Shown: one piece after another, positions 1 to 57,067 of the stretch
Numbering within the stretch: the stretch's first letter is position 1
Layout: every line of letters starts with the position of its first letter
NCBI RefSeq assembly: GCF_018977255.1
Contig: NW_024705278.1
Location: forward strand, 1-57,067
Reading direction: 5' to 3'
From: Callorhinchus milii
Taxonomy: Eukaryota
Length of the DNA: 57,067 bases
Notes under the pieces: generated by a model
The model's input: the letters and a program-made list of their open reading frames with translations, nothing else
The model's database searches: none
What the model was told of the DNA's origin: nothing
Position numbers and translations under genes: made by a program

Positions 1-2639
1 GACGACGAAGAAACGGCCGCCGGCGCACGTCCTCCAGCGGCCACGTGGTGGTCCAACTTGAATCGCTGCGGCCGTTCTGCTGGGTTTTTCACCCTGGTGG
101 CCGGCGACGAGGCCGGATCGGCCACGCGGCAGGCCTGAAAGCGGTGAGCCTTCGAGTGGGGCTGAGCCGTCCGCCATTGGGGCCTGGCCCACGCTTCCCG
201 TCCTCTCCGACACGCGGCAGGGCGCCGCCATCTTGGGTGTGGTCGGGGAGGAACGGCGGGAAGCCACCATCTTGTCGCCGCGGCGGGAGCCACCGCCATC
301 TTCAATATTGCGGCGGAGAGGCGGCCGTGCGCTGCCATCTTGGAGGCGCCGTGTGGTGTGCAGCCTGCTGCTGAGCTGCTGTTTTGCGGGGAGGAGCCGC
401 GAGGAGAGGACGCCGACGCTGCTGCTGCTGGGTGGGAGCACTCCCGTCCTGGCTCGTGTGTGAGACACCGGAGCAGTCAAGGGAGGACGCCGCGCTCAGC
501 GTTCGAGTTCTGCGAGGCGTTTCAAGTTGCCACCCTGCCGTCCTCTGCTCGCTGCAGCCCGGGTGAGTCGTAACTATATGCTCCCAGCCCTAACACACAC
601 CTCACCATCTAGCGTGTGCCGGGGGGCGATTGTCATGTTTTGAGCGTACAGAGCGCGGTTCGGGCTGTGTGTGTGTGTGTGTTGACGATGGACCGCTATC
701 TGTTTGTTTGCTCAGTGTCAAATAGTGTGTGTGCGTTGTGGCGTGGAGTTGTTATCTTGATGGCGAAGTTAATTATCAATTCGGTTGTGTCGTGTATCCC
801 GCGCTGTACCATCCCGTGGGTTGCCGTGTGCGACGTGGTTAATTGAAAAAAAATATTTGGGTGTTGTTACTGCATGGTACGACTGAGTTAATGGTGTGTC
901 TGCCTGCAGCTCTGCTTGCTATTGTGCATGAATTTACGCTTGTGATCGCGATATGGTGACTGCATGTGCTGTATACACTGTTCTGTACGGATACGGAGTG
1001 CGGTGCATTGGTTGACCATTGGGTTCGGGAAAGTTATTAATTGTGCGTACCTATTAGGAAATTGTTCAAAATTCGGGGGGGACCCAAAAATTTGGTCGTA
1101 TGAGTGTTCATGCACACGAGATTGCGTGTGTGTTAAAGCAAATTTCGAGTGTTGAGAGATGGGGCCGTAAATTGCCGCCAAGTGGCGTCGCTCATTTTGT
1201 TGATTGCATGCGGCCAGGGTTTGCATTGCGAGTTGGTGTGTGTAAGCAAGTGTCTTGGTCAAATATGGGTAAAAATTCCCCCGATAAGACTGCTGTGCGC
1301 AGCGAGCTGCGGCTGTGCGTCCTATCGTTGGGGTTTGTTGTTGTATCTATGCCCTGTTTTCCGTTATTAATATTAAGAATCATTAAGAAAAAAAATAATT
1401 TCCTACATATATTTTTAAAATTTAACAATGAAAACAACTCACTTCTCACAAGCACACCAGGAATCTATGAAACATGAAGCGCCATTAAAACGATAAGAAT
1501 TCGGTCACAGAGAGGTCATAGACATCCAGATGGACAAAAAGATCGATGGACTAACCTCCCAAGACATCTGGAGATGTACAGATAAGGTGCAGAGTAAAGA
1601 ATAATAACGGTTGCAACTCGCGTTTTTTTTTTACGTTTTCCTTACTGAAAAGTAGAAACTTAACAAAAGAAGTAACCAACAAACAATAGGGGCTTTTTAT
1701 TAGTAATTATTTTATATTACTCGTACTCACCGCATACATATTATTTAGAATTATATGTTTCCTATTTACATGACCTTCCTAAAAACTAAAGAGTACAAAT
1801 TCCAGAAAGCTTAACTGAAACATAGTTACACTTAACCTCAGGACATTAAAAAAAATAACTCAGAATAAACACCAATCCCTGGAGAACTAAAATTGGCGAA
1901 ACCCTCAAATAATGATGTAACGAGGATCATTACGAATATTCATTAAACATAGACGAATGATTACCACGATACTAAGACCGAAGGAATCCATAAGATATCT
2001 CAAGAATAAATGTAACACACAGGACCACATAAATGTATTGCAAAATCTCCTCGACCACCTTTGTCTTCCAGCGGGGTGTGGCCTCTGAATGACCCACGCG
2101 GGGCAAGCAAGAAGGGAGCAAAAGGTCACAAGGGGGGGAGTTCGTGCTAACATTCCGAGAACATCTGTTTTTTTCTGTTTGTTTTCTCTCGCAAGAGACA
2201 CGGAGAGAGGAGAGGGTGTTCACGTTTTGAGTTAAACACGCGCAGGGTGCTCCGACGACAGAGTACGGCCGTCTTTGTCTCCCCGCAGCACGGACAGCAA
2301 GATTTGCACACGCGAGCAAATAACATTCCCCACCCCTCCTTCCAGAATGATTACACAGCTGTGTCTTTACTAATAAACACGCACACGACACACAACACAC
2401 ACGGACGCAGATGTGTTCACCCCCACAGGAAGATATATGACACGGCCTTTTGAACAACTCGGGAAAACTGAGTGGATTTTCCGATATAAGCCGAGGAAAA
2501 ATCCATTCAACTTAGATCGTCAGGGCTCTGGCCCCACACAGATCTCCACGGGGCTTCGGCCTCCATCTCTCCTCGTCGCCGCCAACGAAGAAGCTCTCGT
2601 CATCCCGAAGGACGAGGTTCGCGGGGTGGTGACGTGCAT

Positions 2640-2800
2640 CGCCAAGCCAAAGTGCTCGCCTGCCGTTCACGAGTCAACGAGCCTCAACCCCCTTGTCGTG
2701 CCGCCACGCCGAGGTGCTCGCCTGCCGCACACGAGTGAACGAGCTCAGCCCCCGACGTGCCGCCACGCCGAGGTGCTCGCCTACCGCGCAAACGAGCGCG
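2640..2800. repeat. ~60-bp imperfect tandem repeat, about 3 copies (CGCCACGCCGAGGTGCTCGCCT...)
   Basis: Units start near 2640, 2702 and 2761. Confidence 0.7.
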
Positions 2801-3540
2801 GCCGCGCCGTCAGTCATCGTACGGGGTCAGCCGAGGGAGGAGTCGGAAAGCGAGCCGCTCACCGCAGCCGCGCAAGCCAGAGGGTCCTCCGAAAGTCGTT
2901 CGTACCCACAACTTCCCCCACCCATAGACCCACACACGCACGCATCGACGCCCCACTCACCTGTGAGACTATCCTATCTATTTCACCCTTACCATCGTAT
3001 CAACCCTAGTCAATTATCAGAAGACTGATTATCAACTACATGAACCATCAGCTGGCCATGAGGAATCGCGGCCAATTGAGTTATTAAGAGTCCGTCGGTT
3101 ATAAGAGTGAGGTTATTTGCCTTGCCTTTTTCTTTTGTCCGTTCATCGCATAGGCGATCAATAGATTCGTTGAGGCACACTCAAACTCTCTGAATCCTCA
3201 TTTTGAATCGACCCATATATATAGAGAGAATATCTTGTCAAACCGGTTTTTTTTGTCAGAGAATCTCGCCGAGGAATTAATCAAAGCAGAGCCGATACTC
3301 TGTCTCACAACACGCATCCACCCACCCTTGTCTCAAACATTTCGTTAAAGGATTTTATACTTACCGATGAATCTATTGACATATACTTTCGCCTCTGGGA
3401 TATAATAAATTGCTTTTATTGCCTTCATACAATCGTCGCATGTCTGTTTTAAAACTCCGCCAGTCGCCGATTGTGCTCGATACATGGGGGAACTACTGAG
3501 ATGTCTGGTGCGAAAGTAGAAATTACGGTTGTTAGAAGAG

Positions 3541-3735
3541 TTTAGTCATTCATTTTCGTTAACTGCATAATCTCGCCAATGAATAAGAGTTTTTAGTCAT
3601 TCAATTTCGTTAATTGCATAATCTCACCAATGAATACATGTTTTTAGTCATTCATTTTAGTTAACTGTATAATCTCGCCAATGAAGTATGTTTAGTCATC
3701 CATTTTCGTTAATTGCATAATCTTACCCATGAATT
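3541..3735. repeat. 48-51-bp AT-rich tandem repeat, 4 copies (TTTAGTCATTCATTTTCGTTAACTGCATAATCTCGCCAATGAA)
   Basis: Units start at 3541, 3592, 3643 and 3691. Confidence 0.85.
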
Positions 3736-6003
3736 TATTGACGTATACTTGCTTTTGCATACTAGAGTGTTGTGTTTGTTTAGAATTAAAATTGCTTAAC
3801 ACCAAGTCTCGAGTGTTTCTTCCAAGTCCATGCAAAACTGTCTTATTCTTGAGAACTGTATCCTGTGATGAGATCTGAAACTGGAGACATAAAATAACAT
3901 AACACACACTAAGATAATCGGTAAATGTTTAATCAATGATAATCGTGTTATCCTGATTGAGATAACTCTGGATAAACTAAACTAAACTTAATTATCATAA
4001 CCGCTCGCATTAACATAATCACAAGCATCCGCATAAATTACTACGATTATCTCCGTGATTATCATAAATTTATGCATATAATTACAGACATAATTTATAC
4101 ATATTAATACACACTAACATAATTAATGCGATTTGTGCATTTTTAGGAAAATTATAATTTTTTATTATTTTTATCAAAATTTCATAACCCAACACATACA
4201 ACATTGTTAAACGTGACGGGGGATGTGTGTTGTGACCCCCAGCAAAGGGCAGCTGGGGTGCACGCACAGGGAAAACTGGCGACGCGGTCGAGCGTTGGGC
4301 CACCATTTTGAGCGCGCGCGGGAAATTGCGGGGATGCGCTTGGCGCAGAGGGCCGCCATTTTGAGCGCGCGGGAAAAACTTCGGTGGGGCGCTCGCGCGG
4401 GCCGCCACCATTTTGAGTATACACATCGAGCCGCGGGGATGTGGATATGGATATCATCCCTTGACTCTCGTGTTGCGCTCTAACTTGTGTGCGTGCATTG
4501 CGTGTTGTGTGCAATGCTGGCGTGTTGGCGCCCATCGGGGTAACAGCGTAGTGGCACGTGGCTGACTAAAGAGGGGCATTGTCATTGCACCATCATTTGG
4601 GACAGATGCTGGCTGGGTTCTATTCTGGGGCAAATATTTCATCAGTATATGCCTGCCATTGTTGAGTGGGTGATGCACGAGTTGTGGTCACATCGGCCTA
4701 TGGCCGATGGCTGACCTGACAGCCCGGAGGCGAGACACTCCGTGGTATGTCTCAAACTAATGGGCCGTGGGCTCATATGGTTCGGGGAGTCGTGGTTCAG
4801 TTGTGCGGTGGCAGACTGAACCTGGTGTGCCGGGGGCGCGCGGGATTCAGGAGTAGAGGTTCCGTTACGTGGCAGCGAACGGGGTGACCTGGCTAGCATG
4901 GGGCAGGGATTTCCCTTGCGGGTCCTCCAGCGGGAAGGGCCGCGGACTTGTTCTGCTCTGGGTTAGGGCGTTATTGAATGTGTAAGGGAACATTGCCCGT
5001 GGGGAGGTTGATGGGGTCTGGCCTTGCCGAGGGATGAATCTTCCCTTGGCTATAAAGCGTCAGACTATAAGATGCTGGTGTGTGTCCATCGCTGATGGGA
5101 TAGTAAGGGAGGAGCATGGCTGAGTTGTTGCTCGTCCCCGAAATTGCACTAGCCGAGTGTATGGTCAGTGGATGTTGCTGTGGTTGGACGACCACGGTGA
5201 GGGTGAAGGCGGGTTAAATGTTACCGCTGGGGAGCGTGGCTCTCTCCACGCGAGGGTGTGCGGCTGGGGGCTTTGTTGAGAGTGACAGTGGGTATATGCT
5301 GTGTACGTGAGATGTTTGTGCTGGTCCTCAAGGGAGGACTGCTGGTGGGCAAGAGCAGGAATTTTTGTTGTTGTCACGTGTAAATAATATTGTTTTTAAA
5401 ATGTAAATACTGGGGCATCCATCGCGTCTATTTTGGGTATTTATTGGGGTTTTCTTAAGCGGGCCGGATTTACATAATCTCCACTACCCTGGGGCCGGGT
5501 GGCTGTCGTGTACGACATGCGGATGTGCGTTGTTGTGCTGTGCCTCAGGGGGTTGGATTCTCCTTCTCGTCACAGATCTTCGGCGCCTGCCACACTGGGT
5601 GTTACCGGGTGTGCTAACCGGATGTGGACTTGAAGGGGAATTGAGCGCCCGTTCGTCACACTTGCTCTACCAGTTGCTCTCTGACGTTGGACTTGAGCCG
5701 AGCGGATGGAACAGCAACACGGACACGCTCTAAGACACCGCATTCCTGGGTTATGCGCGTCGGCCGTTCTTGCGTGTCGGTTGCCGTTGTTGTGCATTGT
5801 TCCATTCTTAATTCTTGTTGCTTGTTGTGCGGAGGACGGGCCGGTGTTCTGTACCGGATCCTGATCCCTCCCCGTTCGTTACTTGTGTTGTTATAATCTC
5901 CATTGTGTCTGGGGTGATTCCTGATTGTGATGCCTTCGCTCGCATTATTTTGTCCTGTTTTAGCCGAGGACGGCTGGATTTTTCTTTAGGGGGGGGGGGG
6001 TTA

Positions 6004-6466
6004 TGTAATGCGAGCATAAATGGGAAGGCCGGATGTGACGATCTGAGAGGGAGGAGTCAGGGTCACGTGGGTGAGAGGTTATAGGAGGGTGCCCGGAAGA
6101 GATCTGGGCTAGTTGAGGGAGTGAAGAGGCGAGACCACGTTGGGTGGCCGCCGTGCCATCAGCCGCGAGGCTGATAGGGCTTGGCACCCCGCCAGCTAGC
6201 GGTGTGCGGAGAGAGAGCGGAGTGTGCGGGGCGCACAGGGCGTGCGAGGTTGCACGGGGCTAGCAGAGTGGCTAGCAGGACCGTGCGGGTTGCACGGGGC
6301 TAGCGGAGCGTTCGAGGTTGCATGGGCAGCAGAGTGGCTGCAGCGTGTGCGGGGCGCGAGGAGAGACGACGCTGGGCCGAGGAGGAGGCCAGCGGGGTGC
6401 GGAGGAGAAGAATATAAATAAAGGACCAACGGAGAGTGACATCGTGTGAAGGAGTCCTTTATTACA
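6004..6466 (+). repeat. 3' LTR (463 bp)
   Basis: TG...CA termini with TGTAAT/ATTACA inverted repeat, AATAAA near the 3' end, homologous to 33691-34201, 47858-48363 and 51582-52082. Confidence 0.85.
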
Positions 6467-6828
6467 GAAACATGAATTGCTCATACGAATATTCTCTCTC
6501 TCAGAATCGACCGACTGATGTAGCAGACGAAATAGTAATCTTGTTGAACGATTCTAAACCTTGTCGCGGCAATGTTAGTTTTCTCTGTTCAAGGTTTTAT
6601 CAGTGTTTTGCAATGTTTTTACATTTAGTTTACTATTACACTGAATTCTATGGCATAATTAACTATTGTTGTGCTTAAAAATCTATTTATATACAGTTCG
6701 TAGGAGTCTGGAATGGATTAATCGTATTTACATACAATCCAATGGGGAAATTAAGTTCGAGTCACGACCAAATCGGGTTGTGACCAAAGTTATGGAACGA
6801 ATTATTGTCATGATCAGAGGTTCTACTG
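6467..6828. mobile_element. Right half of Tigger/pogo-like MITE split by the LTR insertion
   Basis: Ends in TIR GAGGTTCTACTG followed by TA. The intact element is seen at 14188-14966. Confidence 0.75.
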
Positions 6829-7316
6829 TACTTGAACTAAGTTACCCGGACTATGGAAGGCGAGGACATGTAATGAAGGGGTCTACAAACATTCTATTGG
6901 TGACATGCTGAGATAGTAACAGGCACGCCCTTACTGCCCGCGTTCCATCCAGTGTCTGAGGGGTTGCGCAATCAGAGGGGAGGCTGAGCGCGTCGCTGCC
7001 TCACCTCTCGTCTCTCCCTGTACTTGCAGCGAAGCTCCGCAAATTTGGCGATTTTGACTACAAATAAGTAATTAAGAAATTTTTTTTTTTAATACACGCT
7101 TTTATGAATGAAATGTACTAGTAATGGCAGAACTCCACGACTCCAGGAAGTGGCCCCGAAGCTTGCCATAACGTAAGGGACAGTGGCCAATTACATCCAA
7201 CGTTAGTCGACCGTGGGGACAATTAGACCCAAGCCGAAACATAACGTAAAAAAGATTGTTTAAAATTATTTTATTTAATGATAGAATATAGTATTGTCAT
7301 CAGTATAGCATAAGTA

Positions 7317-7365
7317 CAGTGAGGGAAAACGTATTTGATCCCTGCTGATTTTGTGCGTTTGCCCA
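7317..7365. mobile_element. ~50-bp Tc1 TIR tip fragment (also 15447-15497 and 24244-24294)
   Basis: TA+CAGTGAGGGAAAA.GTATTTGATCCC.TGCTGATTTTGTGCGTTTGCCCA matches the start of the Tc1 element at 29410, with the same upstream flank. Confidence 0.8.
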
Positions 7366-7745
7366 TCGTGGACAATTAGACCCAAGCCGAAACATAACAT
7401 ATGAAAAAGAATGTTTACAAATATATACAGATTTATAAAAAAAAAGTATTCAATTAAGTAGAACCAACGTGACTTTCCCGAAAAAACAAAGAGTATGAAT
7501 CCTTGCAGTCACGAAGCTTCAAATCTAGAATTAAGCAGAACGTTTTGTCTATACTCTATATGTATTTAAAGTTGTGCATTTTGATGTGATGTGACATTTC
7601 TCAAACCCCCACTCCCCTGGTCTCCTTTCTAATAAATCTTTTCTCCTACAACATCAGAGTGCAGCGCCACATTAAATACGCACTACAATGACAATAGTTT
7701 AAAGCGATTTGAAGCGTGTTTTTTTGGGGGGGGGGCAGAGCTTTG

Positions 7746-7942
7746 TGACGTCATATTTGAGGGGGGTCTGACTTTTTGTGACGAGGGGGGTCAAAAATCG
7801 GCCAAAATCACGTGACGTCATTTATGAACGGCCCCAATACGCAAAACTTGAACTCTGACCCCCGTTCTCTGACGTCACCACTAAGCATTACCTCATCGGT
7901 GTGAAACGCCAGGGGGGGCGGTGCGCCTCGTTAGTGACGTCA
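7746..7942. promoter_or_regulatory. Cluster of four perfect CRE palindromes (TGACGTCA) plus an E-box
   Basis: TGACGTCA at 7746, 7813, 7870 and 7935; CACGTG at 7809. The four CREs are retained in all four units. Function is inferred. Confidence 0.45.
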
Positions 7943-8305
7943 TGTCACCCCTGCTTGGTCACCGCCAATATCTGTTCGGTATAGTCCTTATTTGGGCAAA
8001 GCTATGCCCAGTGACTGGCGGCTCATTAACATAATCTAGGATCTAAGCTTTGGTGACTGCAGGAATTGCTCATTGGTTATTTCGGTAAAGAAATTAAATA
8101 AAAAATAAAATTAACATAATATATTCGTTAAAGCCGTCGCGAGTTTGTTTTTTATTGCGACGGGTTCAGCACCCACGCCCCATCATCCCTCGACGCGTGA
8201 CTTTACCGAAAGAGCCAATGAGTGTACAACGAGTTGAGTCATTCCTGCAGTTGACGAAAGCTTCAATTCTCGAATAAGTTATTCAGTTACCCAGCCTGCT
8301 CGTTG

Positions 8306-8406
8306 GGGGCGTGTCTTGTACCCCGGAAGTGAATATTACGTCACATCCTGCTGCCGCCATAACGTAGCGAGGTAACGAGAAGCTGCCGTTGAAATCCGAG
8401 GTGAGA
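8306..8406 (+). promoter_or_regulatory. Putative TATA-less core promoter and non-coding first exon of ZNF copy 1
   Basis: GC/KLF box GGGGCGTGTC 8306, ETS CCGGAAGTG 8323, ATF-type TTACGTCA 8336, partial YY1-like GCCGCCAT 8353, candidate splice donors AG|GTAACG 8372 and AG|GTGAGA 8401. Confidence 0.55.
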
Positions 8407-8735
8407 GATTTTCATCGTGGTGGTTGTTGTGGTTGTTGTTGTAGTTGTTGTTTACCAAGGTAGAGCCTCTCTCTCGTAGGGATGTCAATTGAGTCGCAGC
8501 GAGTATGGGAATCCATGTCCAGGTTGGGACATTACAACGTGGGGCTTAGTCACGCGGGGCCTCGCCTCCTGCCCTCGCCTGAAGGCCTTTGTTTGAATTC
8601 TCTCGCTTCAACTTGATCTGGAAGCTTTCGTGACGGCAGCAGAAATAAAATAAACGAAGAAACAACCAATTTAAGTTAGTTTTTTCATTTATTTTAGTTA
8701 TTTATTCATAATATTTTTTTTCATAATTTTTTTTT

Positions 8736-9640
8736 AGAGATACACACGTAGGCACAGAGAGAGAGATAAAACAGACAGGCATACATAGGCACACAGAGAG
8801 AGACACATAAGCACACAGAGAGAGAGACACACAGAGAGAGAGATAACACAGAGAGAGATAACACAGACAGAGAGATACACACATAGGCACACAGACACAG
8901 AGACACACACATAGGCGCACACATAATCAACAGCTCTGTGACAAGGCCTTAAATAGAGGGAGAAGGCGGCTGAGAGAGAGGGGGGGTAGAGAAATGAGCA
9001 TGGCAATGAGAGATTTGGAGCTTTCGTGACTGCAGGAAATATTACAACACGAGGGCACTTTCGGTTTTTATTTTATGTAACTAGGCCAAGCCCACTTGAG
9101 CTGCTGTACCGCTCTTATGATTTGAAGCTTTCGTGAGTGCAGGAATCCATACTCTTTGTTTTTTTCGGTAAAGTCACGTAGGAAGAAAAAATAGGTAATA
9201 GCATACGACGTTTCCTTTGCAACACGAGCAATCACCATCAGGTACAAATGAATGAGAAAGCAAAGCTTTCAATCGAAATTTAAAGCAAAGCTTGTAAACT
9301 TGAACTATACTCTTTGGTTTTTTCGGTCAAGTTATGTAGGTATAAAATTAAATAAACTTATAACTACAATGCAATACAACACAGAGAGTCGGCTAAGATA
9401 AGTCAACTCCCCACCTGGTTTATTAACGTTCTTCCAAAGATTGATACATTTGAGAGAGAGAACTAAACACAGACACGGAGACACACAGACACATACACAC
9501 AAGCAGAGAGAGATAACACAGACACACAGAGAGAGACACACAGAAGCAGAGAGATAACACGAGAGACAGAGAGAGAGACACACACAGGCACACAGAGAGA
9601 AAGCACAGACAGAGACACACACATAGGCACACACAGAAAC
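8736..9640. repeat. Two compound (CA)/(GA) low-complexity tracts (~8736-8925, ~9466-9640), each followed by a duplicated ~250-bp segment
   Basis: Visible ACACAGAGAGAGATAACACA-type repeats. Segment ~8944-9200 is repeated at ~9655-9900. Confidence 0.85.
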
Positions 9641-10689
9641 AACACCTGTGTTGAGGCCTTAAATAGAGAGAGAGGGGGGGGGTAGAAAAATGAGCATGGC
9701 AATGAGAGATTTGGAGCTTTCGTGACTGCAGGAAATACTACAACACGAGGACACTTTCGGTTTTTATTTTATGTAACCAGGCCAAGCCCGCTTGAGCTGC
9801 TATACCGCTCTTATGATTTGAAGCTTTCGTGAGTGCAGGAATCCATATTCTTTGATTCTTTCGGTAGAGTCACGTAGGTAGAAAATTTAATAAATCACGA
9901 CGTTTTGGGCGCAATACAAGCGTCCGCTCTTGTTTTCCGAAGCGACCTGCCCGCACAACAAAGGTGGGCTTTGTCAACGTGTGGAAATGACTATCGGTCA
10001 AAGGCTCTAAACGCGTGCTGATATTCACTTTTAAATGTGGAGGGGATCTGGAGGAAAATCCACGCCACCACAGAGAGAGAGGGAGACACGCAAACTCAGC
10101 CGTGTTGATTTCATCCTGAATTATTTGGTGGAGTGAGGAAGCATTGAAAACGTTTTGGTTTAGCCATGTTTGTTTTTTTGTAGTACACAGTTAGCCTGAT
10201 AACTTTAATCTAAATTGTCCTATGGTTGTTTTTGTTGACTTGCATCCCACTGGGATTTTCTGCATAAAGCGTTGAAATGCGGTGTTTTTTCTGCAGTTTT
10301 TTCCTGGAATTTTCTGTTGCGTGTAGTCACTTTAAGATGTTTCTTGTTCACGTTTTTGTTAGTTGCGTTTGCCCCCGAGTCAAGAGCCACATGGCTCACG
10401 GGGTTATCTATATATAAAAGGGAAATTTGTGAATGTTTAGCATACTTTCCGACATGCAACAAACTTGAAATTTGGCATGTAGGTACCTTCCAGACTGTAC
10501 ACAATGCAAAAAGTATGAAAATTGACTTTTGCATTTTTCTGGGGGGGGGGGTGGGTGGGGCGCAATAATGGATATATTTTGCACGGCAAGTGAGCGGTGA
10601 CCTCACGTCTGTGATGTCACCCGCATGCGGCAGCGTCACGTTGTGTGCATTCTGACGTTACGCATCCCCCACCCCCATCCTCCGCGTAG

Positions 10690-10735
10690 GCCGTGGATTC
10701 ATTCAAGACAAGAATCCAAGTCTCGGCGAAGCCAG
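10690..10735 (+). other. Candidate small internal 5'UTR exon (also 19537-19583, 27910-27956, 56431-56477)
   Basis: Upstream CTGAC branch-like motif, C-rich tract, TAG| acceptor and |GTAGTA donor conserved in all four units. No transcript evidence. Confidence 0.35.
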
Positions 10736-11811
10736 GTAGTAAAGCTAGTACCTAATAAATGAAACTGAAACATTAATACTGAGCAGATGAAGGTGTGTGG
10801 CCAGGCATGGTTCTGGACACGCCACCACCTATTTAACGCGGCAGTGTGTGGCAGTGTCAAGTTTGTGTTTGCAGTAAAGTCTATTAACTCTTGAACACGG
10901 AGGATATATGAAAACAATGGTTTATGTTTTTTGTTTTCATCTGGAACTCTTTATGAGAATGGAAGCAGTCAGGAAGTTGACACAGCACACATACAGCTGA
11001 CGTTAGATCTGTTCATCCCAGCATTCAAGGAAATCGGAGCCTGGCTTCACACCTCTAATTTTCAATTGAACATGAATTTATGCATAACACAAGTAGTATT
11101 ATTTTCAACACCCTTTGCTATGTCAGCTGAATTTAGCTCTTATGAATATTCATTTTGTAGCCAGACAGCCAAAATTGTGTGCTTGGAGTTTTGGGTTAAC
11201 ATTCATTTTGAAGATACGAGGGCTTCCAGGAATGTTTATGACCATTTGCCCTCTCATAGTGCGCCATAACAGCCCGTGTGATGAATTTCGGTAACTTTTT
11301 AACTCTATCATGAATATATGAATACATATAGACATGTTAGTCATGTGTGACTGTGTTTATATATACTCTTTGGTTCTTTCGGTAAAGTCACATAGGTAGA
11401 AATAAAATAAGTAATATTTTTAAAAACTCTTTTAAAAACACGCTTTAATGAAATGTACTAGTAATGAAAGAACTCCACGACTCCAGGAAGTGGCCCCGAG
11501 GCTTGCCATAACGTAAGCGACCGTGGTCAATTACAGCCAACGTCAGTTTACCGTGGACAATTAGACCCAAGCCGAAACATAACATGTAAAAATATTGTTT
11601 AAAAGAAAATGTTAATGATAGAATATAGTATCGTCATCAGTATGGCATAAGTATACTAAGTTTGCAGTCGATACCACATTGGGAAGTGGGTTAAAATGTA
11701 GTTAGAAGATTTCAGGATACAACAATGACAAAAATGACAACAACAGACAGAGCGAGTTAAATGAAAGCGTGTATTAAAATAAATCACAGCAGACATCTCA
11801 GATATCGCGAT

Positions 11812-11934
11812 TTCACCCGAAGACGAACGCTTGTGTTGCATTCGAAACATCGTCATTTATGTTATTTTTACCTACGTGACTTTACCGAAAGAACCATAGA
11901 GTATGTATTCATGCAGTCATGAAAGCTTCAAATC
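11812..11934 (+). mobile_element. Degenerate Penelope-like pLTR fragment with decayed hammerhead core
   Basis: TTCAC-CCGAAGA-CGAACGC..GCATTC-GAAACATCGT followed by CCTACGTGACTTTACCGAAAGAACC...GAAAGCTTCAAATC, homologous to the 16586-16850 element. Confidence 0.6.
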
Positions 11935-12056
11935 AAGATTGTGTACATATATATATGCGTATATTCATTCTTCTGTGCCTCGATACTGACTTGTAGATGT
12001 TATTTTCTGTCTGCAGCTGTCGCTTCCTCTGACGCTTCCTCTGCAGAATTGGTCTG

Positions 12057-13568
12057 ATGGAGCACAGGCAGTCAGCGCGGCTCGGTACGGCATGGCAACA
12101 ATGGGACCAGCGTGCATACAGCACGGATCGGACTGGAAGTTTGACACGGCACCAGAAAAAACACACGGGAGAGAAACCCTTCAAGTGCAATCTGTGTGAG
12201 ATGGCGTTTGCACATTCATCAAATCTTCAAAGACACCAAAGAACACACACGGGAGAGAAACCCTTCAAGTGCACTCTGTGTGAGATGGCGTTTGCACATT
12301 CATCAACTCTTCAAAGACACCAAAGAACACACACGGGAGAGAAACCCTTCAAGTGCAGTGTGTGTGGGAAGGCATTTTCACAGTCACAACATCTTGCAAA
12401 ACACCAGAGAACACACACAGGAGAGAAACCCTTCAAGTGCAGTGTGTGTGGGAAGGCATTTTCACAGTCATCTTATCTTGCCAAACACCAGAGAACACAC
12501 ACAGGAGAGAAACCCTTCAAGTGCAGTGTGTGTGGGAAGGCATTTTCACAGTCACAACATCTTGCAAAACACCAGAGAACACACACAGGAGAGAAACCCT
12601 TCAAGTGCAGTGTGCGTGGGAAGGCATTTTCACAGTCATCTGATCTTGCAAAACACCAGAGAACACACACAGGAGAGAAACCCTTCAAGTGCAGTGTGTG
12701 TGGGAAGGCATTTTCACAGTCATCTGATCTTGCAATACACCAGAGAACACACACAGGAGAGAAACCCTTGAAGTGCAGTGTGTGTCGGAAGGCATTTTCA
12801 CAGTCACATAATCTTGCACGACACCAGAGAACACACACAGGAGAGAAACCCTTCAAGTGCAGTGTGTGTGGGAAGGCATTTTCACAGTGGTATCTTGCAA
12901 AACACCATAGAACACACACAAGAGAGAAACCCTTCAAGTGCAGTGTGTGTGGGAAGGCATTTTCAAAGTCACGTGATCTTGCAACACACCATAGAACACA
13001 CACAGAGAAACCCTTCAAGTGCAGTGTGTGTGGGAAGGCATTTTCACAGTCGCCTATTCTTGCAAAACACCAGAGAACACACACAGGAGAGAAACCCTTC
13101 AGGTGCACTCTGTGCGGGAAGGCGTTTGCACGGTCACAACATCTTCAAGAACACCAGAGAACACAGAATCATCAGAAAATCCACAAGGAGTGGAGTCTGA
13201 AATCAGCTTGTGAAAGTCAAAGTTCCGTAAGGAGCCCATCCCTCATGAAACAAGTACCGGAAGAAAATCCCAGCTTGGGCACTTTTAAAGGTATCAAGGT
13301 GGAATTTGAAGAGTTGATTGTGAAATGTGAAGAGGTGATTGTGAAATGTGAAGAGGTGACGGTGAAGAGCGAAGAAGTGAAGGTAAAATGTGAAGATGAA
13401 GATTCGACTCCAAAATGGGACCTTCACATCGATGGAGGCAACGTGAAGCAGGAGGGGAATTCTGACTGTGAGGCAGAGCGAGGCAACTCACAGCAGTTTG
13501 TGGAAGTGGAGGTGTGGGTGGACTTCCTAGACAATACAAAGTCAAATGGAGATCCGTTAGATGTGTAA
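12057..13568 (+). CDS. Tandem C2H2 zinc-finger protein, 503 aa, 12 fingers (finger 6 C->R, finger 9 one residue short, finger 12 atypical), acidic C-terminal tail with 6 psi-K-x-E motifs
   Basis: Uninterrupted ORF with repeated CxxC-x12-H-x3-H and TGEKP linkers (84-bp repeats). Candidate splice acceptors CTGCAG| at 12016 and 12046 upstream; AATAAA downstream. Extra upstream coding exons cannot be excluded. Confidence 0.93.
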
Positions 13569-13617
13569 GCTTGAGACGATGTCACTCCCGATACATGCAC
13601 CTTTGTCACAGGCCTTT

Positions 13618-13623
13618 AATAAA
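13618..13623 (+). terminator. Candidate polyadenylation signal AATAAA (copy 2: 22483-22488; copy 3 has AATGAA)
   Basis: About 50 bp after the stop codon. Confidence 0.45.
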
Positions 13624-13720
13624 AATAACGTGAAGTAGAACATTGAAATCTTAGGTTCAACCTGCAGTGTAAGAGCGGCCAGTCATGGTGGATCTGTTGG
13701 TTGGGTAGATATCTCACCAG

Positions 13721-13998
13721 GAGCCTCAGTGATTCACACTGAACCCTATTGCAGCCTTCATCTGGCTCTGTGAGCCTCAGTGATTCACACTGAAGCCTGT
13801 GGGAACCTCAGTCTGGATCTGTGAGCCTCAGTGATTCACACTGAAGCCTATGGGAGCCTTAGTCTGGCTCTGTGAGCCTCAGTGATTCACACTGAAGCCT
13901 ATTGGAGCCTTAGTCTGGCCCTGTGAGCCTCAGTTATTAACGCTGAAGCCTATGGGAGCCTGAGTCTGGCTTTGTGAGCCTCAGTAATTAACACTGAA
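13721..13998. repeat. 51-bp minisatellite, 5 full units plus 1 partial
   Basis: GAGCCTCAGTGATTCACACTGAAGCCTATGGGAGCCTTAGTCTGGCTCTGT-type units at 13721, 13772, 13823, 13874, 13925 and 13976. Confidence 0.9.
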
Positions 13999-14187
13999 CG
14001 CGATGGATGGGAGCCAGTGACATGGGGTGAGGTTAGTGGCTGTGGAGGCACCGGGGGCGTGGCCTCACCGAGGGGGGGTGTGTCTGACACGCCCCCCCTC
14101 AGGCAGATGTGATAGCTGCCTACCCTGGTGCTTTTTCATTGCAGTTTCATGACGAGACCAGCGAGCCTACGTATCTTTATACACATA

Positions 14188-14966
14188 CAGTAGAACCTCT
14201 GGTCATGAACGCTTCTGACCACGACCAAATTGGGTTCCATCCAAAACATTGACATTTTTGAATCTGGTCACGAACACATACTCGGGTGGCGATCAAACAG
14301 GGTCGCGGCCGATTTCCCTCTGCCGCGCCATTTTTGTTGAATTACACAAAGCGTAACAGTTATGTATATAACTTTTGCTATATAAAATTGCTAGTAAGAT
14401 ATAAATTGTGTGAGTGTAGTCATACCCCTCCCCCCTCATTCAAGCCATAATTTAGAGAGCGAAAGCGCCGAGTACATAAATCGCTAACATAAGAACCTGT
14501 TAATCTCTTCTCGCATCATTCATACGATGATGCGGTGAAGTTAACGTTCATACGATAATACGGTGAATGCTTCCAAAAACATTACTGTACCCAAATATTA
14601 CCGTTAACTTTCAATAGAAACATGAATTGCTCATACGAATATTCTCTTTCTCAGAATCGACTGACTGATGTAGCAGACGAAACAGTCATCTTGAACGATT
14701 CTAAACCTTGACGCGGAAATGTTAGTTTTCTCTGTTCAAGGATTTCTCAGTGTTATGCAATGTTTTTACATTTAGTTTTCTATTACACTAAATTCTAAAG
14801 CATAATTAACCATTGTGCTTAAAAATCTTTAAAAAACTATATACAGTTCGTAGGATTAATCGTATTTACATACAATCCAATGGGGAAATTAGGTTCGAAT
14901 CACGACTAAATCGGGTTGCGACCAAAGTTATGGAACGAATTATGGTCGTGACAAGAGGTTCTACTG
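14188..14966. mobile_element. Tigger/pogo-like non-autonomous DNA transposon (779 bp)
   Basis: ~21-bp imperfect TIRs CAGTAGAACCTCT.GTCA.GA / TCGTGACAAGAGGTTCTACTG with TA on both sides. Confidence 0.8.
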
Positions 14967-16448
14967 TACTTGAACTAAGTTACCCGGACTATGGAAGGCG
15001 AGGACATATAATGAAGGGGTCTACAAACATTCCATTGGTGACATGCTGAGATGGCAACAGGCAAGCCCTTAGTGCCCGCGTTCCATCCAGTGTCTGAGGG
15101 GTTGCGCAATCAGAGGGGAGGCTGAGCGCGTCGCTGCCTCACCCCTCGTCTCGCCCTGTACTTGCAGCGAAGCTCCGCAAATTTGGAGATTTTGACTATA
15201 AGTATGTAAAAAACTTTTTTTTAAAACACGCTTTTATTAAATGTACGAGTAATGGAAGAACTCCACGACTCTAGGAAGTGGCCCCGAAGTTTGCCATAAC
15301 GTAAGGGACGGTAGACAATTACATCCAACGTCAGTTGACCGTGGGAACAATTAGACCCAAGCCAAAACATAACATGTAAAAAAGATTGTTTAAACATTTT
15401 TTATTTAATAATAGAATATAGTATTGTCATCAGTTTGGCATAAGTACAGTGAGGGAAAAAAGTATTTGATCCCCTGCTGATTTTGTGCGTTTGCCCATCG
15501 TGGACAATTAGACCCAAGCCGAAACATAACATATGAAAAATAATGTTTACAAATATATACACATTTATTAAAAAGTATTTAATTAAGTAGAACCAACGTG
15601 ACTTTCCCGAAAAAAACAAAGTATGAATCCTTGCAGTCACGAAAGCTTAAAATCTAGAATTAAGCAGAACGTTTTGTCTATACTCTATATGTATTTAAAG
15701 TTGTGCATTTTGATGTGATGTGACATTTCTCAAACCCCCGCCCCCCTGGTCTCCTTTCTAATAAATCTTTTCTCCTACAACATCAGAGTGCAGCGCCACA
15801 TTAAATAGCACTACAATGACAATAGTTTAAAGCGATTTGAAGCGTGTTTTATATATTGGGGGGGGGGGGGCAGAGCTTTGTGACGTCATATTTGAGGGGG
15901 TCTGACTTTTTGTGACGAGGGGGGGAGGGGGGTCAAAAATCGGCCAAAATCACGTGACGTCATTTATGAACGGCCCCAATACGCAAAACTTGAACTCTGA
16001 TCCCCGTTCTCTGACGTCACCACTAAGCATTACCTCATCGGTGTGAAACGCCAGGGGGGGCGGTGCGCCTCGCTAGTGACGTCATGTCACCCCTGCTTGG
16101 TCCCCGTCGATGTCTGACCCGTACAATCCTTATTTGGGCAAAGCTACGCCCAGTGACTGGCGGCTCATTAACATAATCTAGGATCTAAGCTTTGGTGACT
16201 GCAGGAATTGCTCATTGGTTATTTCGGTAAAGAAATTAAATAAAAAATAAAATTAACATAATATATTCGTTAAAAGCCGTCGCGAGTTTGTTTTTATTGC
16301 GACGGGTTCAGCACCCACGCCCCATCATCCCTCGACGCGTGACTTTACCGAAAGAGCCAATGAGTGTACAACGAGTTGAGTCATTCCTGCAGTTGACGAA
16401 AGCTTCAATTCTCAAATAAGTTATTCAGTTACCCAGCCCCGCTCGTTG

Positions 16449-16548
16449 GGGGCGTGTCTTGTACCCGGAAGTGAATATTACGTCACATCCTGCTGCCGCC
16501 GTAACGTAGCGAGGTAACGAGAAGCTGCCGTTGAAATCCGAGGTGAGA
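16449..16548 (+). promoter_or_regulatory. Putative core promoter of ZNF copy 2 (YY1-like motif changed to GCCGCCGT)
   Basis: Homologous to 8306-8406. Confidence 0.45.
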
Positions 16549-16585
16549 GATTTTCATCGTGGTGGTTGTTGTGGTTGTTGTTGTA

Positions 16586-16850
16586 TTTCGATTTAAAGCT
16601 TTCGTGACTGCAGGGATTCATCTTCTTGTTTCTTTCGGTAAAGTCACGTAGAAGGGAAGTAATAAAATAATAAAAATAAAACATAATAAAACAATTCTCA
16701 CGACGTTTCGGCTACAACGCAAGCAGCCGTCTTCACCTGAAGACGGCTGCTTGCGTTGTAGCCGAAACGTCGTGAGAATTGTTTTATTATGTTTTATTTT
16801 TATTATTTTATTACTTCCCTTCTACGTGACTTTACCGAAAGAAACAAGAA
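16586..16850. mobile_element. Penelope-like inverted pLTR insertion: 36-nt tail plus perfect palindrome (114-bp arms, CC spacer)
   Basis: Absent in units 1, 3 and 4 at this site. 12-bp TSD GTTGTTGTTGTA at 16574-16585 and 16851-16862. Arms 16622-16735 and 16738-16851 are exact reverse complements. Family assignment is inferred from the hammerhead motif and the inverted structure. Confidence 0.75.
16732..16776 (+). ncRNA. Minimal type I hammerhead ribozyme motif
   Basis: Stem I UUCAC/GUGAG; core CUGAAGA plus one extra C; stem II GGCUGC/GUAGCC with 7-nt loop; GAA-ACGU-C with palindromic micro stem III. Predicted cleavage after C16771. Confidence 0.65.
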
Positions 16851-17849
16851 GTTGTTGTTGTAGTTGTTGTTTACCAAGGTAGAGCCTCTCTCTCGTAGGG
16901 ATGTCAATTGAGTCGCAGCGAGTATGGGAATCCATGTCCAGGTTGGGACATTACAACGTGGGGCTTAGTCACGCGGGCCTCGCCTCCTGCCCTCGCCTGA
17001 AGGCCTTTGTTTGAATTCTCTCGCTTCAACTTGATCTGGAAGCTTTCGTGACGGCAGCAGAAATAAAATAAACGAAGAAACAACCAATTTAAGTTAGTTT
17101 TTTCATTTATTTTAGTTGTTTATTCATAATATTTTTTTTCATAATTTTTTTTTAGAGATACACACGTAGGCACAGAGAGAGAGATAAAACAGACAGGCAT
17201 ACATAGGCACACAGAGAGAGACACATAAGCACACAGAGAGAGAGACACACAGAGAGAGATAACACAGAGAGAGATAACACAGACAGAGAGATACACACAT
17301 AGGCACACAGACACACACACATAGGCGCACACATAATCAACAGCTCTGTGACAAGGCCTTAAATAGAGGGAGAAGGCGGCTGAGAGAGAGGGGGGGTAGA
17401 GAAATGAGCATGGCAATGAGAGATTTGGAGCTTTCGTGACTGCAGGAAATATTACAACACGAGGGCACTTTCGGTTTTTATTTTATGTAACTAGGCCAAG
17501 CCCACTTGAGCTGCTGTACCGCTCTTATGATTTGAAGCTTTCGTGAGTGCAGGAATCCATACTCTTTGTTTTTTTCGGTAAAGTCACGTAGGAAGAAAAA
17601 ATAGGTAATAGCATTCGACGTTTCCTTTGCAACACGAGCAATCACCATCAGGTACAAATGAATGAGAAAGCAAAGCTTGTTAACTTGAACTATACTCTTT
17701 GGTTTTTTCGGTCAAGTTATGTAGGTATAAATTAAATAAACTTATAACTACAATGCAATACAACACAGAGAGTCGGCTAAGATAAGTCAACTCCCCACCT
17801 GGTTTATTAACGTTCTTCCAAAGATTGATACATTTGAGAGAGAGAACTA

Positions 17850-18480
17850 AACACAGACACGGAGACACACAGACACATACACACAAGCAGAGAGAGATAA
17901 CACAGACACACAGAGAGAGACACACAGAAGCAGAGAGATAACACGAGAGACAGAGAGAGAGACACACACAGGCACACAGAGAGAAAGCACATACAGGCAC
18001 ACAGAGAGATAACACAGACAGACAGAGACACACACATAGGCACACAGAGCGAGACACACATAGGCACACAAAGAGAGAGAGAGAGACACCACAAAGACGC
18101 ACAGAGAGACACACACACACGTAGGTACACAGAGAGAGATAACACAAAGACAGAGACACACACACAGGCACAGAGAGAGACACAAAGAGAGAGAGAGACA
18201 CACAGGCACACAGAGATAAGAGACAGAGAGAGAGACGCATAGACACACACACATAGGCACACAGAGGGCGACACACATAGGCACACAGAAAGAGACACAC
18301 CGAGAGAGAGACACACAGAGAGAGAGAGAGACACACACATGGACACAGATAGAGACAGAGAGAGACACAGAGGCACACAGAGAGAGACATACACATAGGC
18401 ACACAGAGACACACATAGGCACACAGAGAGAGATAACACAGACACAGAGACACACACATAGGCACACACAGAAACAACAC
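17850..18480. repeat. Expanded compound (CA)/(GA) tract in unit 2
   Basis: About 630 bp versus about 170 bp at the paralogous position in unit 1. Confidence 0.85.
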
Positions 18481-20902
18481 CTGTGTTGAGGCCTTAAATA
18501 GAGAGAGAAGAGGGCTGAGAGAGGGGGGGGGTAGAAAAATGAGCATGGCAATGAGAGATTTGGAGCTTTCGTGACTGCAGGAAATACTACAACACGAGGA
18601 CACTTTCGGTTTTTATTTTATGTAACCAGGCCAAGCCCGCTTGAGCTGCTATACCGCTCTTATGATTTGAAGCTTTCGTGAGTGCAGGAATCCATATTCT
18701 TTGATTCTTTCGGTAGAGTCACGTAGGTAGAAAATGTAATAAATCACGACGTTTTGGGCGCAATACAAGCGTCCGCTCTTGTTTTCCGAAGCGACCTTCC
18801 CGCACAACAAAGGTGGGCTTTGTCAACGTGTGGAAATGACTATCGGTCAAAGGCTCTAAACGCGTGCTGATATTCACTTTTAAATGTGGAGGGGGATCTG
18901 GAGGAAAATCCACGCCACCACAGAGAGAGAGGGAGACACGCAAACTCAGCCGTGTTGATTTCATCCTGAATTATTTGGTGGAGTGAGGAAGCATTGAAAA
19001 CGTTTTGGTTTAGCCATGTTTGTTTTTTTGTAGTACACAGTTAGCCTGATAACTTTAATCTAAATTGTCCTATGGTTGTTTTTGTTGACTTGCATCCCAC
19101 TGGGATTTTCTGCATAAAGCGTTGAAATGCGGTGTTTTTTCTGCAGTTTTTTCCTGGAATTTTCTGTTGCGTGTAGTCACTTTAAGATGTTTCTTGTTCA
19201 CGTTTTTGTTAGTTGCGTTTGCCCCCGAGTCAAGAGCCACATGGCTCACGGGGTTATCTATATATAAAAGGGAAATTTGTGAATGTTTAGCATACTTTCC
19301 GACATGCAACAAACTTGAAATTTGGCATGTGGGTACCTTCCAGACTGTACACAATGCAAAAAGTATAAAAATTGACTTTTGCATTTTTCTGGGGGGGGGG
19401 GTGGGGCGCAATAATGGATATATTTTGCACGGCAAGTGAGCGGTGACCTCACGTCTGTGATGTCACCCGCATGCGGCAGCGTCACGTTGTGTGCATTCTG
19501 ACGTTACGCATCCCCCACCCCCCATCCTCCGCGTAGGCCGTGGATTCATTCAAGACAAGAATCCAAGTCTCGGGCGAAGCCAGGTAGTAAAGCTAGTACC
19601 TAATAAATGAAACTGAAACATTAATACTGAGCAGATGAAGGTGTGTGGCCAGGCATGGTTCTGGACACGCCACCACCTGTTTAACGCGGCAGTGTGTGGC
19701 AGTGTCAAGTTTGTGTTTGCAGTAAAGTCTATTAACTCTTGAACACGGAGGATATATGAAAACAATGGTTTATGTTTTTTGTTTTCATCTGGAACTCTTT
19801 ATGAGAATGGAAGCAGTCAGGAAGTTGACACAGCACACATACAGCTGACGTTAGATCTGTTCATCCCAGCATTCAAGGAAATCTGAGCCTGGCTTCACAC
19901 CTCTAAGTTGCGATTGAACATGAATTTATGCATAACACAAGTAGTATTATTTTCAACACCCTTTGCTATGTCAGCTGAATTTAGCTCTTATGAATATTCA
20001 TTTTGTAGCCAGACAGCCAAAATTGTGTGCTTGGAGTTTTGGGTTAACATTCATTTTGAAGATACGAGGGCTTCCAGGAATGTTTATGACCATTTGCCCT
20101 CTCATAGTGCGCCATAACAGCCCGTGTGATGAATTTCGGTAACTTTTTAACTCTATCATGAATATATGAATACATATAGACATGTTAGTCATGTGTGACT
20201 GTGTTTATATATGCTCTTTGGTTCTTTCGGTAAAGTCACGTAGGTAGAAATAAAATAAGTAATATTTTTAAAAACTCTTTTAAAAACACGCTTTAATGAA
20301 ATGTACTAGTAATGAAAGAACTCCACGACTCCAGGAAGTGGCCCCGAGGCTTGCCATAACGTAAGCGACCGTGGTCAATTACAGCCAACGTCAGTTTACC
20401 GTGGACAATTAGACCCAAGCCGAAACATAACATGTAAAAATATTGTTTAAAAGAAAATGTTAATGATAGAATATAGTATCGTCATCAGTATGGCATAAGT
20501 ATACTAAGTTTGCAGTCGATACCACATTGGGAAGTGGGTTAAAATGTAGTTAGAAGATTTCAGGATACAACAATGACAAAAATGACAACAACAGACAGAG
20601 CGAGTTAAATGAAAGCGTGTATTAAAATAAATCACAGCAGACATCTCAGCTATCGCGATTTCACCCGAAGACGAACGCTTGTGTTGCATTCGAAACATCG
20701 TCATTTATGTTATTTTTACCTACGTGACTTTACCGAAAGAACCATAGAGTATGTATTCATGCAGTCATGAAAGCTTCAAATCAAGATTGTGTACATATAT
20801 ATGCGTATATTCATTCTTCTGTGCCTCGATACTGACTTGTAGATGTTATTTTCTGTCTGCAGCTGTCGCTTCCTCTGACGCTTCCTCTGCAGAATTGGTC
20901 TG

Positions 20903-22433
20903 ATGGAGCACAGGCAGTCAGCGCGGCTCGGTACGGCATGGCAACAATGGGACCAGCGTGCATACAGCACGGATCGGACTGGAAGTTTGACATGGCACCA
21001 GAAAAAACACACGGGAGAGAAACCCTTCAAGTGCAATCTGTGTGAGATGGCGTTTGCACATTCATCAAATCTTCAAAGACACCAAGAACACACACGGGAG
21101 AGAAACCCTTCAAGTGCACTCTGTGTGAGATGGCGTTTGCACATTCATCAACTCTTCAAAGACACCAAAGAACACACACGGGAGAGAAACCCTTCAAGTG
21201 CAGTGTGTGTGGGAAGGCATTTTCACAGTCACAACATCTTGCAAAACACCAGAGAACACACACAGGAGAGAAACCCTTCAAGTGCAGTGTGTGTGGGAAG
21301 GCATTTTCACAGTCATCTTATCTTGCCAAACACCAGAGAACACACACAGGAGAGAAACCCTTCAAGTGCAGTGTGTGTGGGAAGGCATTTTCACAGTCAC
21401 AACATCTTGCAAAACACCAGAGAACACACACAGGAGAGAAACCCTTCAAGTGCAGTGTGCGTGGGAAGGCATTTTCACAGTCATCTGATCTTCCAAAACA
21501 CCAGAGAACACACACAGGAGAGAAACCCTTCAAGTGCAGTGTGTGTGGGAAGGCATTTTCACAGTCATCTGATCTTGCAATACACCAGAGAACACACACA
21601 GGAGAGAAACCCTTGAAGTGCAGTGTGTGTCGGAAGGCATTTTCACAGTCACATAATCTTGCACGACACCAGAGAACACACACAGGAGAGAAACCCTTCA
21701 AGTGCAGTGTGTGTGGGAAGGCATTTTCACAGTGGTATCTTGCAAAACACCATAGAACACACACAGAGAGAAACCCTTCAAGTGCAGTGTGTGTGGGAAG
21801 GCATTTTCAAAGTCACGTGATCTTGCAACACACCATAGAACACACACAGAGAAACCCTTCAAGTGCAGTGTGTGTGGGAAGGCATTTTCACAGTCGCCTA
21901 TTCTTGCAAAACACCAGAGAACACACATAGGAGAGAAACCCTTCAGGTGCACTCTGTGCGGGAAGGCGTTTGCACGGTCACAACATCTTCAAGAACACCA
22001 GAGAACACAGAATCATCAGAAAATCCACAAGGAGTGGAGTCTGAAATCAGCTTGTGAAAGTCAAAGTTCCGTAAGGAGCCCATCCCTCATGAAACAAGTA
22101 CCGGAAGAAAATCCCAGCTTGGGCACTTTTAAAGGTATCAAGGTGGAATTTGAAGAGGTGATTGTGAAATGTGAAGAGGTGATTGTGAAATGTGAAGAGG
22201 TGATTGTGAAATGTGAAGAGGTGACGGTGAAGAGCGAAGAAGTGAAGGTAAAATGTGAAGATGAAGATTCGACTCCAAAATGGGACCTTCACATCGATGG
22301 AGGCAACGTGAAGCAGGAGGGGAATTCTGACTGTGAGGCAGAGCGAGGCAACTCACAGCAGTTTGTGGAAGTGGAGGTGTGGGTGGACTTCCTAGACAAT
22401 ACAAAGTCAAATGGAGATCCGTTAGATGTGTAA
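20903..22433 (+). pseudogene. ZNF paralog 2 (12 fingers, near-identical to copy 1) with two 1-bp deletions; pseudogene or sequencing error
   Basis: Length 1531 = 1512 + 21 (extra VIVKCEE unit) - 2. One A is missing at ~21084 and one at ~21765. Confidence 0.75.
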
Positions 22434-22585
22434 GCTTGAGACGATGTCACTCCCGATACATGCACCTTTGTCACAGGCCTTTAATAAAAATAACGTGAAG
22501 TAGAACATTGAAATCTTAGGTTCAACCTGCAGTGTAAGAGCGGCCAGTCATGGTGGATCTGTTGGTTGGGTAGATATCTCACCAG

Positions 22586-22812
22586 GAGCCTCAGTGATTC
22601 ACACTGAACCCTATTGCAGCCTTCATCTGGCTCTGTGAGCCTCAGTGATTCACACTGAAGCCTGTGGGAACCTCAGTCTGGATCTGTGAGCCTCAGTGAT
22701 TCACACTGAAGCCTATGGGAGCCTTAGTCTGGCTCTGTGAGCCTCAGTGATTCACACTGAAGCCTATTGGAGCCTTAGTCTGGCTTTGTGAGCCTCAGTA
22801 ATTAACACTGAA
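22586..22812. repeat. 51-bp minisatellite, 4 full units plus 1 partial
   Basis: Units at 22586, 22637, 22688, 22739 and 22790. Confidence 0.9.
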
Positions 22813-23001
22813 CGCGATGGATGGGAGCCAGTGACATGGGGTGAGGTTAGTGGCTGTGGAGGCACCGGGGGCGTGGCCTCACCGAGGGGGGGTGTGTCTG
22901 ACACGCCCCCCCTCAGGCAGATGTGATAGCTGCCTACCCTGGTGCTTTTTCATTGCAGTTTCATGACGAGACCAGCGAGCCTACGTATCTTTATACACAT
23001 A

Positions 23002-23775
23002 CAGTAGAACCTCTGGTCATGAACGCTTCTGACCACGACCAAATTGGGTTCCATCCAAAACATTGACATTTTTGAATCTGGTCACGAACACATACTCGGG
23101 TGGCGATCAAACAGGGTCGCGGCCGATTTCCCTCTGCCGCGCCATTTTTGTTGAATTACACAAAGCGTAACAGTTATGTATATAACTTTTGCTATATAAA
23201 ATTGCTAGTAAGATATAAATTGTGTGAGTGTAGTCATACCCCTCCCCCCTCATTCAAGCCATAATTTAGAGAGCGAAAGCGCCGAGTACGTAAATCGCTA
23301 ACATAAGAACCCGTTAATCTCTTCTCGCATCATTCATACGATGATGCGGTGAAGTTAACGTTCATACGATAATACGGTGAATGCTTCCAAAAACATTACT
23401 GTACCCAAATATTACCGTTAACTTTCAATAGAAACATGAATTGCTCATACGAATATTCTCTTTCTCAGAATCGACTGATGTAGCAGACGAAACAGTCATC
23501 TTGAACGATTCTAAACCTTGACGCGGAAATGTTAGTTTTCTCTGTTCAAGGATTTCTCAGTGTTATGCAATGTTTTTACATTTAGTTTTCTATTACACTA
23601 AATTCTAAGCATAATTAACCATTGTGCTTAAAAATCTTTAAAAAACTATATACAGTTCGTAGGATTAATCGTATTTACATACAATCCAATGGGGAAATTA
23701 GGTTCGAATCACGACTAAATCGGGTTGCGACCAAAGTTATGGAACGAATTATGGTCGTGACAAGAGGTTCTACTG
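23002..23775. mobile_element. Tigger/pogo-like MITE, second intact copy
   Basis: Same TIRs and TA flanks as 14188-14966. Confidence 0.8.
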
Positions 23776-25242
23776 TACTTGAACTAAGTTACCCGGACTA
23801 TGGAAGGCGAGGACATATAATGAAGGGGTCTACAAACATTCCATTGGTGACATGCTGAGATGGCAACAGGCAAGCCCTTAGTGCCCGCGTTCCATCCAGT
23901 GTCTGAGGGGTTGCGCAATCAGAGGGGAGGCTGAGCGCGTCGCTGCCTCACCCCTCGTCTCGCCCTGCAAATTTGGAGATTTTGACTATAAGTATGTAAC
24001 CTGTAAAAAACTTTTTTTAAAAACACGCTTTTATTAAATGTACGAGTAATGGAAGAACTCCACGACTCTAGGAAGTGGCCCCGAAGTTTGCCATAACGTA
24101 AGGGACGGTAGACAATTACATCCAACGTCAGTTGACCGTGGGAACAATTAGACCCAAGCCAAAACATAACATGTAAAAAAGATTGTTTAAACATTTTTTA
24201 TTTAATAATAGAATATAGTATTGTCATCAGTTTGGCATAAGTACAGTGAGGGAAAAAAGTATTTGATCCCCTGCTGATTTTGTGCGTTTGCCCATCGTGG
24301 ACAATTAGACCCAAGCCGAAACATAACATATGAAAAAGAATGTTTACAAATATATACACATTTATTAAAAAGTATTTAATTAAGTAGAACCAACGTGACT
24401 TTCCCGAAAAAAACAAAGTATGAATCCTTGCAGTCACGAAAGCTTAAAATCTAGAATTAAGCAGAACGTTTTGTCTATACTCTATATGTATTTAAAGTTG
24501 TGCATTTTGATGTGATGTGACATTTCTCAAACCCCCGCCCCCCTGGTCTCCTTTCTAATAAATCTTTTCTCCTACAACATCAGAGTGCAGCGCCACATTA
24601 AATACGCACTACAATGACAATAGTTTAAAGCGATTTGAAGCGTGTTTTATATATTTGGGGGGGGGGGCAGAGCTTTGTGACGTCATATTTGAGGGGGTCT
24701 GACTTTTTGTGACGAGGGGGGGAGGGGGTCAAAAATCGGCCAAAATCACGTGACGTCATTTATGAACGGCCCCAATACGCAAACTTGAACTCTGATCCCC
24801 GTTCTTTGACGTCACCACTAAGCATTACCTCATCGGTGTGAAACGCCAGGGGGGGCGGTGCGCCTCGTTAGTGACGTCATGTCACCCCTGCTTGGTCACC
24901 GCCAATATCTGTTCCGGTATAGTCCTTATTTGGGCAAAGCTACGCCCAGTGACTGGCGGCTCATTAACATAATCTACGAACTAAGCTTTGGTGACTGCAG
25001 GAATTGCTCATTGGTTATTTCGGTAAAGAAATTAAATAAAAATAAAATTAACATAATATATTCGTTAAAAGCCGTCGCGAGTTTTTTTTATTGCGACGGG
25101 TTCAGCACCCACGCCCCATCATCCCTCGACGCGTGACTTTACCGAAAGAGCCAATGAGTGTACAACGAGTTGAGTCATTCCTGCAGTTGACGAAAGCTTC
25201 AATTCTCGAATAAGTTATTCAGTTACCCAGCCCCGCTCGTTG

Positions 25243-25343
25243 GGGGCGTGTCTTGTACCCCGGAAGTGAATATTACGTCACATCCTGCTGCCGCCATAAC
25301 GTAGCGAGGTAACGAGAAGCTGCCGTTGAAATCCGAGGTGAGA
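25243..25343 (+). promoter_or_regulatory. Putative core promoter of ZNF copy 3
   Basis: GC box, CCGGAAGTG, TTACGTCA, GCCGCCAT and donor sites as in unit 1. Confidence 0.5.
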
Positions 25344-25752
25344 GATTTTCATCGTGGTGGTTGTTGTAGTTGTTGTTTACCAAGGTAGAGCCTCTCTCTC
25401 GTAGGGATGTCAATTGAGTCGCAGCGAGTATGGGAATCCATGTCCAGGTTGGGACATTACAACGTGGGGCTTAGTCACGCGGGGCCTCGCCTCCTGCCCT
25501 CGCCTGAAGGCCTTTGTTTGAATTCTCTCGCTTCAACTTGATCTGGAAGCTTTCGTGACGGCAGCAGAAATAAAATAAATGAAGAAACAACCAATTTAAT
25601 TTAGTTTTATCATTTATTTTAGTTGTTTTTTCATAATATTTTTATAATACAAATTCTTTTTTTCATAAAAAATGAAAAAACAACTAAATGTATTTTTTTT
25701 AGAGATACACACATAGGCACACAGAGAGATAAAACAGACAGAGGCACACGTA

Positions 25753-25955
25753 AATTTCGATTTAAAGCTTTCGTGACTGCAGGGATTCATCTTCTTGGTT
25801 CTTTCGGTAAAGTCACGTCGAAGGGAAGTAATAAAAATAACCTGAGGACGGCTGCTTGCGTTGTGGCCGAAACGTCGTGAGAATTATTTTATTATGTTTT
25901 GTTTTTATTATTTTATTACTTCCCTTCTACGTGACTTTACCGAAAGAACCAAGAA
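25753..25955. mobile_element. Penelope-like inverted pLTR insertion with partly deleted left arm; hammerhead core at 25842
   Basis: 12-bp TSD GAGGCACAC(G/A)TA at 25741-25752 and 25956-25967. Contains CTGAGGA-CGGCTGC..GTGGCC-GAAACGTC. Confidence 0.7.
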
Positions 25956-28805
25956 GAGGCACACATAGGCACACTGAGAGAGACACATAGGCACACAGAG
26001 AGAGAGAGAGAGACAGAGAGAGATAACACAGAGACAGAGAGATACACACATAGGCACACACATAATCAACACCTCTGTGACAAGGCCTTAAATAGAGAGA
26101 GAAGGGGGCTGAGAGAGGGGGAGGGGGTAGAGAAATGAGCATGGCAATGAGAAATTTGGAGCTTTCGTGACTGCAGGAAATACTACAACACGAGGACACT
26201 TTCGGTTTTTATTTTATGTAACCAGGCCAAGCCCACTTGAGCTGCTGTACCGCTCTTATGATTTGAAGCTTTCGTGAGTGCAGGAATCCATACTCTTTGT
26301 TTTTTCGGTAAAGTCATGTAGGAAGAAAAAATAAGTAATAGCATACGACGTTTCCTTTGCAACACGAGCAATCACCATCAGGTACAAATGAATGAGAAAG
26401 CAAAGCTTTAAATCGAAATTTAAAGCAAAGCTTGTAAACTTGAACTATACTCTTTGGTTCTTTCGGTAAAAGTTACGTAGGTATAAAATTAAATAAACTT
26501 AGAACTACAATGCAATACAACACAGAGAGTCGGCAAAGATAACAGTCAACTCCCCACCTGGTTTATTAACGTTCTTCCAAAGATTGATACATTTGAGAGA
26601 GAGAACTAAACACAGACACGGAGACACAGACACACAAGCAGAGATAGATAACACAGAGAGAGATACACACAAGCAGAGAGAGATAACACAGACACACAGA
26701 GAGAGACACATAAGCAGAGAGATAAAACAAACACACAGAGAGAGAGACACACATAGGCACACAGAGCGAGACACACATAGGCACACAGAGAGAGATAACA
26801 CAGACACCGAGACACACAGAGACACACACACATAGGCACACACAGAAACAACACCTGTGTTGAGGCCTTAAATAGAGAGAGAAGGGGGCTGAGAGAGGGG
26901 GGTGGGTAGAGAAATGAGCATGGCAATGAGAGATTTGGAGCTTTCGTGACTGCAGGAAATACTACAACACGAGGACACTTTCGGTTTTTATTTTATGTAA
27001 CCAGGCCAAGCCCGCTTGAGCTGCTATACCGCTCTTATGATTTGAAGCTTTCGTGAGTGCAGGAATCCATACTCTTTGGTTCTTTCGGTAGAGTCACGTA
27101 GGTAGAAAATAAAATAAATCACGACGTTTTGGGCGCAACACAAGCGTCCGCTCTTGTTTTCAGAAGCGACCTGCCCACACAACAAAGGTGGGCTTTGTCA
27201 ACGTGTGGAAATGACTATCGGTCAAAGCTCTAAACGCGTGCTGATATTCACTCTTAAATGTGGAGGGCGATCTGGAGGAAAATCCACGCCAACAGAGAGA
27301 GAGAGGGAGACACGCAAACTCAGCCATGTTGATTTGATCCTGAATTATTTGGTGGAGTGAGGAAGCATTGAAAACGTTTTGGTTTAGCCATGTTTGTTTT
27401 TTGTAGTACACAGCCTGATAACTTTAATCTAAATTGCCCTATGGTTGTTTTTGTTGACTTGCATCCCACTGGGATTTTCTGCATACAGAGTTGAAATGCG
27501 GTGTTTTTTCTGCTGTTTTTTCCTGGATTTGTTTGTTGCGTGTAGTCACTTTAAGATGTTTCTTGTTCACGTTTTTGCTTGTTGCGTTTGCCCCCGAGTC
27601 AAGAGCCACATGGCTCACGGGGTTATCTATACATAAAAGGGAAATTTGTGAATGTGTATCTGTTCTAAATGTTTAGCATACTTTTCGACATGCAACAAAC
27701 TTACAATTTGGCATGTGGGTACCTTCCAGACTGTACACAATGCAAAAAGTATAAAAATGGACTTTTGCATTTTTCTGGGGGGGGGGCGCAATAATGAATA
27801 TATTTTGCACGGCAAGTGAGTGGTGACCTCATGTCTATGATGTCACACGCATGCGGCAGCGTCACGCAGTTTGCATGCTGACGTCACGCACCCCCCACCC
27901 TCCGCGTAGGCCGTGGATTCATTCAAGACAAGAATCCAAGTCTCGGGCGACGCCCGGTAGTAAAGTTAGTACCAAATAAATGAAACTGAAACATTAATAC
28001 TGAACAGATGAAGGTGTGTGGCCAGGCATGGTTCTGGACACGCCACCACCTGTTTAACGCGGCAGTGTGTGGCAGTGTCAAGTTTGTGTTTGAAGTAAAG
28101 TCTATTAACTCTATTGAACACGGAGGATATATGAAAACAATGGTTTATGTTTTTGTTTTCATCTGGAACTCTTTATGAGAATGGAAGCAGTCAGGAAGTT
28201 GACGCAACACACATGCAGCTGAGGTTAGATCTGTTCAAACCAGCATTCAAGGAAATCTGAGCCTGGCTTCACACCTCTAAGTTGCGATTGAACATGGATT
28301 TATGCATAACACAATTAGTATTATTTTTAACACCCTTTGCTATGTCAGCTGAATTTAGCTCTTATAAATATTCATTTTGTAGCCAGACAGCCGAAATTGT
28401 GTGCTTGGAGTTTTGGGTTAACATTCATTTTGAAGATACAAGGGCTTCTAGGAATGTGTATGACCATTTGCCCTCTCATAGTGCGCCATAACAGCCTTTG
28501 TGATGAATTTGGGAAACTTTTTTTTATCATGAATATATGAATACGTATAGACGTGTTAGTCATGTGTGACTGTATTTATATATTCTCTTTGGTTCTTTCG
28601 GTAAAGTCACATAGGTAGAAATAAAATAAGTAATATTTTTAAAAATTATTTTAAAACAAGCTTTTATGAAATGTACTAGTAATGGAAGAACTCTACGACT
28701 CCAGGAAGTGGCCCCGAGGCTTGCCATAACGTAAGCGACCGTGGTCATTTACAGCCAACGTCAGTTTACCGTGGACAATTAGACCAAAGCCAGAAACATA
28801 ACATG

Positions 28806-29336
28806 TGTAATGGGTTCCGGAGACACTTGTAGAGGTAACTTCTTTATTACAATCCAACAACTCTCCAACAGTCCTGATGCTCTGTTACAGCCGAGGTACA
28901 CAGCCTAGGTACACAGCCTAGATACACTACTCTGGCTACGCTCTGGAACTCGCTCTCACAAGGACGTAGAGCCGGGAGTTCGAGAGTCCCACCACTGGCT
29001 CTCGCAGCGTCCCAGGGTCCTGAGATGGCTGGTCTTGGGTCTTGAGCTACGACTGGCCTGATCGTCCAGGGATCTCCCTTTTATGCCTAGTTCCCAACGA
29101 GGGTGGGGCCATGTGCGCCCCCAGATATCCACAGAGCACACACAGCCCCCCCCCCCCCCGTTGGTGGCGCCAAGGGCTTAAGCGCCTGGGCCGCCTGGGA
29201 ACCCAACGCCTGGCCCCAAGAGGCTTAAGCGTCTGGACCGCCTGGGATCCCAGCGTCCGGTGCCAAGGGGCCCAAGCGCCTGGGCCGACCAGGGTCCCAG
29301 AGCCCCCAGCAGCCCCTCCCCTCCCATGTCACTACA
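28806..29336 (-). mobile_element. Solo LTR (531 bp) of a second LTR family
   Basis: TGTAATG...CACTACA termini; 4-bp TSD CATG at 28802-28805 and 29337-29340; empty site in units 1 and 2. The minus strand has a TATA-like CATAAAAG and a distal AATAAA. Confidence 0.8.
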
Positions 29337-29409
29337 CATGTAAAAAAGATTGTTTAAACATTTTTTATTTATGATTGAATATAGTATTGTCATCAGTATG
29401 GCATAAGTA

Positions 29410-30770
29410 CAGTGAGGGAAAAAGTATTTGATCCTCTGCTGATTTTGTGCGTTTGCCCACTGACAAAGAAATGATCAGTCTATAATTTAATGGTAGGTTT
29501 ATTTGAACACTGGGAGACAGAATAACAACAACAAAAAACACATGTCAAAAATGTTATCAATTGATTTGGATTTTAATGAGGGAAATAATTAGTTGACCCC
29601 TCTGCAAAACATGACTTAGTATTTGGTGGCAAAACCCTTGTTGGCAATCACAGAGGTCAGACGTTTCTTGTAGTTGGCCATCAGGTTTGCACACATCTCA
29701 GGAGGGATTTTTTCCCACACCTCTTTGCAGATCTTTTCCAAGTCATAAAGGTTTCGAGGCTGACGTTTGGCAACTCGAACCTTCAGGTCCCTCCACAGAT
29801 TTTCTATGGGATTAAGGTCTGGAGACTGGCTAGGCCACTCTCGGACCTTAATGTGCTTCTTCTTGAGGCACTCCTTTGTTGCCTTGGCCGTGTGTTTTGG
29901 GTCATTGTCATGCTGGAATACCCATCCACGACCCATTTTCAATGCCCTGGCTGAGGGAAGGAGGTTCTCACCCAAGATTTGACGGTACATGGCCCCGTCC
30001 ATCGTCCATTTGATGCGGTGAAGTTGTCCTGTCCCCTTAGAAGAAAAACACCCCCAAAGCATAATGTTTCCACCTCCATGTTTGACGGTGGGGATGGTGT
30101 TCTTGGGGTCATAGGCAGCATTCCTCCTCCTCCAAACACGGCGAGTTGAGTTGATACCAAAGAGCTCCATTTTGGTCTCATCTGACCACAACACTTTCGC
30201 CCACTTGTCCCCTGAATCATTCAGATGTTCATTGGCCAACTTCAGACGGGCATGTATATGTGCTTTCTTGAGCAGGGGGACCTTGCGGGCGCTACAGGAT
30301 TTCAGTCCTTCACGGCGTAGTGTGTTACCAACTGTTTCACCAAACTGCTTGGCGATGGTCTTGTAGCCAATTCCAGCCTTGTGTAGGTCTACAATCTTGT
30401 CCCTGACATCCTTGGAGAGCTCTTTGGTCTTGGCCATGGTGAAGAGTTTGGAATCTGATTGATTGCTTGCTTCTGTGAACAGGTGTCTTTTATACAGGTA
30501 ACGAGCTGAGATTAGGAGCTCACTCTTAAAGGGAGTGCTCCTAATCTCAGATTGTTACCTGTATTAAAGACACTTGGGAGCCAGAAATATTTCTGATTGA
30601 GGGGGGTCAAATACGTATTTCCCTCATTAACATGCAAATCAATTTATAACATTTTTGACATGCGTTTTTCTGAATTTTGTTGTTATTCTGTCTCTCCCTG
30701 TTCAAATAAACCTACCATTAAAATTATTGACTGATCATTTCTTTGCCAGTGGGCAAACATACAAAATCAG
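29410..30770 (-). mobile_element. Tc1-family DNA transposon with long (~200 bp) TIRs; right TIR tip deleted
   Basis: Starts TA+CAGTGAGGG. ~30600-30770 is the reverse complement of ~29440-29600. The last ~28 bp of that TIR and ~95 bp of flank are missing relative to unit 1. Confidence 0.9.
29616..30437 (-). CDS. Tc1 transposase (DD34E), 273 aa, in-frame deletion in the N-terminal DNA-binding region
   Basis: [10 protein letters not shown] start, [22 protein letters not shown] and [11 protein letters not shown] motifs; 34 residues between the second D and E; shorter than the typical ~340 aa. Confidence 0.9.
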
Positions 30771-31070
30771 AGTGAGTTAAATGAAAGCATGTATAAAAAT
30801 AAATCACAGCAGACATCTCGGCGATTGCGATTTTCACCCGAAGACGAACGCTTGTGTTGCATTTGAAACGTCATTTATGTTATTTCTACCTACGTGACTT
30901 TACCGAAAGAACCAAAGAGTATGGATTCCTGCAGTCATGAAAGCTTCAAATCAAGATTGTGTACATATATATGCGTATATTCATTCCTCTGTGCCTCTAC
31001 TGACGTGTCGATGGTATTTTCTGTCTGCAGCTGTCGCTTCCTCTGACGCTTCCTCAGCAGAATTGGTCTG

Positions 31071-32733
<1,663 letters not shown>

Positions 32734-32884
32734 GCTTGAGACGATGTCGCTCCAATAGATGCACCTTTGTCACAGGCCTTTAATGAAAATAATGTGAAGT
32801 AGAACATTGAAATCCTAGGTTTAACCTGCAGGGTAAGAGCGGTCAGTCTTGGTGGATCTGTTGGTTGGGTAGATATCTCACCAG

Positions 32885-33060
32885 GAGCCTCAGTGATTCA
32901 CACTAAACCCTATTGGAGCCTTCGTCTGACTCTGTGAGCCTCAGTGATTCACACTGAAGCCTATGGGAGCCTTAGTCTGGCTCTGTGAGCCTCAGTGATT
33001 AACACTGAAGCCTATGGGAGCCTGAGTCTGGCTTTGTGAGCCTCGGTAATTAACACTGAA
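32885..33060. repeat. 51-bp minisatellite, 3 full units plus 1 partial
   Basis: Units at 32885, 32936, 32987 and 33038. Confidence 0.9.
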
Positions 33061-33253
33061 CGCGATGGATGGGAGCCAGTGACATGGGGTGAGGTCTGTG
33101 GCTGATGGAGGCACCGGGGGCGTGGCCTCACCGAAGGGGGGGTGTGTCTGACGCCCCCCCTCAGTGAGGCAGATGTGATAGCTGCCGACCCTGGTGCTTT
33201 TTCATTGCAGTTTCATGACGAGATCAGCGAGCCTACGTATCTTTATACACATA

Positions 33254-33690
33254 CAGTAGAACCTCTGGTCACGAACGCTTCTGACCACGACCAAATTGGG
33301 TTCCATCCAAAACATTGACATTTTTGAATCTGGTCACGAACACATACTCGGGTGGCGATCAAACACGGCCGCGGCCGATTTCCCCTTGCGCGACATTTTT
33401 GTTGTTGAATTACACAAAGCGTAACAGTTATGTATATAACTTTTGCTATATAAAATTCCTAGTAAATATACATTTTGTGAGTGTAGTCATACCCCTCCCC
33501 CTCATTCAAGCCATAATTTAGAGAGCGACAGCGCTGAGTACGTAAATTGCTAACATAAGAACCCGTTAATCTCTTCTCGCATCATTCATACGATGATGCG
33601 GTGAAGTAAACATTCATACGATATTACGGTGAATGCTTCCAAAAACAATACTGTACCCAAATATTACTGTTAACTTATTTTCAATAGAAA
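33254..33690. mobile_element. Left half of Tigger/pogo-like MITE, interrupted by the LTR element
   Basis: TA+CAGTAGAACCTC TIR; ends at target site GAAA 33687-33690. Confidence 0.75.
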
Positions 33691-35451
33691 TGTAATGCGA
33701 GCGTAAATGGGAAGGCCGGATGTGACGATCCGAGAGGGAGGAGTCAGGGTCACGTGGGTGAGAGGTTATAGGAGGGAGCCCGGAAGAGATATGGGCAGTC
33801 GAGGGAGTGAAGAGGCGAGACCACGTTGGGTGGCCGCCGTGCCATCAGCCGCGAGGCTGATAGGGCTTGGCACCCCGCCAGCTAGCGGTGTGCGGAGAGA
33901 GAGCGGAGTGTGCGGGGCGCACAGGGCGTGCGAGGTTGCACGGGGCTAATAGAGTGGCTAGCGGGACCTTGCGGGTAGCACGGGGCTAGCGGAGGGCTAG
34001 CGGAGCATGCGAGGTTGCACGGGCAGCAGAGTGGCTGCAGAGTGTGCGGGAGCACACGGAGCAGCGGGGTGGCTGCAGAGTGCGCGGGGCGCGAGGAGAG
34101 ACGACGCTGGGCCGAGGAGGAGGCAAGCGGGGTGCGCAGGAGAAGAATATAAATAAAGGACCAACGAAGAGTGACATCGTGTGAAGGAGGCCTTTATGAC
34201 ATTGGAGTCAGAAGTGGACTTTTTCAAGGCTAAATAACATCGAGGAAGAGGGCCGAGAACTTGAAAAAGTGTAACCCACTTGTTACGTCTTTCGACGACG
34301 AAGAAACGGCCGCCGGCGCACGTCCTCCAGCGGCCACGTGGTGGTCCAACTTGAATCGCTGCGGGCCGTTCTGCCTGGTTTTTTCACCCTGGTGGCGCCG
34401 GCGACGAGGCAGGATCGGCCACGCGGCAGGCCTGAAAGCGGTGAGCCTTCGAGTGGGGCTGAGCCGTCCGCCATTGGGGCCTGGCCCACGCTTCCCGTCC
34501 TCTCCGACACGCGGCAGGGCGCCGCCATCTTGGGTGTGGTCGGGGAGGATAGGTGGGAAGCCACCATCTTGTCGTCGCCGCGGCGGGAAGCCACCACCAT
34601 CTTCAATATTGCGGCGGAGAGGTGGCCGTGCGCTGCCATCTTGGAGGCGCCGTGTGGTGTGCAGCCTGCTGCTGAGCTGCTGTTTTGCGGGGAGGAGCCG
34701 CGAGGAGAGGACGCCGACGCTGCTGCTGCTGGGCGGGAGCACTCCCGTCCTGGCTCGTGTACGAGACACCGGAGCAGTCAAGGGAGGACGCTGCGCTCAC
34801 CGTTCGAGTTTTGCGAGGCGTTTCAAGTTAACATCCTGCCGTCCTCTGCTCGCTGCAGCCCGGGCGAGTCGTAACGATATGCACCCGGCCCTAACACACA
34901 CCTCACCCATCTAGTGTGTGCCGGGGTGCGATTGTTGTCATGTCTTGAGCGTACAGAGCGCGGTTCGGGCTGTGTGTGTGTGTTAACGATGGACGCGCTA
35001 TCTGCTTGTTTGCTCAGTGTCAAATAGTGTGTGTGCGTTGTGGCGTGGAGTTGTTATCTTGATGGCGAAGTTAATTATTAATTCGGTTGTGTCGTGTATC
35101 CCGCGCTGTACCATCCCGTGGGTTGCCGTGTGCGACATGGTTAATTGAAAAAAAAAAATTTGGGTGTTGTTGCTGCATGGTACGACTGAGTTAATGGTGT
35201 GTCTGCCTGCAGCTCTGCTTGCTATTGTGCATGAATTTACGCTTGTGATCGCGATATGCTGACTGCATGTGCTGTATACACTGTTCTGTACGGATACGGA
35301 GTGCTGTGCATTGGTTGTGTGTACCTGTTAGGAAATTGTTCAAAATTCGGGGGGGCCCAAAAATTTGGTCGTATGAGTGTTCATGCACACGAGATTGCGT
35401 GTGTGTTAAAGCAAATTGCGAGTGTTGAGAGATGGGGCCGTAAATTGCCGC
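33691..35451 (+). mobile_element. LTR element copy 2: 5' LTR 33691-34201, PBS 34203-34217, internal region truncated by the gap
   Basis: TGTAAT...ATGACA followed by TGGAGTCAGAAGTGG, which resembles the complement of a tRNA-Leu 3' end (TGGTGTCAGAAGTGGGAT). Confidence 0.85.
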
Positions 35452-35481
35452 NNNNNNNNNNNNNNNNNNNNNNNNNNNNNN
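35452..35481. other. Assembly gap (30 N)
   Basis: Run of N. Confidence 1.
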
Positions 35482-38400
35482 TTTACTTCACTAGCGGTCG
35501 GTTTTTGCTAATTTGTCTAGGACTAAAATCCCCTAATGGGATAACCCGTAAGCCCCCTTCATATAATCTTGCTGGCCTTAGAAGGGCTAGATTTAGTGCA
35601 GGACGGAACGCGGTAAAGTCAGTTGCCTGAAGTGACATCGCACTCGTCCAATCGACTCCACCTCGAGTTAAGTGGGTGGATGGCGCCCTAATATAAGCGT
35701 CGTCGATCGATCGGCTATTATTAACGAGCCCCCGTGACTGGGTTCGGCGAGCTCCGCTGTAGCGTCGGGATACACCTTCGTTTCATCTAACATGATCCCT
35801 TCGCGGTGCATAGCACGTTTTAACTGACAATTTCATGTATCAAATAATCCTACACGGAGCCTCTTGCATAATGCGGCTCCGAATGGACCACTTAACCTAC
35901 ACAAGGACCACGCGGACCCTTTAGATTGTTGCGGAAAGCGACTCAGTGACATGATCCCATATCAGGGTTTACCATTGTGGATGTTGGTTATGGTCGTGGA
36001 AGAGCAAACGCGAAAAGAGCGACCGCCCCAGACCTCGTAATTTCCTAAAAACACTATGCAATCAGCTTGCCTGCGTCTGATTGGAAACACCTACTTTACA
36101 TCCCTCCGGTCCGCCAAAGTGCGTGACGTAGAAGGCGTGATGTGTATGGACGGTCGCATCGCGTGATCGTTAGCAGCGGATGTGTCCCTGGTCAATTTCA
36201 TTCGTCAGGGTACCTCATTCATGTACGGTTTACTTAAAGACGCCTCCAGACTCTGGCAACTTAACAGGACTATAGGTTGTGGATCGTCGATTAGCCGCAA
36301 TGAGGACCTGGACCTTTATCGGAATTCAACTCATAGGGTCTCCAGACCTAGTGTAACGTGACCTAAACGTCCGCAATTGAATATAGAGGGTAAACAGATG
36401 TCCTGCGGTAACGGGGTATCAGCCGAAAGCCAGGAGGTACGAATTTGTGGACATCGTGCCCTACGTCTAAAGTTTCAATGTGGTCTCTGTGTGTGAGGCT
36501 TCTCATTCCGTGACTTGACTCAACCGGACTATGGTGGTCTGTTCGCGTCGGTCTCGACAGGAACGTTCGCATTGTATCTTGACGTATCCTCGTAGGGAAC
36601 GTAACAGTTCTTGCAGAATCGATGGGGTACAGCCACCGGGACCATAAGTAGTAGGCGGACGGAGGAGGCCCGAAGTCGATCTTCGCATAAGGTCTTCCGG
36701 TTTTGGGCTAAATGAATGAGATGCTGGATATCCCTCTAGGTGAAAGTCAGGTACGCGGGTTGGTCACCAGCCGGTCCCGCCGACTCGACCCGCACTCCTC
36801 CAAAGCTGGTATCGGCGGAAACTTATCCCGGGAGTGTGGCCTCACACATATACAACGATAAGCCAATAGGCCTTAATACGATTGTGGCATCTGGCAGACA
36901 GCCGCCTAGATAGTGCACAGGTTATTACGGCTTGGCCTCGCTTCGGATATTCATGCGCAGGTGAGGCATCCAGTTTGGCTTGTGATACGAATAACTCGAT
37001 AGATTGAACGTGAGAAAGTATCCAGACGTGCTTTACGTCCAAGGAACAGCAGGTGGATTCGGTACCGGGAGTCCACACCAGGCAGATGTTGTATCGAATG
37101 ACAACTGAATACAGTAAAGGTAATAGTAAGTTGGGGCTGAATGCAATGCATAGCACCTGTGGTATGCGCAACATAGCGTACTTATCTTGCAAGAATGAGA
37201 ATCGCTAAACTAATTAGTGGGATCTCACTGGAGACAGGACCGAGCTGGCTATGGACATGGGCTTGGTACGGCAGTAAGTGAGGCAACGAGGTGTGAAGAA
37301 GCGGGTTTCCTAACTGGTGTCTATACCGGAACCATGTCGTGCCAGAGAACATGCAAGGAGGTAGACGTACGGCGGAACCAAAATGCTAGGCTAGCTTACA
37401 ACTTGGACTGATGGATGCGAGGCGCAGAATGACACCCGAATAAAGATCATATGAGACGTAGATGGACCATTTGTACGGGGTATTGCAACCTGTAGAGGAG
37501 CTGCATACTTACTCGCACCTGGTCCGACAGTCGCGGCATCAATTATACAATCAGATGCGTATTATAACGGCCCCGGGAGGAGAATAGTGAACAATCGCTG
37601 GTACTCCAGCTATCATAAATGCGAAACTCTGAAAGGTGCCCATGCAGGAATAGGTGTTTTCGGGACGCCATCTGCGTTTAAGAGAGCTGGAACGCAATGA
37701 ATATGCTTCTAACTACTGGTATGATGATGAGTACCGAGTGTTAAAGCAGGATTGATTGCAGCCGCAATACTTACCGGTTAGACAAATAGTTAGGCAGGGG
37801 GTAGTCTACAGGTGAATTCTCCAGTCATAGGGCTTTGGTAAACCATTTGTTTAGGTGCTTTCTCACGTTGTGTAGGTGGTCGTGACTCCAAAAGTTAGGC
37901 GTTGATGATTCCTATCATGTATTTCAACAAGGCTGGCTGCCGGTCTCATGCTCTGTCGTAACAACGGCCTTTTAAGGATAAACGTGTGGGGGTATCCGAC
38001 AATTAAGACACCTCATTAGCATATTTGGCATGATGCGTGTTTTAACCTTTTGAAAGGTTGCAACTGTTAATCATCTGACACCATGGGCGACTCAAACATT
38101 CGCTCGACCTGGGGATTCCTACGAGTGTGTTGCAGGGGGGCTGGGAGGATGGAGGCGGCAATATTCGACTACTGTTTAAAGGGCGACGAAATCCAGAGGG
38201 CGTGACGCTTAAGTCGTCTCTGGTATCATCCTTAAATGCTTCCAAGCTCCGAACTGGTCAGATCGACCATCGGGGGTGTGACGAATTTACCCGATCTGTT
38301 ACAGAAGACATAAGTGATACAGGTTCGGTATGATCCCTAACGGAGATTCCACACTAATCCTTTCGGGTGAAAAAACGTCGATGTTTCCGTGATACCAGTC

Positions 38401-41400
38401 AATTAAGACAGTACCGCGACGGCGACCGATTATAATCAAGTTAAGAAGGGGAACTGTGAATCGGAACCCTTTTTGGTCGGTAATGTGCAGCGGTATCTCT
38501 TACGTCGTAGGCACCGCCACGCCACTGAGGTATAGTATCCAGAGGCATGTAGCCTCCCGCGTCAAGGCAAATTCTAGGGCTATGTCCTCCATAGTCTGTA
38601 AGATGCTTCCGGTCGAGCGTCGCGTAACGAAAATATGGGTACCATAATTTTTGGCAAACCGGTCTGTATGTATTGGTCTAGCTTACTTAGTTAGTGTCCC
38701 GGGTAGAGGTATGCCTAATAATCCGGCTTCTTACACATAGGAACATCCATGAACCGTGATGTGTCACGCTTCCCGGAACCCCTTAAGGTGATAGTGGCAG
38801 AATCCTTGGGGATCAGCTGGGGGTAAAGAACGACACGGCTCAGCTAAGAACAATGCCTGCTAGCGAGATTTCATACTATCCGGGGCCAGATCCAAGCAAC
38901 TTAAGCATCGCCAGTAAAAGGTTAGAGAAATAATTAAGCTATGCGCGCGAATGGGGTGGGTGGACCGACGGAAGCCCCTCTAGATGACTACATCCTCCAC
39001 GATACGAGGAGAGTAAAATGAGAAAGTTGCTTGAGTTAGACGCGTAGGGGGGAATAGTGTGTTAGAACCTTGCCTATCCTAGTCGGAGTCACTGCGCGAC
39101 GATTACGTGTCACGTAAAAACTCCGGTTTTGGGATAGGGGTCTATGCTGACCCCGATTCCGAGTAACGCTAGACACCGAAAGGTCGACCGACGGTCAGTG
39201 GGAAAAGTAGGTACATGCCCATAACTTCATCCCTAAATGCCTGAAACGATATCAATAGCGAAAAATGCTACAAATTAGGCTGTTTGCTATGCATAAAATT
39301 ATTAAAGTGAATTATGAACTCGATTTTTTTACGAGTACGCAAGGTTGCAGGATCTGCTTCACGTTATAGCTCCAGGTCACCTTTATGCAAGCTCCCCGTT
39401 CGACGGGATGGTTCTGGGAATTCTTAGATTGCGTTAGTTTATGCCGATTGGCGCCCATCATCAAAACAGCTCGTTGATTTGAATCAGAATCAAAGATCAT
39501 CTCAGAGCCGCGCTTAGAAAAAGTTAACGCCTACCAGTCCTCTATCCAGTATGGCTACCCCTAACGACCGCGGTTCACCAGCGCTCCAAGCAATTTGCAT
39601 ATCTACTCCGTACTAATGGGAGAGTAACCGACGGTCACACAACATGGCCCAGGTTTGATGGACAACTGTTAATGCTTTGACGTCAATCTGAAAATGTTCT
39701 ACGTTTCTTACGACATGACACATCCAGGGGCCGTAATACTTAGTCGCCTAGCGCGAACAATATCTCTGGTCTTTATTTTGATTCTGATACAACCGTGGAC
39801 CGATGCTGTCACGGCGATAGCAGCAGGTAAGTTCTTTATGATGTTAGCTCCGCGTTGGGAAACAGCGGCTACAGTGCAATAACACTGCCACATACGGATA
39901 AACAAGTTACGCCTCGCCCGCCGTATACCACCGTCACTAAAAGGCAAGTGATGTCCATCTGAAATCTGTAATCTATCGACGAGCGTACTTACAACACATG
40001 ATAATGACATCCAAAAATGCGAGTACCATACGGGGGCACGCGCGCAATAACGTCGTCTTACCTACGTATGTGCTGAAAACGAGAACCTCGGTCAAGTAGC
40101 TAATGCAGCGGTTAAGTAGCTGTTGACGCATTCGGATTACCATCTCCCAGTATGAGTCGCATTTCTGAGTGTTTGGGACGCACTCACCGTCTATGGATAG
40201 TTTCAAATGAAGTTATGAGCTTTGCTGCCAGGTCGTCAGGCGTGTGGTTAGCCAACGAAATATGCAGACTTGGTTGAAATCTCTTATGCTAACATTACGA
40301 AAAATTTGTCCGAGCGAAATCAACCAAGCGGATAGCCATACATATAGACCTACAGCTCTCCGTTAGATGTAATCTTATGTACGAACTCCGCGAGTGACGC
40401 CTACTGCATTTGCTGTCTTAGGCCCTTATAACACTGCAGACAATAGCCTGACCCGGCTGCATACAATTTCGTTTTGTCATGGTAACACGCACCGCACCTC
40501 TTTGCATGCGAGGGAATATGCGCCAGCTTACAATGAATTTTCATATATGTTATTCCCGTAATAGCTCATGGGGGGCCAAGTTGTAAGTATTAACAACGGA
40601 GGTCATCTAATTGTCGTAACCCTATGCAACGCAGGACGCAACGTATCCAACCGCCGTTGTACTGACTACACAGAAGAAGAGCTCACAAGTCTATAGGCCC
40701 AACCCGCTGAGGGGAACTTGACCAAATAGTAGGACCGGTGGATTACCCTGTCAATAGTTTGCATGTTTCCCTGCTACGTCGAACCTTCCGAATCTTTACC
40801 GCCCGTAAAAATGAGGACTAAGGTATCGTGTTCGGCTCATAATCAAAACACGGATTGCAAATTCTGCATACCAAAACAATATACGTGAGCACTTCAATGT
40901 TGACACAGTAGGCAGCTAAGGGGCCTCACGGTTTAGTTGTTCTTCAGCCTAGGCCTTAACCACACTTGGCCAGAATGACGATCTCCATGGCATGTTGAAT
41001 ACATCTGTGTTGCAGCATATAGCTTCTGGATCGAGGACCCGGCCCGTTAGAAGTTTTCGCTGCTCCGGCAAAGACTGATATCAGTCATGTATAAAAGGTA
41101 TACATGCGCTTCAGAACCTATAACCATTCTACATCGCAAGTTACATACACCCGGGCCCTGTTTAAACCACAGCAGTGTTCACGGTCCTGTTACACATTGT
41201 ATGTTCCTAGAGAACCCGATAAGTCTTGACCTAAAACCCCTTCGCCTATTCAATTCCAGAACCAGTATCTACCAACTACAAGGTTGTAATTCCAGCTAGA
41301 TTCATCGAGAAGGCTGAGCAAGCTCGCCGGTTAACTCCGTAGAGCCGAGTCTCTCTATTGTAGTGTCATCTTTGATCATTCGGCCTTTCACGGTCTGTAC

Positions 41401-44400
41401 TATTCCGGGAACAGCTACTGTTTACGCTGCTAGACACACTAAATCCCGACTTAGTGGACCTTTTTCCAAGCTGTATTGCACTTGTTAAACCCAGTAATTA
41501 GAAGTCCGCTTCGCACACCTCAGTCTTTACTTCGACCGTAAGTTCTCAATAGCGCGTCAATTAAGAGTCGCCACCGTAACGAGTATTTGCTCGGCAAGAA
41601 TCGAAAAGACGTCGGGTCGTGCCACGTGAGAAGTGGTGGGTTTACTTTCGACTGACTAACCGCATTGAACCTGGGCTCATAATATCGTACTCGTAGTAGG
41701 CAAATCCGTCGCGTGAATACGATGCTGGAGCGCTGATTGCTAGAGACAACCTTGTGCAAAAACGCCTGGCGTGGTTAACGCGTCCTGGCGCATATTCCCT
41801 GTTTCCGACGACTCGTGATTGCGCGTTTCAGCCCTATTGCGAGTTAATACCCTAGAGGGAGAGTGTGATTGCGAGGCCTTGCTTTTTGCCGTAATCGCAA
41901 ACGGGGATGTCTTAGCACGACCGAATCCACGCCTTACAACTAAAGAATTTATAGTTGTCGCTAAACTAAGGGTTGTGCTCGATAGTATACTTGTGGTACG
42001 GTTACAATGCTACCCGAAATTAGATAGAGCGTCCACCAACCGTAAATTTGCCTTTGAATGCTAGGAGTTGCCCTGGCAGTAGCGGGGGTGCTGCAACGTG
42101 CAAATGAGCCTCCCGGTATTTGGCCATTCAAATTCCCACCACCGGAGTCCCGTCGAAATACCGCCTATTTCCACATGTGTAGGTGGGCTGTGAACCCACT
42201 GTTGGTTCGTTCCTTCGGCGTGAAAGAGTGCAGACCCCATGGAGTTGTCAACCAGCGAATAGCGCAGTTAAAATCCAAGACACCCTGTGCACGCTTTAAT
42301 TCTGGACATTCGCAAACGCTATAACAGTATTTCTCCGTGAAACCCACACTCGTTGATTATTCCTAATACAAGTATAAGTTTTGGCCGGCCTCTGACATGT
42401 ACGCGTCAAATAGATTCTCGATATGAGAGCTCTGATGTCTACGCGCCGCGTTTCGCTACTAAGACCTTGATGACGTATCACGGACTCTTCCCCGTCTAGA
42501 TCCTCCTGCCTAGTATACTATGCGAGAACTAGGCCTCTTGTGCACTCGCTAAAGAACGATCTTTGAGTCACGTTTCTAGACAAGTGAATTCGAATATCTA
42601 TTATCTTGCATCTTAAGGCACACCAATTTTAAATGCACATAACTCAGAAATTCGATCGCGTATAACCGCTGTCTCCGGGTACGACGCCTCATGACTAGTG
42701 AAAACCAACGGCACGATAAACGAGTATCAGGTCATTGGGTTTATTATCTGTTCAGTTGTTAACAGGTTCCAGTAGCCTCGCCGTGTAGCTAAAACTACAG
42801 GAATACTTCGGCGACACACTCCGGGCTTGTTAAAAGGCTCTAATGGAAAGGCCGGGGACCCCAGTTGAGCAACGGGCAACTTTCTACATCCGTACGACCC
42901 GTCTTCCGGCACTCGTTAAGTTATTGACGAGCTTCTCGAGCCTTGGCAGAGGTAGCGGTAGTTCCTCTAATACGTCCATAACAGGGGCTACATTCACCGG
43001 GAGCATCTTGCTTACTCGCCAAACCTAAGAAGCGGCTCATTTCTAAACTCTAATCCCAAGCTGGGTTACCGACCGTTTCCCCTACATACTTCAACTAGGC
43101 CAGCCATAGCGAAGCAAGACGCCAATAGGACGTCCTTAACTCATGGAGCTACGACAAAAGGCTGAGTGGAGTAACGACGATTTGTTCAATACTTAAAGCC
43201 ATTTACAGGAACCTAGAGGTGGGCGGAGCTAATAAGGACCTAGATGCTCAACGCGGAGGCGACTCGTTAACCCATTGACGCCACGTAGGACGCATCAAAA
43301 TTAGGTGTTATCGACAAGTTTACTTTCAAACCCTAGAGTCCTATTGGCGGCATATGGACTAAAGTTTGGACTTCCTAACGAACATTTCCCATCTTGTTCG
43401 TTCGGTATTTGAGTAAGACGCAAATCTGTCCCTTCGGCGGTGTTGAGGAAAAGAGAGGGTCTAGTGGTCAGTAAGTTCAGGAGCCCTTCGAGAGTGGGAC
43501 AAGTATCTACATGCGCAGTTAAAGAATACGTGGCTGAGTGGCTCCAGCCGCCCATGGGGCTAGGAGTGCGTCCTTATGGTAGGAGGTTAATCCCCTCGCA
43601 GGGTTGCAGGATGGAGTGCGGGGACGCTAACCGGAAACGGAATTAAAAAATGGTGGCGGTTGGCAGCTCATGAAAAGTTTTCGGCAGATGCTGAATTTAG
43701 CATCAATTGGTCTAGCAAGGCGAAGGACATCATGTGTGGGACGCGCTGCAAAATTAACGAATGTAAGTACTCGGGCTCTGCATCTCTGCTAGAGTCACTG
43801 ATCTTTGTGCTCTGATGCTTGCCGGCATGTAACTAGGTTTACTAGACAGAGACACAAACTAAGCGCTATAGCAAAGACAAGCGACACACGTGCCGGTGTG
43901 ATAGCTGACCCGACATTTGCCTCGATAACTGTACGTCTAAGCATTTTCAAAATTTTGACTAGAGAATCAGTACGATTATCCACCGGTCGCGATGAGTGTC
44001 ATGACAGTGTTAGGGCCGCCCTAAACATGAACAAACCCGCGATTTTGAAAAAGTTGGGGACAAGATGCTGCCCACCTCCACCGCGCCAGCGGCTATACGT
44101 TATTAGACCTAGGTTAAATCCCATCTAATTCATATGAAGTGTAGGGTAGCTCATGCACCATGGAGATAAAGTACATCGAGCGGTTACGAGGTTGCCAACA
44201 TACCAGAGCTAGACGCAAGTGGGGGCAATTCTTGTAACTGATCCGCGTCGTACATTTCATGATTCAACCCAGGCTTGCCATTTGCCCTACCCGGAGTCGT
44301 GTGCCGAACTGATCGACTTTTGGCGGAGAGCCTTTCCGTTGTTGTAGTTGTGATAGATGTCGCGGATAGGGTTAATCAGTAATGCGATACAAACCCTCAG

Positions 44401-47225
44401 GAGGGCACAGTTGCTAGCCTCACACCACGTGTTTCCCGGACTTGATAGACACGAGAGCGCACTTTCTGTCAATTTGACACCTGTAACTCACGTATAAGGT
44501 AATATCTCTTTCGACAGAGGTTTAAAACTAGGAGTCACAAGTGAGGTATTACTGCTCTAGTTTAACCACAGACGTGTGTGGTTAAACTTAAAACCGTCTA
44601 TCGGCGGGGTTTTGGGAGTCCAAACTTTACCGCACTGCCACACGCTTCGATCCATACGAGGTCATCAATTCTCCTAAGTGACCGATTGACGCTTACCCGT
44701 CTGTAGAACCGCCGATCTACAGTTTCGTAGAAATGAGCGGCGTCTCGGCAGCCAACCAGAAAGGGTACGGCAAGTAGTTGTAGCTCATAAGTACCTCGGC
44801 TAGAACGGCAGTCAGTTACATAACTTCAAACCGCATTCTTTAGATAACGACAAAGCATTTACTAGTCGATCTCGTCCACGGATGACGCGTATACAGATGC
44901 CATTAAAACACTCCACGGCACTTTTTTCATCTATTAATTAAGGAACTTTCAAACAGTCCTACGTTTATAATCATAAACGCTGTGACATCGGGGGTAAGAG
45001 GAGAGGAGCGAGGTCATTCGCCAAAAAGCGGAAAAGCCCTTCTGGCCTCATTTAGATTACAGTGCAGACACTGATCGACGAATTGGGTTGTACAGTAGCT
45101 TCCGCCAAAGGATTGTCTCCCAGCTGTCTCAGCGCTAGTCGAGCACTTATGCCTCCCAAGTTTCCCTGAGGCTGCCGTTTCATGTTCTAAGCCAGGATAG
45201 CAGCCTGACGTAATCTGCCCTGCGTCAGCCGGAAACTCCTGGCTTTCTTATCCCATTCTTTACATCTATTTACCTGAAAGCACACGTAAACGGCAATGTC
45301 GAGGTCGTCTTTACTCTTGTAGGACGTGAATTTTTCATACCCCCGCCACGAGGCTAAACAAAGCTTACTGGCGGCTGTGTAGGGGGTGAGCGGAATTTAA
45401 GCTCGAGTAATTAGGGAAGACTAACCCAGCAAAGTTGGATGCTTTTCGTGAAGTAACCTGAGAACTCCAACGCCAACGGTCAGTCGCTATGATACATACC
45501 AGTGCGCAGGCGCCCCCAAAGCACTTACAGACGGTGGAAGGAAACTGCTGCTACAGTGCTCGCATTTTAGGAAAGTAGGCTCCACAGAGACGTAGCTTGT
45601 ACCTTTCTCAAAATGTGGTCCTTCCCTCGTAGAGAACCCTTTTGAGACTAGCGAATATGGCAACGCTACGTGCAATAGACGCCGTAGAATGGTTCATGTC
45701 GATAAGCGATTTGTATTTCATTATTCATTACCAACACTTAATGGTGCGCGCTGCGAAGGGTCCTTGTGCGCATAAAGTCGAATAAAAGGGCGACGGCAGA
45801 TCAGGTGGAATACCCCCACAAGCGCAATCCAAGCAGAGAAACTTTGAGGGTCATGGTCGAGTCACCCACGATAGGCTGCCACAATGTTGCACACCAACTT
45901 AAAGTGGTCAAGAATTACGATCGGGGTCGAAATACATCGGAAGTCGTCAGTAGCAGGCCTCAGACCTTATGTACGTATCACCGTCCCTACCAACGTCGAT
46001 TGTTCGTGTATCAGAAATGGGACCACCTTGGTCTATCGACGCAGCAGCTCCCATCCACTCCCGGCGGCCATACAAGCATGCGGCGCCACGGAACCAATTG
46101 GGAGTGCAAGGGAGCTGAACCCTCCGTTGGAAGCAGTGCAAGTGTTCAGACCTTTAAGAGTGTTTAGATCAAATTTGTGTCTCTTTCGCGTCTCAATACC
46201 AATGTGATGTTCGCGACGGCATAGGTTGAACTGCTCTAGGTACGAAGCTTTGTTACTCGTTTGTTCTCTGGCAATGATATAGCTGGATCTTTATAAACGC
46301 AATATTCGATCACATGAAAGAAAGAATGAACCGATCCTCAACGTTTGCATCTGGAGGTGGTACAGAAAGGTTTCACCCTAACTGCAGTACATATCGGTAG
46401 TCAGAACGCCTGATACACGAAGCCCTTACTGACCTTTGTGGTGTGGGAGCATCACAGACTGGACACACCATACATCGCAAACGCCGAGCAGCCGAGCAGG
46501 TAAGCGGAAACGTTTTATGATTATCAACAGTTCCGCTATATCCCCTACCGAATGGGAAAAGCACTTATTATTCCCACAGAACACTGACAGGAAAGGCATC
46601 AGGTTGTTTGAGGTTTTAATTAGTACGGAGAGGCTAGAGTCCTCAGTACTCGACCAAGTTCCTCGGGTGATGCAGTGATATGCGGTGCGCTATGGCCGTA
46701 GCGATCTAAGTCTCTAGCTACACGAGGTGTGCCCATCAATGTAAGAAATCAGGGTGGCTGGGACAGAGGCTCCGCGGCCTTTAAGTATTTACTCAAAAAA
46801 AAAGTAAGAGGTTCGGGCCGCAATCGGTTAACTCCAGTCAGCGAAATACAAGTGGCACGTAACAAGCCTGACATCTGCGCCTAACCCCCATACCCCTAAG
46901 AAGTCGGCACTAGGAGGCATGGTTTGCATTTAAAGCCTGGAGGTTCACGGTTTAAAATTACACAATATTGCACAGACGTGGTCGCGAGGTACGGACCCCC
47001 TCCAGCTTCTAGGCTCAGTTTTTGCCCCACCACTGACTTGAACTAAATCCATGCTCCCTTATCCCAACCACGGTCAGTTATGTGCGGCCTCTCCTTTGAA
47101 CACTGCGCTCTCTCAACTGTACGGCGTGTTAAGGGGTATATACGAAAACTCGAACTGCACAAGAAGATGAGACACCACCAGCAGAGTCAGTTAGTGCTCA
47201 AAATCCATCTATGGTGTTTGGATGT
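35482..47225. other. 11.7-kb featureless random-like block (probably artificial or shuffled sequence)
   Basis: By eye: near-uniform base usage, frequent CpG and TpA, no microsatellites, none of the repeat families that saturate the flanks. Longest ORF is 133 aa with no recognisable motif. Both borders are abrupt. Confidence 0.75.
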
Positions 47226-47419
47226 CGCGATGGATGGGAGCCAGTGACATGGGGTGAGGTCTGTGGCTGATGGAGGCACCGGGGGCGTGGCCTCACCGAA
47301 GGGGGGGTGTGTCTGACGCCCCCCCTCAGTGAGGCAGATGTGATAGCTGCCGACCCTGGTGCTTTTTCATTGCAGTTTTCATGACGAGATCAGCGAGCCT
47401 ACGTATCTTTATACACATA

Positions 47420-50400
47420 CAGTAGAACCTCTGGTCACGAACGCTTCTGACCACGACCAAATTGGGTTCCATCCAAAACATTGACATTTTTGAATCTGGT
47501 CACGAACACATACTCGGGTGGCGATCAAACACGGGCCGCGGCCGATTTCCCCTTGCGCGACATTTTTGTTGTTGAATTACACAAAGCGAACAGTTATGTA
47601 TATAACTTTTGCTATATAAATTCCTAGTAAGATATACATTTTGTGAGTGTAGTCATACTCCTCCCCCCTCATTCAAGCCATAATTTAGAGAGCGACAGCG
47701 CTGAGTACGTAAATTGCTAACATAAGAACCCGTTAATCTCTTCTCGCATCATTCATACGATGATGCGGTGAAGTAAACATTCATACGATATTACGGTGAA
47801 TGCTTCCAAAAACAATACTGTACCCAAATATTACTGTTAACTTATTTTCAATAGAAATGTAATGCGAGCGTAAATGGGAAGGCCGGATGTGACGATCCGA
47901 GAGGGAGGAGTCAGGGTCACGTGGGAGAGAGGTTATAGGAGGGAGCCCGGAAGAGATCGGGGCAGTCGATGGAGTGAAGAGGCGGGACCACGTTGGGTGG
48001 CCGCCGTGCCATCAGCGCGAGGCTGATAGGGCTTGGCACCCCGCCAGCTAGCGGTGTGCGGAGAGAGAGCGGAGTGTGCGGGGCGCACAGGGCGTGCGAG
48101 GTTGCACGGGGCTAATAGAGTGGCTAGCGGGACCGTGCGGGTAGCACGGGGGCTAGCGAGGGCTAGCGGAGCATGCGAGGTTGCACGGGCAGCAGAGTGG
48201 CTGCAGAGTGTGCGGGAGCACACGGAGCAGCGGGGTGGCTGCAGAGTGCGCGGGGCGCGAGGAGAGACGACGCTGGGCCGAGGAGGAGGCAGCGGGGTGC
48301 GCAGGAGAAGAATAAAATAAAGGACCAACGAAGAGTGACATCGTGTGAGGAGCCTTTATGACATTGGAGTCAGAAGTGGACTTTTTCAAGGCTAAATAAC
48401 ATCGAGGAAGAGGGCCGAGAACTTGAAAAAGTGTAACCCACTTGTTACGTCTTTCGACGACGAAGAAACGGCCGCCGGCGCACGTCCTCCAGCGGCCACG
48501 TGGTGGTCCAACTTGAATCGCTGCGGGCCGTTCTGCCTGGTTTTTCACCCTGGTGGCGCCGGCGACGAGGCAGGATCGGCCACGCGGCAGGCCTGAAAGC
48601 GGTGAGCCTTCGAGTGGGGCTGAGCCGTCCGCCATTGGGGCCTGGCCCACGCTTCCCGTCCTCTCCGACACGCGGCAGGGCGCCGCCATCTTGGGTGTGG
48701 TCGGGGAGGAAGGTGGGAAGCCACCATCTTGTCGTCGCCGCGGCGGGAAGCCCACCATCTTCAATATGCGGCGGAGAGGCGGCCGTGCGCTGCCATCTGG
48801 AGGCGCCGGTGGTGTGCAGCCTGCTGCTGAGCTGCTGTTTTGCGGGGAGGAGCCGCAGGAGAGGACGCCGACGCTGCTGCTGCTGGGGCGGGAGCACTCC
48901 CGTCCTGGCTCGTGTACGAGACACCGGAGCAGTCAAGGGAGGACGCTGCGCTCACCGTCGAGTTTGCGAGGCGTTTCAAGTTAACATCCTGCCGTCCTCT
49001 GCTCGCTGCAGCCCGGGCGAGTCGTAACGATATGCACCCGGCCCTAACACACACCTCACCCATCTAGGTGTGCCGGGGGTGCGATTGTTGTCATGTCTTG
49101 AGCGTGCAGAGCGCGGTTCGGGCTGTGTGTGTGTGTTACGATGGACGCGCTATCTGCTTGTTTGCTCAGTGTCAAATAGTGTGTGTGCGTTGGGCGTGGA
49201 GTTGTTATCTTGATGGCGAAGTTAATTATTAATTCGGTGTCGTGTATCCCGCGCTGTACCATCCCGTGGGTTGCCGTGTGCGACATGGTAATGAAAAAAA
49301 AAAATTTGGGTGTTGTTGCTGCATGGTACGACTGAGTTAATGGTGTGTCTGCCTGCAGCTCTGCTTGCTATTGTGCATGAATTACGCTTGTGATCGCGAT
49401 ATGCTGACTGCATGTGCTGTATACACTGTTCTGTACGGATACGGAGTGCTGTGCATTGGTTGTGATGTACCTGTTAGGAAATTGTTCAAAATTCGGGGGG
49501 GGCCCAAAAATTTGGTCGTATGAGTGTTCATGCACACGAGATTGCGTGTGTGTTAAAGCAAATTGCGAGTGTTGAGAGATGGGGCCGTAAATTGCCGCCA
49601 AGTGGCGTCGCTCATTCTGTTGATTGCATGCGGCCAGGTTGCATTGCGAGTTGCAAGTGGCGTCGCTCATTCTGTTGATTGCATGCGCCAGGGGTTGCAT
49701 TGCGAGTTGGTGTGTGTAAGCAAAGTGTCTTGGTCAAATATGGGTAAAAATTCCCCCGATACGACTGCTGTGCGCAGCGAGCTGCGGCTGTGCGTCCTAT
49801 CGTTGGGGGTTGTTAAAACGTGACGGGGATGTGTGTTTGACCCCCAGCAAAGGGCAGCTGGGGTGCACGCACGGGGAAAACTGGCGACGTGGTCGCACGT
49901 TGGGCCGCCATTTTGAGCGTGCGCGGGAAATTGCGGGGATGCGCTTGGCGCAAGGGCCGCCATTTGACGCGCGCGGGAAAAACCTCGGTGGGCGCTCGCG
50001 CGGGCCGCCACCATTTTGAGTATACACATCGACCGCGGGATTGGTTATGGATATCATCCCTTGACTCTCGTGTTGCTCTAACTTGTGTGCGGCATGCGTT
50101 TGTGCGCAATGCTGCGTTTGCGCCCATCGGGTAACAGCGAGTGGCACGTGCTGACTAAAGAGGGATGTCAGCACCATTATTGGACAGAGATGCGGCTGGT
50201 TCTATCTGGGCAAATATTTCATCAGTATATGCCTGCCATTGTTGAGTGGGTGATGCACGAGTTGTGGTCACATCGGCCTATGGCTGATGGCTGACCTGAC
50301 AGCCCGGAGGCGAGACACTCCGTGGTATGTCTCAAATTAATGGGCCGTGTGCTCATATGGCTCGGGGAGTCGTGGTTCAGTTGTGCGGTGGCAGACTGAA

Positions 50401-52445
50401 CCTGGTGTGCCGGGGGCTCACGGGATTCTGGAGTAGAGGTTCCGTTACGTGGCCAGCGAACGGGGTGACCTGGCTAGCATGGAGCAGGGATTCTCTTTGC
50501 GGGTCCTCCAGCGGGAAGGGCCGCGGACTTGTTCCGCTCTGGGTTAGGGCGTTATTGAATGTGTAAGGGAACATTGCCCCGTGGGGGGGTTGATGGTGTC
50601 TGGCCTTGCCGAGGGATGAATCTTCCCTTGGCTATAAAGCGTCAGACTATAAGATGCTGGTGTGTGTCCATCGCTGATGGGATAGTAAGGGAGGAGCATG
50701 GCCGAGTTGCTGCTCATCCCCGAAATTGCACTAGCCGAGAGTATGGTCAGTGGATGTTGCTGTGGTTGGACGACCACGGTGAGGGTAGGGCGAGTTAAAC
50801 GTTACCGCTGGGGAGCGTGGCTCTCTCCACGCGAGGGTGTGCGGCTGGGGCTTTGTTGAGAGTGACAGTGGGTACATGCTGTGTACGTGAGATGTCTGTG
50901 CTGGTCCTCAAGGGAGGACTGCTGGTGGGCAAGAGCAGGAATTTTTGTTGTTGTCACGTGTAAATAATATTGTTGTTAAAATGTAAATACTGGGGCATCC
51001 ATCGCGTCTATTTTGGGTATTTATTGGGGTTTTCTTAAGCGGGCCGGATTTACATCATCTCCACTACCCTGGGGCCGGGTGGCTGTCGTGTACGACATGC
51101 GGATGTGCGTTGTTGTGCTGTGCCTCAGGGGGTTGGATTCTCCTTCTCGTCACAGATCTTCGGCGCCTGCCACACTGGGTGTTACCTGGTGTGCTAACCG
51201 GATGTGGACTTGAAGGAGGAATTGAGCGCCCGTTCGTCCACTCTGCTCTACCAGTTGCTTTTGACGTTGGACTTGAGCCGAGCGGATGGAACAGCAACAT
51301 GGACACGCTCTAAGACACCACATTCCTGGGTTATGCGCGTCGGCCGTTCTTGCGTGTCGGTTGCCGTTGTTGTGCATTGTTCCATTCTTATTCTTGTTGT
51401 TGTTGCGCGGAGGACGGGCCGGTGTTCTGTTCCGGATCCTGATCCCTCCCCTTCGTTACTTGTGTTGTTGTTATAATCTCCGTTGTGTCTGGGGTGATTC
51501 CTGATTGTGATGCCTTCGCTCGCATTATTTTGTCCTGTTTAGCCGAGGACGGCTGGATTTTCTTTAGGGGGGGGGGGGGTGTGTAATGCGAGCGTAAATG
51601 GGCAGGCCGGATGTGACGATCCGAGAGGGAGGAGTCAGGGTCACGTGGGAAGAGGGAGGAGTCAGGGTCACGTGGGGAGAGGTTATAGGAAGGAGACCGG
51701 AAGACATCTGGGGAGTTGAGGGAGTGAAGAGGGAGACCACGTTGGGTGGCCGCCGTGCCCTCAGCCTGGAGGCTGATAGGGGCTCACCAGACGCCGCCAG
51801 CAGCGGGTGCGGAGAGGCGGAGTGTGCGGGGCGCACAGGGCGTGCGAGGTTGCACGGGGCTAGCAGAGTGGGCTAGCCAGGCACCGGGCGGGTTGCCACG
51901 GGGCTAGCAGAGGGTCGAGGTTGCATGGCAGCAGGAGTAGGGCTGCAGCGGTAGCTGCAGGGCGCGCGAGGGAGGAGACGGAGCTGGGGCCGAGGGAGGA
52001 AGACCACGCGGGGGTGCGGGAGGAGAAGAATACAAATAAAGGACCAACGGAGATGACATCGTGTGAGGAGTCCTTTATTACAGAAAACATGAATTGCTCA
52101 TACGAATATTCTCTCTCTCAGAATCGACCGACTGATGTAGCAGACGAAATAGTAATCTTGTTGAACGATTCTAAACCTTGTCGCGGCAATGTTAGTTTTC
52201 TCTGTTCAAGGTTTTATCAGTGTTTTGCAATGTTTTTACATTTAGTTTACTATTACACTGAATTCTATGGCATAATTAACTATTGTTGTGCTTAAAAATC
52301 TATTTGATATACAGTTCATAGGAGTTTGGAATGGATTAATCGTATTTACATACAATCCAATGGGGAAATTAAGATCGAGTCACGACCAAATCGGTTGTGA
52401 CCAAAGTTATGGAACGAATTATTGTCATGATCAGAGGTTCTACTG
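47420..52445. mobile_element. Tigger/pogo-like MITE with the complete LTR element inserted in it
   Basis: Left TIR at 47420, right TIR ending at 52445, TA flanks. Confidence 0.8.
47858..52082 (+). mobile_element. Complete non-autonomous LTR retroelement (4225 bp): 5' LTR 47858-48363, PBS 48365-48379, PPT ~51566-51579, 3' LTR 51582-52082
   Basis: Direct LTRs with TG..CA ends; TSD GAAA at 47854-47857 and 52083-52086; empty sites at 14617 and 23431; no gag/pol ORF in the track. Confidence 0.88.
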
Positions 52446-53779
52446 TACTTGAACTAAGTTACCCGGACTATGGAAGGCGAGGACATGTAATGAAGGGGTC
52501 TACAAACATTCTATTGGTGACATGCTGAGATAGTAACAGGCACGCCCTTACTGCCCGCGTTCCATCCAGTGTCTGAGGGGTTGCGCAATCAGAGGGGAGG
52601 CTGAGCGCGTCGCTGCCTCACCTCTCGTCTCTCCCTGTACTTGCAGCGAAGCTCCGCAAATTTGGCGATTTTGACTACAAATAAGTAATTAAGAAAAAAC
52701 TTTTTTTAATACACGCTTTTATGAATGAAATGTACTAGTAATGGCAGAACTCCACGACTCCAGGAAGTGGCCCCGAAGCTTGCCATAACGTAAGGGACAG
52801 TGGCCAATTACATCCAACGTCAGTCGACCGTGGGGACAATTAGACCCAAGCCGTAACATAACATATGAAAAAGAATGTTTACAAATATATACACATTTAT
52901 AAAAAAAGTATTTAATTAAGTAGAACCAACGTGACTTTCCCGAAAAAAACAAAGAGTATGAATCCTTGCAGTCACGAAAGCTTCAAATCTAGAATTAAGC
53001 AGAACGTTTTGTCTATACTCTATATGTATTTAAAGTTGTGCATTTTGATGTGATGTGACATTTCTCAAACCCCGCCCCCCTGGTCTCCTTTCTAATAAAT
53101 CTTTTCTCCTACAACATCAGAGTGCAGCGCCACATTAAATACGCACTACAATGACAATAGTTTAAAGCGATTTGAAGCGTGTTTTATATATTTGGGGGGG
53201 GGGGCAGAGCTTTGTGACGTCATATTTGAGGGGGTCTGACTTTGTGACGCTTTGTGACGAGGGGGGGAGGGGGGTCAAAAATCGGCCAAAATAACGTGAC
53301 GTCATTTATGGACGGCCCCAATACGCAAAACTGGAACTCTGACCCCCGTTCTCTGACGTCACCACTAAGCATTACCTCATCGGTGTGAAACGCCAGGGGG
53401 GGCGGTGCGCCTCGCTAGTGACGTCATGTCACCCCTGCTTGGTCACCGCCAATATCTGTTCCGGTATAGTCCTTATTTGGGCAAAGCTATGCCCAGTGAC
53501 TGGCGGCTCATTAACATAATCTAGGATCTAAGCTTTGGTGACTGCAGGAATTGCTCATTGGTTATTTCGGTAAAGAAATAAAATAAAATTAACATAATAT
53601 ATTCGTTAAAGCCGTCGCGAGTTTGTTTTTTATTGCGACGGGTTCAGCACCCACGCCCCATCATCCCTCGACGCGTGACTTTACCGAAAGAGCCAATGAG
53701 TGTACAACGAGTCATTCCTGCAGTTGACGAAAGCTTCAATTCTCGAATAAGTTATTCAGTTACCCAGCCCCGCTCGTTG

Positions 53780-53880
53780 GGGGCGTGTCTTGTACCCCGG
53801 AAGTGAATATTACGTCACATCCTGCTGCCGCCATAACGTAGCGAGGTAACGAGAAGCTGCCGTTGAAATCCGAGGTGAGA
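53780..53880 (+). promoter_or_regulatory. Putative core promoter of ZNF copy 4
   Basis: Same motif set as 8306-8406. Confidence 0.5.
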
Positions 53881-54284
53881 GATTTTCATCGTGGTTGTTG
53901 TGTAGTTGTTTATCAAGGTAGAGCCTCTCTCTCGTAGGGATGTCAATTGAGTCGCAGCGAGTATGGGAATCCATGTCCAGGTTGGGACATTACAACGTGG
54001 GGCTTAGCCACGCGGGGCCTCGCCTCCTGCCCTCGCCTGAAGGCCTTTGTTTGAATTCTCTCGCTTCAACTTGATCTGGAAGCTTTCGTGATGGCAGCAG
54101 AAATAAAATAAATGAAGAAACAACCAATTTAATTTAGTTTTATCATTTATTTTAGTTGTTTTTTCATAATATTTTTATAATACAAATTCTTTTTTCATAA
54201 AAAATGAAAAAACAACTAAATGTATTTTTTTTAGAGATACACACATAGGCACACAGAGAGATAAAACAGACAGAGGCACACGTA

Positions 54285-54487
54285 AATTTCGATTTAAAGC
54301 TTTCGTGACTGCAGGGATTCATCTTCTTGGTTCTTTCGGTAAAGTCACGTCGAAGGGAAGTAATAAAAATAACCTGAGGACGGCTGCTTGCGTTGTGGCC
54401 GAAACGTCGTGAGAATTATTTTATTATGTTTTGTTTTTATTATTTTATTACTTCCCTTCTACGTGACTTTACCGAAAGAACCAAGAA
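54285..54487. mobile_element. Penelope-like insertion shared with unit 3
   Basis: Same sequence, deletion and TSD (54273-54284 and 54488-54499) as 25753-25955. Confidence 0.7.
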
Positions 54488-57067
54488 GAGGCACACATAG
54501 GCACACTGAGAGAGACACATAGGCACACAGAGAGAGAGAGAGACAGAGAGAGATAACACAGAGACAGAGAGATACACACATAGGCACACAGACAGAGACA
54601 CACACACAGGCGCACACATAATCAACACCTCTGTGACAAGGCCTTAAATAGAGAGAGAAGGGGGCTGAGAGAGGGGGGGGTAGAGAAATGAGCATGGCAA
54701 TGAGAAATTTGGAGCTTTCGTGACTGCAGGAAATACTACAACACGAGGACACTTTCGGTTTTTATTTTATGTAACCAGGCCAAGCCCACTTGAGCTGCTG
54801 TACCGCTCTTATGATTTGAAGCTTTCGTGAGTGCAGGAATCCATACTCTTTGTTTTTTCGGTAAAGTCATGTAGGAAGAAAAAATAAGTAATAGCATACG
54901 ACGTTTCCTTTGCAACACGAGCAATCACCATCAGGTACAAATGAATGAGAAAGCAAAGCTTGTAAACTTGAACTATACTCTTTGGTTCTTTCGGTAAAGT
55001 TACGTAGGTATAAAATTAAATAAACTTAGAACTACAATGCAATACAACACAGAGAGTCGGCTAAGATAACAGTCAACTCCCCACCTGGTTTATTAACGTT
55101 CTTCCAAAGATTGATACATTTGAGAGAGAGAACTAAACACAGACACGGAGACCAGACACATACACACAAGCAGAGAGAGATAACACAGACACACAGAGAG
55201 AGACACATAAGCAGAGAGATGACACAGAGAGAGAGACACCAATAAGCAGAGAGATAACACAGAGACATAGGCACACAGAGCGAGACACACATAGGCACAC
55301 AGAGAGAGATACAAGGACACAGAGACACACAGAGACACACACATAGACACAGAGAGACAACACATAGGCACACACAGAAACAACACCTGTGTTGAGGCCT
55401 TAAATAGAGAGAGAAGGGGGTGAGAGAGGGGGGTGGTAGAGAAATGAGCATGGCAATGAGAGATTTGGAGCTTTCGTGACTGCAGGAAATACTACAACAC
55501 GAGGACACTTTCGGTTTTTATTTTATGTAACCAGGCCAAGCCCGCTTGAGCTGCTCTATGATTTGAAGCTTTCGTGAGTGCAGGAATCCATACTCTTTGG
55601 TTCTTTCGGTAGAGTCACGTAGGTAGAAAATAAAATAAATCACGACGTTTTGGGCGCAACACAAGCGTCCGCTCTTGTTTTCAGAAGCGACCTGCCCACA
55701 CAACAAAGGTGGGCTTTGTCAACGTGTGGAAATGACTATCGGTCAAAGGCTCTAAACGCGTGCTGATATTCACTCTTAAATGTGGAGGGCGATCTGGAGG
55801 AAAATCCACGCCACCACAGAGAGAGAGGGAGACACGCAAACTCAGCCATGTTGATTTGATCCTGAATTATTTGGTGGAGTGAGGAAGCATTGAAAACGTT
55901 TTGGTTTAGCCATGTTTGTTTTTTGTAGTACACAGTTAGCCTGATAACTTTAATCTAAATTGCCTATGGTTGTTTTTGTTGACTTGCATCCCACTGGGAT
56001 TTTCTGCATACAGCGTTGAAATGCGGTGTTTTTTCTGCTGTTTTTTCCTGGATTTTTTGTTGCGTGTAGTCACTTTAAGATGTTTCTTGTTCACGTTTTT
56101 GTTTGTTGCGTTTGCCCCCGAGTCAAGAGCCACATGGCTCACGGGGTTATCTATATATAAAAGGGAAATTTGTGAATGTGTATCTGTTCGAAATGTTTAG
56201 CATACTTTCCGACATGCAACAAACTTAAATTTGGCATGTGGGTACCTTCCAGACTGTACACAATGCAAAAAGTATAAAAATGACTTTTGCATTTTTCTGG
56301 GGGGGGGCGCAATAATGGATATATTTTGCACGGCAAGTGAGCGGTGACCTCACGTCTGTGATGTCACCCGCATGCGGCAGCGTCACGCAGTGTGCATGCT
56401 GACGTCACGCACCCCCCACCCTCCGCGTAGGCCGTGGATTCATTCAAGACAAGAATCCAAGTCTCGGGCGAAGCCAGGTAGTAAAGCTAGTACCAAATAA
56501 ATGAAACTGAAACATTAATACTGAGCAGATGAAGGTGTGTGGCCAGGCATGGTTCTGGACACGCCACCACCTGTTTAACGCGGCAGTGTGTGGCAGTGTC
56601 AAGTTTGTGTTTGCAGTAAAGTCTATTAACTCTATTGAACACGGAGGTTATATGAAAACAATGGTTTATGTTTTTTGTTTTCATCTGGAACTCTTTATGA
56701 GAATGGAAGCAGTCAGGAAGTTGACACAGCACACATGCAGCTGACGTTAGATCTGTTCATCCCAGCATTCAAGGAAATCTGAGCCTGGCTTCACACCTCT
56801 AAGTTGCGATTGAACATGAATTTATGCATAACACAAGTAGTATTATTTTCAACACCCTTTGCTATGTCAGCTGAATTTAGCTCTTAAATATTCATTTTGT
56901 AGCCAGACAGCCAAAATTGTGTGCTTGGAGTTTTGGGTTAACATTCATTTTGAAGATACGAGGGCTTCCAGGAATGTGTATGACCATTTGCCCTCTCATA
57001 GTGCGCCATAACAGCCCGTGTGATGAATTTGGGAAACTTTTTTATCATGAATATATAAAATATATGA

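Follow-up and report, generated by a model that had tools for sequence, protein, structure and literature searches.

A tandem cluster of zinc-finger genes

The window, the whole stretch of 57,067 nucleotides analysed here, contained tandem units of ~8-10 kb. The elements of a unit were a candidate promoter, short candidate upstream exons, a single coding exon, a candidate poly(A) signal, and a 51-bp repeat. The ORF of copy 1 (12057-13568, plus strand) was a single, intact exon of 503 aa. It encoded a short family leader, in which the first finger is degenerate, followed by 12 C2H2 units in tandem and ~130 aa of tail. The product was a tandem C2H2 (Kruppel-type) protein with TGEKP linkers (PF00096, 12 stretches, E=3.9e-74); one of its C2H2 units carried a Cys-to-Arg change and two had one-codon deletions. 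In the full-length AlphaFold2 model, the fingers mostly had pLDDT values of 70-94, and residues 376-503 were below or near 50. The family leader (window 12057-12149) was itself conserved and contained the atypical first finger, whose two cysteines were retained in most relatives and lost in all three window copies.

Copy 2 (20903-22433, plus strand) was ~99.7% identical to copy 1 and had one extra 21-bp unit, and copy 3 (31071-32733, plus strand) was an older paralog with different fingers and an array shorter by one unit than that of copy 1. Single-base deletions were located in the finger array of copy 2 near 21083 and 21764, both shortening short A runs, and its frame from the ATG stopped at 237 aa. 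Copy 3 had lost single bases at two places towards the end of the finger array and stopped at 309 aa from the ATG. As a consequence, the tails of both copies were out of frame as assembled. The four deletions may be sequencing errors.

Two candidate splice acceptors preceded the copy 1 ORF (12015-12056, plus strand), with putative exon starts at 12017 and 12047. Matching junctions were crossed by the lamprey gene models P0007 and P0014 (12017) and P0008, P0011, and P0012 (12047). For the 12017 acceptor, the frame is interrupted by an in-frame TGA (12030-12032). The frame via the 12047 acceptor stays open, so that an uncatalogued upstream coding exon is possible; upstream extensions in lamprey gene models were short or unrelated. 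Two candidate upstream exons with AG/GT boundaries (9781-9828 and 9921-9963, together 9781-9963, plus strand) matched parts of the lamprey models P0005, P0007, and P0014 (53-83% aa identity over 11-17 residues) and are likely 5' UTR. Candidate upstream exon A was duplicated inside each unit (9077-9127 and 9773-9828), with AC/AG-rich repeats between the two. A candidate promoter and first exon (7746-8405, plus strand) contained TGACGTCA at four sites, CCGGAAGT at one, and a donor-like GAG/GTGAG, and this segment occurred in four units of the cluster. Downstream of the ORF, an AATAAA (13618-13623, plus strand) is a candidate poly(A) signal; its counterpart in copy 3 was AATGAA.

The fourth unit (window 52085-57067) had promoter-like motifs and upstream exons, and the window ended before the expected ZNF exon. 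Behind each gene was a 51-bp tandem repeat (13721-13998, 5.5 copies; 22586-22812, 4.5 copies; 32885-33060, 3.5 copies), so that a non-coding repeat next to the tail differs in copy number as well. A Tc1-like transposon (29439-30770, minus strand) with inverted repeats of ~170 bp (87% alike) and an open 312-codon transposase frame (29616-30554) was inserted just upstream of the copy 3 coding exon. An LTR-like element of about 4.2 kb (47857-52082, with 33690-34201 and 6003-6466), with TG...CA ends of 460-510 bp and an apparent 4-bp target duplication, occupied the same site in three units and was absent at 14620 and 23432. The window also contained a gap of 30 N bases (35452-35481). The segment 33061-35451 was 98% identical to 47226-49598, which may represent an assembly overlap, and in the 11.7 kb of 35482-47225, nothing matched a ZNF and the open frames did not exceed 141 aa.

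Though the window is filed under a Callorhinchus milii assembly, sequence comparisons point to lamprey DNA. All named relatives of the window proteins were from lampreys (53-83% identity), and non-coding upstream pieces of the window also matched lamprey models. Sequencing runs whose majority alleles matched lamprey proteins had 15-65 contigs each at >=99% identity to the stretch, including one 118-base contig with no difference from it. Gene transfer is a far less likely source than contamination of an assembly or an error in filing, and the protein finding on the tail is unchanged by the origin of the DNA.

The C-terminal tail and its family

The acidic C-terminal module (13185-13568, plus strand) comprised 127 aa, including 29 D/E, 15 K/R, and, in copy 1, seven aromatic residues; it was found in lamprey ZNFs only and was predicted to be disordered. 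Its conserved start near 13185 was ~35 codons upstream of the start given in the preliminary description of this locus. Modelling with AlphaFold2 from the tail alignment gave a mean pLDDT of 35, and a two-copy complex prediction for residues 405-503, in a run that did not use the alignment, had a score of 0.02.

Within the tail, a 21-bp (7-aa) repeat array (13293-13396, plus strand) with the unit V-K-x-E-E-V-y contained five [VIL]KxE motifs and was followed by an acidic run after the last unit. The repeats themselves spanned 13298-13396 in copy 1, 22143-22261 in copy 2, and 32482-32561 in copy 3. Strict [VIL]KxE counts per tail were 6, 7, and 5, respectively, reproducing the psi-K-x-E counts first reported for this repeat. 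In 20,000 shuffles of the copy 1 tail, the mean was 0.41 motifs and the maximum was 4, a comparison that overstates the surprise because one motif is copied with every repeat unit. Two further elements were a lone VKQE SUMO-consensus site with an acidic flank (13443-13454, plus strand; K464 and E466 in the alignment) and a tail core of ~11-12 residues with an alternating hydrophobic pattern (residues 480-491; 13494-13529, plus strand). The SUMO acceptor consensus and the SIM patterns were taken from PMC3395311, and all six matches to [IVL]KxE were located in predicted disordered sequence (pLDDT below 50).

Word-indexed searches with the tail matched 17 of 99 candidates in one case and 33 of 8000 scored in a second, and a search from a divergent paralog matched 13 of 38, all belonging to Petromyzon, Lampetra, or Lethenteron. 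When 1.84 billion representatives were searched with a profile, 12 matches were obtained, of which nine had E<=1e-10 and were all from lampreys. Three proteins (P0041-P0043, E 1e-6 to 4e-4) were dropped as unrelated repeat proteins of an unnamed record, an alga, and a snail. No hagfish or jawed-vertebrate protein matched the tail in the word-indexed and profile searches, and no cyprinid protein did so in the tail searches. A total of 43 database relatives were gathered, some being isoforms or re-annotations of one locus, and with close paralogs masked by clustering at 90%; 23 of them began at the family leader Met, and all contained C2H2 fingers except the finger-less partial models. By sequence similarity, the tail was thus shown to mark a C2H2 ZNF family restricted to lampreys in the databases searched, in line with the earlier suggestion of a lineage-specific family. 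An exact look-up in the protein collection gave no match for the three window proteins.

The fingers of this family were highly variable, as the preliminary description had proposed: 126 distinct fingerprints at -1/2/3/6 were found in 146 fingers, and the entropy at -1, +3, and +6 was 3.1-3.2 bits. Over 17 window units, which are not independent, the pN/pS ratio was 1.97 at contact codons compared to 0.81 at other codons. In these sequence measures, the finger variability resembles that of KRAB-ZFP fingers.

Lamprey genomes contained 509 to 1886 zinc-finger ORFs in a previous survey (Wells et al. 2023, PMC10547256 supplement 2), the main text of which never names lampreys. In the literature searched, subscription papers aside, we found no description of an effector domain for lamprey ZNF ORFs, nor, in the part on lamprey ZNF effectors or KRAB-independent SUMO silencing, any published account of the tail. 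The tail was unmentioned in the available text of PMC10547256, PMC11603059, PMC11788884, PMC10380595, and 10.64898/2025.12.15.694513. It is a real lamprey-specific ZNF module and apparently one that has so far been undescribed. RefSeq models with isoforms exist for lamprey family members. Part of the tail was present in 20 of 24 database rows, in 11 studies; 14 were guessed to be RNA, and none of those listed was on record as RNA. The guessed-RNA runs contained 43-60% of tail words and had 270-433 contigs each on the stretch, and neither a splice joint nor a poly(A) end was seen among the rows listed from sequencing runs on the tail stretch.

The copy 1 ORF had been described as lacking KRAB, SCAN, BTB, and SET domains, and wider searches gave the same picture. 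These four were absent among the best 25 of the 39 Pfam families matched by the ORF, no Pfam cut-off was reached by any of the 49 frames of at least 30 aa on the plus strand of 6400-12060, and the Pfam scan of 11 relatives, mostly picked for long N-termini, returned finger families alone. SCAN, BTB, SET, and ZAD had no match at cut-off in the ORF, the upstream frames, or the 11 relatives. KRAB membership was rejected, as no KRAB match was found in the ORF, the 49 upstream frames, the 17 tails, or the 11 relatives. The Pfam check proposed earlier for the tail returned no family at E<=1 for the last 135 aa of copy 1; the 17 tails gave ten scattered families (best E 0.028), and the tail had no match among PDB sequences at E<=10. 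In the Atlas, the best cluster for the tail was an unnamed chordate cluster (0.84), which is a lead only.

Using EH1 (Groucho) and LxCxE (Rb) as motif patterns, we found no match in the copy 1 tail, and two VxCxE near-matches. HP1 PxVxL and Groucho WRPW (consensus from 10.1101/2022.08.26.505496) had no match in this tail either. The stretch VEVEVWVD and a terminal PLDV, both pointed out in the preliminary description, were present in copies 1 and 2, with copy 3 ending in LLDV instead. The suggestion that PLDV is a CtBP-type motif was rejected, since its sequence departs from the pattern for CtBP binding, Px[DENS][LM]x or in refined form PL[DN]Lx (10.1101/2022.08.26.505496), Px[DENS][LM]x was found in 0/36 tails, and PLDV occurred in 0/43 relatives. 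The proposed reading of VEVEVWVD as a SIM was likewise rejected for a canonical SIM: four aliphatic-only patterns (V/I-x-V/I-V/I or SIMa/b/r; PMC3395311) had no match in the tail, and matches in the core appeared only when W or F was allowed.

Conservation within the tail

The tail had been reported to be almost invariant between paralogs whose fingers diverge. Copies 1 and 2 do not bear this out, as they differed by 0-1.1% in every region (2/1030 in the fingers, 1/387 in the tail) and by ~0.2-0.3% in the intron, similar to the fingers and tail. Being equally alike in fingers, tail, and intron, they represent either a duplication that is very recent or one created by the assembly. Tail identity between these two copies was rejected as evidence of selection, because the same near-identity was found throughout both. 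The contrast between tail and fingers was seen only against copy 3, which differed from copy 1 by 1.9% (7/366) in the tail, 5.6% at the intron end, 6.6% in the 3' UTR, and 9.2% in the fingers (tail vs flanks of 5.6-6.6%, Fisher P=0.004). Six of the seven tail changes were non-synonymous and one was synonymous, and this pair therefore gives no sign of purifying selection. The low tail divergence between copies 1 and 3 may be attributed to gene conversion.

For conservation analysis, we aligned 30 tails with an intact core, leaving out 11 truncated, frameshifted, fused, or finger-less models; four later matches stand outside this alignment. The core had 1.17 parsimony changes per column compared to 2.94 elsewhere, and the best 10-column window had a permutation P of 0.007, figures that are an upper bound on conservation because possession of the core was the criterion for choosing the tails, and similarity to it was the means of finding them. 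In divergent paralogs, 10-12 of the 12 core residues were retained at 50-73% identity elsewhere. The best-conserved parts of the tail, both located outside the array, were the core and the lysine of one VKQE: K464 of the lone site was retained in 30/30 aligned tails, E466 in 29/29, and K398 in 29/30, which bears out the emphasis placed earlier on SUMO-consensus lysines. The fixed site near residue 398 was found in 27/36 proteins and was lost in the window copies, which have MKQV instead of MKQE. In the Lampetra models P0015, P0016, and P0034, the frame shifted just before the core and a different tail was present at the end.

Variants listed from four runs (40/119 rows) comprised 20 rows over 403 nt of coding tail and 20 rows over 152 nt of 3' UTR (P=0.004), the UTR being ~2.6 times denser. 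Among the listed tail variants, 7/20 were synonymous (P=0.08; 40/119 rows listed), a weak synonymous excess. The proportion was 4/7 in the distal half (P=0.03, with the split chosen after the data were viewed), and both listed changes within or beside the core were synonymous.

These data bear on whether the tail has any specific function. Its similarity could merely reflect that genes in tandem clusters have recently duplicated and undergone gene conversion, as might be expected from the near-identity of copies 1 and 2, the mostly non-synonymous changes between the tails of copies 1 and 3, and the loss of the core in some relatives (it was present in 35/43 database relatives, and 8/43 had no intact core, three of these being frameshifted just ahead of it). 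We regard a functionless tail as highly improbable, given motif-specific conservation across three genera, in paralogs only ~50-60% identical elsewhere, and the denser variants listed in the UTR.

As the best-conserved element, the core might instead bind a non-SUMO partner, such as the coiled coil of a TIF1-family protein, in the manner of KRAB, with the SUMO motifs being secondary. The spacing E-V-x-V-x-F in the core matches the KRAB residues Asp8, Val9, Ile11, and Phe13, which contact KAP1 (PMC9753469), and residues 455-503 had a KRAB cluster as their best named match in the Atlas (0.78, 39/256 features shared). However, a third of shuffled proteins score higher in the Atlas, and none of the 17 tails had a KRAB match even at E<=10. 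Moreover, KRAB Trp18 and Leu21 are unmatched, and the protein ends 13 residues past F490, so that equivalents of Tyr29, Val32, and Met33 cannot exist. With the rest of KRAB absent, the spacing match and the Atlas cluster are a lead only, and we consider this kind of docking unlikely.

Array size ranged from one to six motifs over the 35 scored arrays, with a mode of four, and one divergent paralog had no array. In its strong form, the preliminary description proposed that the number of 21-bp units tunes the strength of repression. This range of unit number would suit such tuning, as would the fact that unit insertions and deletions are whole codons and that the unit K (84/95) and E (90/95) are less variable than its x and y residues, in an anchored count that includes shared ancestry. 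However, slippage of a 21-bp repeat yields the same variation without selection, and the best-conserved elements stand outside the array. The module is also retained when the array is reduced: P0039, with a single array motif, has lost neither the core nor either of the two fixed sites, and P0013 has lost several array lysines with its core at 12/12. Judging from P0039, the array looks like a later expansion. Tuning by unit number is thus very unlikely, and the varying repeat count of the tail is likely incidental.

A putative SUMO-linked effector and its relation to known systems

We judge the chances to be about even that the tail is the effector of this family, a lamprey-specific C-terminal counterpart of KRAB or FiNZ that would act in SUMO-linked repression. 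The fast-changing fingers would select the DNA target, and Ubc9 would attach SUMO to acidic-flanked lysines, namely K464 and those of the array. SUMO and the conserved core strand would then recruit repressive chromatin partners, with transposons as the putative targets. The 21-bp array is probably an expansion of a single ancestral acceptor motif, prone to slippage, that would have added redundant sites. We infer all four of these steps, i.e., SUMOylation, the core partner, repression, and the transposon targets.

In human screens, SUMO motifs mattered in at least 149 of the 166 repression domains carrying them and were present in 12.3% of non-repressing tiles (10.1101/2022.08.26.505496); a Drosophila screen saw no enrichment of these motifs in repression domains (PMC9890238). 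Against the effector reading, the window copies lack the first fixed site and two of the three are frameshifted. The tail might also be an acidic activation or bifunctional domain with the SUMO sites as a damper, as it is predicted to be disordered, is net acidic, and contains aromatic residues, and aromatic residues or leucine among acidic residues define activation domains (10.1101/2022.08.26.505496). This is quite unlikely, because the core is a valine-rich strand in fixed register, which is more than composition, and because deletion of SUMO motifs rarely lowered human activation and mattered in most repression domains (10.1101/2022.08.26.505496).

If SUMO-based repression holds true, the tail would support repeated convergence of lineage-specific ZNF families on SUMO-linked silencing. 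In a broader and more doubtful version, lampreys independently evolved a KRAB-like C-terminal module of SUMO acceptors and a docking strand that silences transposons without TRIM28, and jawless vertebrates would then have arrived at this defence along a path of their own. The 127-aa module, with its invariant lysine and 11-residue core, also provides a profile for family annotation as well as test reagents.

The tail family resembles the KRAB and FiNZ families in design and is a member of neither. Like the FiNZ-ZNF family of cyprinid fish, it is lineage-restricted and expanded, with tandem C2H2 fingers and a short conserved acidic sequence unlike known domains (PMC10547256). In both families the fingers are variable and the mechanism of the domain is open (PMC10547256), and for FiNZ the cofactors of KRAB-less ZNF expansions were stated to be an open question (PMC10547256). 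FiNZ is a 28-aa, N-terminal sequence in its own exon, found in cyprinids only, with knockdown evidence for TE repression (PMC10547256). In contrast, the tail module is ~125 aa, C-terminal, encoded in the finger exon, and lamprey-only, and has a tandem SUMO-consensus array. The C-terminal module accordingly lacks the 28-aa N-terminal exon that defines cyprinid FiNZ-ZNFs, and the two are set apart by position, length, and lineage.

KRAB-ZFPs and the tail family share clustered tandem duplicates, hypervariable contacts, and a conserved module that is disordered alone (PMC9753469, PMC10380595), and both have a short E/D-V-x-V/I-x-F spacing (PMC9753469). Unlike KRAB, the tail has no KRAB Pfam match, is located at the opposite end of the protein, and has no counterpart of the helical part of KRAB-A; KRAB-ZFPs have also been described as sarcopterygian (PMC9753469, PMC10380595). 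SUMO belongs to the KAP1 route to SETDB1 in the KRAB-ZFP system (PMC9753469, PMC10380595), and the candidate SUMO sites would be on the ZNF itself in the tail family, not on the cofactor. The SUMO-site repression domains of human factors such as SP3 and MGA (IKEE) resemble the tail in having psi-K-x-E in a disordered acidic part of a DNA-binding protein (10.1101/2022.08.26.505496). Compared to these domains, the tail has 3-7 strict motifs, several of them from a minisatellite, together with a conserved hydrophobic core, and its motif set is common to the whole expanded family.

Follow-up and report, generated by a model that had tools for sequence, protein, structure and literature searches.

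How did a perfect palindrome with a hammerhead ribozyme motif at its centre come to lie in the predicted first intron of a zinc-finger gene, and does it matter to that gene? The stretch of Callorhinchus milii DNA in which it is found (contig NW_024705278.1, 57,067 nucleotides, here called the window) consists of C2H2 zinc-finger (ZNF) gene units clustered in tandem, four of them with a promoter block in view; Pfam zf-C2H2 matches the 511-aa frame of unit 1 (12033-13568). In an alignment of the four paralogous sites, unit 2 alone (one of the four paralogous units in the window) carries 265 extra bp (16586-16850), which start 43 nt into its predicted 4.3-kb 5′-UTR intron, as judged from the DNA letters alone. 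It is highly probable that this insertion is a recent, ORF-less stub of a Penelope-like retroelement (PLE), likely of Poseidon type, made of the element's 3′ end in duplicate, head to head, with the tail on one copy only, that it likely arose by twin target-primed reverse transcription, and that its ribozyme is, by prediction, catalytically silent in place. Its anatomy, its family relation to other copies and the match of its motif to a published Poseidon hammerhead are direct observations, and the insertion is an ordinary example of an already published architecture. Coordinates are collected in Table 1.

Table 1. Features of the unit 2 insertion, of its host gene and of the sister insertion (positions in the window).
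Feature	Position	Strand	Details and basis
Predicted ZNF promoter and non-coding first exon of unit 2	16440..16548	+	Exon end 16542, donor GT 16543; sequence only
Left copy of the 12-bp target-site duplication	16574..16585	+	Inside (GTT)n tract; identical to 16851-16862
Unpaired 36-nt tail, the 3′ end of the element	16586..16621	- (element sense for left arm)	Unpaired in arm comparison; same end on many family copies
Left arm, tail-bearing pLTR end	16622..16735	-	114/114 complementary to right arm
Minimal type I hammerhead	16732..16776	+	Stem I 16732-36/16772-76; core 16737-43; extra base 16744; stem II 16745-50/16758-63; GAAA 16764-67
Loop of 2 nt	16736..16737	+	16737 is hammerhead C3; flanked by 4-bp mini inverted repeat, likely native to the element; arm comparison, older copy at 20660, published lamprey motif
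Right arm, tail-less pLTR end	16738..16851	+	Last base shared with right duplication; arm comparison
Right copy of the 12-bp duplication	16851..16862	+	Identical to 16574-16585
Predicted acceptors and C2H2 zinc-finger coding exon of unit 2	20862..22433	+	Acceptors 20862 or 20892, ATG 20903; paralog comparison
Sister insertion of the same subfamily, unit 3	25755-25956	.	Tail, short left arm, full right arm from the same start, 12-bp duplication with 1 mismatch
Copy of the sister insertion, unit 4	54287-54488		0/202 differences from 25755-25956

Apart from the tail, the insertion consists of two arms (16622-16735 and 16738-16851) that pair at 114 of 114 positions around a loop of 2 nt; the runner-up among exact hairpins in the whole window has 15 bp and is located on the N gap. 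The 12-mer on either side of the insertion occurs as a single copy in the aligned empty site of unit 1. The preliminary description of this locus, made from the letters of the sequence, had proposed exactly this anatomy: 265 bp unique to unit 2, a 12-bp target-site duplication (TSD), an unpaired 36-nt tail and two exactly complementary arms of 114 bp. The four-site alignment and the arm comparison bear it out, with one caveat for the duplication. The insertion site is a (GTT)n tract, which is shorter in units 3 and 4, and hence the duplication alone is weaker evidence than it would be in unique DNA.

The arms belong to a repeat family. An nhmmer search of the window with the element end gave 48 matches, 33 of them at E < 0.01; two are the arms themselves and many are paralogous copies. 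The 3′ end of the element is constant and the 5′ extents vary, nearly all copies with E < 0.01 reaching either the tail end or the tail-less end. Seven family copies at this threshold lie around unit 2, four of them inside its predicted first intron, and older relics of the family are present in the predicted first introns of units 1-3. In each of the four units, older relics of the element end are also arranged head to head immediately 5′ of the predicted promoter (16181-16412, 8041-8269, 24983-25205 and 53526-53742). A MITE or foldback DNA transposon was considered and rejected, given that one end has 36 unpaired nucleotides and that copies are 5′-truncated and often single-armed.

A young sister insertion is present in units 3 and 4 and absent from units 1 and 2. 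It and the unit 2 insertion both have the head-to-head arrangement with an inverted partial pLTR, a one-sided tail (36 nt in the unit 2 insertion, 36-38 nt in the sister) and a duplication (matching at 12/12 and 11/12 positions, respectively). The left arm of the sister is shortened to ~46 bp and ends where only 1-2 nt of microhomology are present. The right arms of the two insertions differ at 5 of 117 positions, two of which are inside the ribozyme and are tolerated there (position 7, and a U-A pair changed to U-G). A sister-specific variant is found in both sister arms, and the arms of the unit 2 insertion differ at 0 of 114 positions. Identity within an insertion, differences between insertions and a variant carried by both arms of the sister together indicate that the mirror arm is built separately for each insertion. 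As an aside, the sister insertion can serve to order the duplications within the cluster.

The motif at the fold point (16732..16776) shows the core boxes of a minimal hammerhead, an extra base after A9, the pair G10.1-C11.1, a palindromic 15.2-16.2 (the 2-nt remnant of stem III) and stems I and II. From the descriptor scan, the fold of the isolated motif, stem II covariation and the published alignment, cleavage is predicted after C16771. A strict descriptor of minimal hammerheads, run on both strands of the window, has three matches (16737, 25842 and 54374) as against 0.005 per window in 200 shuffles, and only the match at 16737 has a stem I of at least 3 bp. The complete minimal hammerhead that had been noted on the ZNF sense strand is thus confirmed by a descriptor match with a 5-bp stem I, and its predicted cut had been placed correctly. 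The hammerhead models of Rfam, proposed there as a check, did not recognise it: the search of 15000-18500 gave no hammerhead family at E ≤ 5, and only 10 sub-threshold matches of hairpin type. A miRNA precursor was rejected, as Rfam gave only generic hairpin models below threshold. In seven aligned rows, representing five insertion events, 85.7% of stem II cells are paired and three of the six pairs show two-sided changes, with shuffle controls of the covariation that are modest (7/500 to 150/500) and rows that are related. Stem I is poorly kept among older copies (57.1% paired in the same seven rows and five events). The loop is not symmetric, and the minus-strand copy of the hammerhead in the left arm therefore reads G at position 3, a base that abolished cleavage in the Poseidon element of the anole according to the experiments described in PMC11167929.

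The motif also points to the identity of the element. By eye, 16733-16775 equals the minimal hammerhead of Petromyzon marinus (Fig. S3 of PMC4209133) at 38 of 43 positions, with the GAAA column of the lamprey entry, printed apart in the source text, positioned according to the consensus line. The two agree in stem I, in the core, in the extra base and in the context of cleavage; one change is in the loop, and the four differences in stem II amount to two compensatory swaps. Table S1 of the same paper links the lamprey hammerhead to a partial Poseidon ORF. The minimal hammerheads reported there from the pLTRs of metazoan PLEs (lamprey Poseidon) share with the unit 2 motif the extra base between positions 9 and 10.1, the pair G10.1-C11.1, a 6-bp stem II, a stem I of 4-5 bp and the palindromic 15.2-16.2; minimal hammerheads on opposite strands, 100-700 bp apart, are also described (Cervera and De la Peña 2014, PMC4209133). 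Unlike the lamprey entry as it appears in that source, the unit 2 motif has no adjoining ORF, carries another variant of stem II and is predicted to be masked by the perfect hairpin at whose apex it lies.

Neither a reverse transcriptase (RT) nor a GIY-YIG family of Pfam was found in the 147 frames scanned, of 185 listed for the window. The scan covered stop-to-stop frames of at least 62 aa in non-redundant parts of the window, with the unit 1 ZNF frame as a control, and left aside microsatellite frames, GC-rich duplicated ends, overlapping frames and frames across the insertion; its matches were, in full, a Tc1-type transposase, zinc fingers and one sub-threshold DUF. Because no RT or GIY-YIG ORF lies beside any copy in the scanned frames, the link to Poseidon rests on the 43-nt motif and on architecture. 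Exact-motif scans of metagenome contigs and of viral contigs gave 0 matches each. Nor is native upstream sequence of the element recoverable from the window, since the upstream flanks of the five hammerhead-bearing insertions show no similarity in nine of ten pairs, the tenth being explained by the inverted arm.

The architecture itself is characteristic. PLE insertions are described as having an inverted 5′-truncated copy, a tail of 30-40 bp on one end and a bias towards microsatellites (PMC8557442), which the (GTT)n target fits, and as having TSDs of 8-10 bp and head-to-head palindromic junctions (PMC3846280). The EN+ PLE insertions presented by Arkhipova et al. 2013 (PMC3846280) and Craig et al. 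2021 (PMC8557442) likewise combine head-to-head arms, a tail on one arm, a TSD, a palindromic junction and a simple-repeat target. In the unit 2 insertion, the two copies are cut to ~150 and 115 nt and the entire insert is palindrome, whereas the examples in these two sources mostly keep ORF sequence, and its TSD has 12 bp, compared with the published 8-10 bp. The lamprey motif and this published architecture support the earlier assignment to a Penelope-like element with a minimal type I hammerhead and an inverted partial pLTR with tail. Non-LTR retrozymes, as presented in bioRxiv 10.64898/2026.07.22.740005 (see also PMC7229834), are likewise non-coding and PLE-derived and have a type I hammerhead, but they are head-to-tail tandem repeats cut at successive ribozymes. 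A retrozyme was rejected for the unit 2 insertion, which is head to head and has one intact core, and whose unit is not in tandem in the window.

Its origin may be reconstructed as follows. The element endonuclease would have nicked both strands 12 bp apart within the (GTT)n tract, and each 3′ end would have served as primer for cDNA synthesis on element RNA, the two priming positions being the tail end and a point 36 nt inside. Both cDNAs would then have crossed the uncleaved hammerhead to about its 5′ edge, where the two ends may have annealed via the 4-nt mini inverted repeat around the loop before fill-in. Two such nicks and two such priming sites give exactly the layout of the unit 2 insertion. 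Nicking and extension of both strands by the anole Poseidon protein have been shown in vitro, with starts at two sites that delimit the tail and with mainly uncleaved RNA as substrate (PMC11167929). The unit 2 insertion fits the following features of this element, Anolis Poseidon PAc (Frangieh et al. 2024): two RT starts delimiting a tail of 30-40 nt, cutting and extension of both strands, and mainly uncleaved RNA. The ORF of PAc starts inside the hammerhead, which is not seen here, and the head-to-head junction is not derived in the parts of that study drawn on here.

Several details of the junctions bear on this scheme. In both young insertions the duplication starts with G, which is the last base of the tail-less arm. 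Their tail-less arms start within 1-5 nt on the upstream side of C3, which puts these starts ~35 nt ahead of the predicted cut site; similarity also ends at this boundary in two older copies (a fifth is ambiguous). An arm that starts just upstream of the hammerhead core, and not at the cut site, fits twin-primed reverse transcription of uncleaved RNA. The 5′ strand of stem I and the core form the 4-bp mini inverted repeat, which is apparently native, being also found in the older copy at 20660 and in the lamprey motif. It gives 4 nt of microhomology at the unit 2 junction, so that the stem I strand may be either native sequence or the terminus of the left arm. The polarity of the loop says that the tail-less cDNA ran through it. 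Tentatively, and with rather less than even confidence, these observations suggest a more general rule: when uncleaved RNA is primed from both strands, the effective 5′ boundary would be the 5′ edge of the hammerhead and not the cut site, and the cDNAs would be joined via the mini inverted repeat of stem I and core. The ribozyme would then act as a structural stop and a joining point, not as scissors, and perfect products would be born self-masked. In the open-access literature we found no paper in which the 5′ junctions of PLEs are connected with the 5′ edge of the hammerhead, and none that names twin priming for PLEs. The unit 2 insertion is a clean and very young specimen with an empty paralogous site, in which nick spacing (12 bp), RT starts (36 nt apart) and junction can be read at base resolution. 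As such it bears on the formation of inverted PLE ends, a step that the literature cited here calls undefined.

Two other origins of the palindrome have to be considered. A fold-back artefact of sequencing or assembly might be suspected from the perfection of the arms, in an assembly with many 1-bp indels in short homopolymers, but it is extremely improbable: the flanks are colinear with the paralogs on both sides, there is a 12-bp duplication, the tail is one-sided and the loop asymmetric, and an independent sister insertion with the same ends is identical in two units. A search of sequencing runs with 16300-17150 found part of this region in 20 of 24 rows (11 studies) and at least half of it in 14, the best share being 0.67, a search in which flanks, repeat and filled allele are not distinguishable. 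In the more serious competitor the element is the same, but an antisense template would have folded back and primed itself at the native 4-bp mini hairpin to give the palindrome, one tail being lost later, as proposed for rotifer Penelope. The fold point does coincide with the apparently native mini inverted repeat, and self-priming on an antisense template has been put forward for head-to-head palindromes (PMC3846280). This route is nevertheless unlikely. The sister has the same right-arm start, but its left arm ends at a microhomology of only 1-2 nt; if the tail-less strand simply snapped back, copying would proceed into the flank and not into a tail; and two-strand priming at two start sites has since been demonstrated in vitro (PMC11167929). 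By inference, twin priming ranks ahead of antisense self-priming, the two not being firmly distinguished.

If unit 2 is transcribed, its intron would fold as a 114-bp hairpin that buries the ribozyme before the ribozyme can fold, and the hairpin would most likely be spliced out with the intron. The RNA hairpin is predicted at -201.5 kcal/mol. The left arm is transcribed first, and by fold prediction 8 nt of transcribed right arm are enough to nucleate the hairpin. As equilibrium predictions, the costs of forcing the hammerhead fold are 51.1 kcal/mol at completion of the ribozyme and 66.2 kcal/mol with the full hairpin, compared with 3.6 kcal/mol for the isolated motif. These predictions (51-66 kcal/mol) support the earlier suggestion that the hairpin masks the ribozyme. 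The sister hammerhead has an intact core on the ZNF sense strand and a stem I of only 2 bp, and is predicted to escape full masking.

Two effects on the host gene had been envisaged, self-cleavage of the ZNF pre-mRNA and silencing of this paralog. Cleavage in place, by a monomer or by a dimer with another transcript, could draw on an intact core, stem II and 5-bp stem I on the sense strand, and intronic ribozyme cutting can lower splicing in the system of PMC10274809. The balance is strongly on the other side: owing to masking, the hammerhead fold would cost 51-66 kcal/mol, and the right arm is predicted to be zipped up by the left arm during transcription as soon as its first 8 nt are out; in the assays of PMC4209133, minimal hammerheads did not cleave as monomers and cleaved little as dimers; and the anole Poseidon hammerhead required the element's protein (PMC11167929). 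For these reasons self-cleavage in place, which the analysis does not support, is very unlikely. Silencing is a less remote prospect, though still quite improbable. The insertion would lower unit 2 expression either by way of the 114-bp dsRNA hairpin, which lies 79 nt from the donor (by A-to-I editing, small RNAs, chromatin silencing or interference with splicing), or through imported poly(A)-signal hexamers; were this paralog-specific effect real, a 265-bp insertion would have switched off one gene copy. A perfect 114-bp RNA duplex is a plausible substrate for ADAR or Dicer, this one has the very low predicted energy given above, and the left arm contributes four canonical poly(A) hexamers in sense orientation. 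However, pairing in the hairpin would engage these hexamers, two such hexamers are already nearby in the empty intron, and small RNAs would match the repeat family and not the ZNF exon. Four older relics (E < 0.01) are, moreover, already in the unit 2 intron and are common to other units, and two apparent frameshifts and private promoter changes would be other candidate causes of any low unit 2 expression. An under-representation of hammerhead-bearing retrozymes in Xenopus introns, reported in bioRxiv 10.64898/2026.07.22.740005, is a further point in favour of silencing. The effect of the insertion on the unit 2 gene is probably small or nil.

The host gene has its own peculiarities. Compared with the open frame of unit 1, the ZNF exon of unit 2 has 1-bp deletions at 21083 and 21764, four substitutions in 1557 bp and a gain of a 21-bp in-frame repeat; both deletions sit in short homopolymers and are thus possibly assembly errors. 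The ZNF of unit 3 (31047-32733) is broken over several frames, and the frame breaks of units 2 and 3 may reflect either pseudogenes or indel errors of long reads. The predicted promoter (16440..16548) has what we take to be ETS-, CRE- and YY1-like motifs. Changes private to unit 2 in the promoter region are found at 16073-16126, 16414, 16463 and 16501; about nine of the differences from both units 1 and 3 are clustered, and one of the private changes falls inside the presumed YY1-like motif. Between 14616 and 17160, unit 2 is a mosaic: upstream it is nearer to unit 3 (17 substitutions in ~1970 bp, vs 75 to unit 1) and downstream it is like unit 1, with the switch near the promoter and first intron, close to the insertion.

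Elsewhere in the window, the minus strand of 29616-30554, within the unit 3 intron, has a 312-aa frame of a Tc1/mariner-type transposase (HTH_SB, DDE_3, HTH_Tnp_Tc3_2). Unlike the repeat-rich surroundings, the ~11.7 kb right after a gap of 30 N (35482-47226) share no similarity with other parts of the window, lack copies of the family and gave no Pfam match in scanned frames. GC-rich duplicated blocks are present in three copies (1-1339, 34294-35451 and 48456-49814) and in two copies (4204-7269 and 49810-52888).
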